A stretch of DNA of 57,247 nucleotides from an uncultured Planctomycetales bacterium. GTDB lineage: Bacteria; Omnitrophota; Gorgyraeia; Gygaellales; Profunditerraquicolaceae. Shown one piece after another: positions 1 to 57,247 of this stretch (positions are counted from its first letter, which is position 1; each line of letters begins with the position of its first letter). The notes beneath the pieces are model-generated. The model did no database searches. It saw only the letters and a program-made list of their open reading frames with translations, and was not told where the DNA came from. The translations under genes were made by a program, and so were the position numbers. The DNA lies in contig CAYHBB010000021.1 of the NCBI GenBank assembly GCA_964354795.1, positions 1 through 57,247 on the forward strand, read 5' to 3'.

Positions 1-384
1 AATCTGCCCGATGGGCCGATTGCGGTGCGTGCTTTGCGTAAGGTCCCGGCAGGCGAGGCCTTAAGTCGCTATGAAGCTCCGCGTGGAGAGGACGTACATT
101 ATGTTTTATCTAACGGCACGGATAAGCCTGAACGGGTGAAAGTCCGCGCTCCGACATTAGCCAATATTCAGGCAGTAAAGCATATGCTTAAAGACAGGTA
201 TCTGGCGGATATGCCGATAGTGATTGCGGCAATTGATCCGTGTTTTTCCTGTACTGACCGCATGATTGTTTTGAATCACACCGAGAGTAATAAGAAAGAA
301 GTGATGAAGTGGCAGGACCTGCATAAGTACAGTATCGATTGGCATAAGAGAAGAGGATTCGATTTCTCCAAATTTAAAGGATAA
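1..384 (+). CDS. Group 4 (energy-converting) [NiFe]-hydrogenase large subunit, C-terminal part (5' truncated by window)
   Basis: Frame open from base 1; EAPRGE, RVKVRAPT and Ni-binding DPCFSCTDR motif followed by a C-terminal extension. Confidence 0.9.
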   Translation, partial: NLPDGPIAVRALRKVPAGEALSRYEAPRGEDVHYVLSNGTDKPERVKVRAPTLANIQAVKHMLKDRYLADMPIVIAAIDPCFSCTDRMIVLNHTESNKKEVMKWQDLHKYSIDWHKRRGFDFSKFKG

Positions 385-399
385 GCCAAAAAGGTTAAA

Positions 400-1338
400 A
401 TGTCAGCGTTATTTTCACTATTCATTTTTCCGGGAGTTTTATTCCTGATCGTTTTCGGGTTGCTTGCGGAGTTTATCGATCGCAAGATCTACGCCCGGCT
501 GCAGAACAGGATCGGCCCTCCCTGGTTTCAGCCTTTGGCGGATATTGTCAAGCTCTTAGCCAAAGAGGATATTATTCCTACTCATGCGAATGTCCACATG
601 TTTACTTTAGCGCCACTTTTCGCCCTTACCGCAACAGTGTGTTCTGTTTTTTATATTCCGATCTGGGGGACAAAAGCGCTTTATTCTTTTAACGGTGACA
701 TTATTGCCGTACTGTATTTATTGACTATTCCTACCCTGACATTTTTTATCGGCGGATGGTATTCCACTTCGCTTTATGCCAGGATCGGCGCAGTGCGCGC
801 TATTACTCAGCTATTCGCCTACGAGGTGCCTTTATTTATGGGCATACTTTCTCCGGCATTGCTGGCCAATACCTGGTCCTTAAGCGAGATGACCGTATTT
901 TACAGTCAGCATCCGCGGTATTGGTGTTTTAATCTGATCGGCTTTGGGGTTTCCGTGGTAGCGCTCTTGGGCAAGCTCGAGAAGACTCCTTTTGACATAC
1001 CGGAAGCAGAAACCGAGATCGTCGCCGGGTGTTTCACCGAATATAGCGGAAGGCTTTTAGCTTTTTTTCGTATGACCATAGATATTGAGATGATCGTCGG
1101 GGCTACGCTTTTTGCCGCGGTATTTCTGCCTTTTGGCCTTACTATTAACCCTGTTGCAGGGTTTACAATATACTTGATCAAGGTTCTTTGCGTAGTGGCA
1201 CTTCTTGCGCTAATACGTACTATCGTGGCGCGTGTGAGGATCGACCAGATGATCCGGTTCTGCTGGAAATATCTCGCTCCTCTTGCGCTGGTGCAGGTTT
1301 TTATTAACCTAATATTAAAAATACTGTTATTTAAATGA
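400..1338 (+). CDS. Hydrogenase membrane subunit, NuoH/HycD/EchB family
   Basis: DRKIYARLQNRIGPP, ADIVKLLAKED, PFDIPEAETEIVAG..TEYSG motifs; multiple TM helices. Confidence 0.92.
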   Translation: MSALFSLFIFPGVLFLIVFGLLAEFIDRKIYARLQNRIGPPWFQPLADIVKLLAKEDIIPTHANVHMFTLAPLFALTATVCSVFYIPIWGTKALYSFNGDIIAVLYLLTIPTLTFFIGGWYSTSLYARIGAVRAITQLFAYEVPLFMGILSPALLANTWSLSEMTVFYSQHPRYWCFNLIGFGVSVVALLGKLEKTPFDIPEAETEIVAGCFTEYSGRLLAFFRMTIDIEMIVGATLFAAVFLPFGLTINPVAGFTIYLIKVLCVVALLALIRTIVARVRIDQMIRFCWKYLAPLALVQVFINLILKILLFK

Positions 1339-1724
1339 GGCCGGGAAAGATCTTACGCACAGTCCTGGGGTCAATCTTTAAGAAACCCGCGACCCAGGAT
1401 TATCCGCATAACAAGTCAGGTATGCCTAAGGGTTTCAGGGGGAAGCTTAAGTTTGATTCTGAAAAATGCATAGGCTGTAAAATGTGCATGAAGGATTGTC
1501 CCTCCGCGGCAATCACTATACGCGAGGTTGCGCCCAAGAAGTTTGAGTGCGAGATCGACCTCTCCAAGTGCATCTATTGCGCGCAGTGCGTGGATACCTG
1601 CCCCAAAAAAGCGCTTGAGGCCACTGATGAGTTTGAGCTTGCCCAGCTGGATATCAGCAAGCTGAAAGTGATTTTTCATGCAAAAATTGATTCAGGGCCT
1701 GAAAACCCGGCTCAAGGCAGCTAA
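1335..1724 (+). CDS. 2x[4Fe-4S] ferredoxin subunit, NuoI/HycF/EchF family
   Basis: CIGCKMCMKDCP and CIYCAQCVDTCP; FRGKL motif. Confidence 0.92.
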   Translation: MRPGKILRTVLGSIFKKPATQDYPHNKSGMPKGFRGKLKFDSEKCIGCKMCMKDCPSAAITIREVAPKKFECEIDLSKCIYCAQCVDTCPKKALEATDEFELAQLDISKLKVIFHAKIDSGPENPAQGS

Positions 1725-2166
1725 GCGGATAGCTCTTTTAGGGGTGGGTTCTCAATTGCGCGGCGACGATGCCGCAGGAATCCTGGTTGCAGATGCGTTG
1801 TCAAAAAAAATCTGCAGAAAAAATAACCTAAAAGTATTTCTCGGGCATACCGCTCCTGAGAACCTAACCGGCGAAATAAAGAAATTTAAGCCACAGCATC
1901 TAATAATCATTGATTCTGCTGATATGGGCAAGAAGGCGGGAGATGTTTCATTAATCGATCTTTTTGATCTTAGCGGAGTTACTTTTTCTACACATCAATT
2001 GCCGGTAGCAATAATGGCAGATTATTTGATGCAGGCTACTGGGTGTCAGATTTCTATTATTGGCATTCAGCCTAAGCAACTGAAGTTTGATAGCAAGGTA
2101 TCCCAAGAAATATTGAGATCTGTTAAGCAGTTAGTTACCGGACTTCAGCAAGTTCTGGGCGCTTGA
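1678..2166 (+). CDS. hycI: Hydrogenase maturation endopeptidase, HycI family
   Basis: GVGSQLRGDDAAG, TAPEN, IIIDSAD, STHQLP. Confidence 0.9.
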   Translation: MQKLIQGLKTRLKAAKRIALLGVGSQLRGDDAAGILVADALSKKICRKNNLKVFLGHTAPENLTGEIKKFKPQHLIIIDSADMGKKAGDVSLIDLFDLSGVTFSTHQLPVAIMADYLMQATGCQISIIGIQPKQLKFDSKVSQEILRSVKQLVTGLQQVLGA

Positions 2167-2193
2167 TTTCATATTACAAGAGGCAAAGTAGAT

Positions 2194-2814
2194 ATGCAGT
2201 TTATATATAACATACTTAAGACTCCAATCCGTTTTTTTAAGTTACTTTATGGCTGGACAGTGCATTGGGCAAAGTCACCACACGCGCCTTGGGCCCTGTT
2301 TGGGATTGCGTTTATTGAGAGCTCTTTTTTTCCTATTCCCCCTGATGTTCTGCTGATAGCAATGGTGTTGGCAGAGCGTAAAAAATGGATCCGTAATGCA
2401 GTAATCTGCACGATCGGATCAGTGTTGGGGGCGCTCTTTGGTTATTTTATCGGTTGGAGCTTATATGAAAGTGTAGGCAAGTTCATTGTTAATACATATC
2501 ATCTTCAGCCTACAATGGAGTTAGTTGGCCGTAAATATGCGGAAAATGCTTTTTTAACCATATTTACCGCCGCTTTTACTCCTATACCTTATAAAATAAT
2601 CACTATTGCGGCAGGGCTGTTTAAAATTTCATTAGTTACTCTTGTCATTGCGTCGGTTATCGGTAGGGCAGGACGATTTTTCATTGTTGCGGGAGCTTTA
2701 AGGATCTTTGGGGCGAGAATTGAGAAAAGCATAGAGAAATATTTTGATTTATTTTCGATTATTTTTATTCTACTCTTAATTGGCGGGTTCTTTGCCATAA
2801 AATATTTAAAATAA
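2194..2814 (+). CDS. DedA/YqaA family membrane protein
   Basis: FIESSFFPIPPD and FTPIPYK motifs. Confidence 0.88.
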   Translation: MQFIYNILKTPIRFFKLLYGWTVHWAKSPHAPWALFGIAFIESSFFPIPPDVLLIAMVLAERKKWIRNAVICTIGSVLGALFGYFIGWSLYESVGKFIVNTYHLQPTMELVGRKYAENAFLTIFTAAFTPIPYKIITIAAGLFKISLVTLVIASVIGRAGRFFIVAGALRIFGARIEKSIEKYFDLFSIIFILLLIGGFFAIKYLK

Positions 2815-2852
2815 ATACTTTAGAGAAATAGTGTTATTATTTGGATTGTGGC

Positions 2853-2880
2853 TTGCAAGATTACCCAGATGATTTATAAT
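2853..2880 (+). promoter_or_regulatory. sigma70-type promoter of exbBD-atp operon
   Basis: TTGCAA-N16-TATAAT. Confidence 0.6.
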
Positions 2881-2913
2881 GGGAAGAAGGTAAAGGACGT
2901 TTAATGATATTTT

Positions 2914-3005
2914 GCCCCACCTCGTAGAATGTGTCAAAATTCTCTTCGATAATTTTGGCACACTCGGTGGGGTTAAATTCCTGCGCCTACGGCGCAGAAA
3001 TTTAA
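2914..3005. repeat. Long bulged palindrome (family B) plus second hairpin abutting the exbB RBS
   Basis: GCCCCACC..TGTGTCAAAATT-ctcttcgat-AATTTTGGCACA..GGTGGGGT then TTAAATTCCTGCGCC-tac-GGCGCAGAAATTTAA; similar to 5361-5439. Confidence 0.7.
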
Positions 3006-3017
3006 GGAGGGTCTCAA

Positions 3018-3635
3018 ATGCCTTTATGGAAGATAATCAATACTGGCGGTATCACCATCTACATACTTGTAGCCTGTTCTATTTTATCGCTGGCCATTAT
3101 CTTTGAGCGGTTTGTTTATTACCGCAAGCGCTCCCGCATTAAAAGGACAGATTTTATGGCCGAGATCAAGGCTCAGCTTTTAAAGGGTAATGTCAAGGGA
3201 GCGGTCATGTTTTGTATTGATACCGATACGCCGTTTTCCTCGGTGGTGCATTCCGGGCTCAATCTCTACGGCCACAGCGAAGTGGTGATATCCAACACTA
3301 TGGAGCGTGAGATCTCTGTTGAGACCACAAAGCTGGAGCGTTTTACCAGCATCGTTGGGACTCTCGGAAGCACTGGGGTTTATATCGGGCTTTTTGGCAC
3401 GGTGTTAGGTATTATCCGGGCTTTCCGCGATATATCGGTCAGCGGCTCCGGTGGATTAAGCGTAGTCATTAACGGCATTTCCGAAGCGCTGATCTGCACT
3501 GCGGCAGGGCTTGCGGTGGCGATCCCCGCGGTCATCGCTTACAATTATTTTATCAAGAAGATCGATAATTTCGTGGTGGATATGGAGCTGTGCGCTTCTG
3601 AAACCATGGATTTAGTCACAGCTAAGCTGAAATGA
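3018..3635 (+). CDS. exbB: MotA/TolQ/ExbB proton channel protein
   Basis: [33 protein letters not shown]. Confidence 0.88.
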
Positions 3636-4039
3636 TCGGCAAATCCCGAAGGCAGAAACTGGTATCCGAAATAAATATCACTCCTTTTACGGACGTGATC
3701 CTGGTGCTTTTGATCATCTTCATGATCACCACACCCTTGATCTCCCAGTCAGGGCTCAAGGTCAAGCTTCCTGAGGCGAAGAGTGCTACTCCCATGAAGG
3801 GCAAGGAGCAGGCGGAGATCACTATCACTAACGAAGGGATGGTCTATCTGGAAGAGAAGCTGGTGACCAGGAAAGAGCTTAAAGAGCGGATGGGGGCTAT
3901 ATATTTGGATAATTCCAATATTGCGGTGGTCTTGAAAGCGGATAAGCTGGTCAACTTTAAAGAGATAGTCGGTGTTTTGGATGTTTTAAACGCATTAGGT
4001 ATTAAGAATCTTAATATCGCGGCAATAGCCGAACAGTAA
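3632..4039 (+). CDS. exbD: ExbD/TolR protein
   Basis: [22 protein letters not shown]; LKADK. Confidence 0.88.
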
Positions 4040-4060
4040 ATCTTTGGCTAAATTATTAAT

Positions 4061-4303
4061 ATGGCCGATAAAGGAAAGCTATACAAACGCATAAAGATCG
4101 CTGGCCTGATCAGTTTTATCCCCATAATCCTGGCAGTTTCTCCGCTTGGCGGCTTTTTTTTAGGAGAATATTTACAGAATAAATTCGGCCTTGGGCTGCA
4201 CGCTATCCTGATCTTTACCAGCCTTGGTTTTCTTGCCGCAATATTTGAGATTGTCAGGATTATCCGTTTAGTGATCAGGATAGAAAAGGTAACAGATGGA
4301 TGA
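4061..4303 (+). CDS. AtpZ/AtpI-like small membrane protein
   Basis: Two TM helices with G..LG..L pattern, first gene of atp cluster. Confidence 0.7.
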   Translation: MADKGKLYKRIKIAGLISFIPIILAVSPLGGFFLGEYLQNKFGLGLHAILIFTSLGFLAAIFEIVRIIRLVIRIEKVTDG

Positions 4304-4658
4304 ATTCTTAAAGAAATCCGTAAAATACACCGCAACCCTGGTCCTGGTAATCTGCGCTGTTTTAGTTATCATGGACAAATGGGTCTGGGCAGGTGGCTTT
4401 ATTATTGGTTTTGCTTGGTCAATAGCGGATATGGTGCTGACCTTCAGGTTGCTGCGCATAGCCATACTTAAGGAAGAGAAGTCAAAGCTTTACGCGATCC
4501 TCATGCTAAAGTTCCCCGTGCTTTATCTGGCGGGTTTTCTGATCGTTATGTTGCGCGTTTTTCCGGTATGGAGCCTGCTTTTGGGGTTATTGCCGATTTT
4601 CCCTGTAATGGGAGTAGTTAAATTATGGAGCAAGAAAGCCCTAACCTGGTCAGCATAA
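4296..4658 (+). CDS. atpI: ATP synthase protein I-like (4 TM)
   Basis: Hydrophobic 120 aa protein immediately upstream of atpB. Confidence 0.65.
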   Translation: MDEFLKKSVKYTATLVLVICAVLVIMDKWVWAGGFIIGFAWSIADMVLTFRLLRIAILKEEKSKLYAILMLKFPVLYLAGFLIVMLRVFPVWSLLLGLLPIFPVMGVVKLWSKKALTWSA

Positions 4659-5377
4659 TTGCGGCCCTTTTTAATAATGCCGCTTGGACTAAATACCTTT
4701 TTGTCTGGGAAAATTGTATTTTTTCTCTTTTGATCATTCTGGGGCTGGTCATTTTTTCTTATTTTGCTTCGCGTAAGAGAAGCCTTGTCCCGGGCAGGCT
4801 TCAGAATATCGCGGAGGTGTATGTTTCCGGCGTAGATGATTTTGTCTGCGGGGTGCTGGGGAAGAAGGGAAGAAAGTATGTCCCTTTTATCGGTACCCTT
4901 TTTATCTATATCATCTCCATGAACTTCATGGGCCTGATTCCGTTCATGAAATCATCGACCACTAGCTGGTCGACTACACTGGCCCTGTCTTTATGTGTAT
5001 TTGTTTATGTGCAGTATACCGCTCTTAAAGAAAATGGGCTGATCGGATACATCGATCATTTGATGGACAAGCCAAGGGGGATACTGGCTTATTCCGTGTT
5101 TATCCCGCTGTTGATGCTGGTTTTGCACACTATTACCGAGCTGGTCAAGCCTTTGAGCCTGTCTTTACGTTTGAGAAGTAATATCATGGGGGATGATCTG
5201 GGCATGTCGATAATAGCCGGGATGGGCCTTCCGTGGCTGCCACTGTTATTGATGAATACCTTTTTAGCGATCATCGCCTGCATAGTCCAGGCGCTGGTTT
5301 TCTGCCTTTTAAGCACGGTGTATTTCGCGCTGGTGTTACCGGAGGAAGAGGAAAGAATATTTAACCCCGCTTCATAA
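4625..5377 (+). CDS. atpB: F1Fo ATP synthase subunit a
   Basis: PGRLQNIAE, NFMGLIP, KPLSLSLRL, VQALVFCLLSTVY. Confidence 0.95.
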   Translation: MEQESPNLVSIIAALFNNAAWTKYLFVWENCIFSLLIILGLVIFSYFASRKRSLVPGRLQNIAEVYVSGVDDFVCGVLGKKGRKYVPFIGTLFIYIISMNFMGLIPFMKSSTTSWSTTLALSLCVFVYVQYTALKENGLIGYIDHLMDKPRGILAYSVFIPLLMLVLHTITELVKPLSLSLRLRSNIMGDDLGMSIIAGMGLPWLPLLLMNTFLAIIACIVQALVFCLLSTVYFALVLPEEEERIFNPAS

Positions 5378-5491
5378 ACGCACGCAAAATTTTACTGGCG
5401 CAAAGCGCCGTGAAATTTTGCGGCATTCGGCGGGGTCAATTCGCCCAAACAACTTACGTCGTCCCAGTAAGGGACTCCGTAAGTTGTGGGC
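5361..5491. repeat. Family-B palindrome overlapping atpB stop, plus a second nested hairpin before atpE
   Basis: ACCCCGC..CGCAAAATTTTAC-tggcgcaaagcgcc-GTGAAATTTTGCG..GCGGGGT; then GCCCA..ACAACTTACG-gtccc/gggac-CGTAAGTTGTGGGC. Confidence 0.7.
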
Positions 5492-5509
5492 TCATTGAGG
5501 AGGTTCGAT

Positions 5510-5743
5510 ATGGATTACAGAGCAGCATTGGCATTGGCAATACCTTTAGGGTTAGGCCTGGCCGCGTTAGGTTGCGGGCTGGGGCTAGGCAGAGCGGTGG
5601 GGTCGGCGATGGATGCGACCGGCAGGCAGCCTGAGGCGTCGATGAAGATACTGATCAATATGGCTGCGGGTTGCGCCTTTATCGAGGCCTTGACCATATA
5701 CGTCTGGGTACTGGCCTTCATGTTGATGGGTAAGATTTCTTAA
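5510..5743 (+). CDS. atpE: F1Fo ATP synthase subunit c
   Basis: GxGxGxG motif, RQPE loop, essential Glu in FIEALTIY; GAGGAGG RBS supports ATG 5510. Confidence 0.95.
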   Translation: MDYRAALALAIPLGLGLAALGCGLGLGRAVGSAMDATGRQPEASMKILINMAAGCAFIEALTIYVWVLAFMLMGKIS

Positions 5744-5750
5744 AAGACAA

Positions 5751-6260
5751 ATGGAAGACCTGTTAAAACTCTTAAGCACCAACGAGATCGTGGCGCAAAT
5801 TGTCAATTTTCTAATACTCCTTTTGATCTTGCGCATATTCCTTTGGAAGAGGGTTTTAGCGCTTCTTGAACAGAGAAGGGAAAGGATCGCTTCCGAATTC
5901 AAGAAGATAGAGGATTCTCACGCGCAGGCAGCCAGGCTTCAGGCTGAATACGAGGTAAGGCTTGCCGCTATCGAGGTTGAAGCGAAAAAGAAGATCCAGG
6001 AGGCGATTGCTGAGGGCCGTAAGATCACCGATGAGGTGCGTAAGAAGGCCCATGAGGAGTCTCAAACAATCATCAATAACGCCAGGGCGAATATCCAGCA
6101 TGAATTATCCCATGCCAAGGAAGAGTTAAAAGACAGGATCGTTGACCTGACTATCGCCGCTGCGGAAAGCGTAATAGAGGACAGGCTTACCGAAGAAGAG
6201 GACCGCAGGCTGGTCAAGGATTTTCTTAACCGGATGGATGAGATAGATGATAAAGGATAA
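5751..6260 (+). CDS. atpF: F1Fo ATP synthase subunit b
   Basis: QIVNFLILLLIL..LW TM followed by charged coiled coil. Confidence 0.93.
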   Translation: MEDLLKLLSTNEIVAQIVNFLILLLILRIFLWKRVLALLEQRRERIASEFKKIEDSHAQAARLQAEYEVRLAAIEVEAKKKIQEAIAEGRKITDEVRKKAHEESQTIINNARANIQHELSHAKEELKDRIVDLTIAAAESVIEDRLTEEEDRRLVKDFLNRMDEIDDKG

Positions 6261-6810
6261 GATCATCGCCAAGCGCTACGCCGACGCCTATATGGATTTT
6301 ACCAAAGGGGCTATCGGCTGGGAAAAGGCTATTGAGGAATTTAAGGAATTAAAGAACGTCCTTATCCATGAAAATCCCGGCTTCATGGAATTCCTCACTC
6401 ATGAAGGCATAGGCCACAATGATAAGCTTGCGTTTGTGGACCGCGTGCTAAACGATAATTATTCCGAGGAACTTAAGTCTTTCCTGAAGCTTCTGGTAGA
6501 TAAGGAGCGCATCGGACATCTTCTGGATATAGCCGAATATATCAGGATATATTATTCCCACGGACAGGAGATCGAGGCGTTATTAAAGACTTCCTTTCCG
6601 CTGGATGTGGAAGTGATCAGGTCAATAGAAAATAAGCTAGAGAAAAAGCTGAATAAGAAGTTCAAGTTTTATATCGACCTGGACGCGGGTCTGCTCGGGG
6701 GGATCCAGGTGGTCATGGGGGACAACACCATAATTGACGACTCGGTGAAGAAAAGGCTATCTGACTTGAAGGAAAAATTAAGAGGGGTAAAGGTGTACTA
6801 TGGCGCTTAA
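6247..6810 (+). CDS. atpH: F1 subunit delta
   Basis: IAKRYADA; D..LLGG..V....IIDDSVK. Confidence 0.9.
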
Positions 6811-8326
6811 ACCGGAAGAAGTAACTTCGATCATTGCTGAGGAACTGAAAAAATACAAGAGCCGCATGAGGGTGGAGTCTGTCGGCACAGTCATACAGGT
6901 GGGCGATACCATCGCGCGCATCCACGGTCTTGATGACGTGATGATGGGCGAGTTGGTGGTCTTTGCCGAGAAAGAAAAAGTTGTAGGCCTGGTGATGAAC
7001 CTTGAAGAAGATTCCGTCGGCGTAGTCATATTCGGAACGGATAATCCGGATAAAGATATTCGGGAAGGGGATATTGTCAAACGTACGGGTAAGATCGTGC
7101 AGGTGCCGGTAGGGGAAGCGCTGGTCGGCCGTGTAGTCAATGCCCTGGGCCGGCCCATTGATGGAAAAGGCCCGGTGCAGCACACTTTGACCCGGCCCAT
7201 CGAGATCCACTCTCCTAATGTGGTGGAGCGCCAGCCGGTATGCCAATCACTTGAAACCGGCATCAAGGCAGTGGACGCCATGATCCCTATCGGTCGCGGC
7301 CAGCGCGAGCTGATCATCGGAGACCGTCAGACCGGAAAGACCTCTATAGTCCTTGATACGATTATTAATCAAAAAGGAAAAGGAGTATATTGCATTTACT
7401 GCGCCATCGGCCAAAAGCTCTCTAGTGTCGTAGCAGTGCACGATACTTTAGAAAAAGCCGGGGCAATGCAGTATACAACAATTGTAAGCGCCTCCAGCCG
7501 GGCCTCCGCATCATTGCAGTATCTGGCTCCTTATGGCGCAACCGCCATGGGCGAAGAGTTCATGTATTCCGGAAAACACGTGCTGGTAATATATGATGAT
7601 CTGTCCAAGCATGCCCAGGCCTACCGTCAGCTTTCTTTGTTATTGCGTCGTCCCCCGGGAAGAGAGGCTTATCCGGGAGATGTCTTTTATCTGCACTCGC
7701 GCCTCTTGGAGCGCGCGGCAAAATTAAACGACTCACTTGGAGCGGGGTCTCTTACAGCTATTCCCATCGTTGAGACCCAGGCAGGGGATTTCACCAGCTA
7801 TATTCCGACTAACGTCATCTCTATTACCGATGGGCAGATCTATCTGGAAAATGATTTATTTTATGCCGGCGTGAGGCCCGCGATCAATGTAGGGCTGTCT
7901 GTTTCGCGCGTGGGAGGCAAGGCTCAGCGTAAAGCCATGCGTCAGGTATCCGGAAAACTCAGGATAGATCTCGCCCAATACCGGGAACTTGAGACCTTTA
8001 CCCAGTTTGGTACAGATCTAGATAAGGCTACTCAGACCCAGCTTACTCGCGGTGAGAAAGTTGTCGAAATCCTCAAGCAGCCGCAGTATAACCCTCTGCC
8101 CATGGCCAAACAGGTGATGATCATATATGCCGCGACCAAGGGATTTTTGGACAACCTGCCGAATATCTGCATCAAGAGATTTGAGGCCGAGTTTTATAAG
8201 TTTATTGATCTTAAGTATTCGGATATTGAGCGCACAATAGAGTCTAGCGGTGAGCTGGGAGACCAGACCGCTAAATCTCTGGAAAGCGCGATCAGCGAAT
8301 TCATAAAAGAATTCAAGCCGCAGTAA
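6800..8326 (+). CDS. atpA: F1 subunit alpha
   Basis: GDRQTGKT Walker [25 protein letters not shown]. Confidence 0.98.
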
Positions 8327-8329
8327 TAT

Positions 8330-9187
8330 ATGGCACAGTCAATACGCCAGATTAAAAACCGCATCAAGAGTGTTGAAAATACTGAAAAGGTCACCTCAGC
8401 CATGCAGATGGTTTCTTCTTCCAAGCTTAACCGCATGAACACGCTGCTGGCAGCGGTGCGGCCCTATTTTCTTAAAGTCGAGTCATTGACCAATGATCTT
8501 TTAACTAGCGTCGAGCATATAGACAGCCCGTTTATCGCAAGCCGCCAGGCTTCAGGAAAGATACTTTTATGCCTGATTGCTTCTGACGGCGGGTTGTGCG
8601 GAGTTTACAACAACAATATCTTGCGCGCCGTTGATGAGTTCTTGCGTTCAAGGGACAAATCCAAAGTCAAGCTGGTGCTGGTGGGCAAAAAGGGGTTCAA
8701 CTATTTCAAGAAGCATGAGGCCCTTGAAATATACAATTTTTACATCGGGCTCAACGGAAAGTATTCTGAAACCGCGGCTGGAGAGATCCTTAAGCTGATT
8801 ACCGATAAGTATCTGGCTGGGACAGTTGATGAAGTATATGTGGCTTATACCCATTTTCAGAGCGCGTTGGTGCATAAGCCGGTAGTTGAGAAATTTTTAA
8901 ATCTCGACCCCCAAAAGGGCAAGGTTTACGACTATATTTTTGATCCTAGCAGGGCAAAGATTCTTGATGAGCTTATCCCGCGCTATGTGGGGATGAAATT
9001 CCGTCTTATGCTTTTAGAGGCATTTACCGCAGAGCATGCATCGCGCACCGTGGCCATGAAGATGGCTACGGAAAACGCCCGCGATATGTTGCAGAGCCTG
9101 ACGTTGTTGCGCAATAAAGTGCGCCAGGCAAAAATAACCGAGGAGATGTTGGATATCATCTCATCGGTGGAAGCTTTGAAAGGATAA
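8330..9187 (+). CDS. atpG: F1 subunit gamma
   Basis: RIKSVENTEKVTSAMQMVS, GLCG.YN, NKVRQAKITEE. Confidence 0.97.
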   Translation: MAQSIRQIKNRIKSVENTEKVTSAMQMVSSSKLNRMNTLLAAVRPYFLKVESLTNDLLTSVEHIDSPFIASRQASGKILLCLIASDGGLCGVYNNNILRAVDEFLRSRDKSKVKLVLVGKKGFNYFKKHEALEIYNFYIGLNGKYSETAAGEILKLITDKYLAGTVDEVYVAYTHFQSALVHKPVVEKFLNLDPQKGKVYDYIFDPSRAKILDELIPRYVGMKFRLMLLEAFTAEHASRTVAMKMATENARDMLQSLTLLRNKVRQAKITEEMLDIISSVEALKG

Positions 9188-10859
<1,672 letters not shown>

Positions 10860-10876
10860 ATTACCCTTATTTTTTC

Positions 10877-10904
10877 TTGACAAACAGTAGTTTTGTGTTA
10901 AATT
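10877..10904 (+). promoter_or_regulatory. sigma70 promoter of nfnAB-gdhA
   Basis: TTGACA-N16-TAAATT with TGTG upstream of -10. Confidence 0.7.
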
Positions 10905-10916
10905 CTTACGTGAGTA

Positions 10917-10981
10917 GACGAAGGCGTCCATTCTTTAATGCATAATTTCTGTGCACATTAAAGAGCGGGCGCTTATTTTTT
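10917..10981 (+). promoter_or_regulatory. Leader attenuator: hexaloop hairpin GAC-GAAGGC-GTC overlapping an intrinsic terminator (ANTAR-type)
   Basis: AGGCGTCC-attctttaatg...cattaaagagc-GGGCGCTT followed by ATTTTTT, between promoter and start codon. Confidence 0.6.
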
Positions 10982-10992
10982 GGTCAAATCCT

Positions 10993-11817
10993 ATGAAAAT
11001 ATTAGAAAAAGCAGTTTTATCCGATTATCAGGGCACCAGAGTGGTCAGGATGAAGGTTTTTGCCCCGCATATCGCGGCTAAAGCCAGGCCCGGGCAGTTT
11101 GTTGTGCTTATGGTCAGTGAAGTTGGGGAAAGGATCCCTTTGACCATAGTGGAACGGAATAGCGAATCCATCATTATTATTTTTCAGGAAGTGGGCTTGA
11201 CCACTAAGCTTTTGGGAAGACTTAACATCGGTGATTCCTTATACGCTATTGCCGGACCTCTGGGGCATCCTACCCAGATAAAGAATTACGGAAAAGTGAT
11301 CATAGTCGGAGGAGGGGTGGGGATAGCTGAGATCTATCCGGTGGCCCGGGCTTTTAAAGAGGCGGGAAACCATGTCACTACTATTCTGGGGGCCAGGACA
11401 AAAGATCTGCTTATTTTGGAAAAGGAACTGATGAGTGCTTCTAATGAGATCCATGTACTCACTGATGACGGCTCAAATTCCAGGAAAGGATTCACCACTG
11501 ATGCGCTGGATGAGCTTCTTTCGAAAGATAAATACGACTTGGTGTATTCAGTCGGGCCGATTCCTATGATGAAGAGGGTGGCTCAGGTGACTAAAAAATA
11601 CAATACCCTGACTATTGTGTCATTAAATGCGATCATGGTCGATGCCACAGGTATGTGCGGATGCTGCCGGGTGACCGTGGACGGCAAGACGAAGTTCAGC
11701 TGTGTGGATGGCCCGGAATTTCCGGCGCAGGCGGTAGACTGGGATGAGCTGACCAAAAGAAACCGCGTTTACGAGCAAAAAGAAAAGCATCTTTGTAATT
11801 TGAATAAAATAGTGTGA
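10993..11817 (+). CDS. nfnA: NfnA/SudB/PyrK-like FAD, [2Fe-2S] electron-transfer subunit
   Basis: PGQFV, ERIPLT, GPLG, GGGVG, MVDATGMCGCC..SCVDGPEF; ATG 10993 preferred because the GTG start lies inside the leader terminator. Confidence 0.85.
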   Translation: MKILEKAVLSDYQGTRVVRMKVFAPHIAAKARPGQFVVLMVSEVGERIPLTIVERNSESIIIIFQEVGLTTKLLGRLNIGDSLYAIAGPLGHPTQIKNYGKVIIVGGGVGIAEIYPVARAFKEAGNHVTTILGARTKDLLILEKELMSASNEIHVLTDDGSNSRKGFTTDALDELLSKDKYDLVYSVGPIPMMKRVAQVTKKYNTLTIVSLNAIMVDATGMCGCCRVTVDGKTKFSCVDGPEFPAQAVDWDELTKRNRVYEQKEKHLCNLNKIV

Positions 11818-11847
11818 TTAGCAGGAAGTAAAAAGAGGGCTAATCAA

Positions 11848-13311
11848 ATGAAAACAGATCCGGTAAAAGTAAAAGAGCAGGAAGCTCTAAAGAGGTCGGG
11901 CAATTTTGAAGAGGTGGTCTTCGGGTATTCAGAAGACGAGGCTTTAAAAGAGGCTGCCCGCTGCCTGCAGTGCCGGGCTCCCAATTGTATCGCCGGATGT
12001 CCTGTCGGGATAGACATAAAAAAATTCATCCTCCAGCTTACCCAGAAGGATTATTTAGGCGCATATCTGACCATCCGGGAGAAGAATAGTTTTCCCTCCA
12101 TCTGCGGAAGGGTATGTCCAGCGGAATACCAATGCAGGCTGGTCTGTGTCTTAAGCAAAAAGAACCTTCCTTACGCTTCAGAAGAATCGATCAATGTCCA
12201 TTTTCTGGAAAGATTCATCGGAGACTTTGGCATGAAGCAGGGCCTGGAAGTGGAAAAAAGGCTTGAGGAAAAACTTTCTAAATTCCCCGCCACAAACCGT
12301 GGCGGGTCCGCCACGCAGTGTGGCGGAAAGGTCGCGGTGGTAGGTTCCGGTCCGGCAGGCCTGTGCTGCGCCGGAGAACTGAGCAGATTAGGGATAAAAG
12401 TAGTCATCTTCGAGGCTCTGCATAAGACAGGGGGAGTCTTGAGGTACGGGATACCGCCTTTCAGGATGCCCCGGGATGTTTTAGATTTTGAGATAAATTA
12501 TCTTAAGAAACACGGGGTAGAGATCATCCCTAACTATATCGTGGGAAAATCCAGCGCCCTGGAGGATCTTTTTGCCCAGGGGTTTGATGCCGTGTTTTTG
12601 GGCTTGGGTGCCGGTGTTCCGGGATTTCTGGGGATAAAGGGAGAGAATCTTTGCAATGTTTATTCCGCCAATGAATTTTTGACAAGAGTGAATCTAATGT
12701 CCGCCTACAAATTTCCTGAAGCGCATACCCCGGTAAATATCGGAGAGCATATTTTGGTTGTGGGAGGCGGGAATACCGCGATGGACGCCGCGCGCTCGGC
12801 TCTGAGGCTGCAGAAAATGAACGGGATGATACCGCATACCACGATTATTTACCGAAGGACCGAGGTGGAGATGCCGGCGCGAAGGTTGGAGATCGAGCAC
12901 GCTAAAGAGGAAGGTGTGAAATTCAGATTCCTGGTCCAGCCTCAGGAATTTATTGGAGACGAAGCGGGGTTGGTAAGGAAACTTAAGTCTCTGGAATGCC
13001 GTTTGGGCGAGCCGGATGAATCCGGAAGAAGAAGGCCAGTGGCTATCGAGGGAAGCGATTTTGAATTGGTTTGCGACCTGGCGATCATCGCAATCGGTTT
13101 GCAGGCAAATCAGGTTTTGACCAGCGCGACACCGCAACTGAAGACTGATAAATACCACGATGTGGTGGTAGACCCCGAAACTATGGAGACCTCCGTTAAG
13201 GGAGTGTTTGCGGGTGGAGATATTGTGGGCGGAGAGGGGACAGTCATCGAGGCAATGGGAATGACCAAGAAGGCCGCAAAAGGTATAATCGAGTATTTAA
13301 CAAGAAAGTAA
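11848..13311 (+). CDS. nfnB: NfnB/SudA (GltD-like) flavoprotein of NADH-dependent ferredoxin:NADP oxidoreductase
   Basis: RCLQC..CIAGCP, GRVCP, GSGPAG, YSANEFLTRVNLM, GGGNTAMD; paired with nfnA. Confidence 0.85.
   Translation: MKTDPVKVKEQEALKRSGNFEEVVFGYSEDEALKEAARCLQCRAPNCIAGCPVGIDIKKFILQLTQKDYLGAYLTIREKNSFPSICGRVCPAEYQCRLVCVLSKKNLPYASEESINVHFLERFIGDFGMKQGLEVEKRLEEKLSKFPATNRGGSATQCGGKVAVVGSGPAGLCCAGELSRLGIKVVIFEALHKTGGVLRYGIPPFRMPRDVLDFEINYLKKHGVEIIPNYIVGKSSALEDLFAQGFDAVFLGLGAGVPGFLGIKGENLCNVYSANEFLTRVNLMSAYKFPEAHTPVNIGEHILVVGGGNTAMDAARSALRLQKMNGMIPHTTIIYRRTEVEMPARRLEIEHAKEEGVKFRFLVQPQEFIGDEAGLVRKLKSLECRLGEPDESGRRRPVAIEGSDFELVCDLAIIAIGLQANQVLTSATPQLKTDKYHDVVVDPETMETSVKGVFAGGDIVGGEGTVIEAMGMTKKAAKGIIEYLTRK
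12286..12327. repeat. Two tandem 21-bp palindromes inserted in frame in nfnB
   Basis: CCCGCCAC-aaacc-GTGGCGGG and TCCGCCAC-gcagt-GTGGCGGA; related copy at 51506-51527. Confidence 0.8.
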
Positions 13312-13313
13312 TG

Positions 13314-13357
13314 CACCCCGGCTTATAGGAACGCCGGGTGTTCCGCTTACTGCGTAA
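13314..13357 (+). repeat. Family-A two-hairpin element before gdhA RBS
   Basis: CACCCCGGC-ttataggaac-GCCGGGTG then TTCCGC-ttact-GCGTAA. Confidence 0.7.
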
Positions 13358-13367
13358 GGAGGAGAGT

Positions 13368-14705
13368 ATGTCGAAAAGAATCGAAGATTTTATGGCAAAG
13401 GTAGTAGAAAAAAACGCGGGTGAAAAGGAATTTCATCAGGCGGTGCAAGAGGTAGTCGAGTCATTGGCCCCATATATTGAAAAGAATCCCAAATATGATG
13501 ATGCCAAGATCCTGGAGAGGATGATTGAGCCGGAAAGGGTGATCATGTTTCGCGTGCCCTGGCTTAACGACAAGCAAGAGATCCAGGTCAACCGCGGATT
13601 CCGTATTGAGATGAGCAGTGCCATCGGGCCTTACAAGGGTGGATTACGATTTCATCCCAGCGTTAACTTAGGGATTTTAAAGTTTCTGGCTTTTGAGCAG
13701 GTCTTTAAAAACGCCCTTACTACGCTTCCTATGGGCGGCGGTAAGGGAGGTTCTGATTTTGATCCCAAGGGTAAATCAGATAATGAAGTGATGAAATTCT
13801 GTCAGAGCTTTATGACCGAGTTGCAAAGGCATATCGGCCCAGATACAGATGTTCCTGCCGGAGATATCGGTGTAGGCGGACGCGAGATCGGTTTTATGTA
13901 CGGCCAGTATAAAAGGCTGCGTAATGAATTTACCGGCGTACTTACCGGTAAAGGCCTAAATTGGGGCGGAAGCTTAATCCGGCCTGAAGCTACCGGATAC
14001 GGCTGCGTTTATTTTGTCCAGGAAATGCTTAAGACCAGGGGCCAGAGTTTGGAAGGCAAGGTCTGTGCGGTTTCCGGATCAGGAAATGTCGCCCAGTACA
14101 CTGTTGAGAAATTGCATCAGCTGGGAGCCAAGGTCGTAACACTCTCTGACTCTAACGGCTACATCTATGACAAAGACGGCATTGACCAAAAAGAGTTGGC
14201 TTGCGTGCTGGAGTTGAAGAATGTCAAGCGCGGCAGGATCAAGGAATGCGCTAAGGAATTCAAATGCGAATACTTCGATAATAAGAAACCCTGGGACGTT
14301 AAATGCGATATCGCTTTTCCAAGTGCCACACAGAACGAGATCGATGAGGAAGATGCCAAGACATTAGTGAAGAACGGCTGTATCGCCATCGGCGAGGGCG
14401 CGAATATGCCCAGCACTCCTGGTGCCGTGGAAGTCTTCCAGAAGGCAAAGATCCTATATGCCCCCGGCAAGGCAGCAAACGCCGGCGGGGTCGCGACCTC
14501 AGGATTAGAGATGTCGCAAAACAGCATGAGGCTCTCCTGGACACGTGAAGAGGTGGACAGGCGGCTGCATGACATCATGATCTCTATTCATGAGCAGTGC
14601 GTCAGATACGGCAAGGAAGCTAGCTACATCAATTACGTTAATGGCGCCAATATTGCGGGATTCGTCAAGATTGCGGACGCCATGATCGATCAGGGGTTGG
14701 TGTAA
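13368..14705 (+). CDS. gdhA: NADP-specific glutamate dehydrogenase
   Basis: GPYKGGLRFHPSVN, GGGKGGSDFDP, DVPAGDIGVG, RPEATGYG; AGGAGG RBS. Confidence 0.97.
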   Translation: MSKRIEDFMAKVVEKNAGEKEFHQAVQEVVESLAPYIEKNPKYDDAKILERMIEPERVIMFRVPWLNDKQEIQVNRGFRIEMSSAIGPYKGGLRFHPSVNLGILKFLAFEQVFKNALTTLPMGGGKGGSDFDPKGKSDNEVMKFCQSFMTELQRHIGPDTDVPAGDIGVGGREIGFMYGQYKRLRNEFTGVLTGKGLNWGGSLIRPEATGYGCVYFVQEMLKTRGQSLEGKVCAVSGSGNVAQYTVEKLHQLGAKVVTLSDSNGYIYDKDGIDQKELACVLELKNVKRGRIKECAKEFKCEYFDNKKPWDVKCDIAFPSATQNEIDEEDAKTLVKNGCIAIGEGANMPSTPGAVEVFQKAKILYAPGKAANAGGVATSGLEMSQNSMRLSWTREEVDRRLHDIMISIHEQCVRYGKEASYINYVNGANIAGFVKIADAMIDQGLV

Positions 14706-14715
14706 GAAATACGGC

Positions 14716-14744
14716 TTGACATAACAAGAGCCATGTGTTAATCT
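14716..14744 (+). promoter_or_regulatory. sigma70 promoter of nadE-sigma operon
   Basis: TTGACA-N17-TAATCT with TGTG extension. Confidence 0.7.
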
Positions 14745-14756
14745 TTGTTTAGGTAA

Positions 14757-14902
14757 GGCACAAAGTCAGTGCTTTAAAGGTAAGAACAAGGGGGCGTTCA
14801 AAAAACGCTCCCTTTTTCTTTGCTTTGGATTTTTAGCGCGGCAAAACGGATAATGACGTCCTTTTTTAGCAGGGCTTGCTAAGTGAGGACGTCGTTTTAT
14901 TT
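14757..14902 (+). promoter_or_regulatory. Double attenuator leader with two terminators, each overlapped by an ANTAR-like hairpin
   Basis: GAAC-aagggggc-GTTC overlapping AAGGGGGCGTT/AACGCTCCCTT+T-run; GGAT-aatgac-GTCC overlapping AATGACGTCCT/AGGACGTCGTT+TTATTT. Confidence 0.65.
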
Positions 14903-14915
14903 AGAGGAGGTAAAG

Positions 14916-16610
14916 TTGGAAAAAGAGAATTTACGCATAGCCTTAGCGCAGATAAATTGCACAGTCGGGGACCTGGTGGGAAATTCCTCTAAGATCCTGC
15001 GCTACATCCAAATGGCCAAAGATTTCTCGGCTGATATAATCGCTTTTCCGGAGCTCGCCCTTACCGGGTATCCTCCGGAAGATTTGTTGCTTAAGCCGAG
15101 TTTCATAGAAGATAATTTGTCGGCCTTAAAAGAATTAGTCAAAACCGTAGATGGCATTACGGTAGTTCTCGGTTTTGTGGATAAAAAAGGTAAAGACATC
15201 TTTAATGCTGCGGCGATTATTTATGACGGCAGGGTTTGCGGAACTTTCCAGAAGACGATCCTGCCTAACTACGGAGTTTTTGATGAAAAACGTTATTTTT
15301 CCTCCGGCAAGAATGCCCCGGTATTCAGGTTGGGTAAGGTTATCTTCGGAGTGAATATTTGTGAGGATATCTGGCACCTGGAAGGCCCTACGAAAGATCA
15401 GGCCAAAGCCAGGGCGAGATTGATCATCAATATCAACGCCTCTCCGTATTACTCGGGAAAGGTTTTAGAAAGGGAGGCGATCATCCGCAAGCAGGCCAGG
15501 TTAAACCGCGCTTTTATCACCTATACAAATCTGGTTGGCGGGCAGGATGAGCTGGTTTTTGACGGCCAGAGCATGGTGGTGGATGATTTGGGTAAGGTGA
15601 TAGCTCGCGCAGAGGCTTTTAAAGAAGAACTGCTTATAGTGGACCTAAGAATCCCGGGGAGTAAGTCAGTAAAGGCAAAATCAGCGATTACGATTACCGA
15701 TAAATTGACCAGGAAGGACAAATCGCTGACAGCGATAAAAGAGGCCGGGTTGCTGGATCCGGTTGCGGAGGTCTATCAGGCTTTGCTTTTAGGAGTAAAG
15801 GATTACGTGACAAAGAATGGTTTCAAAAAGGTAGTTATCGGCTTAAGCGGTGGAATTGATTCTTCTTTAGTCGCGGCTATTGCAAGCGATGCTCTGTGCA
15901 AGGATAACGTAATTGGAGTATTCATGCCTACGCGCTATTCGTCTTCAGAGTCAGAGATAGACGCAAGACAGGTCGCGCAAAAGCTGGGGATAGAGTTTAT
16001 TGCTCTTTCAATTGAGCAGACCTACAAAATGTATCTGGTGGTGCTAGAGCCGCTTTTTGCCGGAACGTCAAGGAATATTGCCGAAGAAAACCTGCAGGCG
16101 CGCATAAGAGGGAATGTTTTGATGGCGTTATCCAATAAATTCGGCTGGCTTGTTCTGACTACGGGGAATAAGTCTGAAATGAGCACTGGTTACGCCACGC
16201 TTTACGGTGATATGGCAGGAGGATTTGCGGTAATTAAGGATGTGCCAAAGATCATGGTTTATAAATTATCCCGCTATAGGAATTCTTTAGGGGTAGTAAT
16301 CCCTGAGCGGGTGCTGACCAAAGAGCCGACCGCTGAATTAAAGCCGGGTCAATTAGACCGGGATACTCTCCCCGCATATGAAGAGCTTGACCTTATCCTT
16401 AAGGCATATGTAGAGGATGATGAGGATCCGGCAAAGATAATTTCTTCGGGATTTGACGGTCAGACTGTCTCAAAAGTGATTTGCATGGTGGATAAAAGCG
16501 AATACAAGCGCCGCCAGTCTCCGCCGGGTATAAAGATCACGCCCAAGGCATTCGGCAGGGATAGAAGGATGCCTATTACTAATAAATATCGAGGCCAAGA
16601 TGGTATTTGA
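14916..16610 (+). CDS. nadE: Glutamine-dependent NAD+ synthetase
   Basis: Nitrilase-fold FPELALTGYPPED, NICED; synthetase GLSGGIDS, ENLQARIRG, TGNKSE; TTG start after GAGGAGG. Confidence 0.95.
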   Translation: MEKENLRIALAQINCTVGDLVGNSSKILRYIQMAKDFSADIIAFPELALTGYPPEDLLLKPSFIEDNLSALKELVKTVDGITVVLGFVDKKGKDIFNAAAIIYDGRVCGTFQKTILPNYGVFDEKRYFSSGKNAPVFRLGKVIFGVNICEDIWHLEGPTKDQAKARARLIININASPYYSGKVLEREAIIRKQARLNRAFITYTNLVGGQDELVFDGQSMVVDDLGKVIARAEAFKEELLIVDLRIPGSKSVKAKSAITITDKLTRKDKSLTAIKEAGLLDPVAEVYQALLLGVKDYVTKNGFKKVVIGLSGGIDSSLVAAIASDALCKDNVIGVFMPTRYSSSESEIDARQVAQKLGIEFIALSIEQTYKMYLVVLEPLFAGTSRNIAEENLQARIRGNVLMALSNKFGWLVLTTGNKSEMSTGYATLYGDMAGGFAVIKDVPKIMVYKLSRYRNSLGVVIPERVLTKEPTAELKPGQLDRDTLPAYEELDLILKAYVEDDEDPAKIISSGFDGQTVSKVICMVDKSEYKRRQSPPGIKITPKAFGRDRRMPITNKYRGQDGI

Positions 16611-17130
16611 GGCCTTTTTAAGAAGATTATCCGCGACAATAAGGCGGATCGCCTACAAACTGAACCGCTATCCCGCCTATTTTAATGACGAGGACCTATA
16701 TCAGGAGGCTATTATTCATCTTTGGCAGGATTTTAGCCAGGGAAAGCTAGCGGATAAAACAGATAGCTACATATTACAGGGTTGTTATTTTCACCTGAAG
16801 AATTATATTCGTAAACACAGGGAAAAGGCCGCGAGAGTCAGCCTCGATGAGATGCTTTTTGATGAAGATAACGGGCTGACCAGAGAAGAAGTATTACTGG
16901 TTGAGCCGCGTAATGGAGTAAGCCACTACGATTTCTATAATAATAAATTATTAGCCGATACCATACGTAATAATGGGCTTACTAGCAGAGAAAAATTGAT
17001 ACTATCTTTTTGCTCGGATGGGCTGACTATGCGCGAAATTGGCAAGCGGATCGGCGTTTCGCACGTGAGCGTAGTGAAATCGCTAAAGATCATCAGGGGC
17101 AAATGCCAGAAATATTTGGATAAGGAATAA
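16600..17130 (+). CDS. sigma70-family group 4 (ECF-like) RNA polymerase sigma factor
   Basis: Region 2 EDLYQEAIIHLW..LKNYIRK; region 4 LTSREKLIL..GLTMREIGKRIGVSHVSV; 176 aa; overlaps nadE stop. Confidence 0.85.
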   Translation: MVFEAFLRRLSATIRRIAYKLNRYPAYFNDEDLYQEAIIHLWQDFSQGKLADKTDSYILQGCYFHLKNYIRKHREKAARVSLDEMLFDEDNGLTREEVLLVEPRNGVSHYDFYNNKLLADTIRNNGLTSREKLILSFCSDGLTMREIGKRIGVSHVSVVKSLKIIRGKCQKYLDKE

Positions 17131-17135
17131 AATAA

Positions 17136-17165
17136 GTTACCAAACCAGGCAGATATTTACTTGTA
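17136..17165 (+). promoter_or_regulatory. Candidate alternative-sigma promoter of amtB-glnK-glnA
   Basis: GTTACCAAA-N13-TACTTGTA, same boxes and spacing at 21153-21182. Confidence 0.65.
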
Positions 17166-17176
17166 GTGTTGTAACA

Positions 17177-17246
17177 TACACAGGGATGTGTAGAAACTTA
17201 AGGCGTCTTTAAATCCATTGCAGGATATAAAGGCGCCTATTTGTTT
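17177..17246 (+). promoter_or_regulatory. ANTAR-type leader and terminator upstream of amtB
   Basis: TACAC-agggat-GTGTA (A1/G4 hexaloop), degenerate second hairpin, terminator AGGCGTCTTTA..TAAAGGCGCCT-ATTTGTTT. Confidence 0.65.
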
Positions 17247-17261
17247 ATATGAGGAGGGGAA

Positions 17262-18491
17262 ATGATTAATTCTGGCGATACGGCGTGGGTTTTAATCTCA
17301 TCGGCGCTGGTGTTGCTGATGACTCCGGGGCTTGCATTTTTCTATGGCGGCATGGTAAGAAAGAAGAATGTTTTAAGTGTTTTGATGCAGTGTTTTGTAA
17401 TGTTATGTCTCTTGACTGTTTATTGGGTGCTCTTTGGCTACAGCCTTTCTTTTGCTCCCAGTAAGGGCTTCTGGGGAGGACTTAGTTGGTTTGGTTTAAA
17501 TGGAGTCGGTCTTGAGCCATATGCAGGGTATGGCGGGACTATCCCCCATCAGGCATTTATGATATTTCAGGCGATGTTTGCTATAATCACGCCTGCTCTT
17601 ATTATCGGAGCCTTTGCCGAGAGGATGCGCTTTTCCGCATTTCTAGTATTCAGTCTTCTTTGGGCTACTTTTGTGTATTCTCCGCTTTGCCACTGGGTTT
17701 GGGGCGAGGGAGGATGGCTAAAGAATCTTGGCGTAATGGACTTTGCCGGAGGTATAGTCGTGCACACAAGCGCAGGAATTGCTGCCTTAGTTGTCGCATT
17801 GAGTATAGGTAAAAGAAAGAATCTCGATCATAATGTGCCGTCCCCTCATAATCTGCCTTTGGTGGTATTAGGAACAGCTTTACTCTGGTTCGGCTGGTTT
17901 GGTTTTAATGCCGGAAGCGCCTTGGCGGCCAACGGTCTGGCAGTCAGCACTTTTGTGGTTACAAATGCCGCTGCGGCAAGCGCAGGCCTGACATGGGCGT
18001 TGCTTGAGTGGATACGTAACGGCAAACCTACAGTCTTCGGTACTGTAACAGGGTCAATCGCGGGACTTGCCACTATTACTCCAGGGTCTGGCTTCGTAAG
18101 TCCAGTCTCGGCATTAGTAATAGGCATGTTGGCTAGCATTCTGTGTTTTATCGGGATAGCGGTAGTAAAGCCAAAATTCGGCTACGATGATTCTTTGGAC
18201 GCGTTTGGAGTACATGGTTTAGGCGGGATTCTGGGAACACTGGCCACAGGTTTATTTGCTTCTAAGCTGATTAACCCTGCCGGAGCAGATGGATTATTCT
18301 TTGGCAATCCCAGACAATTTCTTATCCAAGGAGTTGGGATCCTAGTTGCCGTAGTCTATACTTTAGTCGTTACTTTCATTATATATAAATTGGTAGATAT
18401 ATTCTTCAAGATGCGTGTAAATGAAAAAGAGGAACTTATGGGTCTTGATTTGACGCAGCATCGCGAAAGAGCGTATACAGTATTAGAATAA
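17262..18491 (+). CDS. amtB: Ammonium transporter
   Basis: [58 protein letters not shown]. Confidence 0.97.
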
Positions 18492-18492
18492 T

Positions 18493-18534
18493 CACTTTGC
18501 CCTATCGGATGGGCAAGTGTTCACTTTTTGTGAA
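18493..18534 (+). repeat. Family-A two-hairpin element before glnK RBS
   Basis: CACTTTGCCC-tatcggat-GGGCAAGTG then TTCAC-ttttt-GTGAA. Confidence 0.7.
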
Positions 18535-18546
18535 GGAGGGCAAATC

Positions 18547-18888
18547 ATGAAATTAATAATTGCGATAATTCAGCCTTATAAATTGGAAGAAGTAAAAGAA
18601 GAATTATATAAGGCAGAGGTTAATCTAATTACCGTAAGCGAAGTTTTGGGACACGGCCGGCAAAAAGGAATAACTGAAGTCTACAGGGGCGCGAAAGAAA
18701 CTGGTAATCTTTTAAGGAAAGTGCGTCTTGAGATTGCGGTAAATGAGGGTTTTGTTGAGCCGACTATTAAGGCGATTATCAAGGGTGCTAAAACCGGCGA
18801 GACAGGGGACGGCAAAATATTCGTACTTGATTTAAAAGAGTGCGTGCGCATACGTACCGAAGAACGGGGAGGTGTGGCGATAGGATAA
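18547..18888 (+). CDS. glnK: P-II nitrogen regulatory protein
   Basis: [33 protein letters not shown]; follows amtB. Confidence 0.95.
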
Positions 18889-18951
18889 ATAATCCGATTG
18901 TTTTTTGCGCAGAATATGATAGGATAAAAACAGAGATAAACGGAGGAATAT

Positions 18952-21147
18952 ATGAGCATAAGGCAAAAAGTATTATTTGAAATAAAGAGCATAGAATTGG
19001 CAAAGGCTAAGACCCCTAAGAAAGTCTCCAGCTATTTTGGCGTGAACACTTTTGGCCTTGAGAATATGCGTAAGCATATTTCCCCTAAGACATTTAGCGC
19101 TTTTAAGGTATGGATGTCTGAAGGCAAGACCATTACTCTTCAGCAGGCAAACGAGATCGCCAATGCCATGAAAGAATGGGCGATTTCCAAGGGTGCGACC
19201 TATTACACGCATTGGTTTCAGCCGATGACCGGTATGACTGCTGAGAAGCATGATAGTTTTATTTCTATTGTCGGCCCCGGCAAGGTCATTGAGAAATTCT
19301 CCGGCAATAAGCTCATTCAGGGCGAGCCGGATGCCTCCAGTTTTCCTTCAGGCGGTATACGCGCTACCTTTGAAGCGCGCGGCTATACTGCCTGGGATCC
19401 TTCCAGCCCCGCGTTTATCATCGAAAGCGCGCTGGGTAAGACCCTGTGTATTCCCACTATATTTATATCCTATCACGGAGCGGCTCTGGATAAAAAGCTG
19501 CCACTTTTACGTTCTGATGAAGCCCTTAATAAATCCGCTGTCGGGCTTTTAAAGCTTTTTGGCCATAAGAATATCAAAAAGGTATTTTCTACTTGCGGAG
19601 CGGAGCAGGAGTATTTTCTGATAGATAAGAATTATTATAATCTGCGCCAGGATTTGGTTATGGCCGGACGCACCCTGATCGGAGCTCCTTCGCCCAAAGG
19701 GCAGCAGCTAGAGGACCAGTATTTTGGCACGATTAAAGAGCGCGTAGTCAATTTCATGTTTGAGGTAGCTGAGGAAGCATATAAACTAGGTATACCGCTG
19801 ATGACCCGGCATAATGAGGTGGCGCCCCACCAGTATGAGTTTGCGCCGATTTTTGAGGAGTCAAATATCGCGGCCGACCATAATCAGTTGCTCATGGAGC
19901 TGATGAAGAAAGTGGCTTTGCGGCATAATCTGGTTTGCCTTTTGCATGAGAAACCTTTTGCTGGGGTAAACGGAAGCGGAAAACACTTGAATTGGTCTTT
20001 GTCTGATGATCTGGGAAATAACCTGCTTAATCCGGGTGAGACTCCCGAAGATAATCTGCAGTTTTTAACCATATTGGCCGCGGTCCTGCGAGCTGTCTAT
20101 CTTCATGCTGACCTTTTGCGCGCATCGGTCGCCCTGGCAGGGAATGAACATCGCCTGGGCGCGAATGAAGCTCCTCCGGCAATTGTCAGCGTATTCTTAG
20201 GAGAACAACTAACTTCTGTCCTGGATATGCTTGAAAAAGGGGTAAAGGCCAAGGTTTCTAAGCGTGATATTATTGATTTGGGTATTGCGCGCTTACCACA
20301 GTTTAACAAAGATTCTACTGATAGAAACCGCACTTCGTCTTTCGCCTTCACCGGTTCAAAGTTTGAGTTCCGCGCGGTGGGCTCGTCTCAGAATGTTTCT
20401 ACTCCGATCACAGTGGTCAATACCATAATCGCCGATAGCCTTGATTATGTCGCCAGAGAGATAAAAAAGGTTACTTCCACGGGGAAAGATTTTAATTCTT
20501 CGGTCTTAAAGGTGATTAGTAAAATAATTAAAGAAACTAAGGGGGTGCGTTTTGAGGGGAATAACTACGCCCCGGAGTGGGTAAAAGAAGCCAAGAGAAG
20601 GGGCCTGCCGAATGTCGCGGCAACTTATGAGGCTTTAGAGGCTTTGACTGAAGAAGAGAATATCGAGCTCTTTGAGAAATACAAAGTCTTTTCTAAAGAG
20701 GAGTTGATCGCGCGATACCATATATGGATCCATATGTATAATCTGACGCTGGAGATTGAGGCAAATACTTTAAATGAAATGGTGAATGCCTCGGTTGTGC
20801 CCGCAGGTTATGAATACGAGAAACTCCTTGCCCGCACGCTTGATGAGTTGATCAGGCTCAAGAAGTCCGCGGGGCTTAAGGTGGATCCGGCGGCGCTTAA
20901 AGATAAGAAAGAGCATTTAAGTGACATCGTCTCTAAGATCTACTATGTAAGACATAATACGGGAGAGATGATCAAGCTTCTGGAGAAGGCCAAAAAGGTC
21001 AGTGACGAAAAACGGGCTGAGCTTTATTTTAAGCAGCTTAAGCCGCTGATGGAGCATATCCGTCGGCACGTGGATGACCTTGAACGCGTGGTTTCGGATG
21101 ATGCCTGGGACCTTCCGAAATACCGCGAGATGCTCTTTATTAAGTAA
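18952..21147 (+). CDS. glnA: Glutamine synthetase type III
   Basis: THWFQPMTG..AEKHD, GEPDASSFPSGG.R.TFEARGYTAWD, LHEKPFAGVNGSGKH, TDRNRTS. Confidence 0.96.
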   Translation: MSIRQKVLFEIKSIELAKAKTPKKVSSYFGVNTFGLENMRKHISPKTFSAFKVWMSEGKTITLQQANEIANAMKEWAISKGATYYTHWFQPMTGMTAEKHDSFISIVGPGKVIEKFSGNKLIQGEPDASSFPSGGIRATFEARGYTAWDPSSPAFIIESALGKTLCIPTIFISYHGAALDKKLPLLRSDEALNKSAVGLLKLFGHKNIKKVFSTCGAEQEYFLIDKNYYNLRQDLVMAGRTLIGAPSPKGQQLEDQYFGTIKERVVNFMFEVAEEAYKLGIPLMTRHNEVAPHQYEFAPIFEESNIAADHNQLLMELMKKVALRHNLVCLLHEKPFAGVNGSGKHLNWSLSDDLGNNLLNPGETPEDNLQFLTILAAVLRAVYLHADLLRASVALAGNEHRLGANEAPPAIVSVFLGEQLTSVLDMLEKGVKAKVSKRDIIDLGIARLPQFNKDSTDRNRTSSFAFTGSKFEFRAVGSSQNVSTPITVVNTIIADSLDYVAREIKKVTSTGKDFNSSVLKVISKIIKETKGVRFEGNNYAPEWVKEAKRRGLPNVAATYEALEALTEEENIELFEKYKVFSKEELIARYHIWIHMYNLTLEIEANTLNEMVNASVVPAGYEYEKLLARTLDELIRLKKSAGLKVDPAALKDKKEHLSDIVSKIYYVRHNTGEMIKLLEKAKKVSDEKRAELYFKQLKPLMEHIRRHVDDLERVVSDDAWDLPKYREMLFIK

Positions 21148-21152
21148 TTTAG

Positions 21153-21182
21153 GTTACCAAAAGAGCTAAGTTTCTACTTGTA
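21153..21182 (+). promoter_or_regulatory. Candidate alternative-sigma promoter of the HTH-gltBD unit
   Basis: GTTACCAAA-N13-TACTTGTA, second copy. Confidence 0.65.
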
Positions 21183-21199
21183 TATATAGAAGCACTATA

Positions 21200-21290
21200 G
21201 GCACGCTGCAGTGTCCTAGGTAAAATAGTAAAATCGAACAGAGACGTTCATGATGGCAAAGTATTTTGCCAGAGTGAACGTCTTTTTTTT
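21200..21290 (+). promoter_or_regulatory. ANTAR-type dual hairpin and terminator upstream of the gltBD unit
   Basis: GGCAC-gctgca-GTGTC, GAAC-agagac-GTTC overlapping AGACGTTCAT..GTGAACGTCT plus T-run. Confidence 0.7.
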
Positions 21291-21321
21291 GAGCCAGCGC
21301 TGATTAAATTTTAGGCATAAT

Positions 21322-21699
21322 ATGCTCACTATAGTGATAGCGGATGACGAGATGAAGGCAAAAGAGGCGCTTGAAAAGTTATTCAGGGAGCAGGGGTATG
21401 TTTTCTCTGAAGAAGCAAATCAGGGCAATATTATCAGGTTCGTGAAAAAAGACTGTATCCGTGACCTTGCTTTTATAAAAGATAAGGCCATTGAACTGGG
21501 GGATGAGCTTTTTAGCGAGAAAAAAGGCGTGCTTTATAAGTCGGTATTAGAAGCTATTGAAAAGCCCTTGATCGAGCAGACGCTGGAGCGTACTGAGGGA
21601 AACCAGCTTAAGGCTGCCAGGATTCTGGGGATAAACCGTAATACTATGCGCGCAAAGATTAAGAAGCTGGGTATTAACACGCAGCATTATAGAAGATAA
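21322..21699 (+). CDS. Small Fis/NtrC-type HTH protein with truncated receiver-like N-terminus
   Basis: IVIADDE N-terminus; C-terminal EKPLIEQTLERTEGNQLKAARILGINRNT. Confidence 0.8.
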   Translation: MLTIVIADDEMKAKEALEKLFREQGYVFSEEANQGNIIRFVKKDCIRDLAFIKDKAIELGDELFSEKKGVLYKSVLEAIEKPLIEQTLERTEGNQLKAARILGINRNTMRAKIKKLGINTQHYRR

Positions 21700-24600
21700 T
21701 GAAGATGAATAATCGGGAAAAGACTGCAAAATTTGGTTTATATGATCCGCAGTTTGAACATGATTCCTGCGGGGTGGGGTTTGTCTGCGATATCAAGGGT
21801 CGCAAGTCTAATTCTATAGTCCGGCAGGGTATTGAGGTTTTGCATAGGTTGGCGCATCGCGGGGCGGTGGGCGCAGATCCGAAAACCGGAGACGGGGCAG
21901 GCCTCTTGATCCAGATGCCGCATGATTTCTTCAAAAAAATAGCGAAGGAGTCCAAGATTGATTTACCTCAACCGGGGGCATACGGGACCGGGTTGATATT
22001 CCTGCCCCAGGGTGGCCAAGAGCGTCAATTCTGCAAAGAAGCGTTTGAGAAGGCTATAAAAGAGCAGGGCCAGATGCTTTTGGGTTGGCGTGTGGTCCCT
22101 ATAGACAATTCTGGTATTGGAGAAAGCGCCAAAACAACTCAGCCTGTTTTTGAGCAGGTATTTATCGCACGAAACAAGGACTTAAGCGATGATCTGGCAT
22201 TTGAAAGGCAGCTCTATTGTATAAGGAAACGGGGTGAGAATGCTGTCGGTTCATCTGAGCTTAAGCAAAAAAAGGCTTTTTATATCACTAATCTTTCCTG
22301 CCGCACATTTTCTTACAAGGGCCTGCTTATGCCAAATCAGCTGGATAATTTCTTTCTTGACCTGAAGGATGAATTAATGAGCAGCGCTTTATGCCTTGTG
22401 CACTCGCGTTATTCAACTAATACTTTTCCTACCTGGGACCTGGCGCAGCCCTTCAGGTTCCTGGCCCATAACGGAGAAATTAATACTATCCGCGGCAATA
22501 TAAACGGGGTAAGCGCCAGAGAGCGTCTCTTGACAAGTGAGTTATTCGGTCCGGATATTGAGCTACTCAAGCCGGTGATCGTTGAGGGGGGAAGTGATTC
22601 CGCGGCAATCGATAATTTCTTTGAGCTTTTAGTTTTATCAGGCAGGTCTCTGGAACACGCGATGATGATGCTTATTCCCGCTGCCTGGGAGCATGATTTA
22701 CAGATGAGTCGGGAACTCAGGGAATTTTACAAATATCATGCCTGTTTTATGGAGCCGTGGGACGGGCCGGCAGCAATAGCCTTCACAGACGGAAAAAGTA
22801 TTGGCGCCGTGCTGGACAGAAACGGCCTGCGTCCCGCCCGTTATATTATAACCAAAGATGACTTTGTGGTCATGGCGTCTGAGGTGGGTGTTTTGGATAT
22901 CGATCCTTCGCAAATCAAAGTCTCCGGGAGGCTTGAGCCGGGTAAAATATTCTTTATCGATACCGAGTCCGGCCGGATAGTGGAAGATACTGATATCAAG
23001 AAAAAGGTTTCTATGCGCTCTGCATATGGAAAATGGAATGAAGAGAGCATGGTGGATTTGGATAAGCTGATCTCAAGCGCAGCTGCGAATAAAAGGCCGC
23101 AGGATTTAATTTCCAGCCTTAAGGTTTTTGGTTATTCGCGCGAAGACCTAAAGCTTATCTTAAGGCCCATGGCCCAGGAAGGTAAGGAGCCAGTGGGCTC
23201 CATGGGTAATGACGCGCCCCATGCTTTTTTGTCAAAGATGCCGCAGGTCCTTTATAACTATTTCAAGCAGCTATTCGCGCAGGTGACCAATCCACCTATT
23301 GATTCCATACGGGAAAAAATAGTGATGAGCCTGGAAAGCTACATAGGGCCTGAAAAAAACATCCTTGAGGAGACGCCTAAACATAGCCACAAACTCAGGG
23401 TGCGTAATCCCATATTGCGTGATGAGGAGCTTGAGAAGATCCGCGATATCAGCATAAACAGTTTTAAGGCAAAAACGATATTTACTTTTTTTGACGCAGC
23501 TAGCGGCCAGGATGGATTCTTGCACGCCCTGGAGAGGATATGTTTTGAGGCGGAATACGCCATCGAGAAAGGTTATTCTTTTATAATATTAAGCGACCGG
23601 GGAACAGATAGGGATAATATCGCGCTGCCGGCGCTTCTGGCTACCAGCGCCATACACCATTATCTGGTGAAAAAGACCATACGTTCGCAGGTCGCTTTGA
23701 TAGTAGAAAGCGCAGAGCCCAGAGAAGTGCACCATATGGCCTTACTTTTCGGTTACGGAGCGGATTGCGTAAATCCCTATCTTGCTTATCAGGCGATAGA
23801 ATATCTCATAGAGGAAAAAGAGATAAGCCTTGACCGTAAGATCGCGCTGAAAAATTATAATAAGGCATTAACAGATGGGATATTAAAAATATTATCCAAG
23901 ATGGGCATATCTACCCTAAGGAGTTACCGCGGGGCGCAGATATTCGAGGCGCTGGGCCTGGAGAATGAGTTTATAGATAAGTATTTTACCGGAACCGTAT
24001 CGCGTCTTTCCGGGGTCGGTCTTGAAGGGATAATGGAGGATACAATAAATAGGCATAGGGAGGCTTATTGCGCAAGGGACATAGAGACAAATTACCTCTC
24101 AAGCGGTGGCGTATATCAGTGGAAAAGGGATGGAGAAACCCACCTTTGGAACCCGCAAAGCATAGCAGCTTTACAGGATGCCGCAAGAGAGGCTGATTAT
24201 GGCAAGTATAAGGAGTTTGCTGCGCTGATAAACAACCAGTCGCAAAATCCTACTACCCTGCGCAGTCTTCTGAAATTTAAGGTAGCCAAGCCGATTTCTA
24301 TTGATGAGGTAGAGCCGATTGAGAATATTATGCGGCGATTTGTGACCGGGGCGATGAGTTTTGGCTCGATAAGTGCCGCGGCGCACGAGACTATCGCTAT
24401 CGCAATGAATCGCATAGGCGGTAAGTCTAACACCGGAGAGGGTGGCGAGGATCCCAATAGATTCGTGGCCCTGCCCAACGGTGATTCCCGCAGGAGCGCT
24501 ATAAAACAGGTAGCTTCGGGAAGGTTCGGGGTCACCATAAATTATCTGGTCAACGCGGATGAAATACAGATAAAGATCGCTCAAGGCGCGAAACCCGGAG

Positions 24601-26237
24601 AGGGTGGGCAATTGCCCGGGCATAAAGTAAGCGGCGTGATTGCAAGGACCAGGTATACTACTCCCGGAGTGACGCTTATATCTCCTCCTCCGCACCACGA
24701 TATATATTCTATCGAGGATCTCGCACAGCTAATATTTGACCTGAAGAACGCCAATTCTCAGGCGCGGGTCAGCGTCAAGCTTGTTTCCGAAGTTGGGGTG
24801 GGTACGGTTGCGGCAGGAGTGGCTAAGGGCCACGCCGACATGATTTTAATCTCCGGGGGAGACGGTGGCACGGGAGCCTCTCCTTTAAGCTCAATAAAAT
24901 ACGCTGGGCTTCCCTGGGAGCTGGGCCTTTCCGAGACGCATCAGACGCTTTTGCTGAATAACCTGCGTTCCAGGGTCCGCCTGCAGACTGACGGACAGAT
25001 ACGTACCGGCCGCGATGTGGCGATAGCGGCAATGCTGGGAGCGGAAGAGTATGGTTTTTGCTCGGCAGTGCTGGTAGTAATGGGCTGCGTTATGCTAAGG
25101 CACTGCCATCTTAATAACTGTTCGGTGGGCGTAGCTACGCAGGATGATTGTCTGCAGAAAAGGTTTAGGGGCAGGCCGGAACATATAGTAAATTATTTTC
25201 GTTTTGTCGCCGAGGAACTTCGCCAGATCATGGCGCTCCTTGGCTTAAGGACAATAGATGAGATGATAGGAAGAACAGACCTTCTTGAGATAGATAGCGC
25301 CATTGTACCGACTAAGGCAAAGGGCGTGGATTATTCCCGCATTCTCTATAAACCTGAGGTTCCCGAGGGTGTAGGCCGATACTGTAAGTCCAGGCAGGAT
25401 AGCGGCCTGGATGCGGTCCTGGATAAAGAGCTTATAAAGATGTGCCGGGAAGGCCTTGAGAAAAATAAGCCGGTGAATCTCTCAAGCAAGATTAATAATA
25501 CTAACAGGGCCGTTGGCGCAATGTTAAGCGCAGAGGTGTGCAAGAGATGCGGGGATAACGTTCTTTTGGAAGATACCATTACCTGTAAATTTACAGGCAT
25601 TGCCGGACAGAGTTTCGGCGCGTTTCTGGCTAAGGGTATTACCTTTGAGCTGGAGGGGATGGCCAATGACTATGTAGGTAAAGGGATATCAGGAGGAAAG
25701 ATTATAATATATCCCGATAAAGAATCCGAGTATAAGTCCGATGAGAATATACTTATCGGTAACACTACATTCTATGGGGCAATATCCGGTGAGGCATATA
25801 TCAGTGGGATCGCCGGAGAAAGGTTTTGTATAAGGAATTCCGGGCTCTATGCTGTTGTGGAGGGAGTGGGAGACCACGGGTGTGAGTATATGACCGGAGG
25901 AAGAGTGGTTGTATTAGGTAAGACCGGAAGAAATTTCGCCGCCGGTATGTCAGGCGGGATAGCTTATGTGTATGATGAAGATAAGGCCTTCAGGAACAGG
26001 TGCAACATGGATATGGTCGAGCTGGAAAAGATCAGGGAAGTTGACTTAGATACAATATATAACCTGTTGCATAACCATTTTAAGTACACCTTAAGCAGCA
26101 AGGCAAAAAAAATTATCAATAATCTTTCCGAAGAGCTTAAGAATTTCGTCAAAGTCATACCGATAGAGTATAAGAATATCCTTGAGGGAGTGAAACTAGA
26201 GGAAAAGCTGGATTTAGCGGAGGCGTCTGATGGGTGA
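21699..26237 (+). CDS. gltB: Glutamate synthase large subunit
   Basis: EHDSCGVGF, HSRYSTNTFP, KSNTGEGGE, IKQVASGRFGV, GDHGCEYMTGG. Confidence 0.98.
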   Translation: MKMNNREKTAKFGLYDPQFEHDSCGVGFVCDIKGRKSNSIVRQGIEVLHRLAHRGAVGADPKTGDGAGLLIQMPHDFFKKIAKESKIDLPQPGAYGTGLIFLPQGGQERQFCKEAFEKAIKEQGQMLLGWRVVPIDNSGIGESAKTTQPVFEQVFIARNKDLSDDLAFERQLYCIRKRGENAVGSSELKQKKAFYITNLSCRTFSYKGLLMPNQLDNFFLDLKDELMSSALCLVHSRYSTNTFPTWDLAQPFRFLAHNGEINTIRGNINGVSARERLLTSELFGPDIELLKPVIVEGGSDSAAIDNFFELLVLSGRSLEHAMMMLIPAAWEHDLQMSRELREFYKYHACFMEPWDGPAAIAFTDGKSIGAVLDRNGLRPARYIITKDDFVVMASEVGVLDIDPSQIKVSGRLEPGKIFFIDTESGRIVEDTDIKKKVSMRSAYGKWNEESMVDLDKLISSAAANKRPQDLISSLKVFGYSREDLKLILRPMAQEGKEPVGSMGNDAPHAFLSKMPQVLYNYFKQLFAQVTNPPIDSIREKIVMSLESYIGPEKNILEETPKHSHKLRVRNPILRDEELEKIRDISINSFKAKTIFTFFDAASGQDGFLHALERICFEAEYAIEKGYSFIILSDRGTDRDNIALPALLATSAIHHYLVKKTIRSQVALIVESAEPREVHHMALLFGYGADCVNPYLAYQAIEYLIEEKEISLDRKIALKNYNKALTDGILKILSKMGISTLRSYRGAQIFEALGLENEFIDKYFTGTVSRLSGVGLEGIMEDTINRHREAYCARDIETNYLSSGGVYQWKRDGETHLWNPQSIAALQDAAREADYGKYKEFAALINNQSQNPTTLRSLLKFKVAKPISIDEVEPIENIMRRFVTGAMSFGSISAAAHETIAIAMNRIGGKSNTGEGGEDPNRFVALPNGDSRRSAIKQVASGRFGVTINYLVNADEIQIKIAQGAKPGEGGQLPGHKVSGVIARTRYTTPGVTLISPPPHHDIYSIEDLAQLIFDLKNANSQARVSVKLVSEVGVGTVAAGVAKGHADMILISGGDGGTGASPLSSIKYAGLPWELGLSETHQTLLLNNLRSRVRLQTDGQIRTGRDVAIAAMLGAEEYGFCSAVLVVMGCVMLRHCHLNNCSVGVATQDDCLQKRFRGRPEHIVNYFRFVAEELRQIMALLGLRTIDEMIGRTDLLEIDSAIVPTKAKGVDYSRILYKPEVPEGVGRYCKSRQDSGLDAVLDKELIKMCREGLEKNKPVNLSSKINNTNRAVGAMLSAEVCKRCGDNVLLEDTITCKFTGIAGQSFGAFLAKGITFELEGMANDYVGKGISGGKIIIYPDKESEYKSDENILIGNTTFYGAISGEAYISGIAGERFCIRNSGLYAVVEGVGDHGCEYMTGGRVVVLGKTGRNFAAGMSGGIAYVYDEDKAFRNRCNMDMVELEKIREVDLDTIYNLLHNHFKYTLSSKAKKIINNLSEELKNFVKVIPIEYKNILEGVKLEEKLDLAEASDG

Positions 26238-27675
26238 TCCGAGAGGTTTTCTAAAACTGGCAAGAATTAATAGCTCTTACCGGCAGGTATGTGAGCGCAT
26301 CCGGGATTTCGCGGAGGTTTCCAAAGCGCGCCCTGAGAAGCAGTCGCAGGAACAGGCTTCGCGCTGCATGGACTGCTCTACGCCATTTTGCCATTCAGGT
26401 TGCCCGATAGGAAACTATATCCCGGAGTGGAATGACTATATGTTCCGCGGAAACTGGAAGGAAGCTATAGCATTGCTAGAGGCCACAAATAACCTTCCTG
26501 AAATAACCGGAAGGATCTGTCCAGCATTGTGCGAGTATGCCTGTGTATTGGGGCTAAACGATGACGCGGTGACCATCCGCGAGAATGAGCTATCGCTTAT
26601 AGAATACGGTTTCAAAAACGGAGCGATCAAACCGAGCATTATTGCATATAAGACAGGCAAGAAAATAGCGGTTATCGGTTCAGGCCCGGCAGGGTTATCC
26701 TGCGCAGCGCAGCTTAACCGGGCAGGCCATAATGTTATTGTTTTTGAGCGGGATGAGCGACCTGGCGGGATATTGCGCTATGGTATCCCGGATTTTAAGC
26801 TCGCCAAACACCTTATAGACCGGCGAATTGATGTCTGGAAAGAGGAAGGCGTTGAATTCAGGACCAGCGTGGATGTCGGCAAGGATTATCCGGCGAATAA
26901 ACTTTTAAGCGATTTTGACGCGGTTTGTTTGGCAGGTGGTTCCCGCGTGCCGCGGGATCTTTTAATCCAGGGCAGGGAATTAAAAGGGATATATTTTGCC
27001 ATGGATTACCTGATGCAATCAAACAAGTGCGTGGCTAAGGAAATAATTCCCAAAGATGAAATTATTGATGCGAAAGGAAAGAAAGTGGTAGTCATCGGAG
27101 GAGGGGATACCGGCGCCGATTGCGTAGGTACAGCTCATCGTCAAGGCGCTTCATGTGTAGTGCAAATTGAAGTGATGCCGAGGCCTGATGAATGTAGGAC
27201 CAGCGCTTACCCCTGGCCGAAATATCCTCTGCTTCTTAAGACATCCTCCAGCCACGAAGAAGGCGGAGAACGTCACTGGGCGGTATTGACAAAGAGCTTT
27301 ATTGGGGGAAATGGTTGCGTAAATAAGCTTTCCTGCGTAAGGGTGGATTTTACTCAAATAGATGCTAAAGCCTGCCCTGTTATGAAAGAGGTTTCGGGAA
27401 GCGAGTTTGAAATCGAGGCGGACCTGGTGATTCTGGCCATGGGTTTCCTGCATCCTGAGCATCTAGGCCTGCTAACTGAGCTGAAAGTCAAATTTGACAA
27501 GCGGGGCAACGTGTCAACCGATTCAAATTATATGACCTCGGTTGAAAAGGTGTTCTCCGCGGGAGATATGCGGCGTGGGCAATCGCTGGTGGTCTGGGCG
27601 ATTTCAGAAGGAAGGCGCGCAGCTTATTTTATAGATAAATACCTGATGGGTGAAAGCAATCTGGCGATTATGTAG
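26230..27675 (+). CDS. gltD: Glutamate synthase small subunit
   Basis: MGDPRGFL, RCMDC.TPFCH.GCP, GGGDTGADC, GDMRRGQSLVVWAISEGR. Confidence 0.97.
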   Translation: MGDPRGFLKLARINSSYRQVCERIRDFAEVSKARPEKQSQEQASRCMDCSTPFCHSGCPIGNYIPEWNDYMFRGNWKEAIALLEATNNLPEITGRICPALCEYACVLGLNDDAVTIRENELSLIEYGFKNGAIKPSIIAYKTGKKIAVIGSGPAGLSCAAQLNRAGHNVIVFERDERPGGILRYGIPDFKLAKHLIDRRIDVWKEEGVEFRTSVDVGKDYPANKLLSDFDAVCLAGGSRVPRDLLIQGRELKGIYFAMDYLMQSNKCVAKEIIPKDEIIDAKGKKVVVIGGGDTGADCVGTAHRQGASCVVQIEVMPRPDECRTSAYPWPKYPLLLKTSSSHEEGGERHWAVLTKSFIGGNGCVNKLSCVRVDFTQIDAKACPVMKEVSGSEFEIEADLVILAMGFLHPEHLGLLTELKVKFDKRGNVSTDSNYMTSVEKVFSAGDMRRGQSLVVWAISEGRRAAYFIDKYLMGESNLAIM

Positions 27676-27763
27676 CACCCAACCTTATCGGATGGATTGG
27701 TGTGCTGCTTGCTGCGGAACACCTGGCTTTATAGGATAAGCCAGTGTTCTGCTTGCTGCAGAA
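27676..27763 (+). repeat. Two tandem family-A elements (44-bp period)
   Basis: CACCCAACC-ttatcggat-GGATTGGTG..; CACCTGGCTT-tataggat-AAGCCAGTG TTCTGC-ttgct-GCAGAA. Confidence 0.75.
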
Positions 27764-27774
27764 GGGGATAAAAT

Positions 27775-30342
27775 ATGATAAGCACAGGGATAAAAGGTTT
27801 GGACAATGTGATTACTGGCCTAAGGGCCGGGGATAATGTGGTCTGGCAGATAGACGATATAGAAGATTATATCGACCTGGTGAAGCCGTTTGTGCGGCAG
27901 GCGCTAGAGGAGAAAAAGAAAGTCATTTACATCAGGTTTGCATCGCATAAAGAGCTGCTTAAGCCCTCAAAAGAGATAAGGCGATATGAGTTGAATGCTT
28001 ATGCCGGTTTTGAGTCTTTTACCACAAAGGTGAATAATATCATCACTCAGGAGGGCGTTGGCGCATACTATGTTTTCGATTGCCTGTCGGAACTTCTTTT
28101 GGCTTGGGCCACTGACCTCATGATCGGAAACTTTTTTATGGTAACCTGCCCGTATCTTTATGAGCTTAAGACCTTGACCTATTTCTCGATATTGCGCAAT
28201 AACCACTCCTTTAAGTCCATAGCCCGTATTCGTGAGACTACGCAGCTCTTAATGGATGTGTATCATTGTGAGGGCAATTGCTTTATTCATCCCTTAAAAG
28301 TCTGGAACCGTTATTCCCCTACGATGTTTCTTCCCCATCAGAAAGAAGGCGATAAATTTATCCCCATCACCGACAGCGTGAACGTCACAAATATCCTAAC
28401 TTATATCCGGGAAAAGGGTGCTGAGAGCGCAAAGAGGAATCTGGACTATTGGGACAGGTTGTTTCTTGAGGCAGAGGAGCTGATCAAGAATAAGGCCCCG
28501 GAGGATCGTAAGAAAGAGATGGTCAAAAGGCTCTGTAGTATCATGATCACAAAGAATAAAAAGATACTTTCCCTGGCGATAAATAATTTCTCGCTCGAAG
28601 AGATCATCGATATAAAGTCCAGGCTGATAGGTACCGGGTTTATCGGCGGCAAAGCCGTGGGGATGCTTTTGGCCAGGAAAATACTTGCTAAAGCCAAGCA
28701 GCTTGACTGGCAGAAGCTTTCTGAGCCGCATGATTCATTTTACATAGGTTCAGATATATTCTATTCATATGTCGTTGAGAACCGCTGGTGGAAATTGCAT
28801 ATGCAGCAGAAGACCGACGAGGGGTATTTTAATATCGCCAAAGTCATGAAGGAAAAAATGCTCTACGGGGTTTTCCCGGAAGAGATCATGGAGCATTTCC
28901 AGCAGATCATAGAATATTTCGGCTCTTCTCCCATTATTGTGCGTTCAAGCTCATTACTGGAGGATGATTTCGGAAACGCGTTTGCCGGTAAATATGAAAG
29001 CATATTTCTGGCTAATCAGGGCACCCCAGAGCAAAGGTATATCCAGTTCGCAGAGGCCGTAAGAAATGTCTATACCAGCACTATGAATGAAGACGCGCTT
29101 ACTTACAGGAAACAAAGGGGCCTGGATAAGTCGGATGAGCAAATGGCGCTTTTGGTGCAGCGGGTTTCCGGTGACTACCACAAAAATTATTTTTTTCCTG
29201 ATCTTGCCGGAGTGGGGGTTTCCTACAATACCTATGTATGGAATAAAGAGATAAATCCTAAGGCGGGGATGCTCAGGATGGTATTCGGCCTGGGCACCAG
29301 GGCAGTCAATCGTGTGGAAGGAGATTATCCCAGGATGGTGGCGCTGGATGACCCTTTGCGCAGGCCCTATGCGGAAAAAGACGACCTGAGGAAATACTCG
29401 CAGCATGAGGTCGATCTTATAGACATCAAGGCCAATGAGCTTAAGACTGTTCCATTTGAAAAAGTTGTAAGCGAAAGATCCTATACCGATATAAGCCGCG
29501 TAGCAGTCAAAGATTATGAGGCGATGAAGATGATGGCTGAAAGGGCGGGAAAAGACAAAGAGTATTGGATCCTGACGCTGGATAATTTGTTTAAGGACGA
29601 TGTTTTGGCGGGTTCCCTGAAAAAAATCCTGAAATCTCTTGAGGAAAACTATGATTATCCTGTGGAGATAGAATTCACCGTAAATTTTACAAAGGACAGC
29701 TCCTTCAAGATCAATCTCTTGCAATGCCGGCCGCTGCAGACGCGCGGTATCGGCCATAAAGTCGCTATCCCTGAACAGGTGAAGAAAGAGAGTATTCTTT
29801 TTGAATCGCGCGGATATTTCTTAGGCGGGAATATCTCGCAGAAAATATCCTGGATCATTTATGTGGATGCCGAGAAGTACACTAAGCTTGTCTTATCGGA
29901 TAAGTATGAGGTGGCTCGCATAGTGGGAAAATTAAACCGGACCATAAAAGATAAGGAGGAGCTGCCTACTCTTTTGATGGGGCCGGGCAGATGGGGCACA
30001 ACGACGCCGTCGTTGGGTGTATCGGTAAAATTCGCAGAGATCAATAATATAGCCGTCCTGGCGGAAGTCGCTTTTTCAGAAGGCAATCTTATGCCGGAGC
30101 TTTCTTACGGAACTCACTTTTTTCAGGACTTGGTCGAGACAAATATATTCTACGTCGCGCTTTTTCCGGATAAAAAAGACGTGGTCTTTAATAAGGGGTT
30201 GTTCGCGCAGTCAAAAAGCCTCTTTAGTGAGCTTATACCCGAATTTTCCAAGTTTGAGGATGTCATCGGCGTCTACGATGTAAGTAGCAAGGGTTTAAAA
30301 ATAATGTCAGATGTGGTGTCTCAGAAAGTGATATGTTTCTAA
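27775..30342 (+). CDS. PEP/pyruvate-binding (PPDK/PEP-synthase N-domain) protein with degenerate KaiC/RecA-like N-terminus
   Basis: ISTGIKGLD N-terminus; IGGKA, IVRSSSLLED.FGNAFAGKYES, GLGTRAV, LLQCRPL, PGRWGT, SYGTHFFQ. Confidence 0.8.
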   Translation: MISTGIKGLDNVITGLRAGDNVVWQIDDIEDYIDLVKPFVRQALEEKKKVIYIRFASHKELLKPSKEIRRYELNAYAGFESFTTKVNNIITQEGVGAYYVFDCLSELLLAWATDLMIGNFFMVTCPYLYELKTLTYFSILRNNHSFKSIARIRETTQLLMDVYHCEGNCFIHPLKVWNRYSPTMFLPHQKEGDKFIPITDSVNVTNILTYIREKGAESAKRNLDYWDRLFLEAEELIKNKAPEDRKKEMVKRLCSIMITKNKKILSLAINNFSLEEIIDIKSRLIGTGFIGGKAVGMLLARKILAKAKQLDWQKLSEPHDSFYIGSDIFYSYVVENRWWKLHMQQKTDEGYFNIAKVMKEKMLYGVFPEEIMEHFQQIIEYFGSSPIIVRSSSLLEDDFGNAFAGKYESIFLANQGTPEQRYIQFAEAVRNVYTSTMNEDALTYRKQRGLDKSDEQMALLVQRVSGDYHKNYFFPDLAGVGVSYNTYVWNKEINPKAGMLRMVFGLGTRAVNRVEGDYPRMVALDDPLRRPYAEKDDLRKYSQHEVDLIDIKANELKTVPFEKVVSERSYTDISRVAVKDYEAMKMMAERAGKDKEYWILTLDNLFKDDVLAGSLKKILKSLEENYDYPVEIEFTVNFTKDSSFKINLLQCRPLQTRGIGHKVAIPEQVKKESILFESRGYFLGGNISQKISWIIYVDAEKYTKLVLSDKYEVARIVGKLNRTIKDKEELPTLLMGPGRWGTTTPSLGVSVKFAEINNIAVLAEVAFSEGNLMPELSYGTHFFQDLVETNIFYVALFPDKKDVVFNKGLFAQSKSLFSELIPEFSKFEDVIGVYDVSSKGLKIMSDVVSQKVICF

Positions 30343-30353
30343 GCTCTAAGATC

Positions 30354-31319
30354 TTACCACCTGAATCCTAACCCCGCTCTGACGGTTACTTTTTGGCCTT
30401 CTTTGAGCGCCTGTAAAAAAGCATCGCCGCAGCCGTTAAGGATAGATTTACTAAGTTTCAGGTTTATTCCCAGCTCCTTGTGCAGGTTGTTTCTTAATCT
30501 TAATTCGAGATTTGTCCCGTTTGCGATCCTGCATTCTGCCCCAAAAATGATGCTGCGGATTTTTCCTTCTTCGTAAGGCATCTCAAATAAGAGTCCGAGT
30601 CTTTCGAATATCCTCCACGAGCCAAAGAGCAGAAGTTTTTTCTTCTCTGGCTTTAAACCTATTCCTAGTTCGTATTCCAGACCTCGCTTTGCCGGCTTAC
30701 CCAGGCTCACCTGAAAATTGAATCCGGAATCCAGCTCATTATTTAGGACATAGGATACGCGGTTTTTCTCGGTTATATCCCAGTAGCCTTTAAAGGTGAT
30801 GCTGTGGGTAATTTTTTCCTTTCGTTTTAAACCGGCCTTGGTATAGGTATAAATGATTTGATTTTGTTTGTTCACTTCCCAGGCGCCGACAAGGGTAAGG
30901 GTGTCGTATAAGTCATTTTCTTTTGCTATTAGGAAGCTGAGCCGGTTATAAGTATCAACCTGCCATTTGCCGCTGAGTTTTAGCATGCTCAGGTGTGTCC
31001 TGCCTGCGAAATCTTTGCTGGTTATACTGAAGGCCAGCTCATCAGCTCTTGCGTCGATGATCTCGCCGGCCAGGGTCAACTTGCCTGCGGACGGATTATT
31101 TTCTTTATCCAAAGCAAGTACTAGATTGTGCTCATTATCCAAAGACCACTTTCCTGAAAGCCTTAGCTGTTGCGGTGTGCCTGAGGGGACGGGTTGCTTG
31201 ATGCGGTATGTAAGGGTGTTAGTTTTATCGATATCAAACTCTCCATCTAACACTACGCGCATGATCTTGAGCCTACCGGAGGGGTCAATACTGTATTCTA
31301 CGGTTTCCTTTTTTCGCAT
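30354..31319 (-). CDS. Hypothetical beta-rich repeat protein
   Basis: 321 aa ORF filling gap; repeated L.G.W.h...N.h.(F/Y) units; ends GLGFRW. Confidence 0.75.
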   Translation of the reverse strand: MRKKETVEYSIDPSGRLKIMRVVLDGEFDIDKTNTLTYRIKQPVPSGTPQQLRLSGKWSLDNEHNLVLALDKENNPSAGKLTLAGEIIDARADELAFSITSKDFAGRTHLSMLKLSGKWQVDTYNRLSFLIAKENDLYDTLTLVGAWEVNKQNQIIYTYTKAGLKRKEKITHSITFKGYWDITEKNRVSYVLNNELDSGFNFQVSLGKPAKRGLEYELGIGLKPEKKKLLLFGSWRIFERLGLLFEMPYEEGKIRSIIFGAECRIANGTNLELRLRNNLHKELGINLKLSKSILNGCGDAFLQALKEGQKVTVRAGLGFRW

Positions 31320-31427
31320 GATTTAATAATAGCACAGCCGATAGTCAAATTCTATTGTAAAGGCATATTTTTAGCGGTACAATATTTGCTCCAAGTTTTA
31401 TATTACCCAGTATATGCGGAGGAAGTT

Positions 31428-32381
31428 ATGTTCAGAGAAAAGATCAAAGTTTTAGACTGCACTATCAGGGACGGCGGCCTGATCAATGACCATGACTTTG
31501 ACCTGCGCTTTGTGCGCGCGGTGTATAAGGCGCTGGCTGAAGCGGGTGTCGATTATATGGAGATCGGGTACAAGAACTCCAAGAAGCTTTTTGACCCTAA
31601 AAAGTTCGGGAAATGGAAATTCTGCGATGACGATGATATCAGAAAGGTCATTGAGGGCGTAGAATCCAAGACCAAGATCTCGGTGATGGTGGATGTGGAT
31701 AGAGTAGATATGGACGATATTGCCCCTAAGATTGACAGCCCTGTAGATATGGTCAGGGTTGCTACTTACGTTAAAGATGTGGATAAAGCCATACACCTTG
31801 AGAACAACTTTGCCGCCAAGGGGTATGAGACTACGGTGAATATCATGGCTATATCCAAGACCCTGGATAATGAGCTTACCGAATGCCTACACCAGCTGGA
31901 ACAGGAGAGCAAGGCAAAAATAATTTACATCGTGGACAGCTTTGGTTCCCTTTATCAGGAGACCACAGAATTCCTGATCAAGAAAGCAAAGCATATCCTC
32001 AAGACCAAAGAGGTCGGTATTCACGCCCACAATAACCAGCAGCTGGCTTTTGCCAACAGTATTGAGGCGATCATTCATGACGCCAATTATGTGGATTCTA
32101 CTATCTACGGCATGGGCCGCGCCGCAGGGAATTGCCCTACGGAATTATTATTGGGATTCTTAAAGAATCCCAAATACGATATCCGGCCGGTTCTGGATGT
32201 GATCTCCAAGGAGTTCATTCCTTTGAGGGAGAAGATGGAGTGGGGTTATATTATTCCCCATGCTATTACCGGTATCCTTGATGAGCATCCGCGCACGGCT
32301 ATAGCTTTGCGTGAGAGCGACAAGAAGGAAGATTATCGTGAGTTTTGGGAGAGCTTGGTAGGAGAGGATGATGGGGAATAA
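31428..32381 (+). CDS. DRE-TIM metallolyase, 4-hydroxy-2-oxovalerate aldolase-like
   Basis: LDCTIRDGG, YIVDSFGS, GIHAHNNQQLAFAN, GMGRAAGNCPTE. Confidence 0.85.
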   Translation: MFREKIKVLDCTIRDGGLINDHDFDLRFVRAVYKALAEAGVDYMEIGYKNSKKLFDPKKFGKWKFCDDDDIRKVIEGVESKTKISVMVDVDRVDMDDIAPKIDSPVDMVRVATYVKDVDKAIHLENNFAAKGYETTVNIMAISKTLDNELTECLHQLEQESKAKIIYIVDSFGSLYQETTEFLIKKAKHILKTKEVGIHAHNNQQLAFANSIEAIIHDANYVDSTIYGMGRAAGNCPTELLLGFLKNPKYDIRPVLDVISKEFIPLREKMEWGYIIPHAITGILDEHPRTAIALRESDKKEDYREFWESLVGEDDGE

Positions 32382-33014
32382 ATGGATGTAGCTCTTTTTA
32401 AGAAGAAGCCGCTCTTAGGAATTTTGCGGGGGGTAAGCGTTGATTGTATCGAGCCGCTGGTTGAAACAATGGTAGCTTCAGGCTTAGAGACTATAGAGAT
32501 CACCATGAATACTTCGCTTGCCCTGGAATTGATCAGGAAGGCGAAGCAAGTCGCAAGGGAGCGTTTGGTGATCGGCGCTGGGACTGTACTTACCATGGGT
32601 AGCCTTAAAAACGCTTTAGATAGCGGCGCTACCTTTATAGTGACTCCGGTGTTAGTGGAAGATGTAGTCGGGTATTGTGTCAGTAATAAGATTCCGGTTT
32701 TTCCCGGAGCGCTGACCCCGACAGAGATTTATCATGCCTGGCAGGCGGGGGCTACTATGGTAAAGGTATTTCCGGCGAAATTATTCGGTCCGGAATATTT
32801 TCGCGAGATCCGCGGGCCGTTTAACGATATCCAGCTTTTAGCCTGCGCCGGAGTGACACCGCAGAATTTGAAAGAGTATTTTGCTTGCGGAGCTAACGCG
32901 GTTTCTTTTGGCGCTAGCGTTTTTAGAAAAGAGTGGCTGGAGGCAGGGGATTATAAAGCAATTGGTGAGGCAATGAAAAGGTATATTGACGCTGCGAAAA
33001 AGAATATTATTTAA
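32382..33014 (+). CDS. eda: KDPG/KHG aldolase
   Basis: GILR, EITMNT, IGAGTV, PGALTPTE, VKVFPA. Confidence 0.88.
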   Translation: MDVALFKKKPLLGILRGVSVDCIEPLVETMVASGLETIEITMNTSLALELIRKAKQVARERLVIGAGTVLTMGSLKNALDSGATFIVTPVLVEDVVGYCVSNKIPVFPGALTPTEIYHAWQAGATMVKVFPAKLFGPEYFREIRGPFNDIQLLACAGVTPQNLKEYFACGANAVSFGASVFRKEWLEAGDYKAIGEAMKRYIDAAKKNII

Positions 33015-33016
33015 GG

Positions 33017-33044
33017 TTGACAAATCTGGAACTTGTGCTATACT
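33017..33044 (+). promoter_or_regulatory. sigma70 promoter of cold-shock gene
   Basis: TTGACA-N16-TATACT. Confidence 0.75.
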
Positions 33045-33078
33045 TCTTTCCAGTAGTAAATAAGATTAGAAGTCTAGA

Positions 33079-33117
33079 GGCCGCGAGGTTTTTGATAACT
33101 AACCTTGCGGTTTTTTT
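33079..33117 (+). terminator. Terminator-like hairpin inside the csp leader
   Basis: GGCCGCGAGGTT-loop-AACCTTGCGGTT plus T-run. Confidence 0.6.
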
Positions 33118-33165
33118 GTATCTGTCGTTATTTACTATAAATTGAAGGGAAGGAGGTAGTAAATA

Positions 33166-33366
33166 ATGGCAAAAGGAAAAGTGAAGTGGTTTTCAGATCA
33201 GAAGGGTTATGGGTTTATCACACCTGAGTCGGGTAGCGATGTGTTTGTGCATCATAGCGCGATCCAGGGTGAGGGCTATAAGTCTTTAGCCGAAGGACAG
33301 GATGTCGAGTTTGATATCGAAAAAGGTCCCAAGGGTGAGCAGGCTACTAAAGTCGTGAAACTTTAA
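33166..33366 (+). CDS. cspA: Cold-shock protein
   Basis: [27 protein letters not shown]. Confidence 0.95.
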
Positions 33367-33378
33367 CCTGATTCAAAT

Positions 33379-33412
33379 AAAGCCCGGCTTCATAAGGAGG
33401 CCGGGCTTTTTT
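33379..33412 (+). terminator. Intrinsic terminator after csp
   Basis: AAAGCCCGGCTT-cataagg-AGGCCGGGCTTT-TTT. Confidence 0.8.
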
Positions 33413-33416
33413 ATTT

Positions 33417-33528
33417 GCCCCTCGCCTAAGCGCTTGTGATTTCCTGTGGGGTGCCTCAGAAAATCACGGCGCAGGCTTCGGGGTAGGCCCCTTCCTTAAT
33501 AGGATAGGAAGGGCCACCCCTGTGGGGT
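33417..33528. repeat. Family-B palindrome followed by a family-A element
   Basis: GCCCC..GCCT..GCGC..GTGATTT/AAATCAC..GCGC AGGC..GGGGT; GGCCCCTTCCT-taataggat-AGGAAGGGCC ACCCC-tgt-GGGGT. Confidence 0.7.
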
Positions 33529-33570
33529 AGTTTACCTACCCGTAATAGAGGGTAAAATAAGGAGGTTCTT

Positions 33571-33771
33571 ATGCATACGGGAACAATCAAGAAATTGGTC
33601 CGCGAAAGAGGTTTTGGTTTTGTCAGTGATACAGACGGCAGAGAGTTGTTCTTTCACCAGTCCGGGCTGATTGACGCCAAGTTTGATGCTTTAAATGAGG
33701 GGCAGACGGTAACTTTTGAGGTTGAGAAATCAGATAAGGGCCCGCGCGCGATTGATGTACGTGTTGCCTAA
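33571..33771 (+). CDS. Cold-shock domain protein (second paralog)
   Basis: RGFGFV, LFFHQS, KGPRA. Confidence 0.92.
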   Translation: MHTGTIKKLVRERGFGFVSDTDGRELFFHQSGLIDAKFDALNEGQTVTFEVEKSDKGPRAIDVRVA

Positions 33772-33783
33772 GGGATATCTTGC

Positions 33784-35067
33784 ATGAAAATAGTGCTTAT
33801 AGAGCCGGCCGGGACAGAGGCGAGCGTATACAGTAAATTGCATATGCCGTTGTTGGGCCCGGTATACCTGGGGACGATCCTTAAGAATCGGGGGCATACA
33901 GTAGAGATCTATAACGAAGATATCTATACTCCCGATTATTCTAAATTAAAGGCTGACGTCTTCGGTATTTCCATAATGACTTCAACGGCTAAGCGTGGAT
34001 ATGAAATCGCCAAGAGGTTCAGTAAAGAATCAGTGATAATCGGGGGAGTTCACGCTAGCCTCCTGCCCGATGAGGCGCTCCATTATGCCAGGCAAGTGGT
34101 AGTAGGGGAGGCAGAAGAGGTTATTGCCGAAGTGGTGGAGGGCTCAATAACTGATGCTATTGTCCAGGGAAAGGCGGTCCAGGATTTAGACAGCCTTCCG
34201 GTCCCGGATTTCTCACTGATCAAAGGGTATAGGGCCTCTTACCTGACTCCGATTTCCACCTCCCGGGGTTGTCCCTTTGACTGCACTTTTTGTTCGGTGA
34301 CTAAGCTTTTTGGCCGTGAGTATCGTTTTAGGAGCGCAGAGAGCGTTATGGCCGAGATATCTTTCAGAGGAAATAGAGCGTTATTTTTCTGTGACGACAA
34401 TTTTAGCGCCCACCCCAAGCGCACGCGCGTATTGGTCGAGATGATGCTTAAGCACCCGATCCGCAGCTGGTCCTGCCAGGTGCGTTGCGATGTTACCAAG
34501 GATGAGGAGTTGCTCGGCCTTATGGCGCGCGCCGGATGCTCTGTGGTTTGCGTGGGATTTGAATCTGTAAATCACAAGACGCTTCAGGCCTACGAAAAGA
34601 AACAAAGTATAAATGACATCATTAACGCTATAAAGAGCTTTCACAGGAAGAAGATCAAGGTTCACGGGATGTTTGTTTTGGGTTCGGATAGCGATAATGA
34701 AGGCACTGTCTGGGAGACGTTTAAATTTGCTGTAAAACAAAAGATAGATACGCTCCAGATGTCGGTGCTTACACCGTTTCCCGGGACAAAGGTCCACGAA
34801 GAGCTGCAGGCGCAAAAAAGGATCTTCAGTCACGATTGGAGCCTTTATGACGGTCAGCACGTGGTTTTTCGGCCTAAGTTATTATCCGCAAAGCAGCTTC
34901 AGGTGAATGTGCTTAAGGCCTACGTCAAATTCTATTCTCTTTCCCGGTCGTTTTCTTTACTTGTGAAGTTCCATTTCCGTAATGCGATATTTAGCTTTAT
35001 GGGGCACAGGATAGTGCGCGAATGGATGGAGCGTAACCGCAAGATGCAGTGGCTCAAGCAGGCCTAG
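33784..35067 (+). CDS. B12-binding radical SAM protein
   Basis: IIGGVHAS, GEAE, SRGCPFDCTFC, DDNF, GFES. Confidence 0.9.
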   Translation: MKIVLIEPAGTEASVYSKLHMPLLGPVYLGTILKNRGHTVEIYNEDIYTPDYSKLKADVFGISIMTSTAKRGYEIAKRFSKESVIIGGVHASLLPDEALHYARQVVVGEAEEVIAEVVEGSITDAIVQGKAVQDLDSLPVPDFSLIKGYRASYLTPISTSRGCPFDCTFCSVTKLFGREYRFRSAESVMAEISFRGNRALFFCDDNFSAHPKRTRVLVEMMLKHPIRSWSCQVRCDVTKDEELLGLMARAGCSVVCVGFESVNHKTLQAYEKKQSINDIINAIKSFHRKKIKVHGMFVLGSDSDNEGTVWETFKFAVKQKIDTLQMSVLTPFPGTKVHEELQAQKRIFSHDWSLYDGQHVVFRPKLLSAKQLQVNVLKAYVKFYSLSRSFSLLVKFHFRNAIFSFMGHRIVREWMERNRKMQWLKQA

Positions 35068-35107
35068 GCTTGCGCGCGCTTTCGCAGGGAAAATCTCCTG
35101 AAAAAAT

Positions 35108-35135
35108 TTGACATCTAAGGGTTTTGTGGTATAGT
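35108..35135 (+). promoter_or_regulatory. sigma70 promoter of pyrG-carAB
   Basis: TTGACA-N16-TATAGT. Confidence 0.75.
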
Positions 35136-35138
35136 TAA

Positions 35139-36796
<1,658 letters not shown>

Positions 36797-36797
<1 letters not shown>

Positions 36798-37885
36798 TGA
36801 AAGAAGCGATTTTAGCCCTAGAAGACGGAAAGATTTTTAAAGGGAAATCTTTCGGCGCCCAAGGTGAGCGGACCGGTGAGGTGGTCTTTAACACTAGCAT
36901 GTCCGGATACCAGGAGATCATTACCGATCCTTCCTATAAGGGCCAGATTGTGACTATGACTTATCCTTTGATGGGTAATTATGGCGTTAACAATCAAGAC
37001 GTAGAGTCGCGTAAGCCGTATCTCGAAGGTTTCGTGGTGCATGAATACAGTAAGATCGCAAGCAATTGGCGCAAGGATCAGGCGCTGGGAGATTATCTTA
37101 AGGAGAATAAAATTTTAGGTATTGAAGGCATTGATACCCGCGCTCTTACTTTGCATATTCGTTTAGCCGGTGCGATGAAAGCGGTTTTATCTACCGTAGA
37201 CCTGGATGAGAAAAGATTAATAGAGAAAGCCAGGAAATCCAAAGGCCTGGTGGGCGTGGATCTGGTTAAAGAGGTCACTTGCGGTAAGAGATATATTTGG
37301 GGCAAGATAAAGAAGGCAAAATATAGGGTGGTGGTCCTGGATTGCGGAGTCAAATATAATATCCTGCGTGAGCTGTTTAAGCGTGGATGCGAAGTGATCG
37401 TGATGCCGGCAACTGTTAGTAGCGGTGAGATCCTTAAGCTTAAGCCTCACGGTTTGTTGCTTTCCAACGGCCCCGGTGACCCCGCGGCAGTGAAATATGT
37501 GGTTAAGACTGTAGCTGAGCTTATGGGAAAACTGCCGATTTTCGGGATATGTTTTGGCCAGCAGATGCTGGGTCTGGCTATGGGGGCAGATACCTATAAA
37601 TTAAAGTTCGGCCACCATGGCGCTAATCAGCCGGTGAAGGACTTAAAGACGAAAAAAGTTTTGATTACCAGTCAGAACCACGGATTTTGCGTTAATATTG
37701 ATTCATTGCCAAGGAAAAATATCGAGATCACTCACGTGAATTTAAACGACAATACCCTGGAAGGGTTTAAGCATAAGAAATTTCCGGTGTTCTGCGTGCA
37801 GTTTCACCCCGAGGCTTCTCCCGGTCCGCACGATGCTGAATATTTATTCGATAATTTCATCCAGGTAATGAAAAAACATGCCTAA
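36797..37885 (+). CDS. carA: Carbamoyl-phosphate synthase small subunit
   Basis: [43 protein letters not shown]. Confidence 0.97.
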
Positions 37886-39536
37886 ACGAACAGATATCAA
37901 GAAAATCTTAATAATTGGTTCTGGACCGATAGTCATAGGCCAAGGTTGCGAATTTGATTATTCCGGCACCCAGGCCTGCAAGGTTTTAAAGGAAGAGGGG
38001 TTTGAGGTGGTACTGGTGAATTCTAACCCAGCGACTATCATGACTGACCCCCAGCTGGCGGACAGGACTTATGTGGAGCCCATCACCCCGGAGATGGTGG
38101 CTAAGATAATTGAGAAAGAGCGTCCGGATGCGTTGCTGCCGACTTTAGGCGGGCAAACCGCGTTGAACACCACAGTGGCCCTGGCTGAGATGGGGGTGTT
38201 GAAGAGATTTAAAGTCGAGACAATCGGGGCAAATATCAAAGCTATCAAAAAAGGCGAAGATAGAAGGCTTTTTAAGGAGGCGATGCTCAAAATCGGCTTA
38301 GATCTTCCTAAAAGTGATAAGGCCTATAAATTGGAGGAGGCCTGCAAAGTCGCTGAAAAAATCGGTTTTCCGGTGATCATCCGGCCGAGCTTTACTCTGG
38401 GTGGCACTGGAGGAAGCGTGGCTTATAATGCAGAGGAATTCAGGGTCCTTGCCAAGCACGGTTTAGAGTCCAGCATGATCAGCGAGATCCTGGTCGAGGA
38501 ATCTGTGGTGGGTTGGAAAGAATTTGAGCTGGAGGTCATGCGCGACCTGAAAGATAATGTAGTGATCATCTGTTCTATTGAGAACCTTGATCCCATGGGC
38601 GTCCATACCGGAGACAGTATCACGGTTGCGCCCATCCAGACTTTGACCGATAAGGAATATCAGAAGATGCGCGATGCGGCTATTGCCTGTATTCGGGAGA
38701 TCGGAGTTGAGACGGGTGGATCGAATATTCAGTTTGCTCTGAACCCCGATAATGGCCGCATGGTAGTGATTGAGATGAACCCCAGGGTCTCCAGAAGTTC
38801 TGCTTTGGCTTCCAAGGCCACAGGTTTTCCTATCGCGAAAATCGCGGCAAAGTTAGCTGTCGGGTATACCCTGGATGAGATCCCCAACGATATTACCCGC
38901 GTGACCCCCGCCTGTTTTGAGCCCTCTATAGATTACTGCGTGGTGAAGATCCCGCGCTTTACTTTCGAGAAATTTCCTTCCGCGGATCCTACCCTTACGG
39001 TTTCCATGAAGAGCGTGGGAGAGGCGATGGCCATAGGCAGGACTTTTAAGGAGTCTTTGCAAAAAGGCCTGCGCTCCCTTGAGATTAAGAAGTTTGGTTT
39101 AGAGAGCATGCTTTTTGCGGATATCAGAAATATAAAGTTGGAAAGCGATACCCTGGAAACTATCTATCACAAGCTTGTGGTTCCCAATGCAGAGAGGATC
39201 TTTTATCTGGGGGATGCTTTTCGTGCCGGAGTGGGTATGGAGAAGATTTTTGAGCTGACTAAGATCGACAGATGGTTCCTTTACAATATCAAAGAGATCA
39301 TTGACTTGGAAAAAATGATCGTAAGGGCCGCAAGCCTTAGTAAAGAATTATTGAAACAGGCCAAGGATTATGGGTTCTCTGACCGGCAACTGGCCAAGCT
39401 TCTGGGTAAAAAGGAAGAAGATATCTATAAGCTGCGTAAGTCCTTCGGTATTACACCTGTTTTTAAATTAGTGGATACCTGTGCTGCGGAATTCCAGGCG
39501 CACACACCGTATTTCTATTCTACATACGATAAATAG
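37878..39536 (+). CDS. carB: Carbamoyl-phosphate synthase large subunit, N-terminal half only (552 aa)
   Basis: [48 protein letters not shown]; ends at [16 protein letters not shown]. Confidence 0.93.
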
Positions 39537-39546
39537 GGTTGTAAAT

Positions 39547-39972
39547 ATGTGCCTTAGAATAATTCTATTCTGTTTGTTGATTATTTCTTTTTCTTTTTTA
39601 GCGCAAGCGGAAGAGAAGAATAAAAAGGTTTGTTTTAAGAATGTTTGTGTGAGCGCGGAAACGGCGAGCACTCCGGAAGAAAAGCGGCGGGGATTGATGT
39701 TCAGGAAAACTCTAGGAGAGCTCTCGGGAATGCTTTTTGTCAATCAGCGCGAGGGTCTATATTCCTTCTGGATGAAAAATACGCTGATTCCCCTTGATAT
39801 TATCTGGATCAGCAAAGACAAAAAAGTTGCCTTTATCGCAAAGAACGCCCAGCCTTGCCTTGAAACCTGTGAGGCTATTAAACCGGATTGTCCGGCTCAG
39901 TACATGCTAGAGGTTAATGCGGGATTTATTGAAAAATATAAGATTAAAGTCGGGCAAAGATTAGATTTTTAA
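39547..39972 (+). CDS. DUF192 family exported protein
   Basis: Signal peptide; RGLMFR, GMLFV, FWMKNTLIPLDIIW, LEVNAG. Confidence 0.88.
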   Translation: MCLRIILFCLLIISFSFLAQAEEKNKKVCFKNVCVSAETASTPEEKRRGLMFRKTLGELSGMLFVNQREGLYSFWMKNTLIPLDIIWISKDKKVAFIAKNAQPCLETCEAIKPDCPAQYMLEVNAGFIEKYKIKVGQRLDF

Positions 39973-39991
39973 TCAAAGCAAAAAAATAGTC

Positions 39992-40019
39992 TTGATTCCC
40001 GATGTATTTAGGCTACAAT
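39992..40019 (+). promoter_or_regulatory. sigma70-type promoter
   Basis: TTGATT-N16-TACAAT. Confidence 0.5.
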
Positions 40020-40041
40020 GGGTTAGAGGAGAAAACGCATA

Positions 40042-40269
40042 ATGAAAATGATCATCGGTTTGACATTCCCTGGCGAGCTTAAAGACGAGTCGATCATTTG
40101 CACTCTTTGCAAGAATTTCGATATTAAGCTGAATATTTTTGAGGCATCATTTTCTATGTATTCGGGATGGGCGATACTAGGTATCGAAGGCGAAGAGGAA
40201 GTGCTCAAGAACTCCTTTGAATTCCTAAGGACCAAAAACATCAACATCGAGAAAATTGAGACAAAATAA
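40042..40269 (+). CDS. Stand-alone NIL-domain (ACT-like) protein
   Basis: LTFP....E.II..L...F....NIF.A.....GW..L.IEG pattern, 75 aa; GAGGAG RBS. Confidence 0.7.
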   Translation: MKMIIGLTFPGELKDESIICTLCKNFDIKLNIFEASFSMYSGWAILGIEGEEEVLKNSFEFLRTKNINIEKIETK

Positions 40270-40308
40270 CCTCTTTCTCTGGGCGCTCCAAGGCGCCGAA
40301 GGTTTTCC

Positions 40309-42249
40309 ATGGATAAAGAAGAGGCAATAGTAGAATTTCTAAAAGGCCTGCGCATCTGCCTCAATAACGCCTCGGTTTATTTCAAAGAGCACCCCTACTA
40401 CATCAAGTCGGTAAACGAATTCAAGGTTAAGATAGATTCCCTCCTAGAGTTTATCAATCCTATCAAAGTCAATATCGCGCCGGATTCGCTTTTTATCGCG
40501 CTCACCCCTTACGCCAAATCCCAGCTTTTTACGGAGCTGGCTGCTTTTTTTCATATCCGTAAGATCAAAAGCATAGAGCTGCGTGAAGGGTTGACTATCG
40601 ATGAGCTGCTTAATTTCTTAAGTGCCATTGCCCTTGCGCCCAAAGAGATTTTGAAGCGCGGCGGGGCGCAGAACATCATTAATATTGAGCATAACGCGCA
40701 CTGCTTTGTGGAGCAGCTTGATTATTCTCAGTTATTGGGAAGCGCGGGGGAAGAGGCTAAAGACGTCTGGCTGTATTTGTTCGGGGAAGCGGCTCAGGGC
40801 AATGACGCGCAAAAGATCCAGCAGTGCGTGAACAACTTTGGTTCTGTGGCCGACTCGTTTAATGTGCGCGACCTTACCGAGGATGAAGTGCTTAAAGATA
40901 ACGTCTGCAGGTTTCTTAGCTGCCTCAAGGATGGCCAGAAGGAAGATTATGAGAAGTGCAGCAAGGAGATGTTTAAGGCGGTGTTTAAGTATAAAGACGC
41001 CATTGCCCCTGAGCAGGCACAGAAGATCAAAGCCATATTCAAAGACCTGAGCCAGGACCAGTTCGCGGACTTGCTGCTGGACGGCATCGCCAAAGACGAT
41101 AATTTCGACGCCTTGAGCATGCAGCTTTTTTCCCGGCTTGCCGGAGAGGAGCGCGCGCAGGGGATCTCCGCTTCTATCTTGGCTAATGCAGGCGCTAAAT
41201 CAGCGGTCAAGGAAAATCCGCGTATCGCTAAAAGGGTACACAGCCTTTTATCCGGACCGGACACCCAGTCCCTTTCTGAAGGCTACCGCCACATATTATC
41301 GAGCCTGCTTAAGGATATTTCTTTTGAGAAGGGGGTGTTTTTTGACCGCTCCCAGTTGCACGTCAATTACCGCTATATTCTTTTGACCCTTATTGATGAT
41401 GAAAAGAAGCAGGACAATATCAGTCAAGTGGTGAATAAGTTGGTTGCCGAATGGGGGAATATTGTAAACGACAAGGACACCGTCTTTTTGCGTTGCGCGT
41501 ATGATATTATCAGCAGAAAGAAAAAAGAAAATTTCGCATTCGTCGCGGTATTTGTTGAGCTGGATAAACGCATGGCTGAGTTTATCGAGCATGTGCTTTG
41601 GGAAGGGCAGTCGTTGCCGGATCTGGAATACCTGGTCGATGGGTTGGAGAAGAGTTCTTCGGAAATAGATTTCTTTCTGGGAAAGATTTTTGAACAGGAG
41701 TGTATCAGCCCGCCGGTATTGAAATTATTTTTCAGGTCTTTTCCCTTAGAGAAGGGTAAATTCTATAAAAAGCTTGAGGTCCGTCGTGCGGATATGGATT
41801 TCCTTAGCCGGATGGTCCATAGTTTAAAGATCCTTGATCCGAAGATAACTTTTGAGGCGCTGATAAAAGTCTATGGCTTCACTAATGAGTTAGTGAGGGC
41901 AGAGATCCTGAAAATAATGCAGGGTTTGCCTGAGATAAGCGCGAATTTTGCGCTTTCGGTCCTTGAGAAATCCGGCGCGCGCTTGAAGAAAGAAGCGCTG
42001 GAGATCTTGATAAGGGACGAGCAGTTAAGGAGGCAGGCAGCAGCGGCGCTGCTTGGCATCTCAAGCTCGTTCGGCATGAACAATAGCCTGCTTATTGAGA
42101 ATATGGATCTATGTTCTCAGGCAGGGTTAAAAGAGGCCGGTGATCATCTTGAGTTACTGAAAAACAGGCGGTTTTTCTGGAACCGCGCCGTCAGGGAAAA
42201 GGCGAAAGCTGCTTTGGAGAAGCTGAATGCTGGAGAAAATAGAGAATAA
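40309..42249 (+). CDS. Hypothetical helical (HEAT-like C-terminus) protein
   Basis: 646 aa; C-terminal VRAEILK/LKKEALE/VREKAKAAL repeats; N-domain resembles that of next gene. Confidence 0.75.
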   Translation: MDKEEAIVEFLKGLRICLNNASVYFKEHPYYIKSVNEFKVKIDSLLEFINPIKVNIAPDSLFIALTPYAKSQLFTELAAFFHIRKIKSIELREGLTIDELLNFLSAIALAPKEILKRGGAQNIINIEHNAHCFVEQLDYSQLLGSAGEEAKDVWLYLFGEAAQGNDAQKIQQCVNNFGSVADSFNVRDLTEDEVLKDNVCRFLSCLKDGQKEDYEKCSKEMFKAVFKYKDAIAPEQAQKIKAIFKDLSQDQFADLLLDGIAKDDNFDALSMQLFSRLAGEERAQGISASILANAGAKSAVKENPRIAKRVHSLLSGPDTQSLSEGYRHILSSLLKDISFEKGVFFDRSQLHVNYRYILLTLIDDEKKQDNISQVVNKLVAEWGNIVNDKDTVFLRCAYDIISRKKKENFAFVAVFVELDKRMAEFIEHVLWEGQSLPDLEYLVDGLEKSSSEIDFFLGKIFEQECISPPVLKLFFRSFPLEKGKFYKKLEVRRADMDFLSRMVHSLKILDPKITFEALIKVYGFTNELVRAEILKIMQGLPEISANFALSVLEKSGARLKKEALEILIRDEQLRRQAAAALLGISSSFGMNNSLLIENMDLCSQAGLKEAGDHLELLKNRRFFWNRAVREKAKAALEKLNAGENRE

Positions 42250-43564
42250 TTTCAGGGACCTTTTGTCGGCGCTGCAGACGGCGAAGCTCTATAGCACGGA
42301 GCATCCGATGTTCAAGAAAGCGGCGGAGAAAGCGTTTATTAGCCTGCAGGATGTGTTGCGTGACAGGGACGATCTGGTCCTGGGTTTTGTGGGCGATGAG
42401 ATCGCGTTTGAGAAAGAGATATTCTTTGATTTAAGTAAGCTGGTCAGGCCGGCGATAATATATCTTAAGGAGCGGGGTATTGAGCGTATTGCTTTCTATA
42501 GAGGCGTGCAGGCTGAGGAGTTCAACAAGTTTATCGTATTTCTGGCCGGGCCCAAGGATGAGTCCAAGCGCGAAGCGCAGGAACATCTGACGCTTTTAGG
42601 GATAAAGAATATTGTGGTCGGAAAGATCAAGGCAGGCGGCAAGCCGGGAGAAGCTCAAGGAAAAGGCGTAGCCGTAAACATGTACGATAGCTCGCTGGAT
42701 AAAGTTTCCCAATCCTTGGCCAGCGTGCTGGATTCTGAGACAATAGATCACTTGGTGCTTAAGTTTTCCATCAATAATATACTAGAGAGCCTGAGCACCC
42801 AGCATCAGGAGTTTATGAAATTTACCACGCTTAAGCGTTACGATGTGGGCACATATGTCCATTTATTGAATGTGTGTATATTAAGCATGTATTTTGCTTC
42901 GAAGCTCGGGTTTGCCCGGGACGATGCCCTTGATGTCGGCATCGGCGGGTTATTCCATGATATCGGCAAGCTCTATATTTCCCGTAAGATCATCAGCAAA
43001 AGCGATAAGCTTACTGATGAAGAGCTGAATATGATGAAGAGCCACCCCATGCTGGGTGCTCAGATCCTTTTGGGCTATGCGGATAATCTGGGGATATTGC
43101 CTGTGGTGATCTGTTTTGAGCACCATCTGAAATACAATATGCAGGGTTATCCGAAGAAGCCGTTCACCCGCAAGCCCCATATCGCTACGAGGATAGTTTC
43201 TATCTGCGACGTGTACGACGCTCTTTCCCAAAGGCGCGGATATAAGGCGGATTATGCCCCGGACATGATCTACAATATTATTACCAAGGAAAAAGGCACT
43301 TCCTTTGATCCGGAGATGGTGGATAAATTCTTTAAGATCATGGGAGTCTGGCCAATCGGCTCTATAGTGGGCTTAAATGACGGCAGGGTGGCAGTGGTTA
43401 CCGATGAGCACGAGGATGATATTTTCTCGCCAACCGTCAGGGTGATCGGGCCGCAGCCTGAGCTTGAGGCTTTAGACTTGCGGCAGGGTTCGGGAAGCCT
43501 GCGTATTGAGCGTTACCTTAACCCCTGGACAGAAGGAAAAGAGTATTTGCGTTTGGTGCAATAG
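42227..43564 (+). CDS. HD-GYP domain phosphodiesterase
   Basis: TYVHLLNV, FHDIGK, EHH....GYP, ICDVYDAL, FDP. Confidence 0.9.
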   Translation: MLEKIENNFRDLLSALQTAKLYSTEHPMFKKAAEKAFISLQDVLRDRDDLVLGFVGDEIAFEKEIFFDLSKLVRPAIIYLKERGIERIAFYRGVQAEEFNKFIVFLAGPKDESKREAQEHLTLLGIKNIVVGKIKAGGKPGEAQGKGVAVNMYDSSLDKVSQSLASVLDSETIDHLVLKFSINNILESLSTQHQEFMKFTTLKRYDVGTYVHLLNVCILSMYFASKLGFARDDALDVGIGGLFHDIGKLYISRKIISKSDKLTDEELNMMKSHPMLGAQILLGYADNLGILPVVICFEHHLKYNMQGYPKKPFTRKPHIATRIVSICDVYDALSQRRGYKADYAPDMIYNIITKEKGTSFDPEMVDKFFKIMGVWPIGSIVGLNDGRVAVVTDEHEDDIFSPTVRVIGPQPELEALDLRQGSGSLRIERYLNPWTEGKEYLRLVQ

Positions 43565-43595
43565 GCTTCGAGTGGTATAATAGGCAAAAATTATA

Positions 43596-43714
43596 CACCT
43601 GGCCTCAGCCCCTTCCTTAAAAGGTATAGGAAGGGCTACCCCTGTGGGGTAATAGCACCTTGGCATAAAGGATTGCCAAGTGCGTTCCCTGTGGGACGGA
43701 ATGGCCAGTGTTTC
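43596..43714 (+). repeat. Nested family-A elements: two copies inserted in the loop of a third
   Basis: Outer CACCTGGCC..GGCCAGTG encloses AGCCCCTTCCT/AGGAAGGGCT+ACCCCTGTGGGGT and CACCTTGGCA/TGCCAAGTG+CGTTCC/GGGACG. Confidence 0.7.
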
Positions 43715-43846
43715 GTCCTAAAAAGGACGCGCCCAGCATACCTTTTAGCTGGGGCGCAGTCCTAAAAAGGACGCGCCCAGCATACCTTTTAGCTGGGGCG
43801 CAGTCCTAAAAAGGATGCACCCAGCATACCTTTTAGCTGGGGTGCA
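43715..43846 (-). repeat. Three tandem 44-bp family-A elements on the minus strand
   Basis: GTCCTAAAAAGGACGCGCCCAGCATACCTTTTAGCTGGGGCGCA at 43715 and 43759; variant with a compensatory change at 43803. Confidence 0.95.
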
Positions 43847-43869
43847 ATTTTCTATGAAAGGAAGCGTAT

Positions 43870-45396
43870 ATGCCAAAGAAAAACGGATTCGATAACGATA
43901 AGTATCTAAAAGAGCAGACCGCGGCGATCACAGACCGGGTGAAGAAGTTCGATAACAAGCTTTACCTTGAGTTTGGGGGCAAGCTTTGTTTTGACTATCA
44001 CGCTGCCCGCGTTCTTCCAGGCTATGACCACAATGTCAAGATCAGGCTGTTGCAAGAGCTAAAAGACAAGATAGACATAGTGCTTTGTATCTATGCCGGG
44101 GATATCGAGCGGGGCAGGGTGCGCGGAGATTTCGGGATCACTTATGATTCCGCTACTTTGAAACTCATCGATGACCTGCGCAAGTGGGGCCTGGATATTC
44201 TCTCTGTTGTGATCACTCGCTTTGCCAATCAGCCTTCGGCGATTATCTTTAAAAATAAGCTTGAACGCCGCGGGGTAAAAGTCAACCTGCATTACCCTAT
44301 CGACGGCTATCCTGCGGATGTGAATAAGATCGTCAGCGAGAACGGATTCGGCAAGAACGAATATATCCAGACTAAGAATCCTATTGTAGTGATCACCGCG
44401 CCCGGGCCTAATAGTGGAAAGCTTTCCACCTGCCTTTCCCAACTTTATCATGACCATAATAGGGGCGTTAATTCCGGCTACGCCAAGTTTGAGACATTCC
44501 CTATCTGGAACTTAGCGCTTAAGCACCCAGTTAATGTCGCCTATGAAGCGGCTACTGCGGATATCCAGGATTTTAATCTGGTCGACCCTTTTCATTTAAA
44601 TAAATACAATAAGACCGCCATAAATTATAACCGCGATGTGGAAAGTTTCCCGATACTAAGACTGATCTTAACCCGGATCTTCGATAAGAACGCTAATTTG
44701 CCGATGTATAATTCACCTACGGATATGGGGGTCAACCGCGCGGGGTTTGGTATCGTTGACGATAAGGCGGTGCAGGACGCGGCAAAGCAGGAGCTTATTC
44801 GCAGATATTTCCGCTACAATACCGAGTATATCCTGGGGATAGAGAAAAAAGAGACGGTGGACAGGGTAATGATGTTGATGGAGGAGATGGGGGTCAAGCC
44901 CACGGACCGGACTGTGCTGGAAGTGGCGCGTAAATCAGCGGATGAGGCAGAAGCAAAGGGCAAGGGTAATGAGGGCATTTACTGCGGCGCAGCCCTGCAG
45001 TTGAATGACGGTCGCATTATTACCGGAAAAAATTGTAAATTGATGCACGCAGCTTCCGCGCTGATCCTGAATGCGGTAAAGCAGCTGGCCAATATTCCCG
45101 ATGAGATACTTTTATTATCCCCGCATATCATCAGTCAGATCGCCAAGCTTAAAGAAGGAGTCCTGGATGCCGACTCTGAGAGTCTTGACCTTGAGGAGAC
45201 CCTGATAGCTTTATCTATAAGCGCAACCACCAATCACACCGCGGAGCTGGCGATGAATAAGCTGGTGGAACTCAGGGGCTGTGAGGTGCACATGACCCAT
45301 ATTCCTACTCCCGGAGACGAGGTGGGGCTTAAGCGGCTGGGAGTGAACCTTACTACAGACGGAAAGTTTTCTTCGCGCAATCTTTTTGTCACTTGA
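43870..45396 (+). CDS. DUF1846 family protein
   Basis: KLYLEFGGKL..DYHAARVLPG, TAPGPNSGKL.TCLSQLYH, GYAKFETFPIWN, SPTDMGVN. Confidence 0.9.
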   Translation: MPKKNGFDNDKYLKEQTAAITDRVKKFDNKLYLEFGGKLCFDYHAARVLPGYDHNVKIRLLQELKDKIDIVLCIYAGDIERGRVRGDFGITYDSATLKLIDDLRKWGLDILSVVITRFANQPSAIIFKNKLERRGVKVNLHYPIDGYPADVNKIVSENGFGKNEYIQTKNPIVVITAPGPNSGKLSTCLSQLYHDHNRGVNSGYAKFETFPIWNLALKHPVNVAYEAATADIQDFNLVDPFHLNKYNKTAINYNRDVESFPILRLILTRIFDKNANLPMYNSPTDMGVNRAGFGIVDDKAVQDAAKQELIRRYFRYNTEYILGIEKKETVDRVMMLMEEMGVKPTDRTVLEVARKSADEAEAKGKGNEGIYCGAALQLNDGRIITGKNCKLMHAASALILNAVKQLANIPDEILLLSPHIISQIAKLKEGVLDADSESLDLEETLIALSISATTNHTAELAMNKLVELRGCEVHMTHIPTPGDEVGLKRLGVNLTTDGKFSSRNLFVT

Positions 45397-46076
45397 TGGA
45401 TCTGAAGAAGTATAAGTCCGGATTCGGATTTCTTTTATTAGTTATTAGCATATTTCTTCTGTGGTATCTGGGCAGATTCTTGCACCTGGATATCCAGTCC
45501 ATCCGCAAGCCGCTTGAAAGTTTGCCGTTATTTGTCAGCAGCTTTGTCTTTGTGATCCTTTATGTAGTCGTGACGTTCTTTGTTTTTTTCTCCAAGGACA
45601 TATTTTATCTGGCCGGGGCTTTGATCTTTGGGCCTATTTTAAGCGCGGTTTTGATCTTTATATCTGAAGCGCTGAACGCCTGCATACTTTTTTACTGCTC
45701 TAGATACCTTGGCCGGCAGTTTGTCCGGGATTCTTTATCCGGGAAGTATCAGCGCCTGGATGAGCGGCTGGGGGAGGTGAGTTTATTCTGGCTTTTCATT
45801 TTCCGGGCCGCACCCTTGATACCTTACCGTTTTCTGGATATGGCAGCGGGCTTGACCCGCATGAGGTTCAGGAAATATTTTGCGGCAGTTTTACTAGGCT
45901 CTTTTCTAAAGATATTTTGGATACAGTTTATTTTGTACGGTGTAGGAGAGAGTGTGATTAGCAACCCAAGCGCGCTCACCGGGTATTTTCTTAATAATCA
46001 GCCGGTATTTTTATTCAGTCTCCTGTATCTGGTGTTAGTGGGTATGGTTATTTATAAAATCAGAAAGAAATATTAA
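45396..46076 (+). CDS. TVP38/VTT (DedA superfamily) membrane protein
   Basis: AGALIFG, RYLGR, FRAAPLIPY....AAGLT. Confidence 0.8.
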   Translation: MDLKKYKSGFGFLLLVISIFLLWYLGRFLHLDIQSIRKPLESLPLFVSSFVFVILYVVVTFFVFFSKDIFYLAGALIFGPILSAVLIFISEALNACILFYCSRYLGRQFVRDSLSGKYQRLDERLGEVSLFWLFIFRAAPLIPYRFLDMAAGLTRMRFRKYFAAVLLGSFLKIFWIQFILYGVGESVISNPSALTGYFLNNQPVFLFSLLYLVLVGMVIYKIRKKY

Positions 46077-46078
46077 GC

Positions 46079-47473
46079 ATGAGCGTAAATTTAAAATTCT
46101 TAGGGGGCGCGCGCACGGTCACCGGCTCAAGCCATCTGGTGACTACTAATAAGGCTGAGATTCTGCTTGATGCCGGGATGTTCCAGGGCCACCGCGATGA
46201 GTCCTATATGATCAACGCCACCCTTCATTACAATCCGCGCAAGATCAACGCCATGGTTTTGTCACACGCGCATATCGACCACTGCGGGAATATCCCGATA
46301 CTGATCAAGAAGGGTTTACGTTGTAAGATCTATACTACCTCAGCCACTAAGGACCTCTCAGCACTTATGCTTGAGGATTCCGGCAAGATCCAGGAAGAGG
46401 ATGTGCGCTATGTGAATAAGATCAACAAGCGCCTGGGCCTGCCGCTTAGAGAGCCGCTTTACACTAAGAAAGAGGCGATGCGCGCGACAAAAATATTCCG
46501 CTCCATATCTTACGAGCAGCGTTTTTGTATTGCCAAGGAGTGTTTTGTCACTCTTCATGACGCAGGGCATATCCTGGGCTCAAGCATAATAGTGCTCGAT
46601 GTCAAAGACGGAGTGAAAAATATCCGTATCGGCTATGCTGTTGACCTAGGCAGGAAGAATCTTCCGCTTTTGAACGATCCGGTTATACCGCGCAGATTAG
46701 ATTATTTAATTATTGAAAGCACTTACGGCGGCAGGGTCCACGCGCCGATAGAAGAGGCCCAGTCGCGCCTGCGTGAGGCGATCAACCGCGCGGTAAAGCG
46801 CGGAGGCAAGATTTTAATCCCGTCATTCGCCCTTGAGCGCACGCAGGAGGTGCTGTATTTTTTAAACGAGCTGATCAAGCAACAGCTGGTCCCGTCAATT
46901 CCTATATATGTGGACAGCCCGCTTGCAACAGGTATTACCGATTTATTCACCCACCACATGGATTTTCTGGACGCCAAGACCCGTCAGGCAATAGCTCGCG
47001 GGGAAAGCCCCTTTGAGCTCTTGAATCTGCGTTTCGTGCGCGACCAGATAGAGTCCAAGGCCCTGAATATCGACAAGCGGCCGATGATCATCATTGCCGG
47101 TAGCGGGATGTGCGAATCCGGAAGGATGCTGCACCATCTTAAAAATAATATAGAAGATTCCCGCAATATGATACTTGTGGTAGGGTACATGGCAAAGAAT
47201 ACTTTAGGTAGGAGAATTGTCGAACGGGAGAAATTCGTGCGTATTTTCGGCGTGGAATATGAGCTCAACGCGGAAGTGGTGATCATCAACGCGTTTTCCG
47301 GACACGCGGATAAGTCGGAGCTGGTGGATTTTGTCCGGCAGTGCCTGCCGCTTAAGCGGATATTTCTGGTGCATGGCGATGAGGAGCAGACTCTGCACTT
47401 GTATGACGCGCTGGTAGCCATGGGCCAGAATGTACTTATTCCGTTTAAGGATGAAGAAGTGTTGCTATCGTAA
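46079..47473 (+). CDS. MBL-fold beta-CASP ribonuclease
   Basis: GGARTVTGS, LSHAHIDHCG, AGHILGS, ESTYG, SGMCESGR, FSGHAD, LVHG. Confidence 0.92.
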   Translation: MSVNLKFLGGARTVTGSSHLVTTNKAEILLDAGMFQGHRDESYMINATLHYNPRKINAMVLSHAHIDHCGNIPILIKKGLRCKIYTTSATKDLSALMLEDSGKIQEEDVRYVNKINKRLGLPLREPLYTKKEAMRATKIFRSISYEQRFCIAKECFVTLHDAGHILGSSIIVLDVKDGVKNIRIGYAVDLGRKNLPLLNDPVIPRRLDYLIIESTYGGRVHAPIEEAQSRLREAINRAVKRGGKILIPSFALERTQEVLYFLNELIKQQLVPSIPIYVDSPLATGITDLFTHHMDFLDAKTRQAIARGESPFELLNLRFVRDQIESKALNIDKRPMIIIAGSGMCESGRMLHHLKNNIEDSRNMILVVGYMAKNTLGRRIVEREKFVRIFGVEYELNAEVVIINAFSGHADKSELVDFVRQCLPLKRIFLVHGDEEQTLHLYDALVAMGQNVLIPFKDEEVLLS

Positions 47474-47533
47474 TAATTGTGTGGTATATTGCTTTTCCTA
47501 ATTAATTAACTATTTTTCTAGGAGGATTCTACA

Positions 47534-47782
47534 ATGGCTGGCGGTAAATCTACACCAAAGAAAGACCAAGCGCTAAAAGTCGCAAGTGGCGAGTTAGTCA
47601 AGACCGGGCAGATCATGGTCCGCGGTATTCCCGTATATAAGGCCGGGGTTAATGTGGCAGGACTTGGTACGCTTTACGCCCTTTGCGGCGGGAAAGTCTT
47701 TTTCCGGCATAAGAAAACAAGCCACGGCAAGGTGCGCACTTTTATCGGTGTCATTCCAAATAAGGAAAAAGCAGCTAAATAA
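47534..47782 (+). CDS. rpmA: 50S ribosomal protein L27-like (divergent)
   Basis: K..G..V..G.I.VR....YKAGVNV....TLYAL..GKVFF core; AGGAGG RBS. Confidence 0.7.
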   Translation: MAGGKSTPKKDQALKVASGELVKTGQIMVRGIPVYKAGVNVAGLGTLYALCGGKVFFRHKKTSHGKVRTFIGVIPNKEKAAK

Positions 47783-47784
47783 GC

Positions 47785-48921
47785 ATGTCCCAAGGCGCTG
47801 GTATTCAGGAGAGAGCCAGGAAGTATTCGCTAAAGAAATATACCCTGGTCCTGCTGGATACCGCAGTTACGCTTGCTCTGCTTTTGGTTTTTTTAGCTAC
47901 AGGTTTATCCCGGGTTCTCGCTGAGGGCTTGGGGTTTATTTTTTCCGGGAGCTATTTCGTAGTTCCTGCATATCTACTCATCGTTTTTCTCGCCTATTAC
48001 CTGATAACTTTCCTCCTTACTTTTTATCAGTCTTATACTCTTGAGCACGAATTTTCTTTGTCCCGGCAAAGCTTTAAGGATTGGCTTCTAGACCAGCTTA
48101 AGTCATGCGTGATTTCTTATATCATCGGCTTGATCCTGATCACGGTTTTTTATTTTATCCTGAACCGGTTTCCCGGGAATTGGTGGCTGGTCATCTGGGT
48201 ATTCTGGATATTTTTCTCAATAGTCATGGCTAAGCTTTTGCCAGTTTTGATCATACCGTTATTTTTCAAATATAAGAAACTTGACGATGAAGCGCTGCGC
48301 CAGAAGATCATCGCGTTAGCGGGCAAGATGAAGGTAAGGCTCCTGGATGTCTTTGAGATAGACTTAAGCAAGAAGTCTTTAAAAGGCAATGCCGCCTTCG
48401 TGGGGGTGGGCAATACCCGTAGGGTGCTTCTGGCGGATACTTTAAAAGATAAATACACGCATGAAGAGATAGAGGTGATTTTGGCGCATGAGTTCGCGCA
48501 TTACCGATTAAAGCATTTATTGAAGCTGATATTGGTTAATTCCGCGGTGACGCTTGTTACGTTTTTTGTAATTTATGCTACCAGCAATTCAGTGCTGTGG
48601 TTGTTTGGCCTGGCATCCTTATCCGAGCTTGCGGCTTTACCATTACTCTTTCTTTATTTTACGGTTTTTGGTGTAATTTTGCAGCCGTTTGGGGCTTTTA
48701 TCAGCCGAGTTTTTGAGCGTAGCGCTGACAGGATGGCCATACAGGTGACCGGTGGCAAAGACGCCTTTATTTCGACCATGGATAAGTTGGGTGATCAGAA
48801 TCTTTCGGACCGCAATCCGCACCCGCTGATAAAATTTTACTTTTTTGACCATCCGTCCATAGATGAGCGTATTAAACTAGCCAGGGACGGTTCTCAAGCT
48901 AATCTAAAAGTGTCCCCCTAA
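47785..48921 (+). CDS. M48 (Ste24/HtpX-like) membrane zinc protease
   Basis: NAAF.G.G..RRVLLADTL, AHEFAH, ERSAD, HPSIDERI. Confidence 0.92.
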   Translation: MSQGAGIQERARKYSLKKYTLVLLDTAVTLALLLVFLATGLSRVLAEGLGFIFSGSYFVVPAYLLIVFLAYYLITFLLTFYQSYTLEHEFSLSRQSFKDWLLDQLKSCVISYIIGLILITVFYFILNRFPGNWWLVIWVFWIFFSIVMAKLLPVLIIPLFFKYKKLDDEALRQKIIALAGKMKVRLLDVFEIDLSKKSLKGNAAFVGVGNTRRVLLADTLKDKYTHEEIEVILAHEFAHYRLKHLLKLILVNSAVTLVTFFVIYATSNSVLWLFGLASLSELAALPLLFLYFTVFGVILQPFGAFISRVFERSADRMAIQVTGGKDAFISTMDKLGDQNLSDRNPHPLIKFYFFDHPSIDERIKLARDGSQANLKVSP

Positions 48922-48958
48922 GAGGGACACTTTTGCTTTGAGTTGAGAACCGTCCCTG
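48882..48958. repeat. Nested REP-like inverted repeat over the M48 gene end
   Basis: Perfect 16-bp IR CAGGGACGGTTCTCAA/TTGAGAACCGTCCCTG enclosing AAAAGTGTCCC/GGGACACTTTT. Confidence 0.85.
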
Positions 48959-48976
48959 TATTGAAAGGATAAGGAC

Positions 48977-49384
48977 ATGAGAGAAATAAGGTTAGCGCTG
49001 GCGACATTTGTTTTGATTGTTTCATTTTGCGCGCCTGTTTTTGCCCAAGGGTTCAGAGGTATGGATGATAATGTTCCCCCGCCATTTGTGATTTACCCCA
49101 GCGAACACGCTGATTTGAGCGGCAAAGATACGCTAACTCTTAAGTGGCGCACTCCCGGAAGCTTTGATATTGACCATGTGGAGTTTAAGCTGTATAAAGG
49201 ATATATCACCGCGGATTCTAACTTGGTCTATAAAGAGGATGTTGATCCGGTTGAATCTCAGGTAGATGTGAAGGCTGACCTTTTGCAGGATGGTGAGACT
49301 TATACTATGTATTTACGCTCAATTTCGCGGGAAGGCTATAAAAGCGACCGGGTGTTTAATTCTTTTCAAGTGATTAAGAAATAA
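48977..49384 (+). CDS. Hypothetical exported protein (Ig/FN3-like beta pattern)
   Basis: Signal peptide ending VFA; LKW and L..GETY...L pattern. Confidence 0.7.
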   Translation: MREIRLALATFVLIVSFCAPVFAQGFRGMDDNVPPPFVIYPSEHADLSGKDTLTLKWRTPGSFDIDHVEFKLYKGYITADSNLVYKEDVDPVESQVDVKADLLQDGETYTMYLRSISREGYKSDRVFNSFQVIKK

Positions 49385-50504
49385 ATTCAAGGATAATTCT
49401 TGCCGCGCGGGAGGTGGCACCCGGTTCTCCGAGTGAAGATTTAACGAGGGCTAGATTCGAAGTGATTTCTTGAAGTTTCTCTGGATTGCGCATGATCTGT
49501 AACACTTCATGCGCAATTTTTTTAGGGATAGCCCCAAGCTGGATAAATTCCGGGATAATTTTCTTCCCCGCCACGATATTGACCATACCGATATATGGCA
49601 GCTTCACCTGCGGCCGGTAAAGAAGGTAATTTAACAAGCTCATTTTGTAAATTACGCAGAAAGGCCTCTGCATAATCGCTGTTTCCAGGGTAGCTGTGCC
49701 AGAGCAGACTAGCGCGAAATCCGCGATATTCAGGCAGTCGTAGGTCTTTCCTTCCGCGATTTTCACTTCTAATCCAAAGCGATTAATGATCCGGTTGTAA
49801 ACTTCCCAGTCAACCGAAGGGGACTTGGCGATCACGAATTGCGCGCCCATTTTTTCTTTTATCAGTTTTGCCGATTCCAGCATGATGGGTAGGATATTTT
49901 TGATTTCCTGCTTACGGGAGCCGGGAAGCAGGGCGATGGCCGGGATATCTTTGGAAAGTTTCAGGCGGTCCAGGAATTCATTTTTCTGTATGGCGGGTTT
50001 TACTATATCTAACAGAGGGTGTCCTACGAAATCTACGCTTATGCCGTACTTTTTGTAGAATTCTTCTTCGAATTTAAAGAGCACGATCATCTTGCGGATA
50101 TATTTTTTAATCGTCTGCACCCTGCCCGGCCGCGATGCCCATACCTGCGGGCTGATATAGTAGATAGTTGGTACAGAGTTATTCAGCTCTTTGGCCAGGC
50201 GCAAATTAAAGCCGGAGAAATCCACAAAGATCACCGCATTAAATTTTTCTTGTTTGATCTGGTCTAGTAGGAATTTCTTTAATTCGAAGAACTTGGGGAG
50301 CTTCTTGAAAACATCAAAAATTCCGAATACCGATAACCCTTTAATATCATATAGGATCTCAGCACCTGCCTGGCGCAGAAGTCCACTGCCCACGCCAAAG
50401 ACTTTAAGCTCTGGATCAATTTTCTTAATGGCTGAGGTGAGATTTGCCGCGTGGAGTTCTCCGGAGGGTTCTCCGCAGATGATCAGAATCTTTTTTTCTG
50501 CCAT
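49374..50504 (-). CDS. lpxB: Lipid-A-disaccharide synthase
   Basis: GEPSGE, FNLRLAK, YYISPQVWA, FVGHPL, LLPGSR..E, SGTATLE. Confidence 0.96.
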   Translation of the reverse strand: MAEKKILIICGEPSGELHAANLTSAIKKIDPELKVFGVGSGLLRQAGAEILYDIKGLSVFGIFDVFKKLPKFFELKKFLLDQIKQEKFNAVIFVDFSGFNLRLAKELNNSVPTIYYISPQVWASRPGRVQTIKKYIRKMIVLFKFEEEFYKKYGISVDFVGHPLLDIVKPAIQKNEFLDRLKLSKDIPAIALLPGSRKQEIKNILPIMLESAKLIKEKMGAQFVIAKSPSVDWEVYNRIINRFGLEVKIAEGKTYDCLNIADFALVCSGTATLETAIMQRPFCVIYKMSLLNYLLYRPQVKLPYIGMVNIVAGKKIIPEFIQLGAIPKKIAHEVLQIMRNPEKLQEITSNLALVKSSLGEPGATSRAARIILEFIS

Positions 50505-51406
50505 ATCTGTTTTTGGATCTCTAAGGCGACTTTGAGGGCTTCGCGGGCAACCGGCCCGGAAACAAGGGGTTCTTTATTTAAGGTAACGCAATCGACAAAC
50601 GACTGCAGCTCTTTTTGCAGAGGCTGCTCTTTTTCGATGGGCAGGTCGACTTTGCTTATCTGCTGCCCATCTTTCCTGTAAACGCAGGCTTTAGCTTCTT
50701 TATAATCCAGCGATATATAGGTATCCTTCTGGAAAATGCGTATTTTGCGCAGCCACTCATCAGAGATGCGGCTTGCGGTAAGATTGGCAATGCAGCCGTT
50801 TTTAAAGGTCAGGCGGGTATTAGCGATATCCTCGAATTGGGTGAGCACCGGAACGCCTACAGATTCGATTTTCTTAATCGGTGAATTAACCAGACCTAGC
50901 ACAATGTCGATATCGTGGATCATCACGTCTAATACCGCGCCGATATCCAGCGAACGGTTGGGGAATGGGCTAAGCCGGTGGCATTCAATGAATTTGGGCT
51001 CTTTGATAAGCTTAAGGGTCGCGGCAAAGGCAGAGTTGAAGCGCTCGATGTGGCCGACTTGTAAAATCAGCTTATTTTTGCGCGCAATCTGGATCAGCTG
51101 GTCAGCTTCTTTGAGAGTAGGAGTGAATGGTTTTTCGACCAAAGCGTGGATATTGTGCTTTAGGCAGTCAGCGGCGATTGAGAAATGCAGCTTGGTGGGG
51201 GTAGCGACGCTGACCGCGTCGACTTTGCCGAAAAGCTCTCGGTAATCCGTGTAGCCGGGGACATTCAGGGTACGGGAAACCTCTTCAAGCTGCTTCGGGT
51301 TATTGTCGCAGACAGCGGTAAGGAAGCAATTCGGTATTTCCTTATAAATCTTTGCGTGGATGCTGCCCAGATGCCCGACGCCGATCACCGCGATTTTTAT
51401 ATCCAT
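50483..51406 (-). CDS. Gfo/Idh/MocA oxidoreductase, GnnA-like (putative UDP-GlcNAc 3-dehydrogenase)
   Basis: GVGHLG, VEKP, QVGHIERFN, DVMIHDID, TASRIS; overlaps lpxB. Confidence 0.85.
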   Translation of the reverse strand: MDIKIAVIGVGHLGSIHAKIYKEIPNCFLTAVCDNNPKQLEEVSRTLNVPGYTDYRELFGKVDAVSVATPTKLHFSIAADCLKHNIHALVEKPFTPTLKEADQLIQIARKNKLILQVGHIERFNSAFAATLKLIKEPKFIECHRLSPFPNRSLDIGAVLDVMIHDIDIVLGLVNSPIKKIESVGVPVLTQFEDIANTRLTFKNGCIANLTASRISDEWLRKIRIFQKDTYISLDYKEAKACVYRKDGQQISKVDLPIEKEQPLQKELQSFVDCVTLNKEPLVSGPVAREALKVALEIQKQIWQKKRF

Positions 51407-51412
51407 AGGGGA

Positions 51413-51441
51413 ATCATAGCAGACTCATCGTATTGTTTCAA
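51413..51441 (-). promoter_or_regulatory. sigma70 promoter, probably leaderless transcript
   Basis: Minus strand TTGAAA-N17-TATGAT, 6 nt before ATG. Confidence 0.6.
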
Positions 51442-51650
51442 CTAAAATCTTTCTCGCTGAGCACTCATGGCTGGTCGGCTTGTCTTGGTTCTCGCAGGGA
51501 CGCTTTCCGCCAAAGTTCTGTGGCGGATGCGCTCATTTCCAGCCCCTCGCTCTGCCCTATATGGTAAATGAGGGGCAACCTTGCCCGCTCGGGGCTTCCA
51601 TGCCCTGCTCGAAACCAAACCAAGCCTCCCGCCAACTAAAAGATTTCAGT
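51441..51650 (-). other. Long fold-back structured element, copy 1 (MITE-like or ncRNA)
   Basis: Ends pair (ACTAAAATCTTT/AAAGATTTCAGT; TGGCTGG..GCAGGG/CCCTGC..CCGCCA); core shared with 51654-51810 in opposite orientation. Confidence 0.6.
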
Positions 51651-51653
51651 CAA

Positions 51654-51810
51654 GGGTGACGAGGTTCGCTTTGAGCGGGGCGTCCGAGGACCCGAGCGGG
51701 CATGGATCACCCTCTATGACTTCAAGTGAGAGCGAGGGCCGCAGGCCGAGCGAAGTTTTGCCTCGCAGGGGCAAAACGAGCGCCCCCGCGAAAAGCGAGC
51801 CTCGGCACCC
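51654..51810 (+). other. Long fold-back structured element, copy 2
   Basis: GGGTGACGAGGTTCGCTTT..GCGGGGCG pairs with CGCCCCCGC..AAAGCGAGCCTCGGCACCC; core CCCGAGCGGGCA..AGAGCGAGGG. Confidence 0.6.
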
Positions 51811-51869
51811 ACGGTTAAAGCGAAGGAGCTTCTTAGGTGGGGCAGTTAGATATGATAGCTAAAGATATC

Positions 51870-51898
51870 TCGACAAAAGCTGGCTAATGTGATATAGT
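51870..51898 (+). promoter_or_regulatory. sigma70 promoter, near-leaderless msbA
   Basis: TCGACA-N17-TATAGT, 8 nt before ATG, no SD. Confidence 0.55.
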
Positions 51899-51906
51899 GC
51901 AACCTT

Positions 51907-53700
51907 ATGAAAAACTACAATAAGCTATTTATTTTTGCCCGTCCCTACACCGGGCAGCTGATTATTTCCGGCATCTTCATGGGCATTGTGACCTTCTTCG
52001 ATATCTTCCGCCTGAGCGCGATTGTGCCGGTTATCGACAGGATCTTCACTAACCGACAGATCACCTTCAATAACGGTAAGTTCCCGGGATTTATCCAGAA
52101 TATACTTAATTACTTGAATAATCTTGAGCCGATCAAGGTGCTATATCTTATCCTTATTGTCATGCCTATCGCCCTGATTATCCGGTCGGTTTTCGAATAT
52201 CTACAGTCCTATATAATGTCTGACGTGGGCCAGAAGGTCATCCGCGACGTTCGGAATATAGTTTATGAGAAGTTGCAGGTATTATCTTTGGAGTATTTCA
52301 GCCAAAGGAGGAGTGGCGAGCTGGTTAGCCGCATCACCAATGACGTAAAGCTGATTGAAAACGCCGTATCTTACGCGCTCACAGATCTGGTTTATCAGGG
52401 TTTTACGGTCATTTGCTTCGCTATCACCATATTTTTCATAAACTGGAAGCTGGCGCTTTTGGCTTTTGTGGTGTTACCGGTAGTCGCGGTGCCCATGGTC
52501 ACCGTCGGCAAGATGCTGCGCAAGCTAAGCAAGAGCTCGCAGGAAAAGATGGCGGATATCAACTCGCTACTCGTCGAAACATTCATTGGAGTGCGTATTG
52601 TGCGTGCTTTCTGCGCCGAGGCAAAAGAAGTGGCCAAGTTCCGCGGCCAGAATCATGATTATTACAAGCTGGCCATGAAATCCATAAAGCGCATGCTTAT
52701 TTTAGGTAACGCTACGGAGCTGGTAGGCGTGGCTATGGCTATTTTGATCATTTATATCAGCGGCAGACAGGTTATTTCGGGTGAGTTATCTTTCGGCGCG
52801 TTTGCCTTGTTCATGGCAGCTTTATTATCGCTGATCAAGCCCTTTAAGAAATTAAGCCAGGTAAATTCCATTTTGCAGCAGGCTATGGCGGCAAGTACCC
52901 GCATTTATGAAGTGTTGGATGCGCCGGTGAGCGTCAGGCAGAGCCCGCAGGCAAAAGAAATCAATGATTTTTCCTCCGGTATCCGTTACGAAGGGGTTTA
53001 TTCCACCTATGGCGAGCACGATATACTTAAGAATATTAATCTGGAAGTCAAAAAAGGTTTTATGTTGGCGATCGTAGGTCCGAGCGGTTCGGGAAAGAGC
53101 ACCATGGTGGATCTGATCCCGCGTTTTTATGACCCCAAAAAGGGGAAGATTTATATTGATGGAGTGGATATCAAGGATCTGACTTTAAAATCACTTCGTC
53201 TGAAGATCGGTATGGTCACCCAGGAGACCATCCTTTTTAACGATACTATAAAAGGAAATATCCTTTACGGTAAGCCGGATGCAAGCGATAGAGAGCTTGA
53301 ATCAGCGGCTATTCAGGCGCATGCCCATGAATTTATCAAGAATCTGCCCAATGGGTATGATACAGTGATCGGAGACAGGGGGATGAAGCTTTCTGGCGGA
53401 GAGCGCCAGAGGGTAGCTATTGCCCGCGCGCTTTTGAAGAATCCGCCGATTTTACTCCTTGATGAGGCGACTTCGCAGCTGGATACCGAGTCGGAGCGCA
53501 TCGTGCAGGAAGCTTTAGACCGGCTGATTCAGGGAAGAACGGTATTTGTTATCGCGCATAGGCTTTCGACTGTGCGCAATGCCCATAGAATTGTGGTTTT
53601 AGACCGCGGAATGATCGCGGAAGAGGGAACTCACCAGGAGTTGATCCAGAAGGACGGCCTCTACAAGCGGCTTTACTCCATGCAGGAACTCCAGAAGTAA
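51907..53700 (+). CDS. msbA: MsbA-like ABC exporter (TMD+NBD)
   Basis: GELVSRITND, GPSGSGKS, LSGGERQR, LLDEATS, AHRLST; divergent from lpxB. Confidence 0.85.
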   Translation: MKNYNKLFIFARPYTGQLIISGIFMGIVTFFDIFRLSAIVPVIDRIFTNRQITFNNGKFPGFIQNILNYLNNLEPIKVLYLILIVMPIALIIRSVFEYLQSYIMSDVGQKVIRDVRNIVYEKLQVLSLEYFSQRRSGELVSRITNDVKLIENAVSYALTDLVYQGFTVICFAITIFFINWKLALLAFVVLPVVAVPMVTVGKMLRKLSKSSQEKMADINSLLVETFIGVRIVRAFCAEAKEVAKFRGQNHDYYKLAMKSIKRMLILGNATELVGVAMAILIIYISGRQVISGELSFGAFALFMAALLSLIKPFKKLSQVNSILQQAMAASTRIYEVLDAPVSVRQSPQAKEINDFSSGIRYEGVYSTYGEHDILKNINLEVKKGFMLAIVGPSGSGKSTMVDLIPRFYDPKKGKIYIDGVDIKDLTLKSLRLKIGMVTQETILFNDTIKGNILYGKPDASDRELESAAIQAHAHEFIKNLPNGYDTVIGDRGMKLSGGERQRVAIARALLKNPPILLLDEATSQLDTESERIVQEALDRLIQGRTVFVIAHRLSTVRNAHRIVVLDRGMIAEEGTHQELIQKDGLYKRLYSMQELQK

Positions 53701-53731
53701 GGAAATAAACCTCAAAATTATTAAATAATAT

Positions 53732-53759
53732 TTGCATAATAACAAGAATATGTTAATAT
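53732..53759 (+). promoter_or_regulatory. sigma70-type promoter of rpsB operon
   Basis: TTGCAT-N16-TAATAT with TG extension. Confidence 0.5.
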
Positions 53760-53820
53760 AAGCGTCTATTCTTATGCCAAATGGTAGGTGTAAGGCGCAA
53801 AATCAACAGAAAATATAGTA

Positions 53821-53954
53821 CACCCGGCCTTAGCCCCTTCCTTAAAAGGTATTAGGAAGGGCTACCCCTCTGGGGTTAAAGGATAGGCCGGTGTCTCGTC
53901 CAGAAAGGACGCGCCCGCTGATCCTATAAAAGCGGGGCGCAGCTTTCTGCGGAA
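53821..53954. repeat. Nested and inverted family-A cluster in the rpsB leader
   Basis: CACCCGGCCT-t[AGCCCCTTCCT..AGGAAGGGCT ACCCCTCTGGGGT]taaaggat-AGGCCGGTG; then minus-strand copy GTCC..GGAC GCGCCCGCT..AGCGGGGCGC. Confidence 0.8.
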
Positions 53955-53970
53955 AAAGGGAGGTTCAAGA

Positions 53971-54870
53971 GTGCCATCAGACTTAATCAAGCAATTACTG
54001 GAAGCAGGAGTGCATTTCGGGCACCAGACCAAACGCTGGAACCCGAAAATGAAGAAATTCATCTTTGGTTCGCGTAGCGGAATTTACATTATCGATTTGG
54101 AGAAGACCGAGGAATGTATCAACAAAGCCCGGGATTTCCTGATGGATATAACCGCAAAAGGCGAGTTTGTGCTTTTTGTAGGCACAAAAAAACAGGCCCA
54201 GGAAGTGGTTTTTCAGGAGGCCAACCGTTGCGGGATGTACTACGTCACCGAGCGCTGGCCCGGCGGAATGCTGACTAATTTCGCCACCATCAAAAAGAGT
54301 ATCAGCCGCCTGAAAGAGATCGAGAAGATGAAGGTGGATGGGACTTATGAAAAGATCACCAAGAAAGAGATCTCCGGCCTGGAGAAGGAACTAGCCAAGC
54401 TTAAGAAGAATTTCATGGGTATTGTGCCTATGGAGCGCATGCCTAAGGCGATTTTTATCGTGGATACCAAAAAGGAAGAGACCGCGGTAAGTGAAGCCCG
54501 CAGGCTGGGTATTCCTATTGTGGCGTTGATTGACACTAATTCCAACCCGGACTTGATAGATTACCCTATCCCCGGCAATGACGACGCGACAAAATCCGTC
54601 AAGCTGGTGACTTCGCTTATGGCGGAGACGGTTCTGGAGGGAAGAAAGAAATTTCTGTCGTATCTATCCCAGGAAGGTGTTAAGGTAGAGGACAAAAAGG
54701 ATGAGGAAGGCCAGGAAATAGTGCTTCTTCCTGAGGAAGAGGCAGGGATAAAAGAGATCGAGGAGATCGTTGAGGCTACTCAGCCGTTGGATGCTGACGG
54801 AAAGTCGGTGAAAAAGTCCCACGTAAAGACGGTTGCTGATGATAAATCAAGAACAAGAAGAAAGGTATAA
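53971..54870 (+). CDS. rpsB: 30S ribosomal protein S2 with acidic/basic C-terminal tail
   Basis: [36 protein letters not shown]; GTG start after GGAGG. Confidence 0.98.
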
Positions 54871-54876
54871 GTAAAG

Positions 54877-55404
54877 ATGGCTGCTAATGTTGATCTGATC
54901 AAAGAGTTAAGGCATATGACCTTGGCAAGCGTTGCCCACTGCAAAAAAGCGCTTGAGGAGTCAAACGGAGACTTGAAGAAAGCGGCGGAATACCTGCGCA
55001 AGAAAGGCCTGGAAATCGCCGCTAATAAGCAGGACCGCACGGTGAAAGAAGGCCGCATTGAAGCCTATATCCACCACGGAAGCAAGATCGGTGTGCTTTT
55101 AGAGGTGAACTGCGAGTCGGATTTCGTGGCCCGCAACGAGGATTTTACTAGCTTCACCAAGGATGTGGCCATGCAGATAGCCGCATGCAGCCCCATCTAT
55201 ATTAAAAGAGAAGATATTCCGGCAGAGGTGTTGGAGCAGGAGAAGAACAAGGAAGATTTCTGCAAGAATCACTGCCTTCTGGAGCAGGCGTTTATTAAAG
55301 ATACAAGTTTGAGTATCAAGGATTATCTGGGCACAATCATCGGAAAACTCGGCGAGAATATCGTAGTTCGCAGATTTATAAGGTATAAAGTCGGGGAGTT
55401 ATGA
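54877..55404 (+). CDS. tsf: Elongation factor Ts (short form)
   Basis: IKELR..T....[24 protein letters not shown]. Confidence 0.95.
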
Positions 55405-56123
55405 GCAAGGCGGTTTACAAAAGGATCGTTCTGAAGCTCAGCGGCGAAGCGCTTCAGGGGGCAAAATCCCACGGAATAGACCATTCGGTCTTAGTATCTA
55501 TCTCCCGTCAGATAAAAGAGGTCAGGGATTTAGGCGTGGATGTGGCGGTGGTGTTGGGCGCGGGGAATATCTTCCGTGGCCAGGAGAATACCGCTTCACG
55601 CGGCCTGGATATGGATAGGTCTGTCGCAGACTATATGGGGATGCTTGCGACGATTATCAACGGCCTGGCTTTACAGGATGTTTTGGAGAAGACTGGAGTC
55701 CCTACCAGGGTAATGACCGCTATTGATATGGAGCGTATTGCCGAGCCGTATATCAGGCGTAGGGCCGTGCGGCATCTGGAAAAAGGCAGAGTAGTTATAT
55801 TTGTCGCTGGGACTGGGAATCCGTATTTTACAACCGATACCGCGGCTTCCCTTCGCGCCAAGGAAATCAATGCCGACGTGATTTTGAAAGCTACGAAAGT
55901 GGATGGGGTTTATACCGCCGATCCCGTTAAGGTTAAAAGTGCCAGAAAATTTGAGAAACTAAAATATATCGATGTGCTGAAAAAGGGCTTAAAGGTGATG
56001 GACGCTACTGCCATCAGCCTGTGCATGGATAATAACCTGCCGATAGTGGTTTTTAATCTGACTAAGATCGGAAATATCAAGCGCGTAGTCATGGGTGAAA
56101 GAATAGGGACTGTAGTTTCATAA
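55401..56123 (+). CDS. pyrH: UMP kinase
   Basis: [32 protein letters not shown]. Confidence 0.98.
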
Positions 56124-56140
56124 ATTTGCAGCTTTCTGCG

Positions 56141-56182
56141 CACCCCCAAACTTAATGGATAGTTTGGGGTGAGCTGGTGCTC
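56141..56182 (+). repeat. Family-A element before frr RBS
   Basis: CACCCCCAAACT-taatggat-AGTTTGGGGTG then GAGC-tggt-GCTC. Confidence 0.7.
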
Positions 56183-56194
56183 AAGGAGGTAGTT

Positions 56195-56755
56195 ATGACC
56201 ACAAAAGAGATTCTGCATAGTACCGAAGAGAAGATGAAAAAATGTTTTGAGTCGGTGACTCGCGAGTTTGCGGAAGTGCGCACCGGCAGGGCCAGCCCGA
56301 TCATTGTGGAAGGCCTGCATATAGATTATTATGGAACACCTACGTTATTAAAGCAGTTGGCGTCCATTTCCGTGCCTGACGCTCATTTGATCGTGATCCA
56401 GCCGTGGGATATTACAGCTATAGTGGAAATTGAGAAGGCCATACTTAGATCCAATTTGGGAATTACTCCTTCCAACGATGGCAAGGTGGTGCGTTTATCC
56501 GTGCCGCAGTTATCCAAGGAGAGGCGTGAGGAGCTGGCCAAGGTCATTCACAAGATGGCTGAGGATGGAAGAGTGTCGCTACGTACCATAAGACGAGATG
56601 CTAAAGAGCATGTAGAGAAGTTGGAAAAAGACAAGGTGATCTCTGAGGACGATAGATTTCGCGCGATCGAGGATATGCAGAAGATCGTGGATAAATATAT
56701 CGCTAAGATTGATGAGCTTCTGAAGAGCAAAGAGAAAGAAGTTCTGCAGGTTTAA
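56195..56755 (+). CDS. frr: Ribosome recycling factor
   Basis: RTGRAS, YYG.PT, IQPWD, PSNDG, ERREEL, ISEDD. Confidence 0.97.
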   Translation: MTTKEILHSTEEKMKKCFESVTREFAEVRTGRASPIIVEGLHIDYYGTPTLLKQLASISVPDAHLIVIQPWDITAIVEIEKAILRSNLGITPSNDGKVVRLSVPQLSKERREELAKVIHKMAEDGRVSLRTIRRDAKEHVEKLEKDKVISEDDRFRAIEDMQKIVDKYIAKIDELLKSKEKEVLQV

Positions 56756-56757
56756 GG

Positions 56758-56992
56758 GAAGTAAAATTGGGCCCCTATTCCCCATAACGTAGTCGCAGGG
56801 GAATGGGGTAGTGAAGTAAATTCAGATCCCTAGTCTCTATAACGTAGTCGCAGGAGACTGAGGCAGTGAAGTTAAATTAGGGCCTCTAGCACTCCTCGAG
56901 TAAAACTTAGAGTGCAGAGGCAGGCGAGTAAAATTCGGGCTTCTAGTCTCCATAACGTATTCGCAGGAGACTGAGGCATTGAAGTAAATCTA
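56758..56992 (+). repeat. Tandem array of four ~56-bp hairpin units in phase with tRNA-Lys
   Basis: Units start 56758, 56813, 56868, 56925 (and 56981 running into the tRNA): GAAGTAAA.T..GGGCCTCTAG-stem-loop-GAGGCA. Confidence 0.85.
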
Positions 56993-57065
56993 GGGCCTCT
57001 AGCTCATCCGGTAGAGCAGCGGCTTTTTAAGCCGCGTGTGCCGAGTTCGAGTCTCGGGAGGCTCA
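56993..57065 (+). tRNA. tRNA-Lys (UUU)
   Basis: Acceptor GGGCCTC/GAGGCTC, D-arm GCTC/GAGC, anticodon stem GCGGC-ttTTTaa-GCCGC, T-loop TTCGAGT; CCA not encoded. Confidence 0.95.
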
Positions 57066-57068
57066 TAA

Positions 57069-57179
57069 AATTTCTTGCTTTGCGAAGGCAAAGCAAGAAA
57101 TTCATGCCGCAGCCTGCACCAAAAATATCGAAGAACCCCTCTGGGGGCGAAGAGATCTTTGGTGCGTTTAGGCAAGGCA
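57069..57179. repeat. Perfect 15-bp hairpin plus minus-strand family-B palindrome between the tRNAs
   Basis: AATTTCTTGCTTTGC-gaag-GCAAAGCAAGAAATT; TGCC..GCCTGCACCAAA..TTTGGTGC..AGGC..GGCA. Confidence 0.7.
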
Positions 57180-57205
57180 CAAACAAGCGTAAGAGGAAAC
57201 TATCC

Positions 57206-57247
57206 GGGCGGATGGCGGAACTGGCATACGCGATAGCCTTAGGAGCT
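57206..57247 (+). tRNA. tRNA-Leu (UAG), truncated by window end
   Basis: GGGCGGA TGGCGGAACTGGCATACGCG, anticodon arm ATAGC-ctTAGga-GCT. Confidence 0.88.

Follow-up and report, generated by a model that had tools for sequence, protein, structure and literature searches.

A candidate sigma factor for nitrogen assimilation and its proposed two-box promoter in an uncultured Omnitrophota bacterium

Introduction

Some ECF sigma factors work without an anti-sigma factor and are regulated through the transcription of their own genes; HrpL and the PvdS-type iron-starvation sigmas are examples. ECF promoters generally follow an AAC/CGT pattern. The ComX-type competence sigmas are small and use an 8-nt -10-like box starting with TAC. 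At the level of the transcript, NasR, AmiR and GnfR of Geobacter are ANTAR antitermination systems, as are EutV and NasT. In the definition given in an excerpt of one source, the 3' side of the second hexaloop of an ANTAR target overlaps the terminator stem (PMC8934654), and the excerpted text of another places many predicted ANTAR leaders next to genes for ammonium, nitrate and dinitrogen acquisition and for glutamine synthetase (PMC3369936). Among the ECF groups, ECF32 and ECF203 lack autoregulation (PMC7826278).

Here we describe a nitrogen locus from an uncultured Omnitrophota bacterium, in which a sigma-like gene and a promoter-like element near nitrogen operons point to a sigma factor, not described so far, that is devoted to nitrogen assimilation. 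The window is the whole stretch of DNA analysed, 57,247 nt long.

Results

Organisation of the locus

The host genome (1,688,043 bases in 41 contigs) is 93% complete. The relevant genes and elements of the window are as follows.

14883-16610, + strand: nadE, glutamine-dependent NAD+ synthetase (CN_hydrolase and NAD_synthase, Pfam)
16600-17130, + strand: sigma-like ORF, 176 aa
17136-17165, + strand: promoter-like element 1, 5 nt past the sigma gene and ahead of amtB-glnK-GSIII; proposed -35 box GTTACC(AAA) 17136-17144, proposed -10 box TACTTGTA 17158-17165
17262-21147, + strand: proposed target operon 1, amtB-glnK-GSIII, in the same order in orthologous loci
17262-18491, + strand: amtB (Pfam)
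18547-18888 (probable limits), + strand: glnK/P-II (Pfam), 113 aa, as in orthologs
18952-21147, + strand: type III glutamine synthetase, GSIII (Pfam)
21153-21182, + strand: promoter-like element 2, 5 nt past GSIII and ahead of HTH_8-gltBD; GTTACC(AAA) 21153-21161, TACTTGTA 21175-21182
21322-27675, + strand: proposed target operon 2, HTH_8-gltBD, with the PPDK_N gene next
21322-21699, + strand: small HTH_8 protein of Fis/NtrC-C-terminal type (Pfam, NCBIfam)
21699-26237, + strand: gltB (Pfam, NCBIfam)
26230-27675, + strand: gltD (Pfam, NCBIfam)
27775-30342, same strand, after gltD: PPDK_N/PEP-synthase-like gene (Pfam, NCBIfam)

The sigma ORF shares 11 nt with the end of nadE. Its neighbours are nadE upstream and amtB downstream, and no anti-sigma gene adjoins it, which agrees with its description as an orphan in the initial annotation. 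The listed GTG start of nadE (14883) falls within the second stem of the leader described below; the TTG at 14917, with GGAGG before it, appears to be the likelier start.

A divergent sigma factor

The 176-aa protein passes the NCBIfam sigma70-ECF superfamily model TIGR02937 over residues 3-173 (55.8 bits, cut-off 42.9), and its Pfam matches fall below threshold. The AlphaFold2 model (pLDDT 88.5) consists of two helical domains, and every top Foldseek match to it in the PDB is a sigma factor. The best is 9a4r_A, a model of Bacillus subtilis sigma-H (E 3.6e-05, identity about 20%); the alignment with the Fusobacterium sigma-H chain 3mzy covers profile positions 29-169. Residues Y57, C62, N68, R71, R145, S154, V158 and K160 are invariant or nearly so among orthologs and map to modelled helices 55-77, 144-151 and 155-173, or just ahead of the last of them; in our interpretation, domains 2 and 4 read DNA with these helices.

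The protein had been called ECF-like. Its two domains and the superfamily match uphold this term, but classification against the NCBIfam sigma subfamily models yielded no fit (best 30 bits against cut-offs of 124-190), there is no adjoining anti-sigma gene, and the gene is apparently not autoregulated. Judged by profiles and predicted fold, the protein is a divergent two-domain sigma-70-family factor outside the defined subfamilies, and belongs to a family so far seen in Omnitrophota. Neither a sigma-54 DNA-binding domain nor a sigma-54 activator (AAA+) domain was found in the 93%-complete genome.

Two copies of a two-box element

The window contains exactly two zero-mismatch copies of GTTACCAAA-N13-TACTTGTA, and the same two are the only ones in the whole genome. 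All 17 of 17 box positions are identical at the same spacing, while the 13-nt spacers differ, as had been noticed before. Allowing up to 3 mismatches added no further match in the window; 100 shuffles gave a mean of 0.13, none reaching two. A genome scan with the relaxed core GTTACC-N16-TACTT returned just these two nitrogen-operon sites, and the reversed control pattern none. The initial annotation held that both downstream units lack an obvious sigma-70 promoter, and a consensus scan agrees: no sigma-70-type site lies in 17131-17261, and one weak site (9/12) lies at 21198-21226. Across the whole region such sites are rarer than in its shuffles; gdhA, which the initial annotation placed under a sigma-70 promoter, has one consensus match, at 13261-13289, as a candidate for it.

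Distribution among relatives

We compared 61 genomes of the order and 301 of the phylum, with sigma orthologs in 35 and 68 of them, respectively. GTTACC-N16-TACTTGTA has 63 exact matches in 29 genomes of the smaller sample, and with up to one mismatch 93 matches as against 19 for the reversed control. Conservation extends beyond the search pattern to A7 (75 of 78 sites), T22 (73/78) and T35 (62/78), with a T-rich stretch at element positions 18-21; T29 and A30 each occur in 73 of the 78 sites. In 63 of the 79 unique sigma orthologs, the core GTTACCA-N15-TACTT lies between -40 and +230 of the stop codon, and in about 25 of these 63 it overlaps the 3' end of the gene. Almost all collected sites (76 of 79) lead into same-strand amtB/P-II, GSIII, GS-I, HTH_8-gltB or amidotransferase genes; 11 of the 79 precede HTH_8-gltB. 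Positions of the sigma protein whose residues change with the last -10 bases are scattered over its full length, a pattern that common descent by itself would produce.

Persistence of the motif in relatives lacking the sigma gene had been named as grounds for rejecting the proposal, and such persistence is limited: the strict motif occurs in 57 of the 68 genomes that have the sigma gene and in 12 of the 233 that do not (11 carry the sigma gene only and 221 neither), although part of this co-occurrence is physical linkage, since the first motif abuts the sigma gene. Nine of the 11 sigma-only genomes carry variants (ATTACC, GTTAAC, or different last three -10 bases). The flanking signature is missing from 8 of the 12 motif-only genomes, and two (G255, G343) have contig breaks beside the motif, at the expected place of the sigma gene. 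A good motif is retained in two sigma-less genomes, at 93% and 96% completeness. In one of them, G221, nadE is followed directly by a TACTTGTA remnant before amtB, and one intact site lies elsewhere; the other is G291. Three genomes of one family (G042, G053 and G055) possess the sigma gene, yet a convincing motif is absent from most intergenic regions of the adjacent amtB/GSIII/gltB cluster: a site with 2 mismatches occurs there in G042 and one with 3 mismatches in G055, and some regions contain sigma-70-like -10 boxes. Each of the three has a single strict motif elsewhere, before a chemotaxis-receptor (MCP) gene in G042, before a HAMP-domain gene truncated where the contig stops in G053, and at a contig end in G055.

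Seven sigma-less genomes with neighbouring amtB and/or GS/gltB genes were examined (G023, G026, G033, G034, G036, G040 and G294; the clusters of G033 and G036 in part only, near contig ends), and none has a motif at ≤3 mismatches beside these genes. In G023, G034 and G294, the three in which the promoter could be located, TTGACA-N16/17-TATACT stands ahead of a hexaloop/terminator leader of the same kind. An ANTAR domain is found in 53 of 61 genomes irrespective of the sigma gene, and sigma-less relatives with nitrogen genes usually also keep an ANTAR gene. Only about eight sigma-less genomes are informative, because many others have lost the whole nitrogen module (amtB is missing from 4 of 5 tested), and these eight, being relatives of one another, are not independent. 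The comparison supports the view that the motif tracks the sigma gene and not the other candidate factors, HTH_8 and ANTAR. With co-occurrence in both genome samples and sites before nitrogen operons, the idea of a dedicated nitrogen sigma, put forward in the initial annotation, gains support.

Leaders and attenuators

The following features precede the three transcription units.

14716-14744, + strand: sigma-70-type promoter of the nadE-sigma operon, TTGACA 14716-14721 and TAATCT 14739-14744, with a 17-nt spacer ending in TGT
14754-14902, + strand: nadE-sigma leader, fold z = -3.36; hairpin 14754-14776, loop starting AAAG
14788-14814, + strand: terminator-like stem of this leader, then a T run
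14855-14893, + strand: its second stem, then a T run
17166-17261, + strand: amtB leader, fold z = -4.79; P1 hairpin 17177-17192
17201-17238, + strand: terminator-like stem of the amtB leader, then ATTTGTTT
21183-21321, + strand: HTH_8-gltBD leader, fold z = -4.85; P1 within 21194-21221, hexaloop GCTGCA
21236-21249, + strand: P2 of this leader, GAAC-AGAGAC-GTTC

The consensus scanner missed the nadE-sigma promoter because its second hexamer matches at just 3/6 positions. A similar pattern, TTGACn-N16-18-TAnnnT, stands before such a leader in 11 of the 13 sigma orthologs with an upstream region of their own. With its own promoter of sigma-70 type, the sigma gene is apparently not autoregulated.

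As noted previously, the motif is non-palindromic and lies just ahead of leader hairpins, and a hairpin and a terminator-like stem follow both copies. The median distance from motif end to first hexaloop hairpin is about 16-17 nt under a loose hairpin definition. Read with a 4-bp stem, the amtB P1 loop is the hexaloop AGGGAT. In the HTH_8-gltBD leader, the loop and 3' arm of P2 double as the 5' side of the terminator stem (about 21240-21283), and a T run extends to 21290. P1 shows covariation across 19 related leaders; loop position 4 is G in every one of them, and loop position 1 is A in 15. By these features, the nadE-sigma, amtB and HTH_8-gltBD leaders carry ANTAR-type hexaloop/terminator attenuators, a layer that the earlier reading of plain hairpins had missed, the nadE-sigma leader included. 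A GAF-ANTAR protein is encoded elsewhere in the genome, and its GAF domain has its closest matches in NifA and PtsP.

Discussion

The best overall explanation, to which we give a probability of roughly 0.7, is a dedicated alternative sigma factor with its own promoter in an ANTAR-gated two-tier nitrogen cascade. GTTACCA-N15-TACTT(GTA) is most likely the promoter of the 176-aa sigma, and we consider its recognition by the product of the adjacent gene quite probable: GTTACC would be the -35 box, read by domain 4, and TACTTGTA the -10 box, read by domain 2, and transcription would start a few bases past the element, right before the first leader hairpin. In the studied genome the regulon would comprise two operons, amtB-glnK-GSIII and HTH_8-gltBD(-PPDK_N). 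Together with nadE, the sigma gene would be transcribed from the sigma-70-type promoter, behind an ANTAR-type leader with two terminators. The GAF-ANTAR antiterminator is probably the nitrogen sensor and would act on the leaders, letting RNA polymerase pass their terminators according to nitrogen status. Antitermination would first boost sigma synthesis; the sigma would then open its dedicated promoters, and the resulting transcripts would need antitermination once more at their own leaders. The position of the sigma gene, downstream of a sigma-70 promoter and an ANTAR leader, makes its product look like a second tier and not the sensor. The analysis shows the motif with its conservation, placement and downstream genes, its co-occurrence with the sigma gene, the sigma fold, the leader structures and a GAF-ANTAR gene; from these we infer the sigma-motif binding, the transcription starts, the ANTAR-leader binding, the sensed signal and the direction of the response.

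The element might instead be read by another ECF-like sigma, or by the housekeeping sigma with an activator at GTTACC, the neighbouring sigma gene being a mere further member of the nitrogen cluster. The genome does have five further Sigma70_r2 matches, and a weak TA...T after TACTTGTA, made up of T29, A30 and T35, could serve as a housekeeping -10 if an activator replaced the -35 contact. We regard this as unlikely: it gives no role to the TACTT core, which is invariant, or to the T-rich stretch, the motif abuts and co-occurs with one particular sigma, and true sigma-70 promoters in these genomes, which are near consensus (TTGACA-N17-TAtAcT), take the place of the motif precisely when the sigma is absent. 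Similarly improbable is an operator or activator site of a non-sigma regulator such as the HTH_8 protein. A bipartite layout is common among protein-binding sites, and an HTH_8 gene of Fis/NtrC C-terminal type is conserved in the regulon, yet sigma-less G023 and G040 have HTH_8 genes and no motif. Moreover, the boxes are neither palindromic nor repeated, their fixed 16-nt gap suits a -35/-10 pair, and a separate core promoter is rare nearby, with TTGACn-N16-18-TAnnnT within -100 to +130 of only 2 of 79 motif sites.

Action of the element as RNA, for example as a processing site or a protein-binding motif of the attenuator within a long 5' leader or read-through transcript, seems very unlikely to us. 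No terminator separates the upstream stop codon from the motif (5 nt at both loci), so read-through RNA would contain it, and bases past TACTTGTA are partly conserved. However, the 13-16 nt between the boxes are unconserved and have no pairing partner, the same hairpin/terminator leaders occur without the element behind sigma-70 promoters, and 14700-21400 matched no Rfam family at E up to 1.

The proposed dedicated sigma system shares features with several described ones. Like ECF group 4 members without an anti-sigma, the protein is a minimal two-domain sigma, encoded beside its proposed targets; like the non-autoregulated ECF groups, it has neither apparent autoregulation nor an anti-sigma partner, and its proposed bipartite promoter is group-specific. 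With both controls missing, sigma activity would be set by the amount made. Its putative regulon lies in central nitrogen assimilation, not in the envelope stress, iron uptake or secretion of known ECF factors, and its expression is apparently gated by transcription attenuation and not by a DNA-binding regulator. The boxes, GTTACC and TACTTGTA, are unlike AAC/CGT, so the ECF precedent is of no help in reading them. As in the sigma-54 (RpoN)/NtrC system of Proteobacteria, a dedicated sigma would have its promoters before amtB-glnK, GS and glutamate synthase genes; the protein, however, is of sigma-70 type, an unrelated family, the motif is not GG-N10-GC, and no enhancer-binding protein is implied. 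With B. subtilis sigma-H and ComX it has in common a small size and, in its proposed promoter, an 8-nt -10-like box starting with TAC, but their regulons serve sporulation or competence, and identity to sigma-H is about 20%.

The leaders resemble those of ANTAR systems in their hexaloops, where loop position 1 is A and position 4 is G, and in a second hexaloop whose 3' side is shared with the terminator stem, as in the excerpted definition (PMC8934654). In contrast to EutV, NasT, NasR, AmiR and GnfR, the predicted sensor domain is of GAF type instead of receiver or NIT. The attenuators would also differ from those systems in being paired with a dedicated sigma and promoter and in gating the sigma gene itself, a combination that, to our knowledge, has not been described.

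Organisation of the nitrogen gene block

Pfam assignments place a block of nitrogen-related genes between 13.3 and 30.3 kb, all encoded on the same strand.

Features of the nitrogen block and its upstream flank, in order (forward-strand coordinates)
within 10951-14705, upstream of gdhA: 288-aa protein with DHODB_Fe-S_bind and NAD_binding_1 domains
within 10951-14705, upstream of gdhA: 487-aa protein with Fer4_20 and Pyr_redox_2 domains
gdhA
14716-14721: TTGACA of the sigma-70-type nadE-sigma operon promoter, followed by a 17-nt spacer ending in TGT, by TAATCT and by a hexaloop/terminator leader
14745-14905: leader with ANTAR-type hexaloop hairpins and terminators
nadE: glutamine-dependent NAD+ synthetase, its 3' end sharing 11 nt with the next ORF
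16600-17130: sigma-like ORF, 176 aa
17166-17261: leader with ANTAR-type hexaloop hairpins and terminators
amtB
P-II gene
type III glutamine synthetase gene
21183-21321: leader with ANTAR-type hexaloop hairpins and terminators
21322-21699: HTH_8 protein, 125 aa, of the Fis/NtrC C-terminal type
gltB
gltD
27775-30342: PPDK_N (PEP-synthase-like) gene, 855 aa

Two start codons deserve attention. The mechanically assigned GTG start of nadE (14883) falls within the second terminator stem of the leader, and the TTG at 14917, located after GGAGG, is the likelier one. The glnK gene probably starts at ATG 18547, which gives a product of 113 aa, and not at GTG 18517.

The HTH_8 gene is located directly 5' of gltB in nearly all relatives, including those without the sigma gene, and in some of them encodes only 62-82 aa; its product could add to the regulation of the gltBD operon. 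The PPDK_N gene at the end of the block is matched only weakly and partially by PEP synthase models. It lies 3' of gltD here and directly 3' of the sigma gene in another genome (G265, locus L154). Upstream of the block, the genes for the 288-aa and 487-aa proteins resemble an NfnAB-type or GltD-like oxidoreductase pair and are preceded by genes for ATP synthase beta and epsilon subunits, and gdhA itself is preceded by a sigma-70-like match (ATGACC-17-TATAAT, 13261-13289).

A minimal sigma factor without an adjoining anti-sigma gene

The initial annotation described the 176-aa ORF as a sigma gene lacking an adjacent anti-sigma gene. This is borne out, as it is flanked by nadE and amtB; what precedes it in relatives differs from genome to genome (nadE, gdhA, an ANTAR gene and others). 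The NCBIfam model TIGR02937 (sigma70-ECF superfamily) covers residues 3-173 at 55.8 bits (cut-off 42.9). The Pfam models Sigma70_r2 (21.2 bits, cut-off 24) and Sigma70_ECF (20.0 bits, cut-off 21.1) stayed under threshold, as did, slightly, GerE, and none of the NCBIfam subfamily models came near its cut-off. Domain 2 (regions 2.1-2.4, with the core-binding segment) is present, and D32 and E36 of the DLYQE stretch, L41 and W42 are each conserved in at least 90% of 74 sequences. The domain 4 helix-turn-helix, expected to read the -35 box, is also present (modelled helices 129-139, 144-151 and 155-173), while region 1.1 and domain 3 are absent, so that the 176 residues comprise domains 2 and 4 only. 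The family profile matched region 4 of the solved SigB, FliA and SigF structures with E-values from 2.2e-11 to 4.4e-07, and region 2 of solved sigma structures more weakly.

An AlphaFold2 model based on 74 aligned relatives (pLDDT 88.5) consists of two helical domains joined by a lower-confidence linker (residues 78-110). All of the best 20 Foldseek matches in the PDB were sigma factors (probability 0.99-1.00), led by a B. subtilis sigma-H model, S. aureus SigB, M. tuberculosis SigL and SigH and E. coli sigma-E; the low TM-scores of 0.30-0.39 are attributed to the free orientation of the two domains. A single-sequence scan of 1.84 billion cluster representatives returned just 424 relatives at E <=0.001, and the nearest database homologs carry sigma-70 family labels from their sources and belong to Candidatus Omnitrophica/Omnitrophota genomes. 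Judged by these profiles and the model, the protein is a genuine minimal sigma factor, predicted to bind core RNA polymerase and to direct promoter-specific initiation.

The bipartite motif in this genome

Two copies of the element GTTACCAAA-N13-TACTTGTA are present (17136-17165 and 21153-21182), identical at 17 of 17 box positions and with unrelated spacers. The earlier claim of two identical bipartite motifs ahead of the amtB and gltB units was thereby confirmed, and the 1.69-Mb assembly as a whole contains no further exact match. Allowing up to three mismatches gave no third match in the window, and none of 100 shuffles contained two or more. The relaxed core GTTACC-N16-TACTT retrieved the same two sites only, with no match in the assembly for the reversed control. 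Both copies start 5 nt past the stop codon of the upstream gene, and folding predicts a hairpin 3' of each, then a strong terminator-like stem with a T run.

A scan for the sigma-70 consensus gave no match in the first of these intergenic regions and one weak match in the second. A housekeeping -10 element within or after TACTTGTA was considered and rejected, since the T/A patterns of amtB-type and glnA/gltB-type sites are not in register with each other and a -35 box would be missing.

Co-distribution of motif and sigma gene

Among 61 genomes of the order, 35 encode a sigma ortholog (including two cut by contig ends and one 18-residue fragment), and a motif with at most two mismatches lies directly 3' of the sigma gene in 23 of the 30 loci examined. 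Searching these 61 genomes for GTTACC-N16-TACTTGTA with up to one mismatch yielded 93 matches, against 19 for the reversed control. Exact matches amounted to 63 in 29 genomes, typically two to six in each, on one strand and a few kilobases apart. Single-mismatch matches in three genomes (G020, G041 and G059) were located inside ORFs or lacked a leader; they appeared chance-like and were not counted.

The 78-79 sites used for site statistics were drawn from 90 candidates by keeping only seven variants of the last three -10 bases and leaving out about nine sites that were inside genes or devoid of the flanking signature; for logo and hairpin counts, sites too near a contig end were left out as well. 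Because the motif itself served as the filter, part of the invariance at the positions selected on follows from the way the sites were chosen. Conservation nevertheless extends to positions outside the search pattern, namely an A after GTTACC (75/78), a T-rich run before TACTT and a T five bases past the 8-mer (62/78). Residues S56, L59, Q60 and K67 of a domain-2 helix scored high for covariation with the base at motif position 28, as did many columns elsewhere in the protein, and this signal was discounted because shared ancestry alone would give the same spread.

Across 301 genomes of the phylum, the family profile detected the sigma factor in 68 and the strict motif GTTACC-N16-TACTTRWW occurred in 69: 57 genomes have both, 11 the sigma gene only, 12 the motif only and 221 neither. 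Physical linkage of the first motif to the sigma gene inflates this co-occurrence. Nine of the 11 sigma-only genomes carry a variant motif at or near the sigma gene (ATTACC, GTTAAC or altered last three bases, such as ATG, AGG, TAG, TGA, GTC, TGT and CTG), and in the other two (G227 and G265) no variant was found near it. In eight of the 12 motif-only genomes the match lacks the flanking A and the T-run and appears chance-like. In two more (G255 and G343) the contig stops next to the motif, at the position expected for the sigma gene, and at the very edge of the G255 contig 21 residues still match the C-terminal end of the sigma factor. The remaining two, G221 and G291, are sigma-less with a good motif site.

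In G221, one intact motif precedes another operon. Its nadE-amtB gap (L149) contains a TACTTGTA remnant directly after nadE, followed by the usual downstream bases and leader, with neither GTTACC nor the sigma gene, and looks like the scar of a sigma gene deletion.

Besides the sigma gene, the motif could track the nitrogen genes themselves or the HTH_8 or ANTAR protein. Many sigma-less genomes have lost the whole nitrogen module (amtB is absent from four of five tested), and the informative ones are few and kin to one another. Seven of them (G023, G026, G033, G034, G036, G040 and G294) have kept amtB and/or glutamine synthetase and gltB, and no motif was found at up to three mismatches in the stretches beside their nitrogen genes, those of G033 and G036 being cut by contig ends. 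The HTH_8 gene is also present in the sigma-less G023 and G040, and an ANTAR domain occurs in 53 of 61 relatives, with or without the sigma gene. By this distribution, the motif follows the sigma gene and none of these other candidates. Persistence of the motif without the sigma gene, named in the initial annotation as evidence against its proposal, was mostly not observed, the seven that kept their nitrogen genes speaking for the link and the good sites of G221 and G291 against it. In one family that has the sigma factor, most intergenic regions of the adjacent amtB/GSIII/gltB cluster are without a convincing motif.

Genes downstream of the motif

At 76 of 79 distinct sites the first recognisable same-strand downstream gene, assigned with the help of Pfam, belongs to one of the eight groups below.

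First downstream gene at 76 motif sites
amtB: 17 sites
type III glutamine synthetase: 17 sites
type I glutamine synthetase: 13 sites
HTH_8 gene, then gltB: 11 sites
conserved ORF of about 265 aa without a Pfam family, amtB being next wherever the locus is long enough: 9 sites
P-II paralog: 7 sites
porin gene before amtB: 1 site
amidotransferase: 1 site

The other three sites precede kdpA-kdpB, a ferredoxin-domain gene and nothing recognisable. The kdpA-kdpB site was seen in one genome (G022, contig C73, locus L078). G042 and G053, of a more distant family, have one strict site each: that of G042 (L131) precedes a gene for a methyl-accepting chemotaxis protein and that of G053 (L132) a HAMP-domain gene cut by the contig end. 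The kdpA-kdpB, chemotaxis and HAMP-gene sites suggest that the regulon shifts between lineages.

The ORF of about 265 aa (e.g., L075:8838-9653, minus strand) is the first gene of many relatives' amtB operons and has no Pfam match at E <=1e-05; the amtB operon of the window does not contain it.

Proposed exchange of promoter types ahead of shared leaders

The sigma gene is never itself preceded by the motif. Of 13 orthologs with an upstream region of their own, 11 are preceded by TTGACn-N16-18-TAnnnT, then a hexaloop hairpin and two terminators. At the motif sites, a sigma-70-type match falls within -100 to +130 in just 2 of 79 cases. Three sigma-less relatives have this second promoter type at nitrogen operons: TTGACA-N17-TATACT stands ahead of the same type of hexaloop/terminator leader before the amtB operon in G023 and G034, and TTGACA-N16-TATACT precedes nadE in G294, where amtB is reached via attenuators with no sigma gene between. 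Two mutually exclusive promoter types thus appear to share one position ahead of one kind of leader, which is what a motif serving another sigma factor as its promoter would predict.

Leader RNAs and a probable ANTAR layer

PMC8934654 defines the ANTAR target by two hexaloops with A1 and G4, of which the second overlaps a terminator. In 19 related amtB-type leaders the P1 loop has G4 in 19/19 and A1 in 15/19, with compensatory changes in the stem. The 79 leaders contain 117 A1/G4 hexaloop hairpins, about four times the shuffle mean of 31 (maximum 44 in 100 shuffles); the hairpins are more than incidental features. The P2 hexaloop of the window's gltB leader (21236-21249) shares its 3' half with a terminator stem starting at 21240, and such an overlap is common in the leaders of relatives, in the form AAC-AnnGGC-GTT before GGCGTTC. 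The P2 stem of the window's amtB leader is imperfect. Rfam at gathering scores matched one tRNA only in the window and, at E up to 1, no family in 14700-21400. A covariance model of the 19 amtB-type leaders (R1) recovered no leader of this genome beyond the one from which it had been built.

The genome has one ANTAR match (71.6 bits, cut-off 27.3), in a 241-aa GAF-ANTAR protein (contig C40, L038:1468-2193, minus strand) with a GAF domain closest to those of NifA and PtsP. In G018 and G038 the sigma gene is preceded, at a distance of about 200 nt, by an ANTAR match on its own strand. Many predicted ANTAR leaders adjoin genes for the acquisition of ammonium, nitrate and dinitrogen and for glutamine synthetase, according to the part of a commentary that treats them (PMC3369936). 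The GAF-ANTAR protein and the hexaloop leaders are probably a true nitrogen sensor layer.

Two further elements recur in these regions. Several leaders (L009, L011, L012, L118 and others) have an extra conserved CACACC...(short palindrome)...GGGTG stem-loop between the terminators, possibly a repeat element or an additional RNA signal. The other is a conserved cysteine-rich ORF of about 70-90 aa, marked by paired Cys motifs and a 'QCEEF' stretch, which turns up repeatedly in nitrogen clusters just before an attenuator leader, upstream of nadE, amtB or the sigma gene (L118 in G026, L116 in G040, L120 in G033, L089 in G012 and L100 in G035).

Proposed regulation and comparison with known systems

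The ways in which bacteria switch on high-affinity ammonium assimilation are a textbook example of diverse regulation, with sigma-54/NtrC, GlnR/TnrA, NtcA, AmtR and NrpR as established solutions. We know of almost no experimental genetics in Omnitrophota. The proposal of a dedicated nitrogen sigma factor with a cognate promoter gains support from comparative genomics, recognition of the motif being the presumed step. GAF-ANTAR antitermination would lead to expression of the nadE-sigma operon, the sigma factor would then initiate transcription at GTTACCA-N15-TACTTGTA, and each target transcript would have to pass a second antitermination check. What the analysis shows is the parts list and its comparative behaviour; what we infer is binding, where transcription starts, which signal is sensed and in which direction the system responds.

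We give about even odds (a probability near 0.5) to the full reading, in which a sigma factor of its own family, with its own promoter grammar (GTTACCA-N15-TACTT) and in series with a GAF-ANTAR riboregulator, runs central nitrogen assimilation in an Omnitrophota class. The antiterminator would gate first sigma synthesis and then every sigma-dependent transcript, as a feed-forward cascade in the role that sigma-54/NtrC, GlnR/TnrA, NtcA or AmtR have in other bacteria, and lineages would have repeatedly swapped this promoter with sigma-70 promoters before unchanged leaders.

If true, this would be a further solution for switching on ammonium assimilation, via a sigma-70-family factor, an example of sigma and antiterminator layers on the same operons, and a source of an orthogonal sigma/promoter pair for synthetic biology. 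The system is sharply defined from sequence (one small protein, an invariant 6+5(+3)-base promoter and a compact regulon), the sigma-less relatives are natural 'promoter swap' controls, and parts so well defined can be tested directly, in vitro or in E. coli, with no need for a culture of the organism.

In the literature we found no description of a sigma-70-family factor devoted to amtB and the genes for glutamine synthetase and glutamate synthase. Full-text searches gave nothing relevant on an ECF sigma with ammonium transporter and glutamine synthetase, or on Omnitrophica/Omnitrophota with sigma factor or ANTAR. In the ECF reclassification paper (PMC7826278), 'ammonium', 'glutamine', 'nitrogen' and 'Omnitroph' do not occur in the main text, and its supplementary group descriptions may include one with this gene context.

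Unlike in a sigma-54/NtrC regulon, neither rpoN nor an AAA+ enhancer-binding protein was found in this Omnitrophota genome (PF04552 and PF00158 absent from the 92.9%-complete assembly, with controls matched). The Omnitrophota sigma resembles ECF (group 4) factors in its two-domain architecture and differs from them in having neither an anti-sigma partner, a usual and not universal feature, nor autoregulation; PMC7826278 gives both as ECF hallmarks. The leaders agree with ANTAR targets in their A1/G4 hexaloops, and in the window's gltB leader the P2-terminator overlap is clear. An alternative sigma factor with a dedicated regulon would be of a known type, to which the two-tier sigma/ANTAR design appears to be an unexpected addition.

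Follow-up and report, generated by a model that had tools for sequence, protein, structure and literature searches.

Tandem tRNA-matched hairpins upstream of a tRNA-Lys(UUU) gene in an Omnitrophota bacterium: a candidate class of palindromic repeats

What are the short repeated units that separate frr from tRNA-Lys(UUU) in an uncultured bacterium of the phylum Omnitrophota, and how do they come to match the start of the tRNA that follows? The window analysed here is the whole stretch of 57,247 nt of contig CAYHBB010000021.1, and the units lie close to its 3′ end.

Anatomy and folding of the four units

The stop codon of frr occupies positions 56753–56755. Unit 1 starts after a 2-nt gap, and the space between the stop codon and tRNA-Lys(UUU) is filled by four tandem units of 55–58 nt each (Table 1). 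The tRNA gene is the sole Lys(ttt) gene among the 40 tRNA genes of the assembly. The next gene of this conserved cluster is tRNA-Leu(UAG), and the order frr, tRNA-Lys(UUU), tRNA-Leu(UAG), tRNA-Gly(GCC) is conserved at 15 of 20 loci from relatives. The contig ends at 57247, ~180 nt past the array and tRNA-Lys. AAATTT-flanked trailer hairpins resembling the palindrome behind tRNA-Lys are also seen 3′ of other tRNAs.

Table 1. Features at the 3′ end of the window.
Feature	Position	Strand	Description
frr (ribosome recycling factor)	56177..56755	+	ORF; Pfam RRF, 209.8 bits
Unit 1	56758..56812	+	Leader copy GAAGTAAAATT, GGGCCCCTA, hairpin ATTCCCC/loop/GGGGAAT, GGGGTAGT
Unit 2	56813..56867	+	Core as in units 1 and 4; tRNA-like 5′ arm decayed (AGATCCCTAG)
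Unit 3	56868..56925	+	tRNA positions 1–11 copied exactly (GGGCCTCTAGC); other core GCACTC..GAGTGC; AGAGGC
Unit 4	56926..56980	+	GGGCTTCTAG, hairpin AGTCTCC/loop/GGAGACT, GAGGCATT
Proximal AU-rich leader	56981..56992	+	GAAGTAAATCTA; abuts tRNA base +1
tRNA-Lys(UUU)	56993..57065	+	Intact; ARAGORN; Rfam RF00005, 59.5 bits
Trailer hairpin	57069..57102	.	Perfect 15-bp palindrome, 3 nt past tRNA-Lys; 100% complementary (repeat search)
tRNA-Leu(UAG)	57206..57247	+	First 42 nt, cut by the contig end; 95–98% match to relatives' tRNA-Leu(UAG); ARAGORN on relatives' loci

Each unit is made up of a leader copy, the first 10–11 nt of the tRNA, a hairpin core and, at its 3′ end, a stretch of 5–6 nt complementary to tRNA positions 3–8. 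The tRNA prefix is shared in register over 11 nt in unit 3 and at 9 of the first 10–11 nt in unit 4. Tandem Repeats Finder assigns the array a period of 55, and a repeat search recovers three in-register copies, spaced by 55 and 113 nt, at 70–85% identity; units 2 and 4 share 85% identity across 73 nt. All four units, like the arrays found elsewhere, run head to tail in the orientation of the tRNA. An AU-rich leader of a common type stands 5′ of both the units and tRNAs. The leader motif GAAGTA[AG]A[AT] is enriched 5′ of tRNAs, with 11 of its 86 matches in the genome lying ≤300 nt upstream on the same strand.

The initial annotation, made from the sequence alone, had described four units of about 55 nt in front of tRNA-Lys(UUU), and these are found at 56758–56980. 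It had also described a loop common to three units within covarying stems, as well as a different insert in unit 3. This is how the units are built: the loop ATAACGTA(G/T)TCGCA is shared by units 1, 2 and 4, the core stem is ATTCCCC/GGGGAAT in unit 1 and AGTCTC(C/T)/GGAGACT in units 2 and 4, and unit 3 carries GCACTC/GAGTGC. The sequence thus bears out the described features. In unit 2, the tRNA-like 5′ arm has decayed. Units 2–4 end in GAGGCA as stated, whereas unit 1 ends in GGGGTA. The outer helix of unit 1 is nevertheless preserved because its 5′ side reads GCCCC, such that both strands of GCCCC/GGGGT differ from the tRNA-type GCCTC/GAGGC. The term “tRNA-like minihelix” is only loosely right, since no unit scores as a tRNA at E values up to 10 and the 3′ arm pairs with positions 3–8 rather than 1–7.

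Units 1, 3 and 4 are predicted to fold as 12-bp hairpins with one bulge each, behind an AU-rich leader of 11–14 nt. The predicted energies are −20.8 kcal/mol for unit 1 (z −2.8; 5+7 bp), −21.9 kcal/mol for unit 3 (z −4.2; 6+6 bp) and −17.9 kcal/mol for unit 4 (z −3.75; 5+7 bp, including one U·G). Unit 2 is degenerate (−11.4 kcal/mol, z −0.9). G1 and G2 of the units are unpaired in the predicted folds, the 3′ tails read AGU, AGG and AUU, and a single-stranded CCA-like (RCCA-like) 3′ tail was not found in the units. The minimum free energy fold of the whole array pairs arms from different units and is therefore of little use.

Could the array belong to a familiar type of element? A search of positions 55500–57247 against Rfam at E ≤ 10 identified the tRNA alone, the remaining rows being palindrome artefacts at E ≥ 1.3. 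A role as promoter or terminator was rejected, since no promoter-like or terminator-like consensus site was found on the plus strand of 56000–57247. A CRISPR-like array was rejected on anatomy: three of the “spacers” would be identical, and the “repeat” would be the tRNA leader and 5′ end.

Related hairpins at other tRNA genes and in other genomes

Are such units peculiar to this locus? Taken alone, the 10-mer is not rare across the window, with 6 matches at ≤1 mismatch against 3.5 expected; its three plus-strand matches are clustered and in register. Controls for chance were also run at the level of the genome. A copy of at least 7 nt of the gene's own 5′ end lies within 200 nt upstream of 12 of the 40 tRNA genes, as compared with 2.6% of 948 control pairs. 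The corresponding figures are 8 of 40 and 0.2% for copies of at least 8 nt, and 5 of 40 and 0 of 948 for copies of at least 10 nt. By eye, hairpin units can be recognised 5′ of Lys-CUU, four Arg, Phe, Pro-CGG, two Ala and one Met tRNA. The loop motif of the Lys array is confined to the array (3 of 3 genome matches at ≤1 mismatch), and both genome matches of the core TGGCGGATTCGCT are at tRNAs. Similar arrangements do occur at other tRNA genes, as the initial annotation had proposed to look for. The units are not the dispersed REP-like repeats without tRNA association that it had set against its own reading; they are not dispersed, and tRNA-matched hairpins precede many other tRNAs.

A related module extends through the same Omnitrophota family. 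It is described by a covariance model, R1, of the form NNNNNNN-TAGC-TC-TCC..GGA-TTC-GCTA-NNNN, which, at E ≤ 0.01, has matches in 49 of 151 genomes from this family. A tRNA lies downstream on the same strand in 43 of 51 matches examined. These 43 matches span 8 tRNA types and repeat 9–11 of the first 11 nt of their own tRNA, with 35 of them sharing all 11. The linkers from module to tRNA are 3–22 nt, which is too short for a promoter to fit. In the R1 alignment, 90.8% of 666 cells are paired and 13 of 15 pairs have changed on both sides; none of 500 shuffles reaches such values, and slid controls give 26–48% pairing. The hairpin is thus a genuine feature of the module. Stem mismatches comprise 16 G·U and 15 A·C, a small tally drawn from a model-fitted alignment. 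The unpaired internal loop TC/TTC is well kept (TC in 45 and TTC in 43–46 of 47 distinct copies), and several Phe and Thr copies form the outer helix poorly. Near-identical cores precede different tRNAs in different genera, and the module is also found within non-tRNA hairpins (loci L120, L121, L148 and L150). Five loci with the canonical module gave no match in Rfam.

The present genome has two full-length R1 matches, both in tRNA leaders. R1 fails to recognise the window's own units, with no match in 56758–56992 at E ≤ 1 and none in locus L001 at E ≤ 0.01. In these units, the switch from tRNA copy to core falls at position 10–11 and the TC/TTC internal loop is lacking; they are a different sub-type from the canonical module. 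A scan of viral contigs for the canonical module gave five loci, none of which folds as a hairpin or adjoins a tRNA. A metagenome scan for the loop motif ATAACGTANTCGCAGG, covering 19 of 64 parts of the collection, gave 118 loci, all of them single matches and one with an unrelated hairpin. A tRNA-like context is lacking at all 118, which places these matches at chance level.

Where does the copied segment begin? Across 30 single-unit loci, identity between copy and tRNA is 0.90–1.00 at +1 to +13 and is at about the control level from −3 upstream. The copy begins sharply at +1 irrespective of the junction position, which varies from 7 to 18. The tailored repeats start at the exact base of the RNase P cut in the tRNA.

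Unit turnover is fast. At the orthologous frr–tRNA-Lys locus, a unit is present in 5 of 19 readable relatives. The comparison of unit number among close relatives suggested by the initial annotation gives four units here, one in another species of the genus (G001) and none in the sister species (G002). Its proposal that insertion or duplication had occurred repeatedly where the tRNA begins is supported by these counts and by the direct duplication of leader and first 10–11 nt in the units. The single unit of G001 is of the unit 3 type, with a compensatory change (GCACCC/GGGTGC versus GCACTC/GAGTGC here), and the Lys-CUU unit likewise shows compensatory changes between the present genome and the sister species. 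The Pro-CGG and Phe units of the present genome are absent from the sister species. At Pro-CGG, the promoter-like TTGCAA-16-TATACT is kept in both genomes, making this locus an “empty versus filled site” pair. Arrays are also found elsewhere, for example, four units at Lys-UUU in G470, two at Arg-CCU in G012 and at least three at Ala-CGC in G007.

Origin of the units

What could have produced hairpins that are matched to the tRNA behind them? The reading that we favor, at a probability of roughly 0.5, is that the units are palindromic repeats at the DNA level that take the tRNA 5′ end as their basis; slippage would amplify them, and RNase P would remove them from the leader in which they are transcribed. 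Specifically, the four units would be tandem copies of a “tRNA-matched leader hairpin”. This hairpin would be one form, seen at this locus, of a wider class of DNA palindromes that may occur in tRNA 5′ leaders throughout Omnitrophota, always with an outer stem made from the first bases of the tRNA that follows. A hairpin cassette would have been joined, at the DNA level, to two copies of the start of the tRNA, one direct and one inverted, presumably by templated synthesis or template switching. The first unit would have brought with it direct repeats of ~22 nt, consisting of leader and tRNA 5′ end, on which slippage or unequal recombination could add units or cleanly delete them. This likely explains why there are four units here and none in the sister species. 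The array is probably co-transcribed with frr and the tRNA, because the stretch from the units to the tRNA lacks a promoter. RNase P cleavage at the true +1, possibly preceded by cleavage within the AU-rich linker, would then discard the array; the genome contains RNase P RNA (207 bits) and a gene for RNase E/G. The array may be close to neutral, and it would persist because the sole tRNA-Lys(UUU) gene stays intact.

Several features of the related module are pointers to a templated, DNA-level origin. In RNA stems under selection, G·U and A·C mismatches are expected to be unequal, and their near equality in the module (16 versus 15) points away from such selection. The near-identical cores at different tRNAs and the occurrence of the module in non-tRNA hairpins point the same way. 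Against this, the conserved TC/TTC loop and the shared leader type could reflect selection rather than recent copying. The favored reading does not name the enzyme or event that would have made the first unit. The genome has one reverse transcriptase, for which the best match is PADLOC RT_UG26 (134 bits), and nothing links this RT_UG26-like enzyme to the units.

The sharp start at +1 favors an RNA-aware origin or function, since a DNA duplication without access to the mature RNA would have no reason to respect its 5′ boundary. One speculative and rather unlikely possibility is an RNA-aware process in which a cassette copies any tRNA from the mature +1 inward, along with the reverse complement, for example by template jumping at a processed tRNA end; alternatively, the product might be kept as an RNase P-cut minihelix or a cis-acting “external guide” for tRNA maturation. 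More broadly, each unit may be a functional, cis-acting leader RNA element, which is possible, though we lean against it. Such an element could be a hairpin-type RNase P substrate or a decoy released as a small minihelix, as the initial annotation also proposed, an antisense-sequestering leader that tunes tRNA maturation, or a setter of the frr mRNA 3′ end. The copy boundary at +1 fits this well, as do the AU-rich leader that is alike before each unit and the tRNA, the presence of RNase P RNA, and the single orientation of the units inside a predicted transcribed leader. The 12-bp helices formed by units 1, 3 and 4 have the length of the acceptor and T-arm stack, the TC/TTC loop is kept in 45 of 47 distinct copies, and compensatory changes have occurred between species in both the unit 3 type and the Lys-CUU unit. 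A functional RNA would not be expected to be so patchy, however, with units at 5 of 19 orthologous loci and a change from four to zero between sister species. The decay of unit 2, the poor outer helix of several Phe and Thr copies, the missing CCA-like tail, the unpaired G1 and G2, and the lack of a G·U excess argue in the same direction.

The favored DNA-repeat reading also has to be weighed against better-known ways in which repeats arise. The units could be REP-like elements moved by RAYT-type Y1 transposases that recognise the (G)TAG box within tRNA genes. The genome carries two RAYT-like genes (NF047646, 79.5 and 56.1 bits; Pfam Y1_Tnp), the units are palindromic, variable in number and turn over fast, and the module is found away from tRNAs too. 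This explanation is nonetheless improbable, since the RAYT genes are flanked by another repeat, the inverted repeats GGGACGGTTCT (36 genome matches), while the unit cores are confined to tRNAs (2 of 2 matches for TGGCGGATTCGCT and 3 of 3 for the Lys loop) and all lie in one orientation. Nor does the module go with the transposase: Y1_Tnp occurs in 39–40 of 49 R1-positive and 85–86 of 102 R1-negative genomes, and G287, which is 92% complete, has six R1 matches and no Y1_Tnp match. Decayed tandem duplicates of tRNA genes, that is, pseudo-tRNAs that have lost the anticodon and T arms and kept both acceptor strands, are quite improbable as well. Some units elsewhere do retain 18–26 nt of tRNA, such as that at Ser-UGA in the present genome; the Gly units of G035 combine 18–21 nt with the 3′-acceptor-like CCCCGCACC, and there is also a Leu fragment. 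Moreover, GAGGC of units 2–4 matches 5 of 7 nt of the tRNA 3′ acceptor strand. Tandem duplication, however, should carry the leader along, and identity stops at +1 in the 30 single-unit loci. In addition, the 3′ arm pairs with positions 3/4–11 as a continuous helix rather than with 1–7, one core module stands before 8 tRNA types, and neither ARAGORN nor Rfam RF00005 (E up to 10) scores the units as tRNA. Finally, integrases often target tRNA genes and leave att-site duplications as scars, and part of a tRNA is duplicated in the units too. An origin of this kind is most improbable: the duplicated part is the 5′ rather than the 3′ part, the copies are 55–57 nt apart with no mobile-element gene or ORF between them, the array starts 2 nt past the frr stop codon, and the arrangement recurs at many tRNAs.

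Relation to known systems and significance

How do the units compare with repeats that are already known? REP/BIME elements, which are associated with RAYT transposases in proteobacteria, are short, imperfect intergenic palindromes that are often clustered, change fast between strains and are transcribed within longer RNAs. The units share the palindromic, clustered and fast-changing character and would likewise be transcribed within longer RNAs, and the genome carries RAYT-like Y1 genes. In contrast to REP/BIME, window-type units are in tRNA leaders rather than dispersed, have one orientation without alternating clusters, and have an outer stem copied from the neighboring tRNA 5′ end from +1; the RAYT genes are flanked by GGGACGGTTCT and not by units, and the presence of the related module shows no association with Y1_Tnp. 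In the rtT region of the E. coli tyrT operon, repeated units of 178 bp each carry a 3′-terminal segment of tRNA-Tyr and are co-transcribed with it. There, as here, tandem units in register with a tRNA each carry a terminal piece of it, and the present units would be co-transcribed with their tRNA as well. Here, the units are upstream, use the 5′ rather than the 3′ end, measure 55 nt rather than 178 bp, are hairpins with a second arm complementary to the tRNA piece, and occur at many tRNAs across the phylum.

A third comparison is with the hairpin substrates of RNase P. Acceptor/T-arm minihelices of this kind have a helix of ~12 bp, and the plant-mitochondrial t-elements mark mRNA ends. The predicted fold of the units, with a single-stranded AU-rich leader and a helix of ~12 bp that starts with tRNA 5′ bases, is similar, and their position directly behind an mRNA stop codon is reminiscent of t-elements. 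Unlike either, the units have no CCA-like tail or T-loop, their first two bases are unpaired, and they are patchy between close relatives. Lastly, quasi-palindrome correction, in which intramolecular template switching during replication perfects the second arm, produces Watson-Crick pairing without selection at the RNA level. This fits the equal numbers of G·U and A·C in the related module, but leaves unexplained why the tRNA 5′ end is copied directly, why the copy is bounded at +1, and why one core has spread to many tRNAs.

Taken from sequence comparison, these hairpins may represent an undescribed class of fast-changing repeats 5′ of many tRNA genes in Omnitrophota; a full-text literature search, in which titles and the openings of abstracts were read, found no paper on tRNA-matched leader hairpins. 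Why would this matter? Few loci are as conserved or as heavily transcribed as tRNA genes, and an uncultivated phylum appears to tolerate or use hairpins directly before them. If the units are selfish DNA, they would represent a new “safe site” strategy, in which insertion occurs where RNA processing erases the element, and would point to a mechanism for copying the end of a target both directly and in reverse. Functional units would be a new class of tRNA leader element. If the RNA-aware process applies, it would imply a new, self-tailoring, tRNA-specific genetic element or leader regulator across the phylum.

Arrays of this kind also interrupt metagenome assemblies at tRNA loci, and public contigs are fragmented within the present one. 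There are 24 listed sequencing runs that share words with the window, the best DNA run at 0.49 and one RNA run at 0.04. When contigs of four runs were aligned to the window, no piece spanned the array. Instead, contigs break or change inside it, with a loose end at 56821 and a joint at 56889>56957 with 10 other letters. One run contig has a loose end that reads a unit-1-like core behind GGGCCTCTA. These breaks hint at array variants, although they are no proof of them. The RNA contig covers the tRNA alone and has a different leader, and is assigned to a relative for that reason.

The hairpin array before tRNA-Lys(UUU)

The array between frr and tRNA-Lys(UUU) is real and represents a local sub-type within a class of tRNA-matched leader hairpins that extends across the phylum. 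It lies on contig C21 of a 1.69-Mb assembly of 41 contigs, next to the only tRNA-Lys(UUU) among the assembly's 40 tRNA genes. Each unit runs from a leader (GAAGTAAA..) through the first 10–11 nt of the tRNA and a stem-loop to (A/T)GAGGCA, except that unit 1 departs from this type with a covarying GCCCC...GGGGT. A 12-bp hairpin of 5+7 or 6+6 pairs, interrupted by one bulge, is predicted for units 1, 3 and 4 (−18 to −22 kcal/mol, z −2.8 to −4.2); in unit 2 the 5′ arm is decayed (z −0.9). A 55-nt period is seen by both TRF (Tandem Repeats Finder) and the repeat search. The initial annotation had described the array as tRNA-like units in register with the tRNA, and that description is borne out in every detail. 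The loop motif it had picked out is not dispersed: all three matches in the whole assembly (at most one mismatch) fall in the array.

Because no promoter- or terminator-like site was found on the + strand of 56000–57247 and the linkers between unit and tRNA are 3–22 nt long, the units are predicted to be co-transcribed with the tRNA. The genome has RNase P RNA and an RNase E/G gene, and the linker consensus, (A/G)(A/G)ATT, appears to resemble the preference of RNase E.

Features of the array, its surroundings and the repeats beside RAYT-like genes (window positions unless a contig is named)
Feature	Position	Strand	Remarks
frr	56177–56755	+	ORF; Pfam RRF, 209.8 bits
Unit 1	56758–56812	+	starts two bases past the frr stop codon; head-to-tail with the next
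Unit 2	56813–56867	+	head-to-tail
Unit 3	56868–56925	+	head-to-tail
Unit 4	56926–56980	+	head-to-tail
12-nt leader	between unit 4 and tRNA-Lys(UUU)	+	
tRNA-Lys(UUU)	56993–57065	+	ARAGORN, Rfam
Palindrome	57069–57102		perfect, 15 bp; 3 nt past tRNA-Lys(UUU)
Dispersed repeat	57099–57186		internal 14-nt inverted repeat, 57116–57129 / 57152–57165
Truncated tRNA-Leu(UAG)	57206–57247		
GGGACGGTTCT pair	48884–48966		inside the window
GGGACGGTTCT family	C40:21831–22400, C17:147–961		flanks both RAYT-like Y1 genes of the source genome

Copies of tRNA 5′ ends in the source genome and its relatives

An excess of own-prefix matches, together with hairpins at other tRNAs, makes the Lys array one case of a genome-wide habit. 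For each of the 40 tRNAs, the opening bases were sought in the 200 nt upstream, and matches of at least 7, 8 and 10 nt were found for 12, 8 and 5 tRNAs, respectively; the corresponding values for 948 control pairs, each a tRNA and the upstream region of an unrelated tRNA, were 2.6%, 0.2% and 0. The tRNA's own downstream region gave 3/40 and 1/40, and the reverse complement of the upstream region 4/40 and 0/40. The initial annotation had proposed looking for similar arrays at other tRNAs, and hairpins built from the tRNA's own 5′ end do precede many tRNAs of this genome. In the flanks read, one or two stand before each of tRNA-Lys(CUU), four tRNA-Arg, tRNA-Phe, tRNA-Pro(CGG), two tRNA-Ala and one tRNA-Met. 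Their 5′ arm is the tRNA's own first 7–15 nt, their 3′ arm is complementary to it, and a GAAG(T/A)AAA-type linker comes after each (11 of the 86 matches to this motif in the genome fall within 300 nt upstream of a tRNA).

Unit number, which had also been suggested for comparison, varies among relatives. The genomes compared are MAGs in which tRNA loci are broken. Among 20 fetched loci, 15 keep the order frr–tRNA-Lys–tRNA-Leu(UAG)–tRNA-Gly(GCC), and 5 of 19 readable genomes have units at the frr–tRNA-Lys locus: four units in the source genome and one each in G001 (same genus), G018, G007 and G035. The G001 unit is homologous to unit 3, with a compensatory change from GCACTC/GAGTGC to GCACCC/GGGTGC, and in G035 the tRNA and the unit alike have GGGCCAC. 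The closest genome, that of the sister species G002 (frr 88% identical), has no unit at the locus; its tRNA begins 13 nt past the frr stop codon, and the leader in front of it matches that of unit 1. Units at Pro(CGG) and Phe are also present in the source genome and absent in G002, and a promoter-like TTGCAA-16-TATACT at the Pro(CGG) locus is conserved in both. Units at Lys(CUU), Arg and Ala are common to the two genomes, with differing numbers and compensatory changes. Prefix matches of at least 7 nt were found for 7 of the 39 tRNAs examined in G002 (part of its tRNAs; control 3.1%), 3 of 32 in G007 (from 43 Rfam matches; control 4.5%) and 3 of 27 in G035 (from 33 Rfam matches; control 4.5%). 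The same logic recurs in a second array, in another genus: in G007 (L057, contig C1, about 87300–87640), at least three tandem 41-nt units precede tRNA-Ala(CGC) in register, each opening with its first 8 nt. At a locus of G035 (L081), two units before tRNA-Gly(CCC) each join 18–21 nt of a tRNA-Gly 5′ end to CCCCGCACC, and resemble tRNAs from which all sequence past the D arm, up to the 3′ acceptor strand, has been lost.

A conserved module in front of tRNAs

When one genome per species was searched for two copies of the tRNA-Lys 5′ end in register, 21 loci were returned. By record title, 15 are Omnitrophota, two are “Planctomycetales” (both with a module-type unit), and the remaining four are Parcubacteria, Actinomycetota, Prevotellaceae (a simple repeat) and Omnitrophota. 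Most have the architecture [tRNA 1-11]-TC(A)-TCC...GGA-TT(T)C-GCTA-[complement of 4-7], and the same core is present in the Pro(CGG) and Phe units of the source genome. A strict pattern matched 13 times in 12 of the 401 genomes of the phylum (reversed control, 0), with 10 matches lying 12–30 nt before a tRNA. The covariance model R1, built from 14 copies, has two full-length matches in the source genome, at Pro(CGG) and Phe, and does not recognise the Lys array there. At E ≤ 0.01 it matches 49 of the family's 151 genomes, and in several of these the matches form tandem pairs or quadruplets. Among 51 R1 matches examined, with same-record copies and two partial matches left out, 43 have a same-strand tRNA downstream (Met, Lys(UUU), Lys(CUU), Phe, Thr(CGU), Arg(CCU), Pro(CGG) or Pro(GGG)); identity to its first 11 nt is 11 in 35 matches, 10 in five and 9 in three. 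Four of the other eight precede the visible start of a tRNA-like sequence uncalled by ARAGORN, and the last four are different hairpins, ATCACTTAGC...GCTAAGTGAT or ATAACTTACG...CGTAAGTTAT, that enclose the same core.

Over 47 distinct rows, 90.8% of 666 cells are paired (26–48% in slid controls) and two-sided changes are seen in 13 of 15 pairs; 0 of 500 shuffles reach these values, which a model-fitted alignment and related rows flatter. No Rfam family was found for the module, and a full-text literature search, of sources accessible in part, found no published description of tRNA-matched leader hairpins. The same TC-TCCGCC..GGCGGA-TTC core lies in hairpins not adjoining a tRNA (L120 and L121 in G070 and G126, L148 in G454, L150 in G430); at L120 and L121, a Gly-Gly-Met-rich protein end is, by eye, encoded on the neighbouring strand. 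A similar event outside Omnitrophota is seen at L091, in a record titled Parcubacteria, where, upstream of an intact tRNA, a copy of the tRNA's first ~24 nt is broken at position 11/12 by a perfect 19–20-nt palindrome.

Origin of the units

How might such units arise? Stems selected as RNA normally show far more G·U than is seen here: the non-Watson-Crick cells of the module stems are G·U in 16 cases, A·C in 15 and others in 46. Because G·U equals A·C, the complementarity seems to have been templated in DNA and to have decayed at random since. The reading we favour, with a probability of about 0.5, is that palindromic DNA repeats were built upon the tRNA's 5′ end; recombination across the ~22-nt direct repeats would add and remove units, and the units would be transcribed within the frr–tRNA precursor and discarded by RNase P. 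What a DNA-only reading leaves unexplained is the boundary of the copy. Across 30 single-unit loci, unit–tRNA identity is 0.90–1.00 at +1 to +13, falls to 0.53, 0.70 and 0.50 at −1, −2 and −3, and is at the level of cross-locus controls farther upstream; the point of divergence between unit and tRNA ranges from position 7 to 18. A fixed-length target duplication cannot produce a +1 start with a variable departure point, and this pattern speaks more strongly than any other finding for an RNA-aware origin or a function. The unpaired TC/TTC loop is kept in 45/47 and 43–46/47 rows, and unit positions 1–3 mostly lack Watson-Crick pairing, yet are identical to the tRNA. A less likely but plausible reading, that the units are functional RNA, draws on three features: the boundary at +1, the geometry of the 12-bp hairpins and the conservation of the loop.

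The other explanations fit worse. Mobilisation by RAYT is unlikely: the source genome does encode two RAYT-like Y1 transposases, but the repeat that flanks them, GGGACGGTTCT, is of another family (36 genome matches), and Y1_Tnp is as common without R1 matches as with them (85–86/102 versus 39–40/49 of the 151 genomes). That the units are decayed tandem tRNA genes is quite unlikely, and that they are scars of integration is highly improbable. Likenesses can be drawn to REP/BIME, tyrT repeats, minihelices, t-elements and quasi-palindrome correction.

The GGGACGGTTCT family is REP-like and usually occurs as inverted pairs. The source genome also encodes a 486-aa reverse transcriptase (C24:3994–5454; L276:995–2455), with PADLOC RT_UG26 as its best match (134 bits) and a weak match to group II intron RT (105 bits; cut-off 300); no defence-family match was found among its neighbours.

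Repeats are also seen downstream of tRNAs. Similar AAATTT-flanked trailer hairpins to the palindrome behind tRNA-Lys(UUU) follow many tRNAs of the source genome; weak microRNA matches in Rfam are spurious and due to this palindrome. Copies of the dispersed repeat (75–89% identity) occur on contigs C16, C24, C25, C15, C36, C14, C22 and C4 and also in G002; they often sit close behind a tRNA. Downstream of tRNA-Glu(UUC) on C4 (about 33490–33640) lies a second, 5′-truncated tRNA-Glu copy that starts near position 20 and has an insert of ~60 nt in the anticodon loop, and partial 3′-end copies also follow tRNA-Gly(GCC), Glu(CUC), Met and Pro(GGG). At the window end, the truncated tRNA-Leu(UAG) is one base off the tRNA-Leu(UAG) that closes C22 (C22:44063–44144), and their upstream sequences differ, so the two contig ends are not simply joined. 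The window likely ends at an assembly break caused by strain variants or repeats.
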